Assembly: GCA_046563655.1 (NCBI GenBank)
Contig: CM102283.1
Span: forward strand, 6,076,001 to 6,140,000
Source: Yuukianura sp. NJ FZ-2021
Taxonomy: Eukaryota
DNA length: 64,000 nucleotides
Reading direction: 5' to 3'
Part shown: piece after piece, positions 1 to 64,000 of the stretch
Numbering within the stretch: the first letter of the stretch is position 1
Layout of the letters: the number at the start of each line of letters is the position of its first letter
Notes under the pieces: model-generated
Databases searched by the model: none
Told to the model about the DNA's origin: nothing
What the model saw: only the letters and a program-made list of their open reading frames with translations
Made by a program: the position numbers and the translations under genes

Positions 1-2
1 AG

Positions 3-137
3 GTGATCTCTGCCATGTTTCCGCTGGTATTGATCTACGTTCTGACTGTTTGGCACCAGCATTCCATTGACACAGCACGACCAAAGGCTAAAGTCTATTC
101 AGAGGAATCTTCATCTCTTGACTGGATGTTGAACTGA
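3..137 (+). CDS. Possible terminal coding exon of an upstream gene (hydrophobic segment then short tail)
   Basis: AG at 1-2 is followed by an open frame VISAMFPLVLIYVLTVWHQHSIDTARPKAKVYSEESSSLDWMLN-TGA and then long AT-rich UTR-like sequence. The window edge hides the rest. Confidence 0.35.
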   Translation: MISAMFPLVLIYVLTVWHQHSIDTARPKAKVYSEESSSLDWMLN

Positions 138-1994
138 AGTGAGGGAGAAAGTGGGACAGGATGAAAGCAAGAGAAAGTTCTCCAGTCCAACCAAACTCAG
201 AAATCGATAGACTTAATACCACCAGGGTTACTATGGGTCGTGGGCACGACTAAAACAGCGGGCACGATTTTTTTTTAATTTAAAAAGTAGCATGTTTTTC
301 TTTCAGGTGAAGACAATTGTAATTGTGACTACTTGAAGGATATTTTTTAATGAAAGAATGCACAAAAAAGTGAAGAATCTTTTAATCAACATACGTGTTT
401 TTTTTTCCAATTTCCATTTTTTTTAATTTTTCCAATCAATTTTTTTCAGCAAGTTCTTTTTCAATTGGGTTGGGTTATAGTTTTATAATATCTCTTTTTA
501 GAAGGTAACATCTTGTTGTCGTTGTTGTTTGCGATGCTGATGAAAAGAAATCAGTTTTTCAAAACCACTTTCTCCATTATATTTGTATACAAAATATCAA
601 AAAATGGATAATTTCGGTTTTTAAGGCGATGGGACATTTTTACAAATTTGACAACCGTTCTAAGAAGAGACAAACTATAATTTTCTTTTTAGAGGCCATT
701 TTTTTTCAAACCGGTGCATTTTTTTTCAAAGGATACCATACTACTTGTAACGGTTTTTTAGTTTTTTTAGGCGTTCAATTATTGTTCAAACTCCTGCAAA
801 CATTTTTCAAACTCGTGGCATTCCTTTTCAAATGAGCCCAAACTCTTTGTACAGCATTTACAAAACACCTCTTCTCAAACAAGCACGATGCTTTGCAAAC
901 GAAAGTATTTAAAGAATTCGGTTTTGATGAATTTTCTTTTCAACGAGAATTTTCGACGAAGTCCATCATTGTTCGTTTGGAAATTAGTTAGATCCGGGTA
1001 TTTTGTGTACGGAGAAAGGGAGACTGGGAGGCCCTGGATATGTGCCTGGTGAAATGCAAGGAGAAGGACCTATAACAGTGGAAGAATGCAGAAAGCGGAG
1101 GTCCAGCATCCAGAGACGCATTCTGAGAATCAATTCCTTGACCTCTCACATTTTAAACATTACTCTCCCATGCCCTCCTATTCAAGGAACAATTTTTCAA
1201 CTTAACTTTATTAGAAAGTCGAACCAGCTTCTACGCTGATACTTGCATCCTATTTGTACTTAAATGTAAAACTTTTGTAGAATTAAAAGAAATCTCTTGT
1301 TGAAGATCTTATGTGTGGAGTATTGGAAAGTCGAGAACACAAAATATGCTTAACTTTAACCATAATTAAAAATTCTTAAATAAGATTAATATAAGATTAT
1401 AATCTAAATATAAGATTATACTTGAAAATCCTACGTTTTACATTTTCATATGTACAAGTCATGTGATTTGGTTTGGTCAAACAGTTCATAACCTGAACTC
1501 GTTGAAAATTTGTCACTTTACACAGCAATTTGAAATTAATTGAAGTTAATTTAGAAAATATAAGTAGGTCCATCGTTGCTTGAGTACTTTTTTAAACCCT
1601 GCTGCAATATTACTAGATATTTTCGTAAACACGACGTAACTCACACTAAACATATGTAAACTAACTACATTTAAATATATGTATAATAAAATCTTAACTA
1701 AATTATGATCATAAAATAAAAATATTAAAAGAAAATTCCAGAAAAAAGTAAAACTTAAGACTTCATAGATTTTGTATAAGAATTTTACAATGAGGTTTCT
1801 TTAGTTTGTCTGTTGAAAGTCCTTCAATTACTTTCAAACTGTAAGCTAAATTTTAAATTGATTACACAAAATTACTGTGTTTGAGTGTGTCAAACACGCT
1901 AAAAATAGATATTTCGAAATTTCGGAACTTACTTAATTAAAGTAAATCTTCAGCCTTAAGTTAAGCATTGGGCGGGCATGTGGTTACCGAAATG

Positions 1995-4900
1995 TCAAAC
2001 AAATACTGCTCCACTTTTCCTTCCCGCCATCGAAGCGTAGTGCCCATTACTCTGATTTTGAATGAAAAACGGCATTTGATTTTCAGAACTGCAGAGATGA
2101 TGCGGATTTTCTCGAGCAGAAGTCAAACTCTTCTTTTTTTGCATGATTTCAAACTCAAGCGGAACTTGCCGACTTCTGGTGTCCACTTCGTTGAGACTCA
2201 CACTGAACCTTGGTTCATATGTAGCATTGGCGTGTCTGTTATTGCCGATGTACGAATCCGCTCCGAGTCCTTCCGACAACATCAGAGCTTCCGAAAAACT
2301 TGCACTTGTCGGCGTCTCATCTTGACAGCAACTATCCATTACTGATGCATAAAGCAAGTTTTCAGTGAAAGCGACTCCAGAGTGAGACTGAGAAAGTTGC
2401 AAATTTTCGCGGGTTTCCTGATGTTCCGAATCCGGAACTTGTGAAGTTTCACTGGAGCGTAGTGGAGCTAAAGTGGAGTACTTGATGTCTGCCTCGATTG
2501 TGTCACCAGTTGAGTCTTGACTGTGGTGTGACCTTGAACCTTGATTTTCTAAAAGTTGAAAGTACTCAACGCCTTCTGACTGTTCCATAATTGAATCCAG
2601 ACGTCGACGAATTGTGGCAAAATCTGGGCGATCCTCACTTTCCTTCTCCCAACATTTTCTCATGAGTGCATACAGTTCTGCAGGACATCCGTCGGGTTGT
2701 GACATTCGAAATCCTTTTTTCAAAAATTCGAAAATTTCGACATTTGTGATTCCTGGATAAGGACTGCCACCGTAAGTCACGATTTCCCACAGCAGGACAC
2801 CATAGGACCACCTAAACATATAATTTCGTTTTTGAATTTTTGAGAAAAAGAATTTCTAAATCGAAAATGCAATTTTTTTAAGTAGTTTTTTCATACACGT
2901 CTGATTTAGTTGTGTAGACTTCATCCAACAAACACTCTAACGCAAGCCACTTGAACGGAATTTTGTCATCAGAATTTTTTTTGTACCAATTTTTTTCGTA
3001 AACATCACGGCTTAGTCCGAAGTCGGCAATTTTCAAAACCGGCTTTGCTTCATTCATGACCAAAATATTTCTAGCGGCAAGGTCCCTATGAACGATTTTG
3101 TTGTTGGAAAGGAACTCCTGAGATAAAATAAAATTTTTAAGAAATTTTCAATTCAAAATTTTGGTATTTTGACATTGTTTTTTACCATTCCAACTGCCAC
3201 TTGTCTTCCAAATGACACAAAGAGGTTGAATTCCACCGGATCCAAAAGTGGCGGGTCCGTGCTGGGCGGAGTTTTTGTTGTATCACGTGAGTAAAAGTAA
3301 GCTTCATTTGTTACCACAGACAAATTCAGTGTTTCTATTGGTGCAGCAGTGGTAGTGTAGCGATCAAACTCATTTGAAGAGTTGCGCAGAAACTCTCCTG
3401 AAATTGTTCCACTGCTCATCCACTTCAACCGTCTTTTTCCTCGCGCAAGTCTTTTTAACTTTTCATCACGGATCTGTAATCAGAAAAGATGCAAAACTTT
3501 TTTGAACTTTTCCCAAAAATTGTTTTTTAAAGTTTTGAAAAAATGCCAAGTATTTCAAAATTACATTTCTCAGATAACTGTGCAAGTCTCCACCGTCGCA
3601 GTACTCTACAACGAGCGTAGGGTAATTGGCTTTAACAATTCCAATCAAGCGAACAAGGTTTGGATGTGGTTCGAGATTTTTCAAAATTTGAAATTCTTCC
3701 CAAAATTTTGATTTTTCGTCGAGATTCACTCCTTCTGTAACTCAAAAACGTAACATTAGATACACACTGTGAATTAAACTTCAGCTTTAAAAAAATCATG
3801 GTTTCCAAATTTTGAAAGAAAAATCTACTTTCAAAATTCGGAAATCATAATTTTCTTTTCTGAAAACTCCCACCTTTAAGCGTTTTTACTGCAACGATTC
3901 TGGAAGTTTGTGACTTGTACAGTGTCGCTGCATGAACTTGGCCAAAATTTCCTTCGCCAATGAGTTCCCCCATTTTGAGACAGTTGGTCTCAATAAGCCA
4001 TTTGGAACAATACGTTGGAAAATAGGAACATTCCAGTCTGGCAGCAATTTCCTTATCATCACCCTAAAATTTCAAAATTGAGGGTTTTCAAAATTTTAAA
4101 AATGTTTAACAAAGTATTAACTTACAAAATACTTTGCTCGAACTCTCCTACGTTCGCGCTTCGCCTTTCGAATTTTGAGCACAATGATGACTGCCAAGCA
4201 GACCGTGAGAAAAACAAAGACGAGTCCCGCCATGATGAACTTGTCAGCAACTGAATCTGAGAAATTCAGAGCTGGAAATTAAGAACCAAAAAACGAAAAT
4301 AAAAACAAAAATAAAATGATACCAAAAAATACATAAAAGTAAACAAAAAAAATGAAATAATTAATAAACTATAAATGTAAAAGTACTTACGAGGATGTGG
4401 CCCTTCAAAAACCATAGGAGACACTCCGCCTTTTGAAAAAGCGCGAATTATGACTTGGATGAGTCCAGAACTGGACACATTTCGAAACAGGACGGACGTT
4501 GTGGATCCTGCGACAGTTATGTTCAGCAGTTGAGTCGGATGGTGTAGAGCAGTCGCAGGCATTGACGAACTTTTAGAAGAATAGTGTGGATTGAATTTGA
4601 TTAAGCGCAATTCGTACGCTTCGATTTTATTAGTAGCAGAAGTGAACTGTGGCGGGAGCCAGGAAGCCAAAATGTCGTTCTTTGAATTCATTGAAAACCG
4701 TAAATCTCTCGGTGGCGGTGGAGCTGAAATCCAAAAAAGAAAGTACAAATTCATTCAAAAACGTAAATCTTGTGTCCCGTAAAGTGAAATTTTTCGCCAA
4801 AACTTGATCTCAAAACGTTAAATTTTCCACCACAAGCGAGACATGGGTCGTTACACTCTTTCCAAGAAATCACAACACCTCAAATTACAATGACTTTCAT

Positions 4901-7900
4901 TAGTTCACGTCATGAACATGAGGCAGACTGCACTTTCTGGGTCGCGGTTTTTGAAATTGGATATGTCAATCATCGGTTCCCGCGCTCCGCTGAACGCGAC
5001 AAAACAAAAACCAAAATGGCGGTGATTTTTACGTTGTGGTTTTGATGAACTTTAGGGTATAGAACATTTCCTTTACGAACAATTAAAAATAAATTACAAA
5101 GTTGACTTACGACACATTGTAAAGTTGTTGTTGAAAAAGTGGAGACATGGTGGCAGTGTAAAGGAAACTTCAGTTTCATTTGAAACTTCATGGCACATGT
5201 CTGAAACTTCCATTATCTGGAGCGAGTATTTTTTACCAAATGACAAAGACGATCCCTTTGTCTCGTTGTTCAGGTTGAACCAGAATGTTGAATTGGCCTA
5301 AAGCAGATTCGAATCAATATATAATTATTATTTTAAAATACATTATTTTAGTTTATTGAATTTACATGAAAGTAGACGTAGGGATCAGCGGCACTGTCCA
5401 AAATCCAAATTTGTCCTGCGCATGTTGCTCCATATCCCATTCCAGACTCCCAGTGAAGCAGAACTTGGAGGTCAGGGTGAGAGGTCACCAGTGGATTCTG
5501 TCTGATACGCTGAACTCGTGCGTTCTGCGGTCCACGACCTACGCCGCGGTCTTCAGTTGCTGTAAATTTAAAAACAATTAATTGGCTACTTCAGTTTGGA
5601 ATAACTTAAATCAACTAATTTTTTTGTTTAAAGTTAACAACTTTACGTCTAAGGACGATTGGTTCAGAACGAACAGACGCTTGTGCTCCGGAGGAAGCGA
5701 TCGGCGTCACCCGGAGTCGAAAGGTCACATTGGCGGGTACATTGACCTTTAGTAACCAAGACTTTGTCAGAAACTGATCCACTGTAGCCCATTGCTCCGC
5801 AGAATCCAGCGACTCAACTTGCAAGGCCACAACAAACAACCATGGAGAATCCAGTCCACTACATCCAAACATTACACAAAAATTACACAAACGAAAAAAT
5901 GGAACAACAGATTTTGAAGCCAAAAGTGTGGGTACAGCAGGACAAACAAATGTTTAAATTTTGTTTTAATTGTCAGTTTAAAAAATTTCAAAATTGCCAC
6001 AAGTAAACTCACGTCAAATTTGAAACTCGGGTTCCATTTTGGTGAAAAAATTCGAGACGGAAGTACGCATCAAACGATGTACTTTTGTTTAGAAAAGTAG
6101 AGCAGTGAAAAACAGGGCGTAGGGTCATCGCAGGGTCGTCAATAACAGCCACCGCAGGGGTACTTTCTAATAAAATCTTATGGTTGACATCGCAGCATCT
6201 TCCACCATCATGTTCACAGCGTTGAGCCTTTGTGGAATGAGACAGAACATTTTGAATTTTCATTTTGGAAATTAGTCATTTGGACTAAAAGTAAATAGAG
6301 ACGCATTCCTCTCATTCCCTGCCACTGTCACTTGAAAAGCCCTCATGTCAGAATTTTAAAGAAAAAGCTGCGTTTCCTTGGATTCTGTAATTCCTTTCTC
6401 GCTTGAAGAAAGTGAAATTGAAAATAAAGGAAAAGCGTAACGGAGAAAGCGAAGGGCTTTTAGACACAGCCTCCCTTCCAGAATAAATGAGTAAGTGTCC
6501 TACATATTACAAATTTATTGGAGGAAGTAACCCATTAAGTACTTTCAGAAACTTTCATTTGCAGCCTCAAAGGAAAAGTTTTTAAAACCGCATTTGGACT
6601 TTTCTTGAAACATAAAACGTGTAATGCTTGAGACATGAAAAAACCTTTGACTGGGGCACACGACACGAGCAACTTTTAAGGTCAGAGGTTAGGTTTTCAA
6701 TTCAGCAGGGATGGTAGGTTTCAGGTAACGCTCGGTTATATTGTGTTACGTATTAGGTTAGGTTTTTTGTCAATATTATGTTATGTCGTGTTACGTTTAA
6801 GGTTAGGAGGCATTAGATTACTTTATCTTAGCCCACAAAGTGTAAATTGATAAATGTCTTAAGCTCTCTGTGAACTCCAGAATCAATCAAAAGACGAAAA
6901 TTTTCAAGAGAGTTTCAACTTTTCCGCGAAACTCTTTGCAAATCAAACCGAAATTTGAAACTTTTACACTTGTAAAATTATTGAAGCACTAAGTGTTTTT
7001 AAAGTGTTTAACTTAAGTTTAACAAAAGTTTTGTATGTTAATAATAAAAAGTTAAAACATAGTTTTCAAGTGGGTGATTGAAACTTGAAACGTTTGGAAT
7101 CAGGATAGTATGTTTCCGTTTCTAACAATTTTCGTTAAAGTGGCTGAAAATTGCATTATGATGACCGACAAAACAGGATTATTGAATTCCTTTCAGTGAT
7201 TCTAAGGCAAGAATTTTCTCATGAAAGATTTACTTCAAAGCAAAGTTGAAAATGAATTTTTTACAAATTCTATCGGAACTTCCAACAGAATTTGATAAGC
7301 GTAACTTGTGCCGCATTGGAAACTCAAATTTGGACAAAAAACGTATTGTGCCAAATTCCCGGAAGTACACGATTTTCGATCACTTTCTTTTATAAAAAAA
7401 AATCCTGTTTAAACAAACCTGTCGTAAACCGGTGTATACAAAAGTAGCGCAAGATGGCCATTCGCAATGCGTTCACCTGCTGCACATTTTCGTGATTTGT
7501 GAACTACAATGCACTATATATATGGACAGAAACCTATTGACATTTGACCCTGAAAGAGGTCACATGACCTACACAAAAGTTGTTCGCCTCGGTGATATGA
7601 ACAACTTTTTCATTTTCCATGTTACTTGGGAAAAAACCGGTTGACCTTAACCTTTGACCCGTAAGGAATTGACAACTAGGATGATATTTAACAGTGAACA
7701 ACCCCTGGACCTGCGGCATTTTACAGTGAAATAGTGAAAACAGATCTCGGAAATCATTAGCGGTTTGCGAGACAATTGCCGCCGACAGCCAGACAGACAG
7801 ACATTGTCGTTGGATAAAGTAGCCACGCTACTTATAATTCTTTGAAAAAAATATTATGATGTAACTTAAAACCATTCAAAAGATTTTCACTGCAAAACTG

Positions 7901-10395
7901 ATTTTTAGCTCGGAGCATGTTGAGTCCTAACTCCTAAGGTTTCTGGAAAAGAACAGACAAACTGTTTTCATTTTTTAAAAATTTTGAATCAAAACTTGAC
8001 ACCTTTGTATCAATTTTCATGGCTCTCAAAACATACTCAGAAAACTGACGACGGCATTTCGTTGGGCTGGGTGTTTACAGGAATCGATGGCGTAAACAAG
8101 GAATCTTGTTAAAAAGCTTACAATAGAAAATGAACAACAATAGATTTCTTGAATCCTCTAGAAATTTTACAGAGTGTTCAATGTCAAGGATTTCAAAAAA
8201 AAGTGGCGAAACCTAAAAAGTAGTTGAAGTCTACTGCCTTAAGTAACATTCATGAACACCTACAAAAGCTTTTGCAATTTGCGAACAAAATGATTCTGAG
8301 AATTCCACAACACAATTGTTCCTTTTTCAAAGTTCTAAACGTCTCGTGGAAGCCAGAGACAGTTCAGTGCAACACAGCCATGTATTGTCATGTGACCATG
8401 ATCCTAAGTTATACGGTCTCAGCACACCTATTGTGTTCAAATATCTTTTGTTCAATGTTAATTGATTTGTTTCACTGATTGAATGAATTCAAAGGTTTAG
8501 CGCTCACATTTCACTAACATTTGTAAGTTACGGTAAACAAGTCGCGACCACTTCCTTTGTCATCAAAAACAAATCTTCCAAAAGTGATCTTTACCCCTAT
8601 TTGTTTTGGCACAAGATTTTCCTGTTTTTGATTTCTTTTTCTTCGATTTTGAATGCGTTTTTTCATACTTTGATTCCGCTGTTTCTAGGAATCTAAGGTT
8701 GTTTGATCTACTTTTTCTTTTATTTTGTTGTTACATCCGACTCCCGTCCCACCGCCCCCAACTTCCTGTCACTTCAATTCATTACTTCTGATATCGAAGG
8801 CTTGCAATCAAAAAATTTGGAGGAAAAGAGGTGTTTTTTTCGAATTTGAACTTACTTCAAAACAGCTCCGACAAGATTCGCCGGAACATGACACTGGTTT
8901 TGTGAACAGTTCACTTTCTTCATCCAGCATTGGCAGTACAACCTATGAATGAATCAAATGTCAAATTTAGGCCAAATCTAGAAAATCGGAATCCAATATC
9001 ATTGTGAAGCTCTGTAGCCCCTCAACCGTAGAATTTTAATTAGGTTAATTAAGTTATCATAGATTTGGGTTATACACAATCAACACCGTCATTTGAAGCC
9101 TAGTTTTAATTAAAGGTGAGATCAAAAGAATTCGGGTTTTGTCATTTGAAACCTCATAGACTGGTTTATGGCTCGTTTCTGTAGCAAATCAAAGAAAATC
9201 CAAGTTCAGATGCCACTTGAACGACAATGCCCTTTCGTCCAAATTTGAAATGTGGGGCACAGGAAAAGAACTGCTATTTTTGGAAAAACTGAAAAAAATC
9301 CCAATTAATCTAAGAAAAAAAAACTAATTCATCTCAATCAGTTTTTTTTCACGGCCTCAGGCGTCACTTTTCTCCTTGATCGATTGCATTTCTACTTTTC
9401 CCAATTCTTGTTCTCAATTTCGGGGAGTAATTGAAAGCTAAAATTTTCCATGATCTTGTTCTCGCCATGAAGTGAATGGACACTGACCTTGACGTTGACC
9501 TTTCTGCTCAAAATGTGATCTGCATCACGTTGATCGTCTTTTCCATAAAGTCTAAAACTCATGCTTTCAGAAGCTCGACACGAAGTAGTAAATTTAATAC
9601 ATACCCGCGAGGAAATTAAGTTATCATTATCTATGACCTTAGTTAAGAGGATTTTCAGTAGTGCGGAATAAAAGTTTTGTAGTAAAAGTTAACGATGTGA
9701 ATTTTTGCCAATTTGCAAAATAAAAACATGTTTTTCGGAAAATACCACAGTTCAATAAAGCCAAAAACCAAAAAGTACACAAATGCTACGCTACAAAAAA
9801 CGCTCCAATTCCTAAAATTTCTCCAACTGGAACAAATGTGTAGCAATAAATTTTTCATGTCAATCTATTACTAGAGTAAACCAGTTTTGTGCTCCATTCT
9901 GAACTTTTTGTTGTTTTTACCTAGAAGCAAAGGTTAGTCTAAGTTTAGCTTAGGCTAACTTACGTCATTTAAACTTTGGTTAAAGTAAGTATAGTTTCAT
10001 AAATTTTCGTAAGTAAACGCGTCCTGGACAACACTAAAGTGTCGTTTGACTTGAATTTAAGTTCAGTTGCTTCAAATGGGATTGAGATTTGCGCCGAAAA
10101 AGTTTAAGTGTTAGGACGCGCTCTTTGGGGGGTGATTAGCAATAGCAACTAAGAAAATTAAAGAAAAATTTAATTGTATTTTCGCGCCAAAGTTTGAAAT
10201 TAAATACAAATGAGCACTCACCTCCCTGCTTTGATTAAGACACGCGACTTGACAGATTCCTTGGGAAAGCAGTTGGCGGTAAAGTTTTTCTTGTTTCGTG
10301 ATGTCAAGGTCAGCCGCCTGTCCATGGCAGTGTGTGAAAACTACTGTCCAGAACAGACCAATACTCAGAATGGTCAGATTTCTTAGACGCGACAT
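1995..10395 (-). CDS. Receptor tyrosine kinase, Torso-like (Ret/Torso group), multi-exon
   Basis: ATG at 10395 starts a signal peptide ([25 protein letters not shown]). Cys-rich N-terminal exons at 10222-10395 and 8856-8942. FN3-like exons at about 5640-5850 and 4390-4725 (PPPPRDLRF...WLPP...YEL). TM segment at about 4170-4250. Split kinase domain with [39 protein letters not shown] and [12 protein letters not shown], followed by a long C-tail. Some ectodomain exons were not resolved. Confidence 0.85.
7411..7838. mobile_element. Non-autonomous Helentron/DINE-1-like element (HINE) in an RTK intron
   Basis: Subterminal inverted repeat AAGTAGCG (7442-7449) / CGCTACTT (7826-7833). 3' stem-loop AAGTAGC-cac-GCTACTT (7817-7833). 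Internal (GACA)n microsatellite at about 7783-7802. Non-coding, boundaries approximate. Confidence 0.55.
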
Positions 10396-11518
10396 GTTTG
10401 GCAAGTTGTGCCGGAGGTGCTATCGGGCAGACTGCATTCCAGCGACTGATGCTGAGAAGATGAAGTCAAGTGAAGATGAAAGTGGCCGCTTTCTCTTTCC
10501 TTTCGATATTGGACCAATTCGGTACACTCACTTTCTGGAAGTGGGAGGCGACGATTTTCGTAATAAGTCAGTCAGGGACGGACGTGTCTCGGAAACAATA
10601 AAGTTCTAGAAGCTGTTGTTTTGATGCATGGGAGTAATCTGGAACATTATTTCTAATAAGTACCACTTTGCACTAAAAGGAGAAACTAATTTGCGTTTAC
10701 TATTCTGTTTTAGTTTTGTTACTTCTGTTGAAATCAAAACGCGAATATTGCATCAGTTCGAATCAAAAGTTAACAAGGACTTTTGTGTTGAAGTGAGGCA
10801 GCTAATACTTGTCTGTTTTCAATCAACAAAAAGCTTCAAATCCTAACTCGACTCGATTAATTCGAAGAAAACTTTAGTACAAAACACAACTGCTTTTACT
10901 TTTTAGCGTACGAAGCTTCTCTTTACTTTTGAACAAAATTCAAACAAAAGTTTCAAGAACTGAAAATTTCCAAAGGTTAGGTCTAGGTTACATTTCGGAA
11001 TCACAGTGCGTCATTTTTTTTTTGTAAATTACAAAAATAGATCTGTTTTTTTTTTGTTTACATTTGGGTCACAAACTTTCATGTTGCATGTTGCAAAATT
11101 CAATTTTCTTAAATTTGCAAAAAGTTTCATTTTTATTCTAGAAAATTGTTGAATTCACAGAAAGTGGCCGAGTTGTAAAGAAATTCTGAGATTGAATTAT
11201 TATGCGCACTCAACGTACGACATCTTCAAAGTCCAAAGATCAAACAAAAAAATTTGAATAAGTGAAACATCCTATTTTGAAAAGAAAAACTTGGAATGTC
11301 CTTAATGCTAACAAAGTCAAATACGGTATCGACTTTGCCCGCAGCTATGTCCTATATATTACTTGAATCACTTGAAATTTGAAAGTTTAATGACGAAATC
11401 TGGAAACTGAAATTCTATACAAAAAATAGTTTCTTTATAGATGAAATACGCACGATTTACTCAAAAGTCTCGAGGAAACATTGTTGCGTTGTCGGCCTTA
11501 CTTCAACCGCCTTGCACT

Positions 11519-11693
11519 TTTTCCAATTTTGAAAAATTAATTATATTTTAAATCATATTGTCTTGTTTGTGTTTACGTCTGGCCGAAACTAATCGTACTT
11601 CTAAACTTTTCCAATTTTGAAAAATTCATTAAAACTAAATTGTATTGTCGTGTTTGTGTTTACGTCTGGTCGCAACCAAACTTACTTCCAAAC
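11519..11693. repeat. Diverged tandem duplication, 2 x about 88 bp
   Basis: Both copies carry ttccaattttgaaaaatt...tattgtc(t/g)tgtttgtgtttacgtctgg...tacttc(t/c)aaac. Confidence 0.8.
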
Positions 11694-14081
11694 TGCAATC
11701 AAACCTGAAACACTGACGAAACAGGACTCCTTCCAGGACGCTGAATTCGATTTTCCAGCTAGTCCCTTTAACGTTAGTGTTTGGACCAAAGCAATTTGCT
11801 TTGATGCTGGAGGATCAAGATGACAAAGGAAAAGACAAATGCGTCATAGTCTTCGTTACAAATCCATCATTCATCTTCACACGCTCCTCAAATGGATTTG
11901 AAATTTTCCGCCTGACCTTACTCTGACCCCATCAATAATTCCAAACGCTTCCTGTTCAACAGTTTGAATCCAAAATAAGTTTTTGCAAGTGAAATGTTAC
12001 TGGAGTTGCTTCACAATCACTATACAATTCAAGCGACTACTTTTTATCGTAAACATATTTGCGCTAAGGTTTCAAATTTCGACACCCATAATTCAAAAAT
12101 CAACAACTTTTTATAGAAAATTTAAGCACAAGCAAACTAGACTGAAAATATACGAGTGAAAATGAACATACTTGAGTAAAACTAATTTTTTTTTACATAA
12201 CACACTTTTTTTTCTTTTCTGGTCTACTAAATTGTTGCATTTGTTATGAAGTAGGTACTTATGTTAAGCTTTTGGGGTAACGTAACATTCAATTAAGCGA
12301 AGTGATAGAGGATTTTGTAGGCAACTGTTTTTTTTGGAAAAGGCAATTTCCTGTCCATTTAGCCCGGCGGTCATCATGGAAGAGGAAATTTCAAACTTCC
12401 CATATAAAATGCGAAGCCAAAATGTGAAAGTGTGATCCACATGCACTGAATTTCTTGACTTATGGAAACAGTTTTGAATTAAAAATTTTGTTTTTCCCTC
12501 GGCCAATTTTGAGCGTAGACCGTAGAGTGGTTGAGTCATCAGAGGTTTAGTTTTTAATAATATTCTCGAGACTGTTAAACTTTGAGTGCAATTCCCTCGT
12601 CCTATCGCTGTGCAGAAATGAACTGAAGCGTTTTGGGTTTTATTGAATTTTTGATACCAGTCGCTGATTACAAGTAACGCGGTGGGTTGTATTATGTAAT
12701 AAGATTTTGGCAAAACGTCCAGAAAAAAAAATAATTTTTGAAGTTTTGTGAGCACAACCCAATCTTGAACGTTAGAAAAGGTATTCATTTTGGGAACCAA
12801 TTCTGGAAGGGCATCTCACAAATTAAAATACATCAGTAGTCTGGCACTCTTAATCTGTAAATAGTATTAGAATCTAGGCCTCATTAATCATGGAGGGCAA
12901 ACAATTAATTTTGGTGGGAACCAACCCATTAGGCTCAAGGGTCGACACTTAGCCTTATCAGCGCTTGTAAGGCGCTGAGTGTCACTTAAGTATGTTCTAA
13001 CATTTTCATTTAGAAATGAGCAACTTCTCAGTATTATAGCCCCGGGGTTAAATTTTCTATAGTCTTAGCAAGTTAGAGTTTAATTTTCTATAATTTTTAG
13101 TACTTTAACATTACACTTTTCAACTGACTTTGCAATTTTTGGTTTCGATGTTTATAATATAAAACCGATTTAAAATTCCTGGAACTCAGTTTCAAAATAT
13201 TTAAACAATTGACTTTCTGCTCTGATGCTCTTGAATGTCTTGACTTTTGATGTCGCGTTTGAGTTGAGTTGTATTTTTCAAATCAAAAAGTACTTTGAAC
13301 CTTTCTTTAATTCGAAAATTCGAAATGGAAATTTTTATTTGCCGCTTTTTTTTTGTTTCCGATCACACCATCATTTCTGAAGAGCAAGTAGAGGTCAACG
13401 AGAATAAAATTTGAAAAGAGTGACATGGAGACATTTTAAGTCCAAATCTCGATATGAAATCTTTTTGTAACTTCCAGAAGACGCCAAAATGCTGGAAACC
13501 GTCTGTCACAAGAGGAAACAGGAAATTAGCATGTACTCGATCTCAATTGCAAATTTATCACTTTCAAACACCCCCGCCGACATCCGAAATGTTCAATTGT
13601 TACAAACTTGAGCTAAAAAATCAAGCTACTGCGGAAAAGAGTCAATTTCCTTGTCTGTCTCTCGTCTTCCTGACGGCGACGATATTCTTAGACTCAAAGT
13701 GTCCCCGCGATACTTTTTTCTTATTTTTGTTATTTTTAGCATAATGAAATAAAAGCCAATTAACATGTCGCGGAGTTTTTTTTGTTTTGCATTTTTTTTT
13801 TGCCGACTGAACAGTGCAGCTCTTTTTGGAAGCACTTGAAAAAGTGAAAACTTCAAAAAAGGCACTCAATTAGGATGTAATTCAAAATTGATTTTTAATG
13901 AAGCGGGTTCGGGTGGATGAATCTGATTTTAATTTTGTGTTTCTGATTTTGAACAACAATTTCCAAAAAAAAATTTCCAAAGAAAAAATCGATACATCTT
14001 TTGAAGGAAGCGAATTCTTCGACGGGGCTCGCGATTTTAATTGTTTTTATTAAAATTATTATACAATCCACACTTTGTGTT

Positions 14082-17000
14082 TTACCAAGATTCCTTTGGT
14101 TTAATGTTAACAATAATAGGAGGTCGCATTCCCTTGGTCGGATGAGCTTCCAGTGGACTTTGACCTTGACTTTCAAAAGACACGCGCAGAGGAACTGGAG
14201 TTGAAGCATTTCGGGTGTACCCGCTACTGCTCCCGGCTTGTCTTCCACTATGATGGGCCGTCGCAGGACGGCTTTTGCTTGTACTTGGTCTGGACATACT
14301 GCTGGAGCGCATGCGTGAAGGAACATCGCTGTCATCACTGTTGCTCCTGTTCAGATGCCCATTGACCGCTGCTTGAGCAACGACAGTCTCCTGGTCGTCG
14401 TCACTGTTGAGGTCGTTGTAAATTTGACTAACCATTTCTTGATTGAATTGGTGCCGAAACTGATCAAAGATGCTGCGTGACCGTGATTGGTCGGATTCAC
14501 TTCCATCTAAATCTTGTGACTGAACGGACTCTCTGCCAACTTCTTCTTCTTCCGATTCTTCACTTTCTTCATCCGAATCTTCAAAGGAGTCTGAACTCTT
14601 AGCTGACACGCCTTTCCGAAGAATGTATGGATTCTGAGTCAAGTGTTTGTCAGCATTGAGGCGAGCATGGAACTGGTTCAGAGCGGCTCTGTCCATTGCA
14701 ATCTGGGTACTTCGGTCACAAATTTCTACCCAGTGTTCATTGTGAGCCATAAACCGCTCTGTTCGAACTCTGTCTCGCCATACATCGTTATATTCCTAGA
14801 AAAAAAAGATTTCATAAAAATTAAGCCAAAAGACAAACAAACTTTGACTTTTCTGAGAATTTTGTGCGGTTTACCCCAAAAACTGCAAAGATTGCTTGTG
14901 CCACTTCGCGTAATTCTGCACATTCAGAACGGATAAAACCAAGCACCAGTTCTGACACGGTCGTTTTTTCAATTAAGTAAGTTCTGGATTTAGTGTGAAT
15001 TGACATTCGATAGAGTGCATAAAGTAGTTGGAGGCGGATGTCTGTGTCGAGTGCTGGAGTACGACCAAGGTCAAGCATAATGTCCAGAATGCCTTCTTGG
15101 ATTAAGAAATCTGAACAGCTTGGTTCACTTCCGCAGGTTCCCAGGAATACAACAACTTCGAGCAGTAGAGCTTCTTGGACACTTCGTTCATCTGAAATCA
15201 AATTCAAAATATGAAAAATTTTGAAAATTTTGAAATTTGGATTTTAGAATTTCACCTCCAGCGTGCGTTCTTATCCTTGGTGGTGGACGAGTAAGGACAT
15301 TTCGAATATACTTTAGTAGTTGATATCCTTGGAGAAGTTCGCAGAAATCGAGATCAGGCAAAGTCAAGTTTGAAAGTGTGCCGAGACATTCGACGACAAA
15401 TTCTGGATGGCTTTTGTCCCTTATGGATGCAACAATATTGGTGACTAATTCTGTAAACAGAACTTGTGTTGGTCCTTGATGTGTGGATATTCTTCGAATG
15501 ATTTTGACTAGAAGCGGATCCTGACGCTGGATAGCCACTTTGACCATTCGTGAGAGACGATTGTTGGCGCACATCACCATGGCACATCGTTTACTTGCGG
15601 CTAAATTCAAAAGCAAAGCGGCCGTTTCCATCTGAAATCCTCCTCCCGGAGTCACAACCTTTGCAATTAACTTAAAAAATACACAAAAATCAAAATTATT
15701 CAAATTATAAACTTTCAAAATTTCAGAATTTTCAACTCAAGATCAAAGGATTTTAGAAACTTACCTTCGGTATGATGTCAGCTCCAGCAAACTTTGAACG
15801 AACTTTGAAATCAAGCGAAATGTTGTACAGAGTCAAAATGCAATTTCCCTCAAATTCAGCATCCTCTGGAAAAAAAAGTTATTACAACTTACAAGCAAAA
15901 TGGAGATGCCACGCCACAATGACAAAATCGCATTCGCTTTAAAAAAAAACAAGTTTTTTCTTTTGGATTTACCAAAAAGTACATTGAATTTGTTGAGAAT
16001 GCCGTGACGAATCATTTTGAATCTCAGTTTTGTTTTAAAACTGAGATTGTAGTACAAGGAGACAAGGCTTAGAAGAAGGTCACGCGGTGTCGTTTCTTCT
16101 AAAAATCGTATAGTTTGTTCAACTATTTTCATGTCAATCATTTCTTGTACTGATTCATCATAGCAAGACAAAGTCAGCAGGAACGAAACAACAACCGTTA
16201 TGAGTTTGACATTTGACCTCTCCAGAGTCATCATCAGTTGCTGCACGAAACTTGTCGTTTTCAATTCTTTTGTAACAACTGCAGACTCCAGCATGTTCTT
16301 CACTATTTCAAAGGCAGCTGAAATAGAAAATGTTTTGTGAAATGCTAAAGTATTATAACTTTTTAACCAAAATTCTTCAAAATTTTGAATTCAAACGTGT
16401 GTTCTAACCTGCCAAAAGTGGATCTTGTTTTCTCCTTAATTCGGCCATTTTGACCTGCATTTTTTCCAAATCGGAGCGATGTTTCGGCGTAGCCGTTTCT
16501 GGATCATCAGCAAGTTCTTTCCGAGCACACAACTCGCCCATCCATTTGTCGTAGCGCGTTAATTCAAAGTCAATTACATCCAGTGTCACTGGAATGACTT
16601 TGTTACTGGTCAGAGCTGGATGAAAATCATGAAATCTTGTGAAGGACAGAATGACATTGAGCAGAATTGAAGTCAACTCCATCGATTTTCTGTAGTCCTC
16701 TCGGAGTGTTCGAAAAACAGCATTTAGCGCAGTATCTAAAAGTTTCATCATCATATTTTGATTTAGATCCATTGTTTTGAAAAAAAAATTAGGAAAATTT
16801 ACCATGATTAAAAACGGTGACCAAATTTTCTGAAGAATTTGTTAGCTTCCATAAACATCGACCTCCCTTGATCTTGTCCTGGAGTTCTTCATATAGCAAT
16901 TCAATGTACAACTCCAGGCTGTCCATTTTCACATCTTTCATGTCATCATTGTACACAGATTCATCATCTTCAAAGCATTCGGGAAACATCGTCACAGGTC

Positions 17001-17460
17001 GGTTTTCTCCGTCCAAGGTCAAAGTGGCCAGGCCATTGCGATCGTATTTCCGAGTTTTTAGAACTTCTAGAACCGTCACCACTTGTGGTATCAAATCTTC
17101 TGGAATGAATGGACATTGTTCCAAAATATCTTCGGTTATGGTTCGCAAGTTGGCGTCAGTTGTCAATCCTTCCAATCGGATCAACTTCCGGAACTCCTAG
17201 AAAAAAAAACACACAATTTTCAAAACGTACATTAGTAAAGGCTAGACATGTTGTGTGTATATCGCACTAACCTGTGTATTATCTTCGATGATGTCGCCAT
17301 ACGGTATTCCTGCAACAGAAATTTCAATTTCTCCACGGATTACCAAAATCCTACGCCGGGGATGCGGTTCAAACCGAAGTGTTTTAAAAGTGCGTGTCAC
17401 TACTTCCCGGTCTCCATCTTTGGATCCGGACAATTCAAATCTTGGTCGCAAGTTTAACAT
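14082..17460 (-). CDS. Kap3: Kinesin-associated protein 3 (KAP3/KIFAP3)-like, divergent, armadillo repeats
   Basis: Exons encode KAP motifs: LIRLEGLTTDANL, YIELLYEELQDKIKG, LREDYRKSMELTSILL, IDFELTRYDKW, YNLSFKTKLRFKMI, QDPLLVKIIRRISTHQG, EFVVECLGTLSNLTLPDLDF, LLLEVVVFLGT and FEQSGLWL-region/AHNEHWVE. It ends in an acidic, Ser-rich tail. A further 3' exon near 13.6-13.8 kb cannot be excluded. Confidence 0.8.
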
Positions 17461-17870
17461 TATTCTTGGCCTTTCTCTTCTACTTGTAATTTTTTGACTT
17501 ACTTTTACAAAATCATCCTCAAAACAAGACTTATTTAGTTAAAAACAATGATAATTTCCAAATTCTAAGGCAACACATGGACGGAATTTTGAAATGTGTA
17601 CTTTCCCTTATCGGAAAAATCCAGAAACTGGATCAAGGCCTGAATTGTAAAAACCGAATTCTGATATTGGAGTTTTACCCGGGTAGGAAATCGATCCAGG
17701 GAAAGTAGAGTCCACAGTATTTTCACTCGGACTTTCTCCTTTCACTAGCATTCTGATGAGAGATTTTGGGAAAACAGTTTGTTTGTCTCCCGAGTGTCAT
17801 GTCAGTGTATGTCACTCTTTTATTCATGACGAAATCATCCACACGGAACCAAAATGATTGAATTATTAAC

Positions 17871-17883
17871 GTTGCTGAGCAAC
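17871..17883. promoter_or_regulatory. RFX X-box-like palindrome upstream of KAP3
   Basis: GTTGCT-G-AGCAAC lies about 410 bp upstream of the KAP3 ATG and matches the RFX palindrome typical of ciliary/IFT genes. Confidence 0.5.
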
Positions 17884-18428
17884 CTAAAATTTCTATTTGG
17901 TCGTGCAATCATACACCCTTAAAAGTAAATTATTCCCGTAATACTAACAGTTGCACAATAATGATAAAATGTGGGTTAAAATTCGTAAAATTATGGATTT
18001 AGGCCACTCATATAATAAAACTGAGCTGTCTTTTCCCTTTTTTTTTGACTGTGCAAATTAAACGCAACTTCCTGAGCTGTGTGACTAGATTAAAACTTAA
18101 ATTGTATATGTACCAGTGAATTGTTACGGCAAGAGACAAAGGGGGTACTCTCAACCATTTACATACTAACCCCAACCCACAACATTTAAAAACATTTAAG
18201 TTTTCTATAAATTAAAACACAAACAGTGAAATGGATAGTTCCAAAAGAAGGGATAAGGTTTTGATCAAATTGAATTGAACTTAAGGTTAAGTCGTTTGTT
18301 TGTTAAGTCCCCTTTCCAGATAGCTGAAGAAAATAAGTATGGTTTGATTCAGTTTGAGCGAATTATTAAGGTGGGGTCAAAGTGCAGTTAATATAAGAGT
18401 CAGGTGAGATTCGTGAAAGCCGAAGTAT

Positions 18429-19487
18429 TTACAGTCGACAGAGGAAAAGAAGGGAACATGCAAAGATGACGATGGCGACAAAGACAGGGCCGACTGTTTG
18501 AGTCAGCGGAACATCGTCGTAGGGATCGGCAAGCCTAGGTTGACCAGTGGTACGACGAGGTTTCAGTGGTGGTTTGGCTACCTCTGGTTCTATGATAGTA
18601 TCTTCTTCATCTTTCGGAACTGCTAGTGGAGGTAGCTGCGGAATATCTAATGCAACAAACGTATACCAAATTAGATAAATCAAATAGGAAATTGTAGCAA
18701 TTACAAGATTAGGTATTCCGTTGAAACCTCACCGGAAACATCTCCTTTTATTACGTAGATTGCGTTGACCTTTGGATTATCCCGGTAACCCTAAAAAGTA
18801 AAAGAATAACGTAGAAATAAAACAAAGTAAGGCAGCACACTGAAAAATTTACTGAAAACGGAAAAGCATACTTTGATAAATTCGATTCGGATTTTTCCTC
18901 CACGGATCTCAGACTCCTGTCCGTTGTAAAGCATCGTTTTGCCACCTCCAGTTACCTCGAACGGAACAATGTGATCGTAAGCCACACCATGTCCGACCTT
19001 CTCGTGGATGTCAAGGTCAGAAATTACCGTGTGGTCGCCGTTGAGCACAACATCAAATACCTAAACCAAAGAAACAAGTTAATTTTACAGAATTCAGGAT
19101 AGGCATGAAACAAAAGTGAACTTAGATGACCTTCATGTTGGGAGCGTTGAAGTAGACCTCAGAGAATTTGAGAACCAAGACATATTGACCTGGACCATGT
19201 TCCTCAACAGGGATTTCATATCCAAAGTTGGAATGGTGATACCGTTCTGTTTGATACAAAATATAATCGTTTGGGTCAACTCGACCGACGGCGATGAGAT
19301 GTTTTCCATAATCCGAAGCAATTCCAGTTTTCAGTGTATCCTTTTGGTAGTAAATTCCATGAATATCCGTATGAGCTTCTCCACCGCAATTAACTGCAAA
19401 AATAACTTTTTTCTCCAAACCAGCTGCCTCCAGGTAACAGCAAAGAAATATTAACGTCAAAGCCCACAGTTTCCGTTCTGGAACCAT
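18429..19487 (-). CDS. MLEC: Malectin (ER Glc2-N-glycan lectin)
   Basis: ATG at 19487 with a signal peptide. Motifs [37 protein letters not shown] and [16 protein letters not shown]-terminal TM ([21 protein letters not shown]). Four exons. Confidence 0.93.
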
Positions 19488-20289
19488 ACTCCAGGTTGAC
19501 CTATAGTATTTCCACACGTCAACAGTTCCGGTTAACCTAATTGTTTAAAATAATTAAAAATTTAAAATTTAAAAATGTCAAACTAATTCAAAATTAAAAT
19601 TATAAACCAGAAAACGAGAGGTGTTTACTTTTGGTGGTTTGAATATTTTGCCGATTCCCTCCCTCCAACACTTTACACCACCCTCATAGCTACTCAAATT
19701 CAAATTGCAATCGATTAATCGAAGAACAGCATCTAATTAATTAAAATCAATATTAAATAACATAAATAATTTAGTACATTTCGACCCTGAGTACATTACA
19801 CTTTTTATTTCATCATAAGGGTACATTATTATTTGGATGGACACCAGTTCGGTTTACAAATGGAATGCATTTCTTCAGCACTACCGCAACGCATGCCCAG
19901 CAGTTCAATAAATCATATCTAACTGCTAACATTTCCGAAAATTGACCTTGGAATTACACACTTCCATGGCTGAAGGTCAAACTATAAACTACGCTTCTAT
20001 TGTATTCTACAAGGTAACCTATTGGCGTATAACAATTTTGGAAAACTTCAGCCTAGAATACCCTGCTGGCTCATTGTAGTAAGCAGGAGTCCATGAAAAT
20101 TATGGCAATTTTTTTTTATAGAACAATGGCAACTGGTTTGCTGAGTAGGAATTTAACTGTAACTTAATTTGTTTGATCTCTGTCATAAAATAAGTAAATT
20201 ATTGCATTAAGTTCAGAAAAGCTCACAGTAAAGACGCTTTAAGGCAACTAACCCCGGTAAAACGAGAGTCAGATTCAGATTTTAGCTCC

Positions 20290-23200
20290 TTACTGCAACG
20301 ACGATTTTTTGGAAAAGCTTTGAAGACTAATGCTTGAACTGATGGCACTCCCACTAGTACTTGCAACTGGTCCACTTCCGTCTTCCATTGAACTTCGTTT
20401 AGTATCTTTCCCGCCAGTCAAATTCTTCCAGATTCTGGAGGGTCCGCTAAGACCATGACTACTTCGACATACTTCCAATTCGGCCATGGCCAGTGACAAC
20501 TGATGACTCAAATCATCATTCCGACACTCCGCTTCTGCCAATGCGATTTTCGTTTTGGCCAATTCGTTTTCCAATGGTTTCAGAACATCCTCTTGTGTCG
20601 GCTGGGGACTGCCTAGGCCAGTTGATCCAGGACTGGAACCACCCGACACTACTTCCCCGTTCATACGTTCCTTGTTTCCAGCAATTTGCAGAGCAGTTGC
20701 CACAAAAGAAGCACAGTTTTCACACAAATTCGATTGAAAGAAACTTGATCGCTCTCGAGATTTCTTCTGCTCGCCTTCCAACTCCGAGCTCAGATTCGTA
20801 CAAATCTGAAAATTAAACCAGCAACGGTGAAAGAAAAACGTAATGAAAGCATAAAACTTGAAATTTTATTCAAAATTTCGAAATTCAACACTCACTCTTT
20901 TGTATTCAGCGATTATAGTAGTCTTTTTCTCGGCTTCAGTGTCGTACATCTTCACTTCACGTTGAAAAAGTTCCTTGACCTGGAAAACAATTCAAAATTG
21001 TAGTACACATTTCAAAAAATGGAAAAGAGAGACTAAAGTTTTACCGAATTCGTTTCTTCTTTCAACTTTTGATTAAACTCTTCAATTTCGCGAAGCGCCG
21101 TTTTGGTTTTCCCTAACTCCTCTTCCACATGGGCCAAAGTTTCTTCTGCTGTTAGCTTCCCAAGCACCAAGTTTGTAATCATTTGCTCCGTACGTAACAT
21201 ATTCTCAATCAGCATTTTGTTTTCCTTCTGAGCCCGTTCTAACGGATCCACATAATTCCTCTCTTGTTCCTTTATTGCCAGGTACTCAGCTTCATATCGC
21301 TTCAGTTTCTTGACTCTTGTCGCATGAGCATACTTCATATGCTGAGCAGTCACCTCAGGGTTTCTATATTTCTTCGGTAAAGTAATTCGGAAGAATTTGA
21401 GAATTCCTTCGAAGTCAAGCATCAATAAATCCTTTCTTGAAGCCTATCACAAAACATCAATGTTCTATAATAAGAATAACTCAAAAGTTTTTGGAGGATT
21501 TTGTAAATTCTTACCATGAGAAGCGCAACGGCAACCTGGAAAAGCACCTTCATTCCATCGAGTAAAAAAGAGTCCAGTACACGAAAGACGAATATAAGTG
21601 GAAACTTGGCTGTGTAAAGCGTAAGGAACCATTGATTGGCATACCTGAAAAAAAAATATGAAATTATGAAAAGTTTAAATAAAGTTATAGATTCATTGTG
21701 GATTTCTACTTACATGTGGGACTCGATACCCAATTCTTGAAAGTGAGCCCAAAGCTCTGGAATTTGATCCTGGAACAACAGTTAGTTTGTTTTGAACTTC
21801 GAACTTCCAAAAGTATTGTCGAATGTAAACTAAGGCTAACCTCGACGAGTCTATCTAACTGATAAAGTTTTAGGCGGAGATTTTCGAATCCATCACGGTA
21901 AAGATCTCGGAACTCATAGTTGAACATGATTCGTACAAGGAGACAAAACGCCTGTTCCTCTGGCATCTGAAAATGTAGTAAAATTGAAAATTATGAATAA
22001 CTCTATTGAGACTCGAAGTTGAGAGTTGTACCTGTAAGAGCAACGCAGCCGCAATAAAGCTGATTCCCTGGCAGTAACCAACTTCAGCATCATATATAGC
22101 ATAGCCTTTGGATATTTTGTACAATTGTTCTTGTCCAGTTCCACCGGACTCACGAAAGTAATCGTTGGCCGGAAAAGTTCGCGTGATGTCTCGTAAAATT
22201 ATTTCTTCATTCGGACATTCCTTCGTAAGCAAAGTCCTGTAGGTGTCCATCATTGCATTGTCATCATGACACCCTGACAGTCTCAGCCAGATTTCTCCAC
22301 GCACGGTATCTAAGATCAGATTTCACAAAATTTTGTCTGTCGTAAGGCTACATACTATATTACACACAACTATACAATTTATAATAAATGAAATCCTACC
22401 TGGAATTCCGTTTCTAACAAGCGCTGACAGTTGTTTCGGACGAGTTGTAGCCATTGGTGGCCAATTGGAGACAAGCTCACTCCAAGAAGCTAACTGCTCA
22501 TCACTGCAGTGTTTTGAAATTTCTCCCATTCCGCTTTGGAGAGGCTCATCATCATCTTGTTAAAAATTAATATAACATATAAATCTAAACTTTTTCGTAT
22601 GAAGTTGAATTAGACTGAGGCTGTACTCACCCGAATCTTGTTCCTCGTCTTTGGGAGTGTCCAGGTCAATTGAGTTTGAGCGAATGAATGAAGTAAAGTT
22701 AAGGTTAAAGTTAGCACGACTGCGATCAACTTCCCCTTTTGGCGTATTGCGTATCACCTTGTATAACACTTCTCCATTCTTTGTGCCCTCAATCTGGAAA
22801 TAAATCACGTTTAGGATAACGCAGAATTGATAATTTCTGACAAAAAGGAATCTGGAAACTTATTATTTTACCTGTTGCAGAGACAGAAGGAATTGTTGAG
22901 TAAAATGATATTTGCGAACCAATATCCAAAATCTTTCAGTAGATGGGTAAACCTTGGCTTCTGTTTCCAACACAAATCGGATTGGTTCTTGAATTCCCTG
23001 CACACAAAGAACGATTTACATTTGAGCACTGAAAAATGACATAAAAGATGTGTTTAGCGCTAACCTTGATTACAAGATCTACGGCCACTGTGAAGAAGAC
23101 GTGGGACTCCTTTGGAGTCTCGTGGTTCAGAGATTCAAAAGCAGGATCATTGGCATCCCACTGCCCCGTGATAACATAAGTCTTGCCTCCTTGACTTTGA

Positions 23201-24529
23201 GAACCTATTGACCAGGACAGCATCTCAACAAGTTGCATATCTGAATGGCGGACACGTCTTCCAGGACTCAGAAGTAAACCAAAGCATCGTTCAACTAATA
23301 AGTCTTCTTGAGGGTGCGGAAGTTGCTGGACAGTGAGGACAATGTGTTTCGGCACAAAACTCCGGATTTTAAAAACTCCTTTATCACGCGGGACGGAACT
23401 GTAGTTTCCCTAAAGAAATTAACAATTATAAGAAAAGTTGAATCTTTTTGCATTTGCAAATACTTTGAAGTAGTTTTGCAAATTATAGGCAGAGACCTTG
23501 CCGTCGTCTTCCTTCAGTTCCAGTGATACTTCAAACAAAACATCAGTTGTGGGTAACGAGTCACCGCTACCATCAGAAGTGGTCGATTTTTCGCCAGACG
23601 CTGTAAGCGAAATACTTCCTCTAGACGGTTGACGAGAAGCGGATTTGGAGGGAGACGAAAAAGCTCGAGCAAAGGTTGCAAAAACTCGTCCAACCTGAAT
23701 TAAAAACAAGTATTCCGTTAGTACTTACAATCCTGACGCTTAGAATTGTTTTAAAAGCTTACCGCTTCCGGAACATCACATCTGAAAACATGACACTGAA
23801 AGATGGCCTGTTCAAGGGTATCTCCATGCGAGCATGTAAATGCAAAACACTCCCAATCCGGCGTACCAGATAGACCACGAGCGAAGAAAATGATTTGACT
23901 AACTCCAAACCGACTAATTTCCAGCTGATTCTCTTCTTCGTAAACGCTAAAACCAAAAACAATAGTTTCATTGTTGATTTAGATCTTATAAGCGGGAAAA
24001 TGTTAATCTAGGTAAATTATATCAAGTTACATAACACTCCCATCGCAATACAGTGGAACAGATACGGAAACTTGAATCAAATTATCAATTGGTTGTTTAT
24101 TCAGAAAGCCCATTACGCGGTGAATTTCTTGTTCACTTCTGGGTTCCTGATAAGAAAGAAAACAAACGCTAGAAGACAATTTTTGAATTGAAAATGAAAT
24201 ACTCTCACTTGAACAGTTGCAGCACCAAGGTATGAAATACAGTGAAATATCGTAAAGTCTTCTTCATACTGTTCCAAGTCATCATTCGCGGATGGAACTA
24301 CATCTGCTGGTGGATTCGGTATTTCATTGGTCGTATCATCCATGGATTCTTTAGTAAGTTCCGTCTTCGCTGGACTAACGGAAGTTGAGTCGTCTGTAAC
24401 AGCTATACCGCTGTCGTTTTCCTGCCCACGTTCTTTTTCATCTATTATATTGCTTTCCAGGATTTTCTTTTCGGACCCACTTGAATTGGCATCTTCCGTT
24501 TGTAGTAATCCAATGGCGTCGGACTCCAT
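20290..24529 (-). CDS. RABGAP1: Rab GTPase-activating protein 1 (GAPCenA/RABGAP1), PTB + TBC + coiled coil
   Basis: PTB start (ISYLGAATV). Middle domain ERCFGLLLSPG...DMQLVEM...FFTVAVDLVI. TBC domain with R-finger ILRDITRTFP and Q-finger GYCQG. C-terminal coiled coil ELAKTKIALAEAECRNDDL. Multi-exon. Confidence 0.92.
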
Positions 24530-26172
24530 TATATCTTGTCGAAATCTTGAGCTTAATCTTGAATTCCTCGTTCTCTACTGGAGCTGCAACAAGAAAAAAG
24601 ATTGTTAATTATTATTGAGATTCTCCAACAGACAAGGAAACATTTGATTTTGTTAAGCTTAAACCGTTTACCGACTGCTATGCTTCAAAGACCAACTGAA
24701 AACGTCATCCGTAGTACTATCTTTCCAATTTCCAAAGATGAGATAAGTCCAGTTGATGACTAACACTGATGAGATGACTATGGTCCCGTCCAGCGTCCAG
24801 TGTTGTTTACAGATCTACAAAAGTAAATAGAAAGTGGGCGTAATTTACTATTATTAGATTCAAACCTATGCAAACAAGTACTTAATCTAATGACAGAGTC
24901 CTACACAGATGTGGTAACTTTTAAAATAAGGTTAATGATATTCCTAAACCTGATTTGCTATAAGTTGAAGCCGATATCCAGCTGATTCCAAACTCCAGCA
25001 GATGATCTTGTCAAACTTTAACTGTGCAATCCTACCCCCGCCTACCCTCTAACATTGGCAACTTTTTCATGAAAACAAAACGCCTCTTCTGGAATTTGAG
25101 ATTTAAATGACAACAACATTAGCAATCATAATGGCATTCCAATCCAATCCAATCACAGTCACATTTTCTGTTGCGTTTAAGGATTAACTATAATCATTGT
25201 TACCGCTCAGTTTCCTCACTCCTGCCTTGTCGCGAGGCTACAGCACGTGGCCACAGTCCAACCTACTAAAGCCTAACCTGAGTTGGCAACAAAAGTAGCC
25301 ACATGAATATAGCCACCCGTTGTGTTAGCAACATAGCTTAGCCGTGCGGCTACAAGGATGTTCATTCGACCTTACGCCAACCATACTTTCTTAGTGTCTG
25401 TCAAAAATTCCAATTGTGAGTTTGAATTTCGTGGAATCTTAAATCTGCAACATTTTAAGGTCCAGTAATCTGCCGCCACATCTCCCAAATTATTGTTAGG
25501 GGTCATTGACCTTATTCTACAGGTCAAGTTCCACAAATTACGTGCATTGCACACACCATGTACGCACTTGTGGATACAAATAACTACAAGTTACCAGGAT
25601 CATTGCTGTGTCATATCATGATAATGGAACGTTGAAATATCAGCAAATCAATCCGGTATCAGTAGAGCTGCGTTAATTAAAAACGTTAAATTAAAATAAA
25701 ACTCAAGTTTATAAAAGCACAGCCGAAAGCTGGCAGCTAAATTATGTTTTACATTGAACGTAGTGCAGTATGTCAAGTAAATCCGATAATTTTCTTATGT
25801 GCATGAAGCTTTGACGAAGGTCATGTAGGCATTTTGAACTCAATTTAACACGAGCGCTTGCGCCAATTAAAATACGATATTCAATCGCTGCCGTTTCGTG
25901 GCTGGATGACACGGCACAAGACAATGGTTTCTCTTCCTTATTGTGTGACATTAATTTAGGTCCAAGGAGAAAGTCGGTGTGGATTAGTTAATTACTCGAG
26001 CGCTAATCAATCTTTTGTGTCGGTTTGTTTGATTCTTTTTAGAACAAGTGCCGATTAGAACTTTCTCGGCACTGCGTCAAAAGTTAAATTAATGACCCCA
26101 TTCTTTACGGTTCAATTTTACGACAAATTGTTTCTGGAAGGACGAAATAAGGAAGCCGTTTTGTGATCAGCC

Positions 26173-26179
26173 TATAAAA
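26173..26179 (+). promoter_or_regulatory. TATA box of the Gly-rich gene
   Basis: TATAAAA lies upstream of a probable non-coding exon (donor GTAATT at 26260, acceptor 26345) that precedes the ATG at 26349. Confidence 0.55.
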
Positions 26180-26348
26180 CGATCGTCATAGCCCTTCAAA
26201 CTTCCAATCCGAATCTCCTTTTCCTCCTGTGGTGAATCGACAAAACTTTTTAAAAAAACGTAATTTAAAAAAAAATTAGAAAATCAAAATTAAAAGAAAA
26301 GATTTTTGAATTCGAGAATTTCCTAACAATTTTCTATTTTTGCAGAAA

Positions 26349-26995
26349 ATGCAAGCTGTGATTGTCTTGGCCTTGGTGTCTGCGGCTTATGCCTACCCAC
26401 AATATGGTGGCTACGGAGCCCCAGTCCCTCCAGGAGCTTATGGTGGATACGGAGGTGGATACGGAGGTGGTTATGGTGGCTATGCTCCAGGTTACGCCTA
26501 CAATCAAGGACAACTAGATGCTGGAGCATACCAATCTGGAGCCGCTGCTGGAGGAGTCCAAGCCGCTCAAGGATCTGCTGCCCAGCTCCAGGCCTCCAAG
26601 GCTGACTACGGAGCTCAAGGCTCAAGCGGATATGCTGCCGCTGCTGGCCGAAATGCTGGAGCTTCCCAGAGCTACGGTGGAAAGTACGGAAGCAGCCAGA
26701 CATACGGAGAGAACTATGGTAAGAGCGATGCCTATGACAACAGCTACGGAGCTGCCCAGGGTGGAGCTCAGGGATCAGCACATGGCTCAGCCGCTAACTT
26801 GAATGCCGCCAACGCCCAGGGATCCAACTATGGAGCCTACGGAGCCAACCAATACGCTGCAGGGGTAAAACCATAGTCACTTACTAAATAGAAATTCAAA
26901 CATAGCGGGTCATTAATCGATTACTCTTACCATTTTAGCAAGGAGTTCATGCCGCAAACGCCGCTGGAGCTGCTGGACCTGGAGTTGTTGGTTAA
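26349..26995 (+). CDS. Secreted Gly/Tyr/Ala-rich low-complexity protein (cuticle or eggshell structural type)
   Basis: Signal peptide MQAVIVLALVSAAYA followed by (GGY/YGG) repeats. Exons 26349-26864 and 26939-26995 (QGVHAANAAGAAGPGVVG-stop). AATAAA at 27141. Confidence 0.8.
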
Positions 26996-27298
26996 ACATA
27001 CCGAAGAAACTAAGCATCGCTGTTGTCCCCCTATTTCCTTCCACAATCATCGTTCTGTTCTTTCTGACCTCAAAATATTCTTAATTCTTACATTTGGTTT
27101 TCACTTTTCTCGGCCTTCTCTGTAAATTGGAACTGAAATTAATAAATTCAATTTTCTACCCAAACAACATCAGACAAAATTTATTCAGATCGGAAAAGTT
27201 TTAGGAGTTACAAGTTTAGTTGAGTTTTAGATAATCCTCAGCAGCATCAGAAGTATACATTACGGTTTGTCTGATGGAAATAGTTTTGTGTCCAGGAT

Positions 27299-28020
27299 TC
27301 ACTTCCCTTCCAATTGTTTGTACAACTTCGGGACATAGTCATCCCATTCAGCCTGATAGAAATTCCCTGCAATTGCGTTGCCAAGATTATACTTGTCAGC
27401 GAATTTCTGGATCGAAAACTTCCCACGGTGCTCTCCAGATCGATTCGTGAGCCGCTTTTCGTCGAATTCAATCCGTCCCGAAGGCTGCTCGAAGACCAAG
27501 AAAACGTAGCGGTGAAGCCCGGTTCCTTGTGGTGGACCTGATCCGACATACTGGAACATAGAAAACGTTTTAGCAAAGTGAGAGACCGTTTTACCAGGAC
27601 CTGTTTATCGCATACTATGACATTTACCTCAGAGAGCACAGTTCCTTTCTCAACGGCGCATCCTGGGATGTTTCCTACCAACCTTGACAAATTAGCACAG
27701 AAAAGTTTAGTTACCTAATAATAATAGTTTTAAGGATTTCGAATATTTTTCTAAGTTCCGTCTAGTTACTTCATCTTCGACACTCACCAATGGTGCCATT
27801 CACGGAACTTCGGGTCTTTTCGACTCGGAGCATCCGGATCAGTCATGCACAAGACGTAGAACTTGCTGGAATCCGCATGCCATGACACTGTTGGTTGTTT
27901 ATGAACCTGTGTTGGTGTCAAAACGTTTCCATAGTCGGCTTGAACAGCTTCATAATGGACGCTGATTGTGCCAATAGGTGCCGTTTTAATTACTTCTGGA
28001 ACAACCTTATGCTTCTCCAT
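27299..28020 (-). CDS. PEBP1: Phosphatidylethanolamine-binding protein (PEBP/RKIP family)
   Basis: Motifs [49 protein letters not shown] and [19 protein letters not shown]. Three coding exons. The frame stays open upstream to an acceptor at about 28099, so an N-terminal extension is possible. Confidence 0.93.
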
Positions 28021-28728
28021 TATGGCCTTTAGCAAATCTCTCGATGTAAGCCCGTGAACCTTGGTTGAAAAGTGCCTCGCAGTAGGATTAGAAACAATCT
28101 GAAATTCAAGTTAGCAAAAGCAAATAACAAAAGTTAATCGATTCGACACAAACTTGACCAAGTGAAAATGGAGAAATGATATCGTAGCTTCACAGCTGAT
28201 CAAGTAAACATTGATCAGAATAAACAATAACCCACCGAGTTATGATTTATGGTCAATGACCTCTGCTGTATCGCCCAAGAGATATTTCTTGTCAAATTCT
28301 TTTGTACAAGTTGACCTTGACCTCTCCCCAACACCAAGACAGATACTGGAATCCTCAATCTTGCCAAACTCATCCTCTTTCACCTTGTGTTTTTGTTGTT
28401 ATGCTATTTTTTATCTTCCACAAAAAATGTCATCTCTCCACCTAAGTATTTGCCGCTCTCAAAAATTCTCAACATCCTTATTACAAACTTTTACATTTTA
28501 GTATTTAACATTTACATAAATTAAATAATTTTCTTCCAATTAACAACATTGAACAAGTCAAATAAAAGTTAATTTCAAAGTTATCCATTAGGAAATTTAG
28601 TTTTAATACTTTCAAGATTGAAAATGTGTCGTTATTTACGTAAAAGTTGTTATCACAAAATAATTTGGATAAATTTTAAGTTGTACTTTGAAAATATTTG
28701 AAATTTGACGGTAGTCCAGAGGTCAAGC

Positions 28729-29384
28729 TCAACAACGACGACCTTGTGGTGGGCAGCAGCTCATGGGCATACAGCAGCCTGGTGGTGGACAGCATTGATT
28801 TCCGTTTCCACCTTCGTCTTCCTCGCAGCAGATCACTGGAATACAGCACACCTTCGGTTCCTTCTTCCGTGGTGGAGGCGGGATCTCTGCAAAGAAACAA
28901 AACCGAATTAGGTCAAAGGTCAAATCAAATCAAAAAGCCAAGAAATTAGATACTAAAACTCACCACACACGATGTTGACTGGGGGCAACTGGAAGACACA
29001 ACATTGACCTTGCTGTGGAGGCGGCTTCGTCTTGATCACGATTGCTGAAAAAATAAAAAGTCAGAATTAAAATCCACAATTTCCAGTAAAGTGTGAAACT
29101 ACGGTAACCCAAAATGTCCATCGTCAAGTCCACTTACGAGGCTGAAAAAAAAAGACAGACAATCAGTAACATACCAAGTGAAAGGTCAATACAGGTCAGT
29201 GACCCTAGACTTACGCAACACAATGGAGGACAGCAAGGAGGCGGGCAGCATGGGGGTCTATATTGGACAGAATTACAAAATCAGTACACCACATGATTCC
29301 TAGGAGGTAGCAGTAATTGTCAATTGAAACTTACGGGCAGCACCCATTGTTGTTCATGCTCATTCGTCCACCGCCACAAGACAT
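28729..29384 (-). CDS. Cys/Pro-rich small protein, copy A (111 aa), 5 exons including a 4-nt micro-exon
   Basis: Exons 29384-29335, 29257-29215, 29141-29138, 29044-28964 and 28886-28729, all GT-AG, total 336 nt. Protein: MSCGGGRMSMNNNGCCPPPCCPPPCCPPLCCPPIVIKTKPPPQQGQCCVFQLPPVNIVCEIPPPPRKKEPKVCCIPVICCEEDEGGNGNQCCPPPGCCMPMSCCPPQGRRC. Confidence 0.85.
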
Positions 29385-29476
29385 GTTGATTGAGAAGACC
29401 GAAAGGTCAATGAACTTTGGAATTTGTAGGAGAAAAGGAGGGAGAGACGTCTGATCGAGGTGAAGGCTAGAGAGAG

Positions 29477-29582
29477 ACTGAGGCGGGAAAAGTGAAAATC
29501 CGGCCTTTTATAGATTTTGTGAGGTCAATGACCCCGGTGCTTTTCGCGAGGAGTAACTCTTTACTCTTTCTCACGTTGCCCC
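29477..29582 (-). promoter_or_regulatory. Core promoter of Cys/Pro gene A
   Basis: TATAAAAG (29512-29505), Inr TCAGT (29481-29477), IR1 AGGTCAaTGACCC (29522-29534), and an upstream block shared with copy B that contains CGTGAGAA (29575-29568). Confidence 0.7.
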
Positions 29583-30030
29583 AGTTTGAGATCGCGCAAT
29601 TGCAAAACAATAGCTAAATTTCCAAAACGATAGATTTTGATTAAAAATTCAAGTTTTTAAACATTGAACAAGCATTTCCAGCATTATTTTCCATTACTTT
29701 TAATTAATTCGTACAATCATAAACCATTTTTAATTTTTATGGCATTATCAGTTATCATTTTAATAAGTTGCCAGTTTTTGAATACCAAAAACACTCTCAT
29801 TCTAATTCTCGACATTACTGAAACGTTTCAAAAACTATTGCAATTAATTAAAAATACAATCAATCATTTAATAACTTCCAGCAACAGATTAAAAGTTGAA
29901 GAGTTTTATTTCTTTTCGAATTGAATGATATGATTTTTACGTAATAGTAATAGTTATGGTATCACAAAACAATTTGGACATTTTTTAAAGTTGTACTTTA
30001 AATATATTGGGAATTTGGTGACGGTCAAAC

Positions 30031-30724
30031 TCAACAACGACGAGCTGGTGGTGAACAGCAGCTCATGGGCATGCAGCATCCAGCAGGCGGACATGGTGGA
30101 CAGCAGTTGTTTCCACCCTCTTCATCTTCGCAACAGATCACTGGAATACAGCACACCTTCGGTTCCTTCTTGCGTGGTGGTGGTGGGATCTCTGCAAAAA
30201 CATAAAGCAGAATTAGGTGCAAAGTCAAAGGTCAAATTCTGATTCAGGTCATTATACAAAAACTCACCACACACGATGTTGACCGGTGGCAACTGGAAGA
30301 CACAACATTGACCCTGCTGTGGAGGCGGCTTCGTCTTGATCACGATTGCTAAAATTGAAAATCAGTATTAGTTTTACTCAAAAAGTAAATTTTTTAGTTG
30401 TAAAATCGTCGATACACCAAACCAAACGCTGTCAATCAGCGCGTGTAGTTGACTTACGTGGCTGAAAAGTCAAAACAAACACTGATTAGTAAATGAAACC
30501 ATTATTATTGAACAAGAGGTCATCAGAGGTCATTGACCCCAAACTTACGCAACACATTGGAGGGCAGCAAGGCGGTGGGCAGCACGGAGGCCTGCAACAA
30601 AGAACATGACAATCAGACATTGACATTTTCGAAATCAAACTACTGTTGGTCATGTCAACATTGTCGAAACTTACGGGCAGCAGCCATTGTTCATTCCACT
30701 TTGACGTCCACCACCACAAGACAT
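30031..30724 (-). CDS. Cys/Pro-rich small protein, copy B (112 aa), 5 exons including a 4-nt micro-exon
   Basis: Exons 30724-30675, 30591-30549, 30461-30458, 30348-30268 and 30191-30031, total 339 nt. Exon sizes 50/43/4/81 match copy A. The central region is amino-acid identical with synonymous changes. Confidence 0.85.
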
Positions 30725-30813
30725 GTTGAATGAGAAGACCGGAGGGGTCAATGAACTTTACAAAAAAAAATGAGGAGGGAACGACGTGTATTCGGTGTGA
30801 ACGATGGAGAGCG

Positions 30814-30895
30814 ACTAAACCTCGCGCGTAAGAAATCACTTCCTTTTATAGCGGTTCTCAAGGAGTAACTTATTACTCCTTCTCACGTCGCCCCA
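30814..30895 (-). promoter_or_regulatory. Core promoter of Cys/Pro gene B
   Basis: TATAAAAG (30850-30843), Inr-like TTAGT (30818-30814), and the block aggagtaacttattactccttctcacgtcgcccca shared with copy A. Confidence 0.7.
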
Positions 30896-31142
30896 ACACG
30901 GAGTCCGAGAATCTTAAAACAATAAGTTTACGTTTTCGAAAAAAAAGTAGCAAAATTTTCAAAATGATATGTTTCTTGATCTTTGCAAACGTTTGATAAT
31001 TTTTTTGCTAGATGTGCTGGACTATCTTTATCTCGGATTGGGTTGACGTGAAAAACTTTTCCAGCAGAATCGGATAACAAATCGCATGATCCAATCTCTG
31101 AGTTCTAAAATATGGGAGTGGATTTCCTGGAGAAAGTGTTAG

Positions 31143-31858
<716 letters not shown>

Positions 31859-33876
31859 AATTCGGGAAAATGTCAAGCAAAATTGTCAAAAAAAATTCTT
31901 TTCGTTCAAACATAAATTCATTTTTTCGACATCAAGATGTGGTGAAAACAAATTCTGAAAAAAGTGTCAAACCGAATCAAAACAATTCTCTGACCTCGAG
32001 GAATTTTCTTCTGTGAAACTTTCTCAACTTTTAGTGTTTCTGATTTTTGCTTTTCATAATGTTTACAAAAATCTTTCAATCGGCTTTCGGAAGTGAGCAA
32101 CGCATTTTTTTTTAAACAAGAAAATTTTTACATTCCCAAACTACAATTTGTTTTTCGGTTTGTCAGTAGTGTTTAGATGAGTCGCAATCGTTGGTGTCAT
32201 CAACCAATCATCGTTCAGCATAAGATCTCAGCTCTACTAACGAAGATTTTCCAAATTCGAAGCTACGACAATTTTTAATTTAGCTTTAGAAGCAATGTAG
32301 AGTGAGTCAAGCCCAGAATAAAATGGAAACCAAATTCAAAGTAGATTTCTCCCGCCAATGGGGGTTGTTGATTTTGAGTATAACGTGAAATTGTTAGTTA
32401 TTTGTTGTGGGTTAAGTGCGTTTGTGTTTGGCTGTTTGAATTGGAAATTGGCCCGAGTGTCTTGTAATTATGTGCCTCTGGCTCCGTCGTCACCAGGATC
32501 ATTGTGAAGCTGTTGGTTATAAAATCTGAAGAGTGTTTCTGGGCCAATGACTCCGAATGGGGAGAGAGAAAGTCAAAGGGTGAAAGTCCCCAAGTGGGCG
32601 GAATTAACGACTCTAATGCAACCAACACACTCCACTAATGACTCGTTTCCTACGAATCAAAATCCACTCCAATCAACCACTTCAAAAACAAAATTTCAAA
32701 AAAAAAAATCAAAAATATTCAAAAAAGAAAATCAGCCCCATCCCAAATTTTTCCTTTCAACAAAAACTGCGGTTACCAAATCAAAGTCAGTGGCAAATTG
32801 TTTCCAAATGACACTGACATTAAGTGTGTGATGTAAAAAGGTGAAAATTGCAAAATCAATGCTTCCGAATTTGGGACATTTGAAAAATTTTCAAAAATAT
32901 TAAAGTAACAGAAAGGAAATGGCAAAAGGTAAGCGACGAACTTTTTTTTTAAATGAAAAGTGAATTTTTTTTTTGTTGAAAATCTCTTTCTAGAAAGTAT
33001 GTAGAGATGGAGCAGTTGAGTTTAAAAAGTGTACTATGACCTTTGAAACACGCAGTTTGTGTTGCTCCAAATTGACAATTGGAAATGCAATGCTACGTTT
33101 TGAAGGGATGGAGGCTATCCCTTCCATTGGATCCGACAGTGGGTATGATGCTTCGGGATTTTCGAGCCGTTTAAGTATCGTGTTGCTCGAGGGTTTCATT
33201 CCATTTGAGAGCCTAAAATGTACAATGTTGAGCATAATGTATTGTTATATGGGGGTTGAAAGGAAGCAGAGGGACACTGTATCCAGAATATTCGACTTGG
33301 ACCTACAAGATTTCATGGGAGAATACAAGAATACTAGGGAGGGTTGGATTGCAATTGCAGGGACCAACCAACTAAACCGACCACCTTCCACCACCACTTC
33401 AGTAATCAACTGCCTTTGTTAAGGAACGGACGACGCCAAGGGCTAACGGTCCCTGGAAAACCCGGATTTTATCATTTGACCTGGAGGTCAACGTCCAAGG
33501 ATTTCGAATTTCGAAAAGTTCGAATTCCAATTTAAAGTTGAGTTGCAGTGACGCTCTGTTCTACCTTGGATTTGTTTTGCAATCATGAAGTCATCTAATT
33601 GTGGATTTTCGAAGGATTGTGTTGTGGTTTGGTTTGAAGAGTGAAAGTGAAAATTTGGAACTTGAGCAAAAACGACTTTTTTTTTAAACAGGAGTTGGGG
33701 TGAAACTTTTGTTTGTTTGGAAAATCAGATTTTGGGAGAAAGTCGTTTTCTGGAAAATTAGAGTTGGGGTAAAATTTGTTTTTGGAAAATTGAAACAGTG
33801 AAAAGTGTTTCTCCTGGAAAATTTTGGAATAAGCACCAAAAGCTTTTTGGATTTCTAGCATTCATGCGCATGTGAC

Positions 33877-36800
33877 ATGGTCACTCGGAACGGATTCTTG
33901 TCATTGGTCACAATGCCGTGGATCCTGCATTATTCGTGCCTTCTGCTACTAATTTCTTTTACAACTCCAACTCAAGGTATGACAAAAGCAAACAATTTGA
34001 GCATCTTCAAACTGTCTTCAAATCAAACAAATTGTTTCGTTTTGGGTCAAAGATGTCTCCCTTCTGCATTTTCACACCTTTGCGATTTATGGCTACCATA
34101 AACGCTTCTAGTTAGAGCCCCACCGTTGACAACTTTCACAATTGTCAATTGAGTTCTCATCTTTCCAAATCTCCCAATTTCAAAAAAGAAAAAATTAACA
34201 CAAAAGTCAGTCCTCGTCTTTACCTTTTAGACAAAACTTTTAGATTTCAGAAAATTTATCGACAGGTTTACAACTCTGACGCCTTTTCCAAAAACTTCTA
34301 AAATTTATAACCATTGTCTCCGAAAAATTGGAAAAAATTCATTCCAGGTGAAATTTATGGCTGTCTTGAAAGTTATTTTGTTCAGCTTTGACTTTTGGCC
34401 GAAAGATTTTTGTTCTTTGAGCTTTGGCACAAATCTGATCGTATGGAATTTCACCTTCGGCAGGATTTTCATTAACTGAAACCAGAACTATGAATTTAAC
34501 ATGTAAATGATTCAGATTCGTTGACCTTTGACCTTTAGCTCAAATTTGATTTTGTGGAAATTCACCTCTGGTCAGATTTTCATTAGCTGAAATTTAGTTA
34601 TGGACTTAATGTTGTCAATGATTCAGAGTGGTTGAGATTTGACCTTTGACCTTCCCTGGGGAATGTCACGGGAAGAGATTATGAACGCCTTGGTTCCATA
34701 TGTCCAAAGTTCACACGTTTCTGGAAAATGTTAGGCCTGTTCCTGGTAGAGGGTTGAAAAAAGGCATAGGGTTTGCATGTGTCCGGGCGACGGACGGGGT
34801 CGTGGGATCCAAAAAAACGAAGAACACGGAGCAGATGTGTGCAGAGATGGGGTGGTGGGGTTTTGGGGGCGGGGTTGTAGACTTCAGGAGCCACAAGTGT
34901 TTATTCAAGGGCCCCCTACGAATTCTGTAGCCCTTAGAAGTACTTTGTACAGAGCAGAGTACAGAGTCCTGTGTGTATCCCCTCACTTTAACTCTAAGTA
35001 CCCTGTACCCTGCTGCCTAGACACAAAGAATGGCCGTTGGACTTTGGAAAACGTTCGATATTTTCATCTGCATCTGCTCCTCCAAGCTTACATTCCTACA
35101 AACTACACAACAAAAAAGGAGCCAACCACCCCATGGATTAGATGGTTCTGGTCACACGCATAGTAACTTCTGTACAATTGTGGACAGTTCTGTACAGTAT
35201 TCTAACCGGAAAACCGGAATGACCACCTTATCATTCCATACCATAAACTATTCAAAATTCAAACGGTCACTCTTCCCGGAATTCTGAAAAAATGAAATTT
35301 TGAAATGATCTCTGCGGAAATTCAAGTTTTGTTGATGCTTGGATGTTGGATGACGCATGCGCAGAACATGCATCGCTGCTTTTTTGTTGCTGATAATCAA
35401 AATATGAAAGTTAAAAATACGAAATTTGAAACTTGGAGCTTAGGACATGTTAGCGAAGAAACCTCCATTTGTCCTTCATCACTTGACTTTAGAAAAGCGT
35501 CTTACGTCTGGATTCTTTGTGTAAACATTAGGTTGAAGCGATGTCAAAAACATATCATCCGAGGACATGATACTTTTGGTTGCTCACTTTATCTAAAACT
35601 GCTCAAATTAAATAAACTATTAAACTTACAACTTATGGTGTTACATACATGTGAGGGCACAACTCTAATTCTGGAAGGGGGAACATTAATTACTCTGGAG
35701 TTGGCAAAATACCAAACAATTGACTCAAGTCTATTGCGAACGTGGGACAAAACTTTATGACTTAACGTCAATATCCAAATGGCGTGACCCCTATCATTGT
35801 TTTACTTTAAAAAAAAAAGAGTAGGACTTTGTTTTTTAATTTTAAAGTGCGTTTTAATGGATCTTCTGGAAGATGGTGATTTCGGAGACTTCCGCTACTT
35901 GAGAGTATCCATGGGAACGGAAGACACTTCCTGTTTCCTTCAACCCTATCATTCTATGACCTTCCTCATTTCAAACTAGCTTTTCAACTATGCAATCAAA
36001 AAATTTATATAACACATTTTTTCAAAATGTTGATGGAAAATGAAATTTTGATTTCTTTTATTCTAGGTCTCTCGTGCTCTCCAAATCCATGTAAGAATGG
36101 AGCTCATTGTGTTCCAGGAAGTCGCTACGGAGGAGACTCATACTGCGAGTAAGTTAATTTTTTAGCGATTCAATTTTGAACAAGTTAGCGGTGCTTTACT
36201 TTAAACAAACATTAGTTAAAGGCAAGTGCTGATGGAAATGTTCAAATCCACAATGTCACTATTACTACTACGCTTCAGATTTTGAGCAGTTGCCCTTTGA
36301 CATTTTTAGTACTGCCGACGTGTCATTTTCTGCATGTGCAGATTTTTATTGCGAAATGTCAAAGTGACATTCGACATTAAGAATTGTGCCGATGAAAGCA
36401 AAAAATAGAAACTTTAGGAAATCGGGAAGAAATTTTGAACATTGGACTTTCTTCAACAATAAATTCGTCCGAAGCAACAAATTTTCTAAAAAATTCATAA
36501 TTCGAATAGAAAAAAAATGCACTCCCAAATAACTTTTCCTGCTTATGCACACTGACCACATGAAACTTCTTGCTCATGCGTACTGACCGAAGGCCAGTTT
36601 CTGTTTGTGCGCACTGGACGATGACCACGCAATGTTTATATTTTGGATTAAGTTGTGGTTATTGGTGACCTCGGATGGTTGATGATGCACAAGTAGGCAT
36701 CGGAGGTCACATTGGTTTTATCTGTAAGGGCCCATGTGCAAAGTGTCTGTTTCCTGAGGGATATGCACCATTGTTGGTGTTCTGGTGGTGGCAGAGGGTG

Positions 36801-39800
36801 GTGCATCTGGTTTTGATTTGAAGAAGAGGCATTCCCACGGTGAAGTTGGATGATCCTACGGTCGCAGTCCAAGGACAAACGGATCTTCCAGAACAGCCAG
36901 AGGCAAAGGCAGCATCCCAACCACACTTGCAATTACCACCACCTAAGGAATTATTTCATTCCTAGGCATATAGGGATACTTCCAAGTACCTTACTCTCCC
37001 ACTTCCAAAGCTCAAAACCACACAGAGTTAATAAAAAAAAATTATTCAACAAAAAATAGAAAAATACCCCAAAAGAAAGATAACATTATTTTCAAAAATG
37101 ACACAAAATTGCTCCAGAAAGAAAAAAAAATTGTGGGGGTGAAAAGTGTTGAGGGGGTAGCTTTTCTCTAAATCTGCACAAGTAGGAAATGTTGTGATGA
37201 ATTTTCACGAGCATCTGTAATTTGAAAAAAGAAAAGAAAATTTTTGATTTTTGTAGTGTTGCATACCTCAGGATGAAAAGTTCAATTTGAAATCTGTTTG
37301 TTTTGTTTTCAATTTCAGAAACAGTTTTTTTTTTATATTTCCAATTTGAAAATTTCCAATTCAAGAACTGATGGAACTGTTTGTATTTGGAATTGAGTCA
37401 TTTGAACTCCGTTTCTAGATTAGTTTTGATTTGAAGTTCACTCTATATGGAGATTGGACAATTGGAAAATGCCTCCAAGGAACAAAGGAAACCTCAGGTC
37501 ATCTTCGTATAACAGAAAATAGGAAACAATGGAAAAGTTGTTTGGTTCGTGAAGCAAGTTGGAGAATTTTCCACCCTTTCCTTGTTTGTTAACGTTGTTT
37601 TTGCTCCTGTTGGGCACTTTAAATGAACCCTACTACCTTATTCTTTCAACCACCTTAAGGAAGCAGCCACTTTCAAATTTCAAAATTTCAAATCTTCCCT
37701 CCCAGATTTCCTCCATCTTCTCCGCTTCCCACCTGTCTACCACTAAATTCCACAGTTCCAGCTGCACTCGTGCTCTCCGTCTTTAATCCTTAACACAGAT
37801 TGGTCATTAACTCAACAAAATCAAAATTTACAGGCACTGCTTGGCGCGTTCTCAATCTCAATTTGACAAAAAAAAAATCAACTTCCTTTGAAACAAAATA
37901 AGTTAAAAAAAAACAATAACTTATTCATATTTCAGAATTTTTTAATTTCTATAAAAATTCAATTCTTCCTGAGCAGAAGAAACATTAAAGATTTTAGTTT
38001 TAATTTTCGTTTAGGTTTAGGTTTTCCTTTACCTAAATTTAAATCATGCATTTATTGTGTTCTCTTTTGATATTATTTTTTGGAAGGTGTGGAAGTTTTT
38101 GAAAATTTTAAATTTCAAAAAGTCATGCTTCCGAAGTATGTCTAAACGGCGTGTTAGCGCAAAAAGACGCCAGAGTTGAATTTAGTCACATGATCATGCG
38201 TGGTGCTTTTTGATGTTGCGAAATTGAAGAGTACGGTCATTGAATCCAGGGAAAAACGTATAGATGGAAGGTGTGAAAAAATCGGCGTTTTCTTTTGAAA
38301 TTGAACGATTATGAACGGTGTCCACCTTTGTCAACTTTTAAGTTTATTTTGGAAAGGAAGTTGATACTGCAAAGTGCCTAGGCGAAGATGATTTTTGGAA
38401 TGAAAACAGATTAGGAAGATGATGAGAGGCTTATGAACTTATCCGAGCATTAACTGCTTCCCTCCTTTACTTCGGAAGATCCTTTACTTAGATGAAGATG
38501 ATGTTAGGATACTGCAAGTGGATCTGTCACGGCGGAAACTTTAGTAGTAACACAAAAGAAACTTCACCATTACCAAAGAAGCGTCAAATTCTGAGTAATT
38601 GTAGGATAAGAATTAAACTCATCCCTCCAACATGTTCATTTGGTTACACGACTACTACATTCAAGTCAGAAGTTACTGCAGTGTCAAAGATGTTGAAAAT
38701 GCTACAAAAAGTTGGCGGATCATTTTCAAACTTACCACTTTGGCCACATGCAGATTCGTAATTTCCGGAGTTTTGCTCAAAGATAATTCCAAGTACTTAG
38801 GAATGAATGACATTTCTACTCAGACATTGCAATCCAATGACGCGCTTAAGTGGCGCATAAACTTAACGAAAATAAATTAATTAATTAAACTAATTAAAAA
38901 TAAAAGATTAAGATGTCGAACTTTTGTTGTTTTAGAAATTTTACAAATACAAAGCTTGAAGGGAGTAAGAAAGATTTTTATAGAAAACTTGGCAGAAAAA
39001 AAAAGCCTTTTGAAAGATTTTCTCGATTTTTTGCCTCAACCGATTTTCCAAGCGAATCTTGTTTTTTCGAATTGAATTTGAAGATTTTTGTTTGCAAACG
39101 CAACGAATTCATTGAGCAGATTTTTTTTCAGAAATGGTTTTCTCCTCGATGCGGATGTATTTTTTTAAATTTCCCGTAAAACCATGTAGCGTAAATTCGT
39201 CATTTCGCGAATGTGAAAAGTAGAGTTTGAATGAATTTTTGTAGGTCATAGTGCAGTGTCCTGTGGGCATTTCAGCGTTGATTGCTCTGGAGTAAGACAG
39301 GATGCTACTCGAGTGTCTGTGATTTGTGCATGGATTGATATGTTTTTTCGTTAAAATCCCTGGAGAGACACTTTCATGGAGAAGGATCATCCTCTTCATT
39401 GTGTCCCTTATGATAGGGGAGTGTGTGTGTTAGAACCTTATCACCGTGTCCACATGTTAACATACTGTGGACATTCCCGTTCCCACGGTCAGAGGACAAC
39501 GGACACCCTTCCAGGCTGTCCACATCGGTGGATATTCCACAAACATAGTAAAAAGATAAATTTATCCAGAAATATCAACTTGTTTGGCTCAATTCTTTAC
39601 ACAAGAAGAAAACCACAGGACTGCTAGCTCCGTTTTTGTTCAAAAAATCCAAACTCCAAAAACTGGACTTGCTGGAAGCCGCGATGCAATGAGGAAGTTT
39701 GCAATCGAACTTAAGTTCAAAAATTCCCTCCAGAATTTTGGTTAACCACGAACAACTTCTTCCTTCCAAAAACCAAGACTTGAATTTTTCTAAACTCAAA

Positions 39801-42800
39801 TCTTTTCAAAATATCTACAAGTAGCTGACCTCATTCCCAATTTTTGGAAAAATAGTAATTTTTTCCCGCGTTTTACAATTTACACACGCTTCCCATACCG
39901 CCGTACCACCACACCACATCCGCTTTCCTGTGTTACAATCCGCAAAAACCGAGTTTTTGGAAAAGCTTAATCTGGATTTGTGGAAAAATCTCAAATTTGA
40001 AAATTGCGATTTGATGAGAAAGTGCTGATAACAGCCAAAAGTTTTCAAAAAATTCAAATGCTAAAGAAAAACTACGCCGTCAAAACGGAAATTTTTCTGC
40101 AACTAACTGAAATATTTGGCTTTCAAAAACGACAAAAACGACAAGCAAATTTTTTTTCGAAATGCATTCAAAAAATATGTATTTTCAAATTTCAGATGCC
40201 CAAATACCTATGTTGGAGAATACTGCCAGTATCCAAATCCGTGTCACTCTTCACAAAATCGCTGTGAACACGGAGGATCGTGTAAACCCGTGCTGAAACC
40301 GAAAGCGGCGCCATCTTTTGCTTGTTCCTGTCCAGTGGGGTACACTTCAACATTTTGCGAACTGGAACTGTCCAATGCCTGTCAGTCCAATCCATGCTCC
40401 AACAATGGCTTATGTAAACTGTCAACACTGGAAGACTACACTTGCGCATGCGGAAATGGTTACCGTGGAAAACACTGCGAGACGATTGACCAGTGCTCGA
40501 TCAGTGGCAGTTCACCTTGCAAAAACGAGGGAAACTGCGTCCCAGATGATTCGATGCGTGGATATCATTGTGTCTGCGACGAAGGGTTCAAGGGCCCTAC
40601 ATGCCTTTCTGACATCAACGAATGTGACAACAAACAAAACTGTCTCCACGGATCTTGCCAAAATGTTTACGGATCATACAAGTAAGAAAAAATCAATTTA
40701 AAAAAATCTCTTTAAATTTTCAAATATTTTTTCTGAACCCTCCAAAACGCCACAAAATTTCCCCGCTACTTTGAAATGGCCGTAATTTCGAAAAATCTTT
40801 TCTTGCCGCCAAGACAATCCGTCATTACCGGTAATGTATCCGGCTTCACTTTCAGAGCCATGATTGGTTTCCGGTAATCAGAAAAAGGCGGGAAACGTAA
40901 CCAAATTACACAAAATATAAAATGTACAAAGTGGTTCAGAATAATTTTGTGTTTTAAGTCACAATAGCGCTGATTCGGAACAATTTCTAGTAAACAAGGG
41001 TTGATTGGGGTGAGTTTGATGTGAGATCACGTGCCTCCAGGGGATTTTTAAAAAGAAGAGGGAACGTTTGAATTCCATTTAACGTAGGTTACACATAGCC
41101 TAGTCAGAAGAAACGTGAGGCCATCATAATTGAAAGGAACGAGGAATTAATGTTCGTTGGGTTTGTTGCAAAAGGGGTTGGTGAAGGGGACGTTGATTAT
41201 TCATTATTCATAAGGGACCCTACAGAGCCCTTAAAGGGGCCAAAGGGCCCTCTCAATTCAACAGATGCTTTCAAACAATACGGAACCGTTAGTCCTAGGT
41301 TGTTAAGTTCCAACGGCTCGCTCTCGTTTCCCTTTAAATTGAAATCGGTGTAGAGTCATTGTCTGGTGTGTTGGAATTGAGTAATGATCAGTTGGCCTTT
41401 GACCTTTTGTGGCCCTGCTTAATTGAGAAACCACGCAACTGACCCTAAACTGTACGCAAATGACCCTTAAGTCCCTCTATCTGTTTAAGGAATCACGGTT
41501 CCAAGACTTTGTCATTAAGGGACCCCCTCCAAGAACAATCTTTGGCCCTTCATTAGACATATTTGAAAAAGGGCGCTCAAAATCAAACAGATCATTTATT
41601 TTCAAAACCATTAAATCGCCGGTCGTGCTTGAATTTGAGCTCATCCGTTCCCTCAAGTTGTTCGCTCCGGGAAAACTCACGACGGCCACGGAATGTCGCT
41701 TTTCCGACTTTTGAATTTTTCCGCGCAGTTTCCAATTGGCTCCCATTGTTACTCTTGTTCCTTTGTTTTCGTCAATGAACAATTTTTAAATTCGGAACCA
41801 GAAAATAGCTGGGCTAAAGAAACGTTGTTCCAAGTTATTATGCTAACAATGGAACCTCATTTTCACAATCCAAAAACAAGCATTCCTCAAATTGCACCTT
41901 CAGGCTATACTTTAAAAGTCGCAAAATTCGAATTTAAACTTCACAACTTATCGAATTTTTGAATTTTGTTTTTGAAATTTTAAGTTAACTTGTTCAAATA
42001 CAATTTCTTAGGATATTTTTGGTTACGAGGTTGATGAACCGTGTCATTTTCGATTCCATTTTGTACTTTTCCTTCATAAAAAAGTTAATTAGAGGGTAGA
42101 GTTTTTACTGCCGGTGGAGCGTATACTAGGTAGTTACATAAGATGACTGAAGATGATTCAACCCCCCCCCCTTCTGTGCCACCCCCCCCCCCTATCCACA
42201 TCACCCCCCCCCCCTCCTGTTACGTGGTGTGTATACGGTAATACTGGCGTGTAGGTTAATGTTATTGCTTTGTTTCCAGGTGTAAGTGCTTCGAAGGGTA
42301 CACTGGGAAGACGTGTTCAGAGAAATTCATTCCTTGTGAGCCCTCCCCCTGCCAAAATGGCGGAAGCTGCAAGAGAACAGGCAACCTCACCTATGAGTGT
42401 ACCTGCCCCAGAGGTAAGCACGTCCATTATTCCTTCAAAATCCATTTTCAAAAAACTTTTTCAAAAAGACCCCACTGTACTTTCAAAAAGTCCCCGAAAA
42501 GGGACCAGGGCCCTTAACAAATTCAATGAGCTCCAATTCCCTCTGAAGTGAAGATGAAAAGCTCCCTTGAAGGAGTAGATCCAAAGTGCTCTAGCGTTTC
42601 TGCTCATGCGTGAGCGTAATTGGAGATGATTGGAACGAACGTTCATTATTCGACTGCAAACGCGCGTTTTATGTTCGAAAAGTCTTGGTTTACCCTGAGC
42701 TAAGCCCGAGAAAACATGAGCGCTTGTGTTCAAATTTTCTTGACATGAGCGTCTCTTTTCAAAAATTTGAGAGGTTAACATGGACCTTGTGTTGAAAATG

Positions 42801-45800
42801 TTTAGAACATAGGATATTGTGTTGAAATTGTTGAGAACAGAGCATGAGCGTTGATTTTGAAGGTAGAGTGTCCTTGTGATGGTAAGTTAATTGGGCTGAA
42901 TGTGGTGGGATTGAAGTGACTACTAACTGGGTTCAGTCAACCGCGGAGCCTGGGGCTCTGGATTTCGAAATGAAGAAGATGCTGCACGGAAGCTGCTTGC
43001 AGAAGATGATGATCAGAATGCGAGATGCCTAATGTAATTTTCTGAATGTAGATCTCTCCATTTACAACAACTTTTGGAACAGCTTCATTGATCTTCCCAC
43101 TTTCAGATACATAAGTTAGGCTAACCTAACCTAATCTTTCGGAAGCATTTGGTCTGCCTGACGTAGTTACTCCCTCTAGTCAAATTTTAAGTTCAGAATT
43201 TTAATGTTGTTTGAGGAGAGTCAGATTTTTCAGAATTTTAATGTTGGAATTTCAAATCCTGTTGATCTTTACCATTAATCAAAAGTCTTAACGTTGAACT
43301 TTCCCAATTCATCAAAATTTATGTTAATTCTTGAACTTTTACAGTATTAATCAAAATTCCTTGACTTCCACGATGACTCTGAAGTGGATTTTGTGAAATT
43401 TCAGCTAATGAGCATGCGTGAATGTCAGGAAATGCGGAAACTGCTCCGCCTCTAGAAAGAGTCACTTTCACCCGGAGGAGGAGCTTGGGAACCCGTTTTC
43501 GGGTAACAGGACACCCATTACCGGTTGGAAGGCGTTTGGGGGGCAGCAAAACTCAAACCCCCTCCCCCATGTTTTGAAGGGGGGGGGGGTTGAAACCTTG
43601 TTTTTTGAACACGGGGATTAAGGTTCTCAGCAAATCCAGTTTATTGAAAACGAAAAAACTTGTTAATCCGCTCAATTACATTAACATTTTGGAGAAACTG
43701 AGCAGTGTGCGTCAAGGTTATGCTCTGATATAACTTTTGTTAGGAAAGTGTCAATTAAGTTTCAAAAAGCGTCGAGGTCAATGACCTTTTTAACTAAAAA
43801 TTCAAAACAAGTTCAATTTTAGCTGTCAACTCAGTAGCAAATTTTGGAAAAGTTTCCCAGGCCCTTAAGCAATTGGAACTAAACCACAATTTTTGTTCTA
43901 ATTTGATTAAAAGGGACCATGGGCGCCTTAATTTTTTTGTGGGAGATTTGAAAAAAAGAGGAAGATGAGTAACTGGATTTGAAAATTAAGAAGGCGCGGG
44001 TTTTTGATCCAGAAAGTGAAAAGCGTCGAGGCGTGTTTCCTTTAAAGTCGTGTGGAGACAATGGGACACTTCAATTGTAGTGGTGATGAGAACTTTCCCA
44101 TGACTTAAAAACAGTTGAAAATGCTGGAAGTGAGTCAGTTCTTGCATGCATAAGGTCTTTATGAAGAGGAAGATGCGCAAGATTGAGTCAGAAGATGCGC
44201 AAGACGTTACATGATGTTGGAGGAGGTGAAGAACCACTTGACACCCACCACCACCACCACAGTTGAACTTATTGCATGAAAGTCGTACTGCCAAAACCCC
44301 TTAATTTCAAACTCTCCCTCCGAAAAAACAAGTCCATAGGTTATGAATGAACTCTGACAAAATGTTCCCACGCTCCTGAAACTCCGCCGCAACTCTTTTT
44401 CCCTCTAATCCTCTTCTCTTTCTTTTTGAATTTTTGTGTCCCCGCCAATTATGCCTCCAGATGAAGTCAAAAGTTGGCGCCAAAGCTTGTCTGCAGTATT
44501 GCGGTTGATGGATTAGATCAAATTAGGGCTTCTGCGTAAAAAGAAGCAAAGTAGTTACTGCGCAGGCCTGAAACAAGACTTTTCCTACTCAGAGTGATGC
44601 AAAACAAATGTACCTGCGTAAGGGGATGAAAAATAGACTTATTTTAACAGAGGGATGAAAAATAGACCTTAATTTGCATAGGGGGATGAAAATGAAAGCT
44701 GTGACACTAAAACATAATGAAATGAAAATTAAAAAACCCCAAAAAAAGTTTTTTGAACAATTTTTTTTTATTTTTTCTGAAATTTTGTAGGTTTCACTGG
44801 CATTCATTGTCAAGAAAACATTGACGACTGTGACAAGCACAACTGTCAAAATGGCGCCACTTGCCTTGACGGAATTGGTTCCTACACTTGTCAATGTCCA
44901 CCTTCATATACCGGGACTTACTGTCAACAAGACATTGACGAGTGCTCTCTACGGCCACAAGTATGCAAAAATGGCGCCACTTGTACAAATACCATTGGAG
45001 GCTACAACTGCATTTGCGTCAACGGTTGGACAGGACATGAGTAAGGATTAATGACCTCAAAAACTCAATTTTTCGCAAAAAACTAACTTTTCTCTAAAAT
45101 ATTCTGAAAATTGACTTTTTATGATATCTTCGCAGTTGCCAGGAAAACATTGACGACTGCGCAGGAGCAGCATGTCTCAATGGCGCCACTTGCTACGACC
45201 GAGTAGCCGGATTCTACTGTCAGTGCCCCCTGGGGAAAACAGGCTTGTTGTGTCACCTCACGGACGCCTGTACGTCCAACCCTTGCTTCGAGGGGGCAAT
45301 GTGCGAAACGAGTCCAATTGACGGATCGTACGTCTGCTCTTGTCCCAGTGGCTACAAGGGGATGAACTGTACAGTGGATATTGATGAATGTGCTGAAGGT
45401 TGGAAAAAATTTAAATTTTCCCACCACAAAATCTACAACAGGAAGCATGTGATGATATAAAAGTCGATTTTTTAAATTCTTGAAGGTTCCCCATGTGAGC
45501 ATCATGGCCTCTGCGTAAATACGCCTGGTTCTTATCGGTGTTCCTGTCAGGAAGGATTTACGGGAACGCGGTAAGAGATCAACATCTTTTTCGCAAAAAA
45601 AAATTGCTAATTACAATTACTTTTTTGTTTCAAATTCCATAAAAATGTTATAACTTTTTTCAGGTGTGAAGTAAACATCAATGAATGTAAGTTTTACTGC
45701 TTCTTTTGTCATGCACTTTAAGTTCAACCGAGCAGTTTTCAAAAATTAGTAACATCAAAACAAATTCGCAATGGCGAAAAAACTAAATTGTAGAAATAGT

Positions 45801-48800
45801 TAAAATTCAAAAATTTGAAAATTTTCAGGTGAGTCCAACCCTTGTCGAAATCTCGGAACTTGTTTGGATGAGCGCGGTGGCTTTCGGTGTCTGTGCATGC
45901 CAGGTACGCCAAGTTTTTTTTATAAGACTTGCTTTTTCGAAATTTGAGAAGGTATTTTCGTTTTTTCCCTTGTTTTTTTTTTTGAAAATGACTTTTCAAA
46001 AATGTACCTGAAACCATTTGTCACTGCATACTGACATGTGTGACAAGATGGACGGTTGTCCAGTAGCTTCTAAGAGTGATGACTCCCCATTGTCTTTACA
46101 TTTTGGACTTTGTTCACAAGTGCCTTCCAGGCACATGGAACAACCAACCCTTCAATAGATCTTGAACGATAACCTTGAAGCTAAGGGGCCATGACTGGTC
46201 CCTTCAAGTCCCCTCATGTCCACTGCTTGAGTGAATGTTTGTCTTCATCTTTGAATTCCACCGCTAAAACTGTAAAGTTCAAGATCATCGTGTGATTGCG
46301 GAAGACAAACAAGTTTGAATGTCAAATGCCACTGAAGAAGGTACCTTCTGCGGTTGCTCTGCGGCTAACCAAAAGAACAGCCTCGGGCACTGCGCCTGCG
46401 TCTACAAACACTTTTTGTCTCATCTCACCCCCTTGCGGTCGGATGACCATGAAATTCCTACTCAAATTGGCACGTAATTCAAAATGTTCAACTGAGAACG
46501 TCAAGAGTAGCAGTTTAGAATAAGGGGAGCAGCTGAAGGTGTGTTTCAACGGATCAGAGTGATTCAGAGGATTAGGGAATCCACAGTTTTCACAATGATG
46601 CCCAGGGTACCGCTTTTCCTATGATTTTTCAGATTTTGAAAAAAGAGGAAGTGATATTGAATTCTGGTGGTTCTGGAAATTACTCGACTGGAAAATTCTT
46701 TTTTGATTTTTTTTTGGATGAGTAGAATAGTAGAGTTCGCTTTAGGTGTGGGGAGAAGATTGTTGGCTTCATTGTTGCATCTGAGGGTTCGAATCCCAGT
46801 CCATTGTTAGATTTTTTCTTTGAGAGTCAGAAGGCTCTCTGGTCCATTGGATTTCACAATTTCATGAAAGAGGGAAATTTCAAACCTCCAATGAAGGGCT
46901 TTCTTTTCTTAAAGAAGATGAGTTTTGGTTTTTCTAAAAATGGTTTTCAAAATATAACAAAATCATGCGTCGGAAGCTGAACTGAAAAGTCTTTATTTCC
47001 TTTCTTGTGTGGCAAGAATCAAAAACTTTAACAAAAGAATTTTTGATTTTTTGAAAGAAACGTGTTTGCCGAGAACAGAAGCGAATTAGACGCTTTTCAA
47101 ACCGATAACTTTTCGAACGATTTCGAATTTTTATGTTTCCCGCTTAGAAGTATAAACCCACATTTCTTCAAAAAAAAACTTTCTCTAAGAAAACTTTTAA
47201 GTTGTATTGTTGCTGTTTTTTTTGGAAAAAAAAAACAAATGTGGTTGACATGTTTGAATTTTTTTGAACTTGTAACATTTTAAATCTGGCGGGTTTTCGT
47301 TTTTTGAACAACTTTTCATCCGGGGTTTAAAAAGTGTTATCTGATACTGGACACGACTTAAGTCAGTGTCTTTTCGCTGCTGACTGCTTGCATGTGGTGG
47401 CGCGTTTTTTCAAAATTGGCTTTTGGACCTGTTTTTCCGTTCAAGAGAGTTCTTCTTCCTAATGGAATCTTTAATCTCTGGGTCTCTTCAAATCTTCCTG
47501 CCCGGGAAGATTTGAAAAGCGTAGAAGATTGAGAGATGAGAGATAAGGGTTCTGGAAGGGGGGCCTTGGTGACCCCTTATCCCTTTGTTCAAAAAAGCTT
47601 GAATTTTTTGTTCGTCTGACCTTCAACTAAAACTACTGCTGCATCAGCATCATCCCTCTCTGCTTCATTCGTCGTCAATCCCTTGGAAAAAGGCTTTTTC
47701 ATCTCTTCCACTTCCATTCAACTGGCTTTTCGAATGACGCCGCCAAGGATTGTGGGCCCTTGGATCATCCAAAGTCCCCTTTTGTCAGATACACGACGAA
47801 GGGCCCCCTTGGAATTCAAAAAAGCAACCACTTCCAAATCCTGAGCTCAGAAAAACCACTTCCAAATCCAAAATGTACACACGACAACCTAGTTTCTTCC
47901 TAACTGATGCCTCCATGCGACGAATATTGGCTTAATTTGTGCAGAATTTAGAAGGGCCTAAACGATCCCCTTCACTTTCCAACGGATCCACTCAAGTCCC
48001 CCCTTCAAACTTTGTGCAAGGCCTGATTAAGGCAATTTCCAATGAACGGGAGAGTGGAGTCTAACGTCTAACGAGGTCAAACGCTTCTAGAAAATACTTT
48101 CAAGGGCCCCTATTCACCTAAGGGCCACTTCCTAAAAGTCAAGGAAAGTCTAAGGGTGATTGGTTCTAAATGTGCTGGAACCTCAGCTTTTATGTTTCTT
48201 GACGCGAATTATAAAAGTGACAATTTTGTGCAATTTTGGTCCAAAAAAATGATAAAGGAATCGATGAATACCCGGAAACTTTTGTTTCAAGTTAACAGAC
48301 TTCAAGTAAAATTTTATTTTTTATTTTGAAGGATTTACTGGACCGCAATGTGAAATTGACATTGACGAGTGTGCAACAAACGGTAATAAATTTGAATTTG
48401 AATAACTTTAACTTTCGATATTTCAGTAATCACATTTTCCCTAAATATTTGAATTAATTGAGATTAGTTAGTAATTAACTACTACAATTAATTTTACTTT
48501 GTTAGGCAACCCATGTTTGCACAACTCTCGATGTGTTGATGGTGTGAATGGATTTTCGTGTCGCTGTAATGCCGGTTTCACTGGAAGACGCTGTGAAACT
48601 AACATCAACGAATGCGATATCACTCCACAGCCATGTCTCAATGGTAAACAAAAATTCAAAAAACAGCCAACAAACAAAATTTTGACTGTTTTGACAAAAT
48701 TCAGGTGGAAAATGCATCGATTCCATTAACGCCTACTACTGCTCGTGCCCTAAAGGATTCACTGGTAAGTAAAAAGTTTATGATTTTGTCACATTTAACT

Positions 48801-51800
48801 CGGCATAATGCATGAAAACGCAAATTTTTAAATTTTTAGGTACAAACTGCGAAGTGAACATTGACGACTGTGCTTCCTACGGAAGTTCGTCCGAGGGACC
48901 GTGTCACCATGGCCGATGCATCGACGGAATCAACAGTTTTTCATGTCTTTGTGACAGAGGGTACACAGGTCACTTGTGCCAGACGCAAATCAACGAGTGT
49001 CTCAACCCCATACCTGTTTGTGCGCATGGTACGTAAAAACAATAACATATTAATGAATAAGTATATAAAATATCTAAACAACAAATAATACATCATATAT
49101 TTTAAAGGTGGAACGTGTGAAGACCGGATTGATGGGTTCCATTGTCACTGTCCTGCTGGGACAGGAGGACCACGATGTGAGAACAATGTCAACGACTGCT
49201 TCAGTAACCCATGTATCAATGGGGGGCGATGCATCGATGGAATCAATCGCTACACATGTGAATGTGAGCCTGGTTTTGCGGGACAGGTACGATTAACAAA
49301 AAAAAATAAAGTTTTTTTGTTCGAAATCTGTTTGTTTTAAATTCGGATGTAACAATTTTTGAATTGCTGATTTCTGTCTCAGAATTGTGAAATTGACATC
49401 AATGAGTGCGCAAGTCATCCTTGTGCTAACGGAGGTGAGTGCACGGATCTCGTCAACGCCTACAAATGCAAATGTCCAAGAGGATACTTCGGACCACGTT
49501 GCCTCTCAGACTTGGACGAATGTGCGCAGAATCCTTGTGTGAACAATGGCGTCTGTGAAGACGGAATCAATTCTTACATTTGCCATTGTCCTCCTGGCTA
49601 CACTGGTCCGTAACAAATAAAAATTTTAATTTACAACAATCATTAAAATTCAGTTGAAGTTGTCCAGATTTTTAACGTGATTCAAAATTTTGAATTCAGG
49701 TAAACGATGTGAATTGGAAAGGAACGAATGTGCGAGTAACCCTTGCCAACACCAAGGCGTCTGTCAAGATCTCCTCAACGCCTATGCATGCGTCTGTCCC
49801 AGTGGCTTCAGCGGGAAAAAGTAAATTTTAATTCAATTTTCAGTTTTAGTGAATCGGATGAATTTACTGGACTAAAATTTTATTCTGTTATCTGTTTTTA
49901 GCTGTGAAATTAACGTCGACGACTGTGCAGTTGGCGCTCAGCCGAAGTGCAAAAATGGTAAGCTCGTGGGTAATTTAATTTGAAAATTATTTGTCGTACA
50001 TGTATTTTTTATGTTATAGGCGGCTCATGCATTGACCTGGTCAATGGTTACAAATGTGTTTGTACATTGCCTTGGACTGGATCTACATGTGAAAACGAAC
50101 TTGACCCATGTCATCCTAACAAATGCAAAAATGGAGCCTCTTGTACACCAACGTCCAACTTCATGGATTTCTCATGTCGCTGCAACTTGGGTTACACTGG
50201 AAGACTCTGTGCTGACGACATAGACGAATGTGCCATTTCCAACAATAATCAGTGTAGAAACGGGGGTACTTGCATCAATACCAATGGATCTTACATTTGT
50301 GAATGCGCTCCAGGCTTTGAAGGTAACTTTTTTGAAAATCCTTAACAATACAATTTAATTTATTTGAAGGCAAGGACTGCGTCATCAACACGGACGAATG
50401 CAAAGTTTCAAAGTGTCTCAACGGGTACAGCAGAATGCTCAATTTTATTATTTCTATTTTTTTCATTTTTATTATTTCTCTTGTAAAATGTAATGTTTTA
50501 AATTTAAACAGGGGCACATGTCTTGATGGAATTGGGAACTACACTTGTTTGTGTGTTGATGGATTTGATGGAAGAATGTGTGAAAACGACAGAGATGAAT
50601 GTGACCCTAACCCGTGTGTCCACGGAACATGTCAAGATTATGTCAACTCCTATTCATGCACATGCGATGTTGGATTTTCAGGAACAAAGTAATATTACAA
50701 AAATTATGATCCATAAAACTATTTTATACATGAGCATATTTTTTTTACTTTTGTTTCAATTTTTAGTTGCCAAATTAATGACGAGGATTGTGCAGACTCG
50801 AGCTGTCTCAATGGTGAGGATTCATTTGAAAAAAAAATTTGAAATTTTTAAATTTGAAACTGGTAGATTAAAATAAGTATGGAATTTTTGTGTCGTAGGT
50901 GGAACTTGCATTGACGGCGTCAATAATTTTACTTGCAGTAAGTGCAGGATTTAATCAAAAAATATTTATAAAGCAACAAACAAATTTTTTTGTAACAAAA
51001 TCTCGTTTTTCCTCAGATTGCATGCCTGGATGGACCGGCCCGTACTGTGCTTTGTAAGTAACAAAATTTCTTAACATAATTACTTTCTTTGTTCTTTTTC
51101 GGATTTTTTCTTTTCAAAATACTACATTTGGAATTCTCATGCTTAATTTTTTCAAATTCCAAACTTTTAGATCCATCAAGGAATGCGACTCATCTCCATG
51201 TGCAAATGGTGGTTCTTGTATTGACCTTGTGGGCCACTACCGATGTCACTGCCCCTACGGCTTTACCGGTGAACGTTGCACGGAATACGTCGACTGGTGC
51301 AGTTCATCTCCTTGCCTAAACGGCGTCTGTCACCAGAAGGAGAACAAGTTTAAGTGCGCATGTGACCCAGGTTGGAATGGACTCAGTTGTGACGTTGAAA
51401 TGGTCTCTTGCGTCGACGCGTCTCTGCGTAAAGGCGTCAGTCTCGATAAGCTCTGTCACAATGGAACCTGTCAAGACATTGGAAAAGAACATCGCTGTTT
51501 GTGCAAAGAGGGATTCACAGGAAGTTACTGCCAAGCTGAAATCAATGAGTGTGACAGCGGTAAGACCACTTCTTAAAATTGAAAATTTTGAAAAATTAAA
51601 AATTTTTCATTGAGCAAAATTTTCTTGATGTTTCTTAGCTCCCTGTCAAAACGGAGCGACGTGTCTGGATCTTGTGGGATCGTACTTGTGTCAATGTCCA
51701 CAAGGATTCCAGGGACCAAACTGTGAACTGAACATTGACGACTGTTCGCCAAACAATCCATGTCAAAATGGCGGCGTGTGCCACGATCTGGTAGATTCGT

Positions 51801-54800
51801 TCAGTTGCTCGTGTCCACACGGTACGCTTGGGAAGCTTTGTGAAATCAATGTCAACGACTGTTTTCATGGAGCATGTTTTCACGGTAAGCAAGTTTGAAT
51901 ATTTTAATTTAACAAAAAGTTAAGAATTTCTTAAGCTCAAGATTTTAATTTCCATTTTAGGTGGGACATGCGTGGACAAGGTCGGAGGCTACGACTGTCA
52001 CTGCATGCCGGGATATGTTGGACAGGTAATCTACTAATTCAAATGACATCAGTTTGTTCTGATCAGTTTGTTTTTTGAAAAATCAAAATTTTGAAATATT
52101 TCAAAACAAATTTCGGTTTGCAGAAATGCGAAGGAGACGTTAATGAATGTTTGTCGGAACCTTGTCATGCTCTTGGTGTGTCGACGCAAGCCTGTGTCCA
52201 ACTCGTAAACGACTATAGGTGTGACTGCCTACCGGGATGGTCAGGACGAAGGTATTTTATTATCATTAAATTTAAATATACTTAATAATTTACAATATAA
52301 CAATCATTATGTTTTTTGAAACGTAGATGCGAACGGCAAGTTGAACTATGTCACACAAATCCATGTGAAAACGGTGGCGTGTGCAGTATTCGATCTGTCG
52401 ACATTGGGAGTAGACGCGGAGTTGAAACGCAAGTCTGCTCATGTGCAACAGGCTACTATGGTGAATTCTGCCAACATTGGTCACCTTGTCACGAGAGCCT
52501 CAATCCATGCAAGTTTGGAGGAACTTGTCGCCTCACTCCTGGAAACAACTACATTTGCGAATGTCCAAGAGTAAGCTTTTCTCAAAATTCTTAAAAAAAA
52601 GTTTTCAAAATCTGAAAAAATTTACAAGCATTTTGAACTTTCTAGGGTACGGAAGGCAAAATGTGCGAAATTGACAGGCGTACTGATTGCTCACTTCAAC
52701 CTTGTCTAAATCACGGAAGCTGCAAACAAACTGCCACTGGATACGCATGTACTTGCCAAGGATATCACGGAAAGAATTGCGAATTTCCCGGGGCGGATTC
52801 GAAATTGAACCACATCTACGTTAACGTAAGCATTTTGAAAAATATCAAATGAAAAGTATAAAATACTTTGAAATTTCGAAAATTTTGAATTTTGAATATT
52901 CGAAAAATTCTAGACCTCACTCCAGCAAGACCATCGTCACATGCTACTGGACCTTGAAGAGGCACGGCGAAAGTGCAAACGTGACAACTGTGCCGCAAAA
53001 GCTGGAAACCTCCATTGTGACGAAGAGTGTAACAAGTACGCATGTGACTTTGATGGACAAGACTGCTCACTCGGAATCAATCCATGGCGGAACTGCAGCG
53101 TTCCTAGATGCTGGGAACGATTTGGTGACAAAGTTTGCAACCCCGAGTGCAATACTGTCGAATGCTTGTTTGATGGCCGTGACTGTGAGAAGCGCCTCAA
53201 GAAATGTAATCCCGTCGACAACAATTTCTGCGAAAGACACTACGGAGACGGATCATGTGACCAGGGCTGTAACAATGAAGAATGTGACTGGGACGGAATG
53301 GACTGCGAAACACAGCCACCAGCACTCGCCTCCGGCATTATGTCCGTGGTCGTACGAAATACCGATGTCCAGACGTTCCTAAACAGCAGAGCCCTTTTCC
53401 TCAGATACCTCGGACACCAACTCCGAGCGACATTCAGAATTAAGCAAAGTTCTTTGGGGAATCCAATGGTGTTCCCTTGGGATCCTTCAGTTGACCCAGC
53501 AGCGACCATGTACGATGGCTCTGATCCGTCACAAGTCTTCTCCAGTTCAGCCAATGGAGTCCTCGTTTTTCTGGAACTGGACAACCGAAAATGTTCTGGA
53601 GTCAATGGATCCAACTGTTTTGCAACGGCTATCGAAGCAGCCGAATTTCTAGCTGCTTCGGCTGCTAGACATTCTCTGGACTCGGAGTTTGACATTTACC
53701 AAGTTCGTGGAATTTCTGGAAGTTTGCCGCCTGGAGACGCTGGAGACAAACCATCATGGTTGTCCTATGTGCTCTTCAGTGCTTTTGCTGTCATCATGAT
53801 TGGATTGGTTATAGGAGTGATTTTTTCACAAAAACGAAAAGCAAAAGGAATTACATGGTTTCCAGACGGATTCCGACGACATGCGACTGCGTCGTCGCAT
53901 CATCGCAGGTCACGGCGACATGGGCCAGGTATTAACAAATTAAAGAATTTTTCTAACAATTTAATCTTCTCAATTTGAAATTATGTAATGTAATTTTAAA
54001 AAAAAATTTCAGATGGCCAAGAAATGCGAAATCTTGGTGCCAAAGGTCACCCACTCGACTTGGACTTGGATTCTGGAACTAGTGGAATTGCTATGAGTCT
54101 TGGTTATGACGGAATATTGACGGATGTGACGTCACAGTGTTCTGACGACTCCGATCGACCACCAAGCAAACGTCTGCGTTCAGACGCAGGTTACCAGTCT
54201 GACCACACGCTGTACACCGACTATGACGAAATACCGGACAACCGTCAATGGACTCAACAGCACTTGGAAGCCGCTGATATCCGGCATCCTCATCCTGACA
54301 TCCTCGCTCTCACGCCTCCTGAAAATCATCTTCGTTCGACCTTTGACCCAGACGTCAAGGGCCCCTGTGGACTCACTCCTCTAATGGTGGCTTCAATTCG
54401 AGGTGGTGGGCAATGTGCATCAGACGACTTGGATGGAATGGATGACGGCACGGGAGCCACCATTGCTGAATTGGTGGCTCAAGGAGCACAAGTCAACGCT
54501 CGAATGGACAAGACTGGAGAGACATGTTTACATTTGGCGGCACGATATGCTCGGGCTGATGCTGCCAAACGATTGCTTGATTTTGGAGCGGATGCAAATG
54601 CACCGGATGTGACTGGCAGAACGCCGTTGCATACAGCAATTGCAGCGGATGCTATGGGAGTGTTTCAAATTTTGCTAAGAAATCGCGCCACAAATTTGAA
54701 TGCTAGAATGAACGACGGAACGACGCCGTTGATACTGTCAGCTCGTTATCAAATGGAGGGAATGCTAGAACATCTCATCACGGCTCAATGCGACGTCAAT

Positions 54801-56346
54801 GCTGCTGACAACAATGGAAAAACGGCGCTTCATGTAAGGATTTTCAAAAAAGAAATGGAAAGAACATTTTTGAAAGTTTAAAACTGAAATTTCAATTTTG
54901 TGATTCGTTTTGTAGTGGGCTGCTGCAGTTGACAGTGCCGATGGCGTCCAACTTTTGTTGACTCACGGAGCCAACCGAGACGCTCAGAACGAGCGTGACG
55001 AAACGCCGTTGTTTCTTGCCGCTCGAGAAGGAAGCTACCGACTCTGCAAAATTCTGCTGGACAACCACGCTAACCGTGATATCTCCGATCACATGGATCG
55101 CTTACCCCGTGACATTGCCCATGAGCGCTACCATCACGATATTGTCCGCTTGCTTGAAGAGCATGTCCCACGGCCTTCAAATTCAAACCAAATCCACCAA
55201 CCACAAGCCATTCAACATCAGCAGTCCAATACTCAAGGTTTCTCGGGCCAAGCTGCTGCCCAATCAGCGTTGCCGCCACAACCTAAACCAAAGAAACGCA
55301 CTTCCAAACCAGCAATCGATAAGCCAGAAAGTGATACTGGCAGTGGAATGATGGTGCCCAGGACACCACGCAAGTCCGCTTCTTCTAGGAAGAAGAAATC
55401 TGGAGATTCTTTGGTCAGCAGTGGCGGATCTCCAGCTTCGTCGACCACAACGGACCAAAATTCAATGAGTCCTCCAGACCAATATGGCCATCATGGATCA
55501 CTCTGTCCAACAATGTACCCCATTCCACAAAACTCTATGGCAATCTCACAACCTAACCTTAATTCCCATGACATCATGGGTCAAGGTCACCATAACCCGG
55601 CATATCTCACGTTAACTCAAAATACAAAAGCACCGCCATCTTACGAAGACTCTTTCAACAACAAAGCCATGTCGTTCCATAGCCTCCATTTTTCAAATCA
55701 AAATCCATATGGATCTCAACAGCAACAACCAATCCACCATCAATACTCCCCGTCATACCCAAGTCCACCACAGTCATCTCAATTTACCCCGTCTCCATCC
55801 GGAATGACCTACGTCGGCTCCCCACCCGCCGCACCACCACCCCCTACCACCAATTCACCCAATAAGAGACCTTGTCTCCCCACATCTCCAACACACATGG
55901 CTGCCATGCGCGCAGCAACTCAAGCCAAACATGGTAGTCAACTGCTCAACACCACAACGGCCTTTGACTACCCCCCACCATCCGTTCTCAGTCAATCCTC
56001 CCCCATGTCCGGCACTTCCAGTCATACTGTATACTACAACCAAAGTAACAATACAATTTCCCCCCACTACCCCACACCCCCCTCCCACCACTCTTCTGAA
56101 GGTCATCCAAGTCCACATTCAATCCAGTCTCTACATGCCTTCTCAGAGAACTGTCCCACTCCAGAGTCACCGCAGTGGGTAGGAGAGTCGCCTGGACAAT
56201 GGTCGCCCAATTCGCCCCATTCGACGTCAGAGTGGTCAGCTGACTCACCTCCATCAACCACGAGCATGCGCTATGGAACCACACTTAATGCTATGCAAAT
56301 GGCCTATGCGAACAGTGCACATGCAACGGAAGGTGTGTTCATTTAA
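33877..56346 (+). CDS. N: Notch receptor, full length
   Basis: Signal-peptide exon 33877-33976 splices in frame to 36067-36148, 40196-40681, 42280-42413, 44791 and onward. Manual splicing gives 36 EGF repeats, 3 LNR, NOD/NODP, TM ([22 protein letters not shown]), RAM (ITWFPDGF), ankyrin repeats and a C-terminal PEST (YPTPPS, PESPQW...[17 protein letters not shown]). About 32 coding exons. Confidence 0.97.
34445..34653. repeat. Diverged duplication (2 x about 95 bp, period about 110 bp) in Notch intron 1
   Basis: tggaa.ttcacct...gattttcatta.ctgaaa...aatgattcaga...tgacctttgacctt occurs twice. Confidence 0.7.
42162..42214. repeat. Three homopolymeric C tracts (10-11 nt each)
   Basis: C runs at 42162-42171, 42182-42192 and 42204-42214, just upstream of Notch exon 4. 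Confidence 0.9.
44619..44697. repeat. Short tandem repeat, about 30-bp unit, 2.5-3 copies
   Basis: gggatgaaaa(a)t occurs three times at about 30-bp spacing in a Notch intron. Confidence 0.7.
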
Positions 56347-57148
56347 AAAAGTTCAAATGTCTAGCCCCACCCATTTAATATTTTTAAATTCAATTGTAAT
56401 TGTTTATAAAATCGTAGTAAATAATGCCAACGTAGTGACTTCTTAAGCAAATTCTTTAGTAAGGTAGATAGATGTTTTTAAAAGGTAAAAATTATAAGAA
56501 GCATTTTCAACCTAAGATTAGTGAATCTATTGTTGCGACATTTTCAAATCGCTGTTATATTGATAATTAAGTTAATTAAGATGACGTTTATATGTCTTTC
56601 AACTAAATATCTATGAAGTTTGTTCAAATTGGTTGAAGAAATGTTAAGTAATGTACTAGTTTTGAAACAAGCCCGAGTATCAAGGTAAAAATTGTAAAGA
56701 ATAAACAAATTAATTCGTTTAGAATAAAATTGAAAACGTTATTTTAAACTTAAGTAATACCACGTGTGTGTACAAGCACATAGTACGTACTCTTAATTCT
56801 AAAGCAAAGTTGTTAAGCAGCCTTGCTGCCTTAAAACTTTCATCTCGATAAGAGTACAACGCTATACGCTACGTACTAAAAAGTGTGAAGCATAACTTAA
56901 GTTTCTTTTTTGTTAAATTCTTGCAATTTTTAAAATCTCAATTTGTGTTGTGTTTTGTGTCTTCTCTTGCGGTTGCGGGAAGAGGACAAGGAGGGATGTC
57001 GTCTTCGTCTTCCTTTGTGTTCCTTTTTAACTGGAGTGGAATGTTATTATACTGAATTTCAATTTTAGTAAATCACTAACCGATTTATTTAGTTTTTTAC
57101 TACACATATGGTTGCTGCACTACACTTAATCTGAGAAGTTACGGGAAA

Positions 57149-58742
57149 ATGGATTTTCGGGGAATTCAGTACACTACTGCTGGTGGTACAGAAGCTCCAA
57201 ACATTTCCGGCATTATTGGAAGTCACTTTATCGTACCGGAAGGCCGCGATGGAGTAGTCGCACTCCCAATCGTGAAGTTGAATCCTAAACAATGTAAATC
57301 TAAGGGTAAGATGAATCGATTAGGCGAATTACTGGAATGTAAAAGTTAATGTTAATTATTATTAATAACTGATGATATCTTATTTGATTTTATTTAAAAA
57401 GGTATTACAAACACAAAAGCTATCAAGTGGAGTCTATTGGAGGACGACTATATCACGTCGATGCTCGTAAAGTATCCCGAGCTAAGGAAGAGAAACGCAA
57501 GTGGTAGGGAGTCAAGAGAAAACTTATGGAGCGACATTTTGAGGGGCAACCCAGTCGTGTTTGGACCGGATAAAACGGGTATGACAGAAAAGTCCAGTTT
57601 CAGTTTCTAATTCTAACCTTATTCAAAATCAATAAGATTGCTCATGCTTTATATTGCTTATGTTTTTGTAGCGGAACAGATTCAATTGAGGGCACTTGAC
57701 CTCATCCCACTAGCAGTTGGAAGATGGCGATCCGAAGATATTGAAACGCTTATACGACATTTTAAGGAGAATCCATTCTTATGGGACTCGTCCCATACTT
57801 CCTACAGAGATGGGGCTTTGAAGCATAGCTCGCTTGAAACACTGAACCGCAAGCTTGGTTACCGAAAATCAGGTACGGCAGATATTGTGAAAAAAAAAAG
57901 TCAAAGTCAAGTTATCTTTAATGCTTCGTTGTGTTTTTATGCAGTCGATGAAATATTAAGCAAGTTTCGTAACCTGAGAACAGCATTTGTCCAACGAGCC
58001 AAGAACAAGAAGAGTCTGAAAAATTCTTATGGGAAACCCTGGGCGTTTTATGACGGATTGTCGTTTCTCTCGAAATGTTCCTCGAATTCGTCGGACAAAT
58101 CAACCAAAATAAACAGCGAGGTAACGCATAACTTTCCAACCATTGTGAAAATGTAGTATTTAAAAACAGATCCTGCGAAGTGCTAAATATGCTGCTCTTA
58201 CAATTCAGGAGGTTGATGCAACCCAATTTCTTCCGCCGTGCAATAACGTAGAAAGCGGCAAAGACTTATCATTAGTCAAGCTGGAGGAATCTCCTTCGTT
58301 TTACCAATTACTTACGCCAACCTGCGACCTTGAGTCATCCCAATCACCCCCAAAGATCGAGAATTGTTCGACAGCTGCTGTTACTGCCACTGTTTCTTCG
58401 CGTGTAAACTACTTCAAGCGGAAACGAACTTCTAGAAGGACAGATCTTCCCATTGACTTGTCCAGACGCAAGAAGAAGAAGAAGAAAGACAATGAACACA
58501 AGAAGAAGAAGGAAACGTCCGAACGCGAACCATTTCGCGAACGTCACGCAGCTACTAACACTTCTCCAGCTTCTGATCAAAACGGTAGGCCTGATGCACT
58601 GCAAAGCTTTTGCACAAACGTCATTGAAATACTTCGTAAGTTTACGGAAACAAATCAGGAATTTGTGAAAGCGCAGATCCAATCAGTTTTAGCTGTTTGC
58701 CTAGAAAAGCAGTCAAATGGAGAGAAAATCACAGCTCCATGA
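57149..58742 (+). CDS. MADF (Myb/SANT-like) domain protein with C-terminal BESS-like helix
   Basis: Five exons splice in frame. MADF signature WRSEDIETLIRHFKENPFLWD...YRD...KFRNLRTAF...PWAFYDGLSFL. Basic NLS RRKKKKK. BESS-like DALQSFCTNVIEILRKF...VKAQIQSVL. Confidence 0.75.
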
Positions 58743-58903
58743 TATTGCTTCGTACATTCAGCAAAACTTGTTTGTATTTTTCGTTTTTTGAACGTTATTC
58801 CTCGATTTCACTAATTTACGTTCCCTTTTTTTTTTTTAGAAATTAAACGTACCAGCTTGTAGCTCTTTTGTATGTTCGTGTTTATCTGGAGAGTTCACGT
58901 GTT

Positions 58904-61006
58904 TTATTCGAAACGAACATTTGGGGGCTTCTGAATGGAGGTCATGACGAAGTTCGTCACGACTTCGAGCTCCTCCGATCCATCGATGTACATCATGTTT
59001 GACCCTGTACAATTCAAGAGTCATTGAATATCGTTTTTTGCTCAACGTTCTGTTAACGTTTTACTATCAGTAACTTCTCAAAGGAATTAGCACAATTGGC
59101 GCTTTGACCTTACCGTAATGACGAATGACTCCAGGCAGATTTTGGTTGTAAAAGTCAAATCGTGCGTTAATCGCTGGGAGGAAACGGAAACGTAAAATTG
59201 ATTAAGGTTTTTAACTATAATTTTCATTTAAAATTGAATCTTTGAGCTGTAGGTATATTTTACCTTCTGGTGAGTAAGGATTCTGACTGAACGATTCCTT
59301 TCCTTCCATTCCCGTCTCTCCATCATCAGGCTCAGCTTCCAATACACTTGGATTTCTGTAGAAGATTGGGTGGTTTGGTGTCCGACGATTCATGATCTCC
59401 GTCTTCTTCTGATCAATTCTCTGACGACTGGTTTCCACTGGACAGGAAACGAGGAACACACGATTCGGTGTCAAAGCGACTTTGTCCAAAACGGTAGCCT
59501 GATTTGCCGTTTCGGGAAATCCGTACATCACAAAACCTCTCTTCATGCAGTCGTCACGGTAGAGTCGTCGCTTGAAAGTGAGTACAGAAAATATCATGCT
59601 AACTCTAGTTAAAGCTAGGTTAAAATCATTGCTAATTTTTGTTTTCTCAACATTTGCCGTTGCCACTGACCTGGAGGAGAGCAGTTACACATTCGTCGGA
59701 AAGCGGTGTTAAGTTGTCCAAGTACATTTTACATTCATCCGAATGTTCACCTTGAGTCGACGCTTCTCCCCGAATAATATCAATCCAGCTGAACGCTGGA
59801 ACTCTGTACTTGGATGCTACTTTCTCAGCTAAAGTTCGCTTCCCGGAGGCTGGTGGTCCAATGAACAGAATTCTTGGAATCCAAGGTGCTCCCGTACTGG
59901 GTTTTGTAACAAGAACTCCGAGGAATTCGGCTTCAAGGTCATGTGGGTCACTCTGCATCCAGTTGTCGTAGCCTTGGACTCGAAGTGTTTCTGGACCGTA
60001 AGCACTTGCAGTATCTTTCATCCGGAAGTACTCTTCCCACTTGAGTAATTCCGCAGGAGTGTACTGGATCTTCAGTTTTTCTGGAGCGAAGATGTCAGTG
60101 AATTGGGCTGAATTGGCAGTACCAGGCGGTTGACTCTTTGCAGTGCCAGGTAGACTCTTTGTGGAAGGCCGACTTGTGTCTGGAGACGGTGGTGGTGGTC
60201 CTTCCGGCATTAGGACAAATACTTGATTAGGAATCAAACCCATGGACTGGGCCATCAGTGCTTGAGTCCGGGATTGCGGGAAACCTAATTTGAAAAAACA
60301 AATGGCCGAATCAGAAACAATAATGTTAAAGTTTTGGTTTGTATATTTTATACCGTATAAAACGTAGCCGCTCTTGATACAGTCGGGTGCAACAAGACGC
60401 CGAGCTGGAAGTTAGTTAGTCGTTAGATTAAGATATGTTACCATTTCATATGCAATTATTAATACAATGTCAATTTTTACCAATTGTAGCAATGAGCAAC
60501 TTTTGGAGATGCGGGTCATCCGAATCTTCGCCGCGGGCAAAACATGCAAGATGAACCCTGATATCTGGAGTTGTACTTTGAATTATCGATTTCACTGAGA
60601 AGAATTTGGCCCCACAGTGGTTCGAGATTCCTTCTGCCAGAAGTGGAGTCACTAAAATCCAGTAAATTCAATATTATGAAACCAAACTTATTAATTACTT
60701 TTGAATTTTAGTTCTTACATGGCTCAGGTCCGAGCATAAAAACTTTAGGAGCATAAATTCCCTTGCCAATTCGTTTGATTTCGTCCTTGATGTACTGCAC
60801 TGGGTCATCCGGCCTGGAAGAAAATCAGATTAGTAACCTTTGACCTCCGAATTAGAGCTGAACGTCCGGCAAAAATGTTGTGATAATTACCTCCAGATTG
60901 CCAATTCCTTCATCAATGCTTGGAAAACGTCATGAATTCCATGCTGCTCAGCATAGACGTAGAATTTCTTGTTCCAGGTCAAGGGACGCTTTACAGGGTC
61001 ACACAT
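58904..61006 (-). CDS. AK8: Adenylate kinase 8-like (tandem AK domains, axonemal type)
   Basis: ATG at 61006: MCDPVKRPL...YAEQHGIHDVFQALMKELAIWR|PDDPVQYI, an AK8-type N-terminal docking-like helix pair. Domain 1 has GYVLY|GFPQSRTQAL. Domain 2 has ILFIGPPASGKRTLA and GFVMYGFPETANQA. The last exon ends MYIDGSEELEVVTNFVMTSIQKPPNVRFE-TAA. Confidence 0.8.
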
Positions 61007-61628
61007 CTTGAACGGAATGCCAAAAACGCTGTCTTCAGTAATGCCGTGAAAACCCTTTTAGCAGCTCAGTTGGTTGCTCGTTCTCCGCCAGGCAGAGAGG
61101 TCAATGACCTTTGCTTTGCTTGTTCTTTTTCAACTAAACAGCTCAATTTAGCAAAAACAATTTGATTTACGCTTTGTGCTATGACGACATCTCAAAATTG
61201 ATACTCGGCAGTTTCTTCCCTCGATTTTGACATAATCTATGGCTTGTGCAGGAAATATCGATGTCCATAATTGGATGTGTCAAGATGAGAGGTGGCGTAT
61301 TCCACACAAGGAAACCGTTACTGTCACCCGCAGCTGATATCGGAATAATTGGACAGTATGATTTCTACTTGACGTTGACACATCGGTTCGGTAATGTCAA
61401 TGTTGTATTTGGAACCTCAAACGTCAGACGTATTCAAGCTCTAAACAATACTGAGGTAAGAAATCGAAATCATACATTTTTTTAATTAAATTGTTTCAAA
61501 GTTTCTCATCCAATCGTAATTCTAAACCTACTTATTTCTTATTTAGGAATTTGTGGCATCGGTTTAACGTAAGCGTTGGTTCTAAGCTACGTTAGCCTAT
61601 CGGATTGTCGAACGACAACATTCCAAAC

Positions 61629-63706
61629 ATGGAAGACCTTGAAGCCCAGATTGTTCAACTTCACGCTGCTCTGGAAGTAGCGGAGGAAGAAGACAAGGCC
61701 GGAATCCTTACTATTATTCAGGATTTACAAACACTTATTTCCAGTATTCAAAACGAAGGACTAGCTGTAAATGATGACTCCGCTTCATCGACACTGCCGA
61801 AACCCGACCGGGATCCCGATGAAGAATTTCTGCGATTTCAAGTACGGAGTTTATCAGAGTTTCAATTTCTTATCATCAATTTAGTCTGGATTTTTCTTAT
61901 TTTCTTTTAATTTGCAAGGAAGAGCTCAAGAGTCTGGAATCGGGGACTACTGAAACAGATACCATTGGACAGGAAACGAAACTGTTGGTAGAAGCAGAAA
62001 CTAGTTCAAGTAGTACCACTGATCCTAGCATAAATGTAAGCACATCACCACCATACATGTGAATTCTCTTATTTCTGGAGGTTAATTTACGATTAGGTTT
62101 GATTTTTTTGATTTAGGAAGACCTAGATGCACTAGTGGGCATGTCATGCAAGGCGCCGTTCATGGTGCAGTGGGGACAAATTGGTTACTATAATGCCGTT
62201 GTCTTTTCAGTCGAACCTCTGAATCAAGGTATGGACGATTCACGTTATCCAAATCGGATGTTGTCTGCATGATCCCTTTGTTTCCTTTCACAGATTCTGA
62301 AGATGGGGATTCAATCAACGTCCGAGTCGTTTTTACTCAGCCACTCTCTGTGAAGATGCGAACATGCCCTTATTTCTTGTCCGGATCATGTCGGTTCGAA
62401 AGCGATTGCAAATTCTCACACGGTCAAATAGTGCCACTCTCTCATCTAAAGGATTACAAGTAAGCTTTTTAAATCAATTACTCTTAGTTATCAATCATAA
62501 AGTTAGTGAATGTTCTATTATACTACTATTCAAGTGGTTTTGGTCGTCTACAGAGAACCAGATTTCTCCACCCTTGCTAAAGGATCTCGTGTTTTAGCAA
62601 AGTATTCTGACGATCTTTGGTACCATGCAATCATTTCAAGTAAGCATCTGCATCACTTCCCATTACTTGATTAGTCTAAACTTAAACATCAAAATCACAA
62701 ATAAACTCAATAAAATCTTGCTTTTGACCCCCAAGGTATAACAGATTCCGGCCAGTGTGAGTTGACATACGAAAACTATGGAGAGGAAGCTACCATTCCG
62801 CTCCATGATACCCTTCCACTACACGAGGATAAAGATGGAGACGAAGGCGACATCGGAAGCAGTTCAAGTGAACTCAGTGATTGCTCTGACACTGAAGATA
62901 GCAGTAGTTGCCCAACAGCCGACGAAGCTCCGATTGTCTGGGTTCACATGAAAGGCACTTCGGCTCTTGGTGTGTGGGAACAGTATACAAGGGTAACACT
63001 TCCACAACTCTACATTTTTAACTCCTATGACTAGACAAAAAAACTTAAAAAAAAAACTTAATTAACAGTGCAATTAACTTATTTCTAGGGAATTGGATCC
63101 AAACTCATGGCAAAGATGGGATACGTCTTTGGCAGTGGCCTAGGAAAGAACGGGGAAGGGCGTGTAGAGCCTGTTGACGCCGTGATTATTCCAGCCGGAA
63201 GGTCATTGGACACAATCATGCACTTGAAAGAAAAAGCCGGCGGGGCAGGCAGTAACCTCTTCAGTGCTGAAAGGCACTTGAAGCGACTCCAGAAACGGAA
63301 GAAGGAACAAGATGCTAAGCTGGAGTCTAAAGAAAAGCAATCTCAGTCCATGTTTAATTTTCTCAACGATCGACTCAACACTTTATCCAAAGACAAGAAC
63401 CACAGACATCATCATCGTCGCGTAACCGAAACAGTAGTCAGTGCAGCTCCACACAAAGAGTCTGAAACGTCACTCAACAAGCAACTACTGTCAGTGACTG
63501 AGAGGATACGGCAAGTCCTTCGAGAAAAAGCCAAGTGCCAACAGAGTCTGAAGCGACATGAGGGGAGAGACCAGACGACGGTTGACAGAATCAATGAAAA
63601 GTTGACATATTTGGACACTCAATTCGCAGAACTGAAGAGGAGCGAAGAAAAGATCAACAATGAGCAGCAACACCGAAGTGACAAAAAGAAACTAACTATA
63701 TTCTAA
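61629..63706 (+). CDS. ZGPAT: Zinc finger CCCH-type with G-patch domain protein
   Basis: N-terminal helix MEDLEAQIVQLHAALE, CCCH finger CPYFLSGSCRFESDCKFSHG, Tudor-like segment (VLAKYSDDLWYHAII), G-patch WEQYTR|GIGSKLMAKMGYVFGSGLGKNGEGRVEPV, and C-terminal KKKLTIF. Confidence 0.93.
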
Positions 63707-64000
63707 CTTACTATTAAGTTAATGATAACCTAAGCCGTTAAATTATCAATTACAGTAGAGCCTCTCATTGCGCAACATGCTCTGATTGGTCGGTTTGCAT
63801 AGGCATAAGCCACCGTACGGCATCAAATTCTAACACGCGACAATGGACCACCGAAAGATTCGTTTTGTTTACAAGTAAATGCCCTCCAAGAATTTAAATT
63901 TTACGGTAACGCATCCTTAGCAGAGGCGGAGCTAAAAGTTGCGCAATGAGAGGTTCTACCGTAACTATGATTTTTTTTAATATAACTTCTTCCGAAATAA

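Follow-up and report, generated by a model that had tools for sequence, protein, structure and literature searches.

Two tandem Cys/Pro-rich genes of the arthropod Yuukianura sp. NJ FZ-2021 each probably contain a frame-essential micro-exon of four nucleotides

We analysed two tandem paralogues on the minus strand of a 64-kb stretch of DNA (the window) from the arthropod Yuukianura sp. NJ FZ-2021, which encode small Cys/Pro-rich proteins of 111 aa (copy A) and 112 aa (copy B). Each paralogue probably has a genuine internal coding exon of only 4 nt that belongs to its main protein-coding mRNA, and the sequence further suggests that this micro-exon is included constitutively or nearly so. A preliminary description of this DNA had claimed a real 4-nt exon that is essential for the reading frame in both paralogues, and all of the sequence tests that we ran agree with that claim.

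The coding part of exon 1 in copy A spans 29335..29384 on the minus strand, as do all features below, with the ATG at 29384-29382. Exon 2 (29215..29257, 43 nt) encodes CCPPP pentad repeats, ends in phase 0 and is followed by intron 2a (29142..29214, 73 nt). This intron has a GTAAGT donor and a terminal CAG, and its branch motif is CTGAT at 29162-29166. The putative micro-exon, CCTC (29138..29141), would supply one Pro and the initial base of the Pro codon that follows. Intron 2b (29045..29137, 93 nt) begins with a GTAAGT donor that adjoins the micro-exon and ends with a CTGAC branch motif at -17, a T-rich tract and CAG. Exon 4 (28964..29044, 81 nt) encodes IVIKTKPPPQQGQCCVFQLPPVNIVC, its first 2 nt finishing a codon begun upstream, and the coding part of exon 5 (28729..28886) includes the TGA stop at 28729-28731. 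In copy B, the corresponding features are exon 1 (coding part 30675..30724, ATG at 30724-30722), exon 2 (30549..30591, 43 nt), intron 2a (30462..30548, 87 nt, with a GTAAGT donor, a terminal CAG and CTAAT as its branch motif at 30485-30489), the micro-exon CCAC (30458..30461, 4 nt), intron 2b (30349..30457, 109 nt, with a GTAAGT donor, branch motifs CTAAT at -20 and CTGAT at -14, and a TAG acceptor), exon 4 (30268..30348, 81 nt) and the coding part of exon 5 (30031..30191, which includes the TGA stop at 30031-30033).

The predicted proteins consist of approximately 21% Cys and 25% Pro, arranged as CC pairs that are followed by xPx to form pentads. CC occurs at residues 15, 20, 25 and 30, a period of 5, with PP after each pair, and the Pro-Pro contributed by the micro-exon continues this pattern. 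Comparison of the whole coding sequences of copies A and B gave dS 0.62, dN 0.066 and dN/dS 0.11. These values indicate that both copies are old and have been selected as proteins.

The need for the 4 nt follows from the reading frames on either side. As the preliminary description had proposed, exon 2 ends in phase 0, TGC being its closing codon in both copies. Joining exon 2 directly to exon 4 gives CAA TCG TGA, a stop that limits the product to 33 aa in both copies, and adding the 4 nt gives Pro-Pro followed by IVIKTKPPP in a frame that stays open to 111 aa (A) or 112 aa (B). The codon differences between the copies bear on the two frames separately. Exon 2 shows five synonymous changes and one non-synonymous change when read in the frame that ends in phase 0, compared to no synonymous changes in the other two frames, which have seven and six non-synonymous changes. 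Exon 4 shows three synonymous and no non-synonymous changes when read in the frame that starts 2 nt in, and the counts are reversed in each of the other two frames (0/3 and 0/3). Because substitutions fix the frames of exons 2 and 4 independently, 1+3n nt are required between them. When we listed the internal exons with a length of 1 modulo 3 that keep the frame open, CCTC was the sole solution in copy A. Copy B has four such solutions, among which CCAC alone has consensus signals, and the micro-exon is the only internal-exon solution that is common to both copies.

Both micro-exons are present in the form first described: tttttttcag/CCTC/gtaagtg in copy A and gacttttcag/CCAC/gtaagtc in copy B. 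We judged their splice sites against the eight donors of the gene's own two copies and against the general consensus, scoring donors by matches over nine positions to CAG/GTAAGT. All eight donors in the two-copy gene model read GTRAGT, and both micro-exon donors are GTAAGT, matching the consensus at 7/9 (A) and 8/9 (B) positions. The acceptors of the micro-exons end in CAG behind tracts with 15/17 (A) and 13/17 (B) pyrimidines, which places them at the upper end of the range of 10-15/17 over all eight acceptors. The strong consensus splice sites claimed for the two micro-exons hold up in both copies. A CTRAY branch motif was found in each of the eight introns, with the branch A located 14-25 nt from the 3' end, against an expectation of 0.10 motifs per 30 nt. 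For the micro-exon acceptors, the branch A lies at -22 in copy A (CTGAT) and at -25 in copy B (CTAAT). With the micro-exon in place, all four flanking introns measure 73-109 nt; a model that lacks it has a single intron 2 of 166 nt in copy A and 196 nt in copy B.

These signals suggest a simple splicing mechanism. A GTAAGT donor, a CTRAY branch motif, a T-rich tract and a YAG are present in each flanking intron, and each short intron could therefore be recognised on its own through intron definition. The acceptor AG and the next donor are separated by only 4 nt, a distance over which U1 and U2AF could probably not be bound at the same time. Given this clash, we infer that the two introns are most likely removed sequentially, and either order of removal would yield an identical product. 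Inclusion would add Pro-Pro, completing the fourth CCPPx pentad, and would shift translation by +1 into the IVIKTKPPP frame.

The unit formed by the acceptor, the 4 nt and the donor is well preserved between the paralogues. The sequence TTTTCAG-CCNC-GTAAGT is identical at 16/17 positions and ranks best among the 183 alignment windows of 17 columns that cover the region from the exon-2 donor to the exon-4 acceptor. By comparison, intron interiors are identical at 111/239 positions (46%), and exon 4 is identical at 78/81, including all of its first 34 nt. Against a background of 46%, the probability of at least 16/17 identities is 4.5e-5 per alignment window and becomes 0.008 when all 183 are corrected for. 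The statistic hinges on the assumed neutral rate: with a background of 58%, derived from pS 0.42, a hand calculation gave approximately 1e-3 per alignment window, and significance would be lost upon correction for all windows. The only difference between the two micro-exons, CCT versus CCA, is synonymous as claimed, although a single change is a weak sign of coding constraint.

The unit is also rare in the window. We searched for CAGCCNCGTAAGT with at most one mismatch and obtained three matches against an expectation of 0.12, a number that 0/100 shuffles reached. The two micro-exon sites match exactly, and the remaining match, with a single mismatch, is at 4385-4397. In a general scan of both strands for a pyrimidine-rich YAG followed by k nt and GTRAGT (k = 0 to 12), k = 4 gave three matches and other spacings gave 0 or 1, with 0.40 expected per spacing. 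The third match with k = 4, at 54380, lies antisense within Notch. Separately, when four Notch relatives were compared with the window by tblastn, their EGF repeats gave overlapping matches.

Genomic sequence offers further ways to reach the same frame, which the preliminary description had not mentioned. Frame-restoring GT donors at +4 and -5 relative to the exon-2 donor and a GC donor at -2 are present in both copies, and four acceptors inside exon 4 likewise restore the frame in both. Enumeration of single-intron solutions that restore the frame gave 8 in copy B and 26 in copy A; the GC donor was outside this enumeration and was seen by inspection. Use of the acceptor located 14 nt into exon 4 would keep the frame and shorten the protein to 105 aa in copy A and 106 aa in copy B. 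The alternatives below involve either these routes or skipping of the micro-exon.

One alternative is a regulated switch in which the micro-exon is skipped in particular tissues or stages, so that translation stops after CAA TCG and the gene yields either an unstable mRNA or a CCPPP peptide of 33 aa. In both copies, skipping would bring translation to a stop 9 nt after the start of exon 4, and there is precedent for alternative use: among Drosophila coding micro-exons with their flanking exons, 283/411 (68.9%) are listed as alternative (PMC8042270), and micro-exons are described as generally prone to skipping (PMC9929638). However, we saw no sequence sign of regulation, and both splice sites are at consensus strength. 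The stop of the skipped frame sits in codons that are constrained by the main frame, and its conservation is therefore uninformative. Moreover, the most constrained part of the protein, exon 4, lies downstream of the putative switch, and human coding micro-exons that are shorter than 10 bp and not multiples of three have been documented as constitutive (PMC9929638). We consider the switch unlikely. Somewhat less likely still is its stronger form, a stage- or tissue-controlled frame gate that chooses between the 111/112-aa protein and a 33-aa peptide or decaying mRNA and that has been kept since a duplication dated by dS 0.62. Based on the strong splice signals and on the constitutive 4-bp coding exons described in humans (PMC9929638), constitutive inclusion is a better guess than an on/off switch.

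A second possibility is that there is no micro-exon and that exon 2 uses a tandem donor 4 nt downstream, GTCTAG at 29205..29210 in copy A and GTTTGG at 30539..30544 in copy B, both on the minus strand. A single intron, 166 nt long in copy A and 196 nt in copy B, would then be removed, and retention of GTAA, which is the same in both copies, would produce CC-VT-IVIK with an identical frame and identical protein lengths of 111/112 aa. The arrangement resembles GYNNGY tandem donors in that the GTAAGT of exon 2 has a second GT 4 nt downstream, and donors shifted by 4 nt in this way are reported as the commonest class of minor tandem donors in human RNA-seq data (PMC8055015). The known GYNNGY shifts described there break the frame and yield minor products subject to nonsense-mediated decay, whereas a shift joined to exon 4 would restore the frame here, and the downstream site lacks both strength and conservation. 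A second GT at +5/+6 is inherent to any GTAAGT, and the mere presence of the +4 site is thus uninformative. The site agrees with the consensus at only 3/9 (A) and 4/9 (B) positions, carries a pyrimidine at +3, differs between the copies at 2/4 of positions +3 to +6, and forms a calculated U1 duplex of -2.4 kcal/mol, compared to -5.4 kcal/mol for the overlapping GTAAGT (with a manually entered U1 5' end). The VT residues would also disrupt the CCPPx pentad pattern. The tandem donor also gives no account of the conserved series inside the intron of both copies, in which a branch motif and a T-tract precede CAG, 4 nt and GTAAGT. Its use as the main route is improbable.

Very unlikely is a third alternative, in which the frame shift reflects a wrong gene model, an assembly error or a different splice route that leaves the C-terminal frame open in both copies (the -5 GT donor TGT/GTTGCG, the -2 GC donor, or the exon-4 acceptors 14, 20, 32 and 56 nt in), because the -5 donor agrees with the consensus at 2/9 positions and its U1 duplex is calculated at -1.3 kcal/mol, the internal acceptors would remove 14-56 nt of an exon whose changes are all synonymous and lack a pyrimidine tract in 3/4 cases, and the same structure is found in two copies at dS 0.62.

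The two micro-exons are probably a further case of a rare kind of exon that is already documented. Human MPC1 contains a 4-bp coding micro-exon that is constitutive, with inclusion proven by RT-PCR, and non-3n coding micro-exons of less than 10 bp in TNNI1, KSR1, TMEM237 and MUSK were found to be constitutive by RT-PCR sequencing (PMC9929638). As in the account of MPC1, the exons described here are 4 nt, coding and not a multiple of three, with a strong upstream 3' splice region, a consensus 6-nt donor and conserved flanks. The MPC1 exon is reported to lie between long introns and to be recognised through an exon-definition "island" comprising 67 bp of the upstream intron and the 6-bp donor (PMC9929638). 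In contrast, the short introns in Yuukianura, of 73-109 nt, point to intron definition. The Yuukianura genes further differ from MPC1 in their arthropod host and in being small Cys/Pro-rich genes without a known family, and inclusion of their micro-exons is deduced from genomic sequence.

Plants provide even shorter examples, with constitutive exons of 1 nt in APC11 and VPS55 (PMC4674806, PMC8831610). According to the same reports, roughly one in two plant exons of up to 15 nt has a length that is not divisible by three, and such ultra-short exons are usually missed or mis-modelled in genome annotation. The exons in Yuukianura resemble them in being frame-essential, in comprising only a few nucleotides and in having conserved GTRAGT donors. 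The plant cases differ in that they belong to ancient, widely conserved housekeeping genes and are reported with RNA-seq and RT-PCR support. The preliminary description had called micro-exons this short rare, which is fair, yet constitutive 4-bp and 1-nt exons had already been published. Since such exons are already proven in humans and plants, the Yuukianura pair opens no new category.

The close spacing of acceptor and donor also recalls recursive splice sites, or ratchet points, in which the two signals lie nearly back to back and stepwise removal of the intron is likely (PMC13149111). At the recursive sites described in that report, AG and GT abut, no exon is left and the introns are very long. 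We rejected a recursive splice site in Yuukianura given the 4 nt between AG and GT and introns of 73-109 nt. An origin of the micro-exon by internal duplication was likewise unsupported in either copy: when introns 2a and 2b were compared by blastn, copy A showed no match, and the best match in copy B was a 20-nt T-rich segment (E 0.01), along with two 7-nt matches.

We also searched for relatives of the encoded proteins, using peptides from exons 4 and 5 as queries. All three of the exon peptides submitted to Pfam failed to match any family at E values up to 10. In a phmmer search of 1.84 billion representatives with the exon-5 peptide, the single match was a 546-aa repeat protein (P0001) that we judged unrelated on reading. 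Comparison of the same peptide with longer proteins identified no homologue at E up to 0.01 among 16 candidates that shared words with it. A metagenome scan based on the A/B alignment of exon 5 returned 596 pattern matches, none of which was confirmed, and a scan with a degenerate IVIKTKPPP pattern returned one locus (L001), a GC-rich, bacterial-looking frame that we took as a chance match. Because no orthologue or further family member was found, conservation of the micro-exon unit rests on one paralogue pair. Literature searches for CCPPP proteins, and for short exons by the wording "4-nt exon", retrieved nothing that we judged relevant. The closest atlas cluster by features was "keratin-associated protein 5-8-like"; its score of 0.84 is below 0.9 and counts as a lead only. 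The keratin-associated proteins of vertebrates are an example of cysteine-rich proteins with CCxPx repeats. The Yuukianura proteins share Cys/Pro-rich CCxPx pentads with that group and differ from it in having no match to a Pfam family or homologue, and the resemblance probably goes no further than composition.

If confirmed, the Yuukianura genes would provide a 4-nt frame-essential exon in an arthropod, one that would escape standard gene finders and short-read aligners. Annotation would be expected to show a truncated or frame-shifted model, or a spurious variant containing VT. Set against MPC1, these genes could reveal how intron definition handles an exon that is too short for U1 and U2AF to bind together, with the paralogue pair serving as an internal control in which the arrangement has been retained while neutral sites have largely diverged.

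Upstream of the coding regions, a TATAAAAG box lies 128 nt 5' of the ATG in copy A (29505-29512, minus strand) and 126 nt 5' of the ATG in copy B (30843-30850, minus strand). The promoters and introns of both Cys/Pro-rich genes are rich in palindromes of the nuclear-receptor type.

Copies A and B are tandem paralogues on the minus strand, each a small gene of five exons, which run from ATG to stop at 29384 to 28729 (A) and 30724 to 30031 (B). Between exon 2 and exon 4 lies a predicted 4-nt micro-exon, CCTC in copy A (29141-29138, minus strand; tttttttcag-CCTC-gtaagtg) and CCAC in copy B (30461-30458, minus strand; gacttttcag-CCAC-gtaagtc). The end of exon 2 is in phase 0, and splicing it straight to exon 4 would give CAA TCG TGA and a product of 33 aa; with the 4 nt included, the frame stays open to 111 aa (A) or 112 aa (B). 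Re-reading the minus strand confirmed all that the preliminary description had stated about the sequence of the two copies. When up to one mismatch was allowed, CAGCCNCGTAAGT matched three times in the window against 0.12 expected, and both exact matches are the micro-exon sites. A generic motif (pyrimidine-rich YAG, spacer, GTRAGT) was searched on both strands of the window at spacings of 0 to 12 nt. It occurred three times at spacing 4 and 0 or 1 times at each other spacing, with 0.40 expected per spacing. The spacing-4 occurrences are the two micro-exons and one antisense site within Notch. This look-alike, ccaccattag-AGGA-gtgagt at 54377-54380 (-), lies in an ankyrin exon and is taken as chance background for acceptor-4nt-donor motifs.

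The two copies differ overall with dS 0.62 and dN 0.066 (dN/dS 0.11), and therefore both are old and under selection at the protein level. Counted as synonymous/non-synonymous codon differences, exon 2 scores 5/1 in the phase-0-ending frame, against 0/7 and 0/6 in the two alternatives, and exon 4 scores 3/0 in the frame starting 2 nt in and 0/3 in either alternative. Because these substitutions fix the frames of both exons, the mRNA needs 1, 4, 7 and so on nt between them. The frame need is thus real and demonstrable without any assumed splice model, and the earlier claim that extra bases are needed to hold the frame is borne out by the synonymous and non-synonymous patterns.

Full enumeration of single GT-AG introns that leave the C-terminal frame open gave 8 in copy B and 26 in copy A. 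Those common to both copies start from a GT 4 nt past the main exon-2 donor (+4), from another 5 nt before it (-5), or from the main donor itself with acceptors 14, 20, 32 or 56 nt into exon 4; a GC donor 2 nt upstream of the main donor was also seen by eye. Internal exons were enumerated with a length of 1 mod 3, an open frame and introns of at least 40 nt each. Copy A has one solution (CCTC) and copy B has four, and CCNC is the only one that is common to both and the only one with consensus signals. With the micro-exon, all eight donors are GTRAGT, its acceptors carry 15/17 and 13/17 pyrimidines (the top of the gene's range), and the introns measure 77, 73, 93 and 77 nt in A and 83, 87, 109 and 76 nt in B; intron 2 without it would be 166 or 196 nt. 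Every one of the eight introns, including both that end at the micro-exon, has a CTRAY branch motif, the A of which lies 14-25 nt from the intron end (expected 0.10 per 30 nt). Under a single-intron model, the internal branch motif, T-tract, CAG and GTAAGT serve nothing. Intron interiors are 46% identical between the copies (111/239), and TTTTCAG-CCNC-GTAAGT is identical at 16 of 17 positions, the top of 183 windows in that stretch; this statistic comes from a single paralogue pair and would be weaker if neutral identity were 58% instead of 46%.

A genuine 4-nt exon in both copies is the best reading of these signals, and it is probably included in the mRNA; this part of the earlier interpretation is supported. 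Each half-intron has a full signal set and would be short enough for recognition as a unit. With 4 nt from acceptor AG to next donor, factors on the two sites are probably mutually exclusive, so that the introns would be removed sequentially; either order would give exon 2-CCNC-exon 4. We expect inclusion to be constitutive or nearly so, because the sites are strong, the best-conserved part of the protein lies downstream, and the human non-3n coding micro-exons below 10 bp that were tested are constitutive in the available portion of PMC9929638. The preliminary description had also proposed an on/off switch. Alternative inclusion would have a precedent in Drosophila, where 68.9% of the coding micro-exons that have flanking exons are spliced alternatively (PMC8042270), but no feature here favours it, and we consider it unlikely.

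Use of the +4 donor without any micro-exon is also improbable, and a shade more so. Such a shift belongs to a documented class of GYNNGY minor donors (PMC8055015), so a minor VT isoform is possible. The presence of a second GT at +4 is uninformative either way, being inherent in every GTAAGT donor. Against productive use, the site matches the consensus weakly (GTCTAG in A, 3/9; GTTTGG in B, 4/9), with a pyrimidine at +3 and two of the four positions +3 to +6 differing between copies, and its U1 duplex is weak (-2.4 versus -5.4 kcal/mol for the main donor, computed against an assumed U1 5' end). Other routes that restore the frame are very unlikely: the -5 donor (GTTGCG) has 2/9 consensus matches and a U1 duplex of -1.3 kcal/mol against the same assumed U1 end, and acceptors within exon 4 would delete sequence that is identical between copies over its first 34 nt and only synonymously changed elsewhere.

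Human MPC1, with its constitutive 4-bp exon, provides the closest known counterpart of the preferred 4-nt exon: length and frame logic are the same, but the MPC1 exon has long flanking introns and is recognised by exon definition (PMC9929638). In plants, about half of exons of 1-15 nt are non-multiples of three, and such exons are conserved and routinely mis-annotated (PMC4674806, PMC8831610). Recursive splice sites also place acceptor and donor back to back, but no exon remains after splicing, and the introns they serve are very long (PMC13149111). Among these known cases, the probable 4-nt exon stands out for its short introns and for having been kept in two diverged copies.

The predicted protein of 111 or 112 aa has 23-24 Cys, 27-28 Pro and 10 CC pairs. 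CC falls at residues 15, 20, 25 and 30 with PP after each pair, and the Pro-Pro reading extends this period of 5. Pentads of the CCxPx type are characteristic of the high-sulphur keratin-associated proteins of vertebrates. By features, the atlas cluster that lies nearest is 'keratin-associated protein 5-8-like' (0.84, a lead only), and we take the likeness of the CC pentads to be compositional. No N-terminal hydrophobic stretch was seen in the protein sequence, so classical secretion is improbable. Our guess at its function is a structural role, with disulphide links or metal binding. As single-exon queries, the exon-4 and exon-5 peptides matched no Pfam family, and the protein searches and metagenome scans yielded no homologue of the exon-5 peptide. 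A degenerate IVIKTKPPP pattern hit the metagenomes just once (locus L001, 1917-1942), in a GC-rich, bacterial-looking frame ending in GVIVIKTKPPPSARRN, and this is a chance match rather than a relative.

The window is animal DNA with metazoan genes, including Notch, KAP3 (kinesin-associated protein) and a tyrosine kinase, and within its 64 kb a 24-nt probe covering the beginning of exon 4 matches copies A and B only. Pfam searches of open frames placed neighbouring genes at about 40100-56350 (+), 14000-17200 (-), 19100-23400 (-), 1995-2855 (-) and 57600-63700. The domains found were EGF, LNR, NOD, NODP and ankyrin of Notch; kinesin-associated protein KAP; malectin; RabGAP-TBC with a kinesin DUF3694 domain; a tyrosine kinase domain, represented by its C-terminal part; and MADF, adenylate kinase and G-patch. 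Among named proteins, the Notch LNR/NOD exon has its best matches in insects, with 47-49% identity, while unnamed records reach 64%. We therefore regard the source as an arthropod without a near relative among the named insects compared.

A TATAAAAG box lies in each copy, 126-128 nt before the ATG. The inverted repeat RGKTCANTGACCY has the one-base-spaced palindromic layout typical of sites for the ecdysone receptor and other nuclear receptors, and is present at eight separate places in the window (14 strand-matches; 0.06 expected). Five lie in the gene copies (29193-29205, 29404-29416 and 29522-29534 in A; 30527-30539 and 30745-30757 in B) and the others at 25500-25512, 43775-43787 and 61098-61110. 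Those in the genes occupy matching positions, in the 5' UTR and 9 nt past the exon-2 donor, and the extra copy A site is inside a 26-nt promoter insertion. The intronic site also accounts for the conservation at the beginning of intron 2a, which precedes the micro-exon. Hormone control of the pair is a guess. The direct repeat TGACCTTTGACYY, which has the form of a one-base-spaced repeat of nuclear-receptor half-sites, occurs five times against 0.03 expected: at 28910-28922 (A intron 4), 30222-30234 (B intron 4), 31650-31662, 34522-34534 and 34640-34652, the last two within an apparent local duplication of about 120 nt. The intronic copies resemble a repeat with a 7-nt period and therefore may be repeat-derived rather than binding sites. 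Just upstream of the TATA box, a conserved promoter block (29549-29568 in A, 30861-30880 in B, minus strand) reads GGGGC[A/G]ACGTGAGAA and leads into an inverted repeat. In copy B its arms are AGGAGTAA and TTACTCCT, separated by a 4-nt spacer; in copy A the arms match at 7/8 positions.

What the first reader, a model, noticed from the sequence alone, without database searches (positions are those of the whole stretch)
28729..30724. Tandem pair encoding an unrecognised intracellular Cys/Pro-rich protein family
Seen: 111 and 112 aa proteins with no signal peptide. Copy A has 23 Cys (ten CC doublets) and 27 Pro. CCPPP repeats flank a core of about 50 aa that is identical between copies despite synonymous changes and diverged introns, which indicates purifying selection. 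Known: CC/P-rich small proteins include sperm-tail Mst84D/87F-type proteins, keratin-associated or cornification proteins and metallothioneins, but I do not recognise this core. Inference: a lineage-specific disulfide- or metal-crosslinked structural protein, or a heavily palmitoylated one, probably missed by automatic annotation.
Basis: partly seen in the sequence, partly recalled or inferred. Interest (0 to 1): 0.75.

Follow-up and report, generated by a model that had tools for sequence, protein, structure and literature searches.

The report
Tandem cysteine/proline-rich springtail-type gene pair
Two neighbouring, intact genes encode small cysteine- and proline-rich proteins with no export signal; their only detectable relatives are uncharacterised springtail proteins, and their function is still unknown.

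Summary
There are two minus-strand, five-exon genes, 28729-29384 and 30031-30724. They encode 111 and 112 aa, with 23/24 Cys, 27/28 Pro and 10 CC doublets each. A 52-aa core is identical despite 9 synonymous changes, and overall dN/dS is 0.11. Both copies need a 4-nt microexon that cross-species homology validates.

No Pfam family matches. Database relatives are few, and the only named ones are "hypothetical" proteins of the springtails Orchesella and Folsomia.

New result: in those relatives the Cys/Pro module is the N-terminal half of a ~200-aa protein. Its ~80-aa C-terminal domain is almost invariant and weakly resembles the tubulin-binding repeat of cilia/sperm proteins FAM166/CIMIP2. That domain is absent from the window, so the pair looks like stand-alone, truncated paralogues.

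Both genes carry TATA and initiator elements. They hold 5 of the window's 8 perfect nuclear-receptor IR-1 palindromes, the ecdysone-receptor type, and no metal-response elements.

The most likely function is a cytoplasmic, disulfide-crosslinkable structural protein under hormone control. This is inferred, not shown. Expression and tissue stayed untestable.

The parts
29335..29384 (-). Copy A exon 1 (ATG at 29384-29382)
   Evidence: GT donor follows. No upstream ATG lies between the initiator-like site and this ATG (sequence read).
29215..29257 (-). Copy A exon 2 (CCPPP repeats)
   Evidence: AG/GT borders. tblastn match to P0003.
29138..29141 (-). Copy A exon 3, a 4-nt microexon (CCTC)
   Evidence: flanked by tttttcag and gtaagt. 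It restores the frame and recreates the same residues as the Orchesella homologue at this junction.
28964..29044 (-). Copy A exon 4 (conserved core)
   Evidence: 85% identical to P0003/P0004 over 26 aa. 96% nt identity to copy B.
28729..28886 (-). Copy A exon 5 including the stop codon
   Evidence: tblastn against P0003, joint E 1.3e-25 with exon 4.
30675..30724 (-). Copy B exon 1 (ATG at 30724-30722)
30549..30591 (-). Copy B exon 2
30458..30461 (-). Copy B exon 3, a 4-nt microexon (CCAC)
   Evidence: flanked by cttttcag and gtaagt.
30268..30348 (-). Copy B exon 4 (conserved core)
30031..30191 (-). Copy B exon 5 including the stop codon
29505..29512 (-). Copy A TATA box. An initiator match (TCAGTC) lies 24 bp downstream at 29476-29481.
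   Evidence: Initiator consensus TCAKTY as listed in PMC1913499.
30843..30850 (-). Copy B TATA box. A near-initiator (TTAGTC) lies at 30813-30818.
   Evidence: aligned with copy A. TTAGTC misses the consensus at one position.
29522..29534 (.). IR-1 palindrome (AGGTCA-N-TGACC type) 10 bp upstream of the copy A TATA box; copy A only
29404..29416 (.). IR-1 palindrome in the copy A 5'UTR, 20 bp before the ATG
   Evidence: Conserved with copy B.
30745..30757 (.). IR-1 palindrome in the copy B 5'UTR, at the position homologous to 29404
29193..29205 (.). IR-1 palindrome at the 5' end of copy A intron 2, with a further half-site at 29183-29188
30527..30539 (.). IR-1 palindrome at the 5' end of copy B intron 2, at the position homologous to 29193, with a further half-site at 30517-30522
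   Evidence: family D4.
28910..28922 (-). Direct repeat of two TGACCT half-sites spaced by 1 bp (DR1-like) in copy A intron 4. Partly kept in copy B, with half-sites at 30229-30234 and 30246-30251.
29551..29566 (-). Conserved upstream palindrome GAGTAA-N4-TTACTC with an adjacent ACGTG (29572-29576). The copy B counterpart is 30863-30878 with ACGTG at 30884-30888.
   Evidence: Function unknown.
28602..28607 (-). Copy A candidate polyadenylation signal (ATTAAA), 122 nt after the stop codon
   Evidence: The first ~100 nt downstream of the stop align well between the copies.
29905..29910 (-). Copy B candidate polyadenylation signal (AATAAA), 121 nt after the stop codon

Best explanation
SHOWN. The window holds two intact, tandemly duplicated, five-exon genes under purifying selection. 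Each has its own TATA box, initiator-like site, 5'UTR and polyadenylation signal. They encode 111 and 112-aa proteins that are about 21% Cys and 24% Pro and have no signal peptide or membrane segment.

They belong to an undescribed protein family whose only named members are springtail (Collembola) proteins. In 8 of the 9 database relatives, the Cys/Pro module with its conserved core is the N-terminal part of a 123-220-aa protein. An invariant RREKRW motif and a nearly invariant ~80-aa C-terminal domain follow it. The window copies stop just before that point, and the C-terminal domain is nowhere in the 64 kb.

INFERRED.
(1) The pair are stand-alone paralogues of the N-terminal module that have lost the C-terminal domain.
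(2) The proteins are disordered. They most likely act as crosslinkable structural or matrix proteins, hardened by intermolecular disulfides between their many vicinal Cys pairs, in the manner of keratin-associated, cornified-envelope or sperm-tail Cys/Pro proteins.
(3) Transcription is driven by a nuclear receptor dimer, most plausibly the moulting-hormone receptor EcR/USP. It would act through IR-1 palindromes kept at homologous positions in both copies.
(4) The tissue is unresolved. Kinship with a protein carrying a FAM166/CIMIP2-like tubulin-binding repeat points to the sperm flagellum. The TATA + initiator + hormone-site promoter points rather to a somatic, moult-linked tissue.
For: Gene reality:
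- Canonical splice sites at all 8 introns.
- dN/dS 0.106, and 0 non-synonymous against 9 synonymous changes in the 52-aa core.
- Exons are much better conserved than introns.
- TATA, initiator-like and polyA signals at matching positions in both copies.

Family:
- tblastn of P0003 against the window gives E 1.3e-25 and 8.8e-24. Copy A is identical to P0003 at 73 of 101 aligned residues.
- An exhaustive HMMER search of 1.84 billion representatives with P0003 gave 3 hits at E<=0.001: the query itself, one true relative (P0006) and one spurious repeat protein.
- The C-domain search gave 8 of 8 candidates. The named ones are only Orchesella cincta and Folsomia candida.
- The C-domain has 52 invariant columns across 8 proteins.
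- The C-domain is absent from the window. The best match is 15 aa at E 0.84 on the other strand.

Crosslinker reading:
- Composition, and 3 CC-x3-CC units per protein.
- AlphaFold2 confidence for the module in a relative averages 23-28 per 10-residue block over residues 1-140.
- The nearest language-model look-alikes of P0003 are keratin-associated protein 5, SPRR, LCE and NICE-1 clusters, scoring 0.76-0.83, which is lead level only.

Hormone control:
- The pattern RGKTCANTGACCY has 8 distinct sites in the window, against 0.06 strand matches expected. Five of the 8 lie in the 2.4-kb locus.
- Two pairs of sites sit at homologous positions in noncoding DNA that has otherwise diverged.
- Flanks differ between sites, so this is not a transposon.
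- An inverted repeat of AGGTCA spaced by 1 bp binds the EcR/USP DNA-binding domains, and the full-length proteins, more tightly than the natural hsp27 element (PMC1885670, passages).

Sperm lead:
- A profile of the long forms hits only FAM166B/CIMIP2B chains in the PDB: 4 of 4 hits, at E 0.58-2.5.
- The Atlas structure search independently puts PF10629-bearing clusters first and second, at TM 0.47 and 0.45; 96% of the first cluster's members and 26% of the second's carry PF10629.
- FAM166 proteins carry tubulin-lattice-binding PYG repeats (PMC10973386, passages).
- Springtail sperm have an axoneme (PMC7140630, passages).
Against: - No expression data of any kind could be consulted, so transcription of either copy is not shown.
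- The FAM166 link is not significant by itself. E is 0.58 or worse, TM is below 0.5, the 4 PDB chains are orthologues or isoforms of one protein, and Pfam scans of all 8 long forms found no PF10629. In any case the link concerns a domain that the window genes lack.
- The look-alike scores of 0.76-0.83 are in a range that shuffled proteins often reach.
- The half-site TGACCY is enriched across the whole window (123 found, 52.6 expected), so part of the IR-1 signal may reflect a genome-wide motif. Other nuclear receptors could also use these sites.
- Copy B lacks the IR-1 upstream of the TATA box.
- The core's synonymous divergence is lower than that of the flanks (dS 0.32 against 1.09, Fisher p 0.008). 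Local gene conversion could therefore contribute to the identical core, besides protein-level selection.
- The direction of evolution, domain loss versus gain, rests on parsimony over very few sequences.
Confidence: 0.45

Rival explanations
1. A metal- or metalloid-binding protein: a non-classical metallothionein in which CC-PPP-CC units chelate Cu, Zn, Cd or As. This would be relevant to soil arthropods exposed to metals.
For: The proteins are 21% Cys, with 1 aromatic residue and no His. Each has three tetracysteine-like CC-x3-CC units. Springtails are known for metallothionein-based metal tolerance (PMC1913499, abstract and passages).
Against: Neither locus contains a metal-response element (TGCRCNC) on either strand, whereas the Orchesella cincta metallothionein promoter alleles have 4-6 (PMC1913499, Table 1). 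The proteins contain no C-x-C motif and 0 (A) or 1 (B) C-x-x-C motifs. Pro at 24% is atypical for metallothioneins (my recollection). No metallothionein Pfam family matched.
Confidence: 0.12
2. A heavily S-palmitoylated, membrane-associated scaffold. The CC doublets next to hydrophobic residues, and the Cys at position 3, would be acylated and tether the protein to membranes.
For: Several CC doublets sit next to Val, Ile or Phe. A Cys at position 3 is present in both window proteins and in all 8 relatives that begin with Met. There is no signal peptide or transmembrane segment.
Against: Nothing was tested directly. There is no myristoylation, prenylation or polybasic signal to give initial membrane contact (read from the sequence). 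Most CC doublets are embedded in Pro runs rather than in hydrophobic strings.
Confidence: 0.12
3. Truncated paralogues that act as competitors or modulators of the full-length two-domain protein. They would share its N-terminal partners but lack the C-terminal, possibly tubulin-binding, domain.
For: The architecture difference is shown. The core is under strong purifying selection, which fits a conserved binding surface.
Against: No long-form gene is known from this genome, and none lies in the window. No partner is known. This reading is compatible with, rather than exclusive of, a structural role.
Confidence: 0.1
4. Non-functional leftovers of a partial gene duplication: untranslated or decaying copies.
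For: The copies lack the family's most conserved domain. No annotated protein from this locus was returned by the one search that could have found it.
Against: Both copies keep open frames, all 16 splice sites including those of the 4-nt microexon, and TATA, initiator-like and polyA signals. dN/dS is 0.106, with dS about 0.6. Decay over that divergence would have broken at least one copy.
Confidence: 0.05

Closest known systems
Uncharacterised springtail proteins: Orchesella dallaii 122-aa 'unnamed protein product' (P0003), Orchesella cincta Ocin01_17064 (P0004, 202 aa) and, more distantly, Folsomia candida Fcan01_13712 (P0011, 184 aa)
   Same: True homologues. They share the N-terminal M-x-C, the CCPP repeats and the conserved core (IVIKT ... 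CC-V-F ... PPPP ... CCIP ... acidic patch). Copy A matches P0003 at 73 of 101 aligned residues.
   Different: The long forms continue through more Cys/Pro sequence, an invariant RREKRW motif and a ~80-aa conserved C-terminal domain. The window lacks all of this. The Folsomia protein lacks the middle of the core. None has a described function.
Drosophila Mst(3)CGP family (Mst84Da-d, Mst87F)
   Same: Small Cys/Pro-rich proteins encoded by tandemly clustered genes. This family is needed for normal sperm axoneme and nebenkern structure (PMC10645079, passage).
   Different: The defining Cys-Gly-Pro repeat is absent, with 0 CGP in either window protein. No sequence similarity was found. Male-specific expression could not be tested. 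That Drosophila testis promoters are usually TATA-less is my recollection, not from a call.
Mammalian keratin-associated proteins, SPRR, LCE and NICE-1 (epidermal differentiation and hair proteins), and the sperm mitochondrial capsule protein SMCP
   Same: They share the composition (Cys and Pro rich, CC-P motifs), small size, lack of a signal peptide, tandem gene families and disulfide or transglutaminase crosslinking. They are the nearest language-model look-alikes of P0003, at 0.76-0.83. SMCP is named from my recollection only.
   Different: No homology. Pfam gave 0 hits for the window peptides and for P0003. Only 1 of 8 long-form relatives gave a weak Keratin_B2_2 match, at E 0.031. These families are vertebrate-restricted, and the conserved non-repetitive core has no counterpart in them.
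FAM166/CIMIP2 ciliary microtubule inner proteins (Pfam PF10629, PYG repeat)
   Same: This concerns only the C-terminal domain of the long-form relatives. It carries one Y-x-G-x-[IV]-P ... F-x-x-G unit that aligns to each of the three repeats of FAM166B. PF10629-bearing clusters are the top two structural neighbours in the Atlas; 96% and 26% of their members carry the family.
   Different: The match is not significant (E 0.58 or worse, TM below 0.5). There is one unit instead of several. Pfam itself gives no hit. The window genes lack this domain altogether.
Metallothioneins (including the Orchesella cincta mt gene)
   Same: Small, Cys-rich, nearly free of aromatic residues, and cytoplasmic.
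   Different: No family match. C-x-C and C-x-x-C motifs are essentially absent. Pro is 24%. There are no metal-response elements, against 4-6 in the O. cincta mt promoter.

Membership tests
Unnamed springtail Cys/Pro + RREKRW-domain family (Ocin01_17064 / Fcan01_13712 type) | N-terminal M-x-C start, CCPP repeats and the conserved core module | tested here: met
   tblastn E 1.3e-25 and 8.8e-24. Alignment. 73 of 101 aligned residues identical to P0003.
Unnamed springtail Cys/Pro + RREKRW-domain family (Ocin01_17064 / Fcan01_13712 type) | Invariant RREKRW motif followed by the ~80-aa conserved C-terminal domain (52 invariant columns in 8 proteins) | tested here: not met
   No match anywhere in the 64 kb. 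The best is 15 aa at E 0.84 on the wrong strand. Both proteins stop at ...RRC. The window genes are therefore relatives of the N-terminal module only.
Metallothionein | Sequence match to a metallothionein family model | tested here: not met
   Pfam: 0 families at E<=10 for the exon 4 and exon 5 peptides and for P0003.
Metallothionein | Cys arranged as C-x-C / C-x-x-C clusters (feature recalled) | tested here: not met
   C-x-C: 0 and 0. C-x-x-C: 0 and 1. The Cys occur as 10 CC doublets per protein.
Metallothionein | Promoter with metal-response elements (TGCRCNC) | tested here: not met
   0 matches on either strand in 28450-29620 and 29800-30960. Consensus and the springtail comparison come from PMC1913499.
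Metallothionein | Stoichiometric metal binding | not testable with these tools
   Needs recombinant protein and ICP-MS or ESI-MS.
Mst(3)CGP (Mst84D/Mst87F) | Repetitive Cys-Gly-Pro motif (PMC10645079) | tested here: not met
   0 CGP tripeptides in either protein.
Mst(3)CGP (Mst84D/Mst87F) | Male-germline-specific transcription | not testable with these tools
   No transcript collection for eukaryotes was available.
Keratin-associated / SPRR / LCE / NICE-1 | Match to Pfam Keratin_B2, Keratin_B2_2, Keratin_matx, LCE, SPRR2 or NICE-1 | tested here: not met
   0 hits for the window peptides and for P0003. 1 of 8 long-form relatives matched Keratin_B2_2 at E 0.031. Atlas feature scores of 0.76-0.83 are lead level only.
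FAM166/CIMIP2 (PF10629, PYG repeat) | PYG-type tubulin-binding repeats | tested here: not met
   The window proteins contain no such unit. For the long-form relatives the test is inconclusive: PDB profile hits only to FAM166B at E 0.58-2.5, Atlas TM 0.47 and 0.45, and Pfam 0 of 8.

The most novel reading that the evidence does not exclude
Springtails run a moulting-hormone-controlled, intracellular crosslinking programme. It would be built from a lineage-specific Cys/Pro module that evolved independently of vertebrate cornification and hair proteins. The module originally served as the N-terminal half of a tubulin-binding (FAM166-like) sperm or cilium protein. In this genome it was released as stand-alone, tandemly duplicated genes driven directly by EcR/USP through IR-1 sites in the promoter, 5'UTR and intron. 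That would be an arthropod analogue of the epidermal differentiation complex.
Probability: 0.1. Interest if true: 0.7.

Novelty: new variant of a known kind. Interest (0 to 1): 0.42.

Why it matters
If the genes are expressed, they define an undescribed family restricted to springtails or close allies. Its composition converges on vertebrate hair, skin and sperm-tail crosslinking proteins, but it has its own conserved, non-repetitive core.

The link to a two-domain family with a possible tubulin-lattice-binding repeat gives a concrete, testable entry into springtail sperm or cilium biology.

The dense, conserved IR-1 sites make the pair a compact candidate reporter for ecdysteroid signalling in a basal hexapod.

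The 4-nt microexon is a useful test case for gene predictors.

Tried and rejected
- **Pfam.** 0 hits for the two exon peptides, for P0003, for P0004 and P0005 and for P0006. Among the 8 long forms there was only one weak Keratin_B2_2 hit.
- **PDB sequence searches.** P0004 alone and the 4-sequence profile each gave 0 hits at E<=10.
- **AlphaFold2.** Models of P0004 (4-row alignment) and P0012 (8-row alignment) had mean pLDDT 32.1 and 42.3. That is too poor for a fold search.
- **Atlas.** The feature search on the C-domain gave no usable hit.
- **HMMER representatives.** The third hit, P0007 (579 aa, internal repeats), was judged spurious from its sequence.
- **Transposon origin of the IR-1 sites.** Rejected, because the flanks of the 8 sites are unrelated.
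- **Genes on the plus strand.** The plus-strand ORFs over the locus are the complement of the Cys/Pro codons and were not pursued.
- **Secreted antimicrobial-type peptide.** Rejected, because there is no signal peptide.
- **Literature.** No paper holds either of the two locus tags Fcan01_13712 and Ocin01_17064. 'Ocin01' occurs in 0 papers. 'Fcan01' occurs in 1 unrelated paper. 'Collembola' + 'cysteine-rich' + 'proline-rich' gave 5 papers, none about such a protein judging by title and abstract.
- **Not possible here.** The full spliced proteins were not submitted to any search or fold tool, so only exon peptides and database homologues were used. No eukaryotic genome or transcript collection was available. 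Supplementary tables of springtail expression studies were not searched.
Full report
**1. What is there**

The region lies in a eukaryotic window with short GT..AG introns and about 39% G+C. On the minus strand there are two five-exon genes.
- Copy A has exons 29384-29335, 29257-29215, 29141-29138, 29044-28964 and 28886-28729. It encodes 111 aa with 23 Cys, 27 Pro and 10 CC doublets.
- Copy B has exons 30724-30675, 30591-30549, 30461-30458, 30348-30268 and 30191-30031. It encodes 112 aa with 24 Cys, 28 Pro and 10 CC doublets.

The third exon is only 4 nt in both copies (CCTC and CCAC). It is flanked by a long pyrimidine tract plus AG on one side and by GTAAGT on the other. Joining exon 2 directly to exon 4, read from the sequence, puts a stop two codons into exon 4. 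With the microexon, the junction reproduces the residues found at the same place in the Orchesella homologues. The microexon is therefore supported by homology.

Each copy has its own set of signals:
- a TATA box (29505-29512 and 30843-30850);
- an initiator or near-initiator 24-25 bp downstream (TCAGTC and TTAGTC);
- a ~95-nt 5'UTR without an upstream ATG (read);
- a polyadenylation signal ~120 nt after the stop codon.

**2. More than chance, and under selection**

The duplication unit repeats at 1302-1340 bp. Exons are 76-96% identical between copies, while introns are 42-67% identical over alignment columns.

The proteins are identical at 99 of 110 aligned residues. One 52-aa run is identical and contains 9 synonymous and 0 non-synonymous differences. 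Overall dN/dS is 0.106.

One caveat applies. Synonymous divergence is lower in the core than in the flanks (dS 0.32 against 1.09; 9 of 35 against 21 of 36 sites, Fisher p 0.008). Local gene conversion or nucleotide-level constraint may therefore add to protein-level selection.

There is no signal peptide or transmembrane segment. The maximum 19-residue hydropathy is 0.93 (A) and 0.83 (B), and the N-termini are hydrophilic.

**3. Relatives**

Pfam finds nothing for the exon 4 and exon 5 peptides.

A search of 5.8 billion proteins with the exon 5 peptide, restricted to lengths 91-2000 aa, returned 1 protein out of 11 candidates: a 122-aa 'unnamed protein product' of the springtail Orchesella dallaii (P0003). 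It returned no protein encoded by the window itself. This fits the locus being unannotated, although proteins under 91 aa were not searched.

Searching with P0003 gave 3 of 13 candidates: the query itself, Orchesella cincta Ocin01_17064 (202 aa) and a 209-aa protein from a 935-bp unnamed contig.

An exhaustive HMMER scan of 1.84 billion cluster representatives with P0003 found only itself, one more relative (P0006, 207 aa) and one spurious repeat protein.

tblastn of P0003 against the window gives E 1.3e-25 for copy A and 8.8e-24 for copy B. Copy A is identical to P0003 at 73 of 101 aligned residues.

The window therefore most likely comes from a springtail or a close ally. I did not establish the species.

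**4. The unexpected architecture**

Three of the first four relatives continue past the Cys/Pro region. They run into an invariant RREKRW motif and then a ~80-aa domain.

Searching with that domain (P0004 residues 124-202) returned 8 of 8 candidates. The named ones are only O. cincta and Folsomia candida Fcan01_13712. The rest come from unnamed contigs of about 1 kb, which would fit transcripts, though that is my inference.

Across these 8 proteins the C-terminal domain has 52 invariant columns, while the N-terminal Cys/Pro part varies widely.

The window's 'core' aligns to the N-terminal module of five long forms: P0004, P0005, P0006, P0009 and P0010. It is thus a genuine conserved module, not just low complexity.

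The C-terminal domain is absent from all 64 kb. A phosphatidylethanolamine-binding-protein gene follows about 600 bp downstream of copy A on the same strand. Both window proteins stop at ...RRC, roughly where the long forms begin RREKRW.

I infer that the pair are stand-alone paralogues that lost the C-terminal domain. The direction of change rests on parsimony only.

**5. What the missing domain may be**

A profile of the long forms hits only 4 PDB sequences at E<=10. All are FAM166B/CIMIP2B, at E 0.58-2.5. The match aligns one Y-x-G-x-[IV]-P...F unit to each of that protein's three repeats.

Independently, the Atlas structural search placed PF10629-bearing (CMI2B-like) clusters first and second, at TM 0.47 and 0.45; 96% and 26% of their members carry that family.

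FAM166 proteins are microtubule inner proteins whose PYG repeats contact the tubulin lattice (PMC10973386, passages). Springtail sperm have an axoneme (PMC7140630, passages).

Neither result is significant alone. Pfam finds PF10629 in 0 of 8 long forms. AlphaFold2 models were poor, with pLDDT 32 and 42, so no fold search was run. I treat this link as roughly an even-odds lead about the relatives, not about the window genes.

**6. Regulation**

The locus is dense in nuclear-receptor half-sites: 6.9 TGACCY per kb, against 1.7 per kb in the rest of the window.

The 13-bp palindrome RGKTCANTGACCY has 8 distinct sites in the window (14 strand matches, 0.06 expected). Five of the 8 lie within the pair. 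They are:
- one 10 bp upstream of the copy A TATA box;
- one in each 5'UTR, at homologous positions;
- one at the 5' end of intron 2 in each copy, also at homologous positions, within an intron that is otherwise 57% identical.

The flanks of the 8 sites are unrelated, so this is not a mobile element.

An inverted AGGTCA repeat spaced by 1 bp is the idealised, high-affinity element of the ecdysone receptor heterodimer EcR/USP (PMC1885670, passages). I therefore infer moulting-hormone control.

Three cautions apply. Half-sites are 2.3-fold enriched window-wide. Other receptors could use the sites. Nothing was tested functionally.

There are no metal-response elements in either locus, unlike the O. 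cincta metallothionein promoter, which has 4-6 (PMC1913499, Table 1 seen).

**7. Function**

I commit to a cytoplasmic, disordered, disulfide-crosslinkable structural protein.

The grounds are:
- composition;
- three CC-x3-CC units per protein;
- per-10-residue AlphaFold2 confidence means of 23-28 for this module in a relative;
- look-alikes that are all vertebrate crosslinking proteins: keratin-associated protein 5, SPRR, LCE and NICE-1. Their scores of 0.76-0.83 are at lead level only.

The tissue is open. Kinship points to sperm. This parallels the tandem Drosophila Mst(3)CGP genes, whose deletion disturbs axoneme assembly (PMC10645079, passage). The TATA + initiator + hormone-site promoter points to a somatic, moult-linked tissue.

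The rival readings are metal binding, palmitoylation, a truncated competitor of the long form, and dead copies. Each is set out with its evidence in the Rival explanations section. None is excluded except, largely, the last.

**8. Comparison and novelty**

The genes are members, through the N-terminal module only, of an undescribed springtail family. No paper in the library holds either named relative's locus tag.

They are not members of the metallothionein, Mst(3)CGP, keratin-associated/SPRR/LCE or FAM166 families. A defining feature of each was tested and not met.

They resemble the Cys/Pro crosslinker class in kind. I rate the finding as a new variant of a known kind, of moderate interest. 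The genes are real, conserved and oddly built, with a 4-nt microexon, a lost domain and dense IR-1 sites. There is still no expression or functional evidence.

Noticed in passing
window 29138-29141 and 30458-30461 (minus strand): A 4-nt coding microexon is conserved in both copies, with strong splice signals. Without it the frame breaks. It is likely to defeat automatic gene prediction.
   Followed up: yes
window, whole; e.g. 34522-34534, 34640-34652, 31650-31662, 28312-28323: The nuclear-receptor half-site TGACCY is 2.3-fold over-represented across the whole window (123 found, 52.6 expected). It often occurs as direct repeats 6-7 bp apart. Three further perfect IR-1 palindromes lie at 25500, 43775 and 61098.
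   Followed up: partly
window 29551-29576 and 30863-30888 (minus strand): A palindrome GAGTAA-N4-TTACTC with an adjacent ACGTG is conserved about 40-70 bp upstream of both TATA boxes. No factor was assigned.
   Followed up: partly
window 28964-29044 vs 30268-30348, and the 52-aa core: Synonymous divergence in the identical core (dS 0.32) is about a third of that in the flanks (dS 1.09; Fisher p 0.008). This suggests local gene conversion or nucleotide-level constraint.
   Followed up: partly
window 26310-26876 (+): An ORF encodes a Gly/Tyr/Ala-rich protein with an N-terminal hydrophobic leader. It has no Pfam match and looks like a secreted structural, cuticle-type protein. An IR-1 palindrome lies about 850 bp upstream, at 25500.
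   Followed up: no
window 27247-28110 (-) and 31143-31858 (+): The immediate neighbours are a phosphatidylethanolamine-binding-protein gene (PF01161) downstream of copy A and a homeodomain gene (PF00046). The homeodomain gene is transcribed divergently about 330 bp from the copy B promoter.
   Followed up: partly
window ~40100-56350 (+): A Notch gene: EGF-repeat exons, then LNR, NOD and NODP domains and ankyrin repeats. Other genes in the window: kinesin-associated protein KAP (about 14800-17200, -), a DUF3694 'Kinesin protein' domain (PF12473) (22936-23409, -), a tyrosine-kinase C-terminus (1995-2855, -), an adenylate-kinase-like gene (59647-60411, -), a MADF-domain gene (57617-58156, +) and a G-patch gene (63089-63706, +).
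   Followed up: partly
relatives P0004-P0006 and P0008-P0012 (no locus DNA held): All 8 long-form relatives carry an invariant RREKRW motif, which is a dibasic, furin-like R-x-K-R site, yet none has a signal peptide. Its role (cleavage, nuclear targeting or tubulin contact) is unexplained.
   Followed up: no
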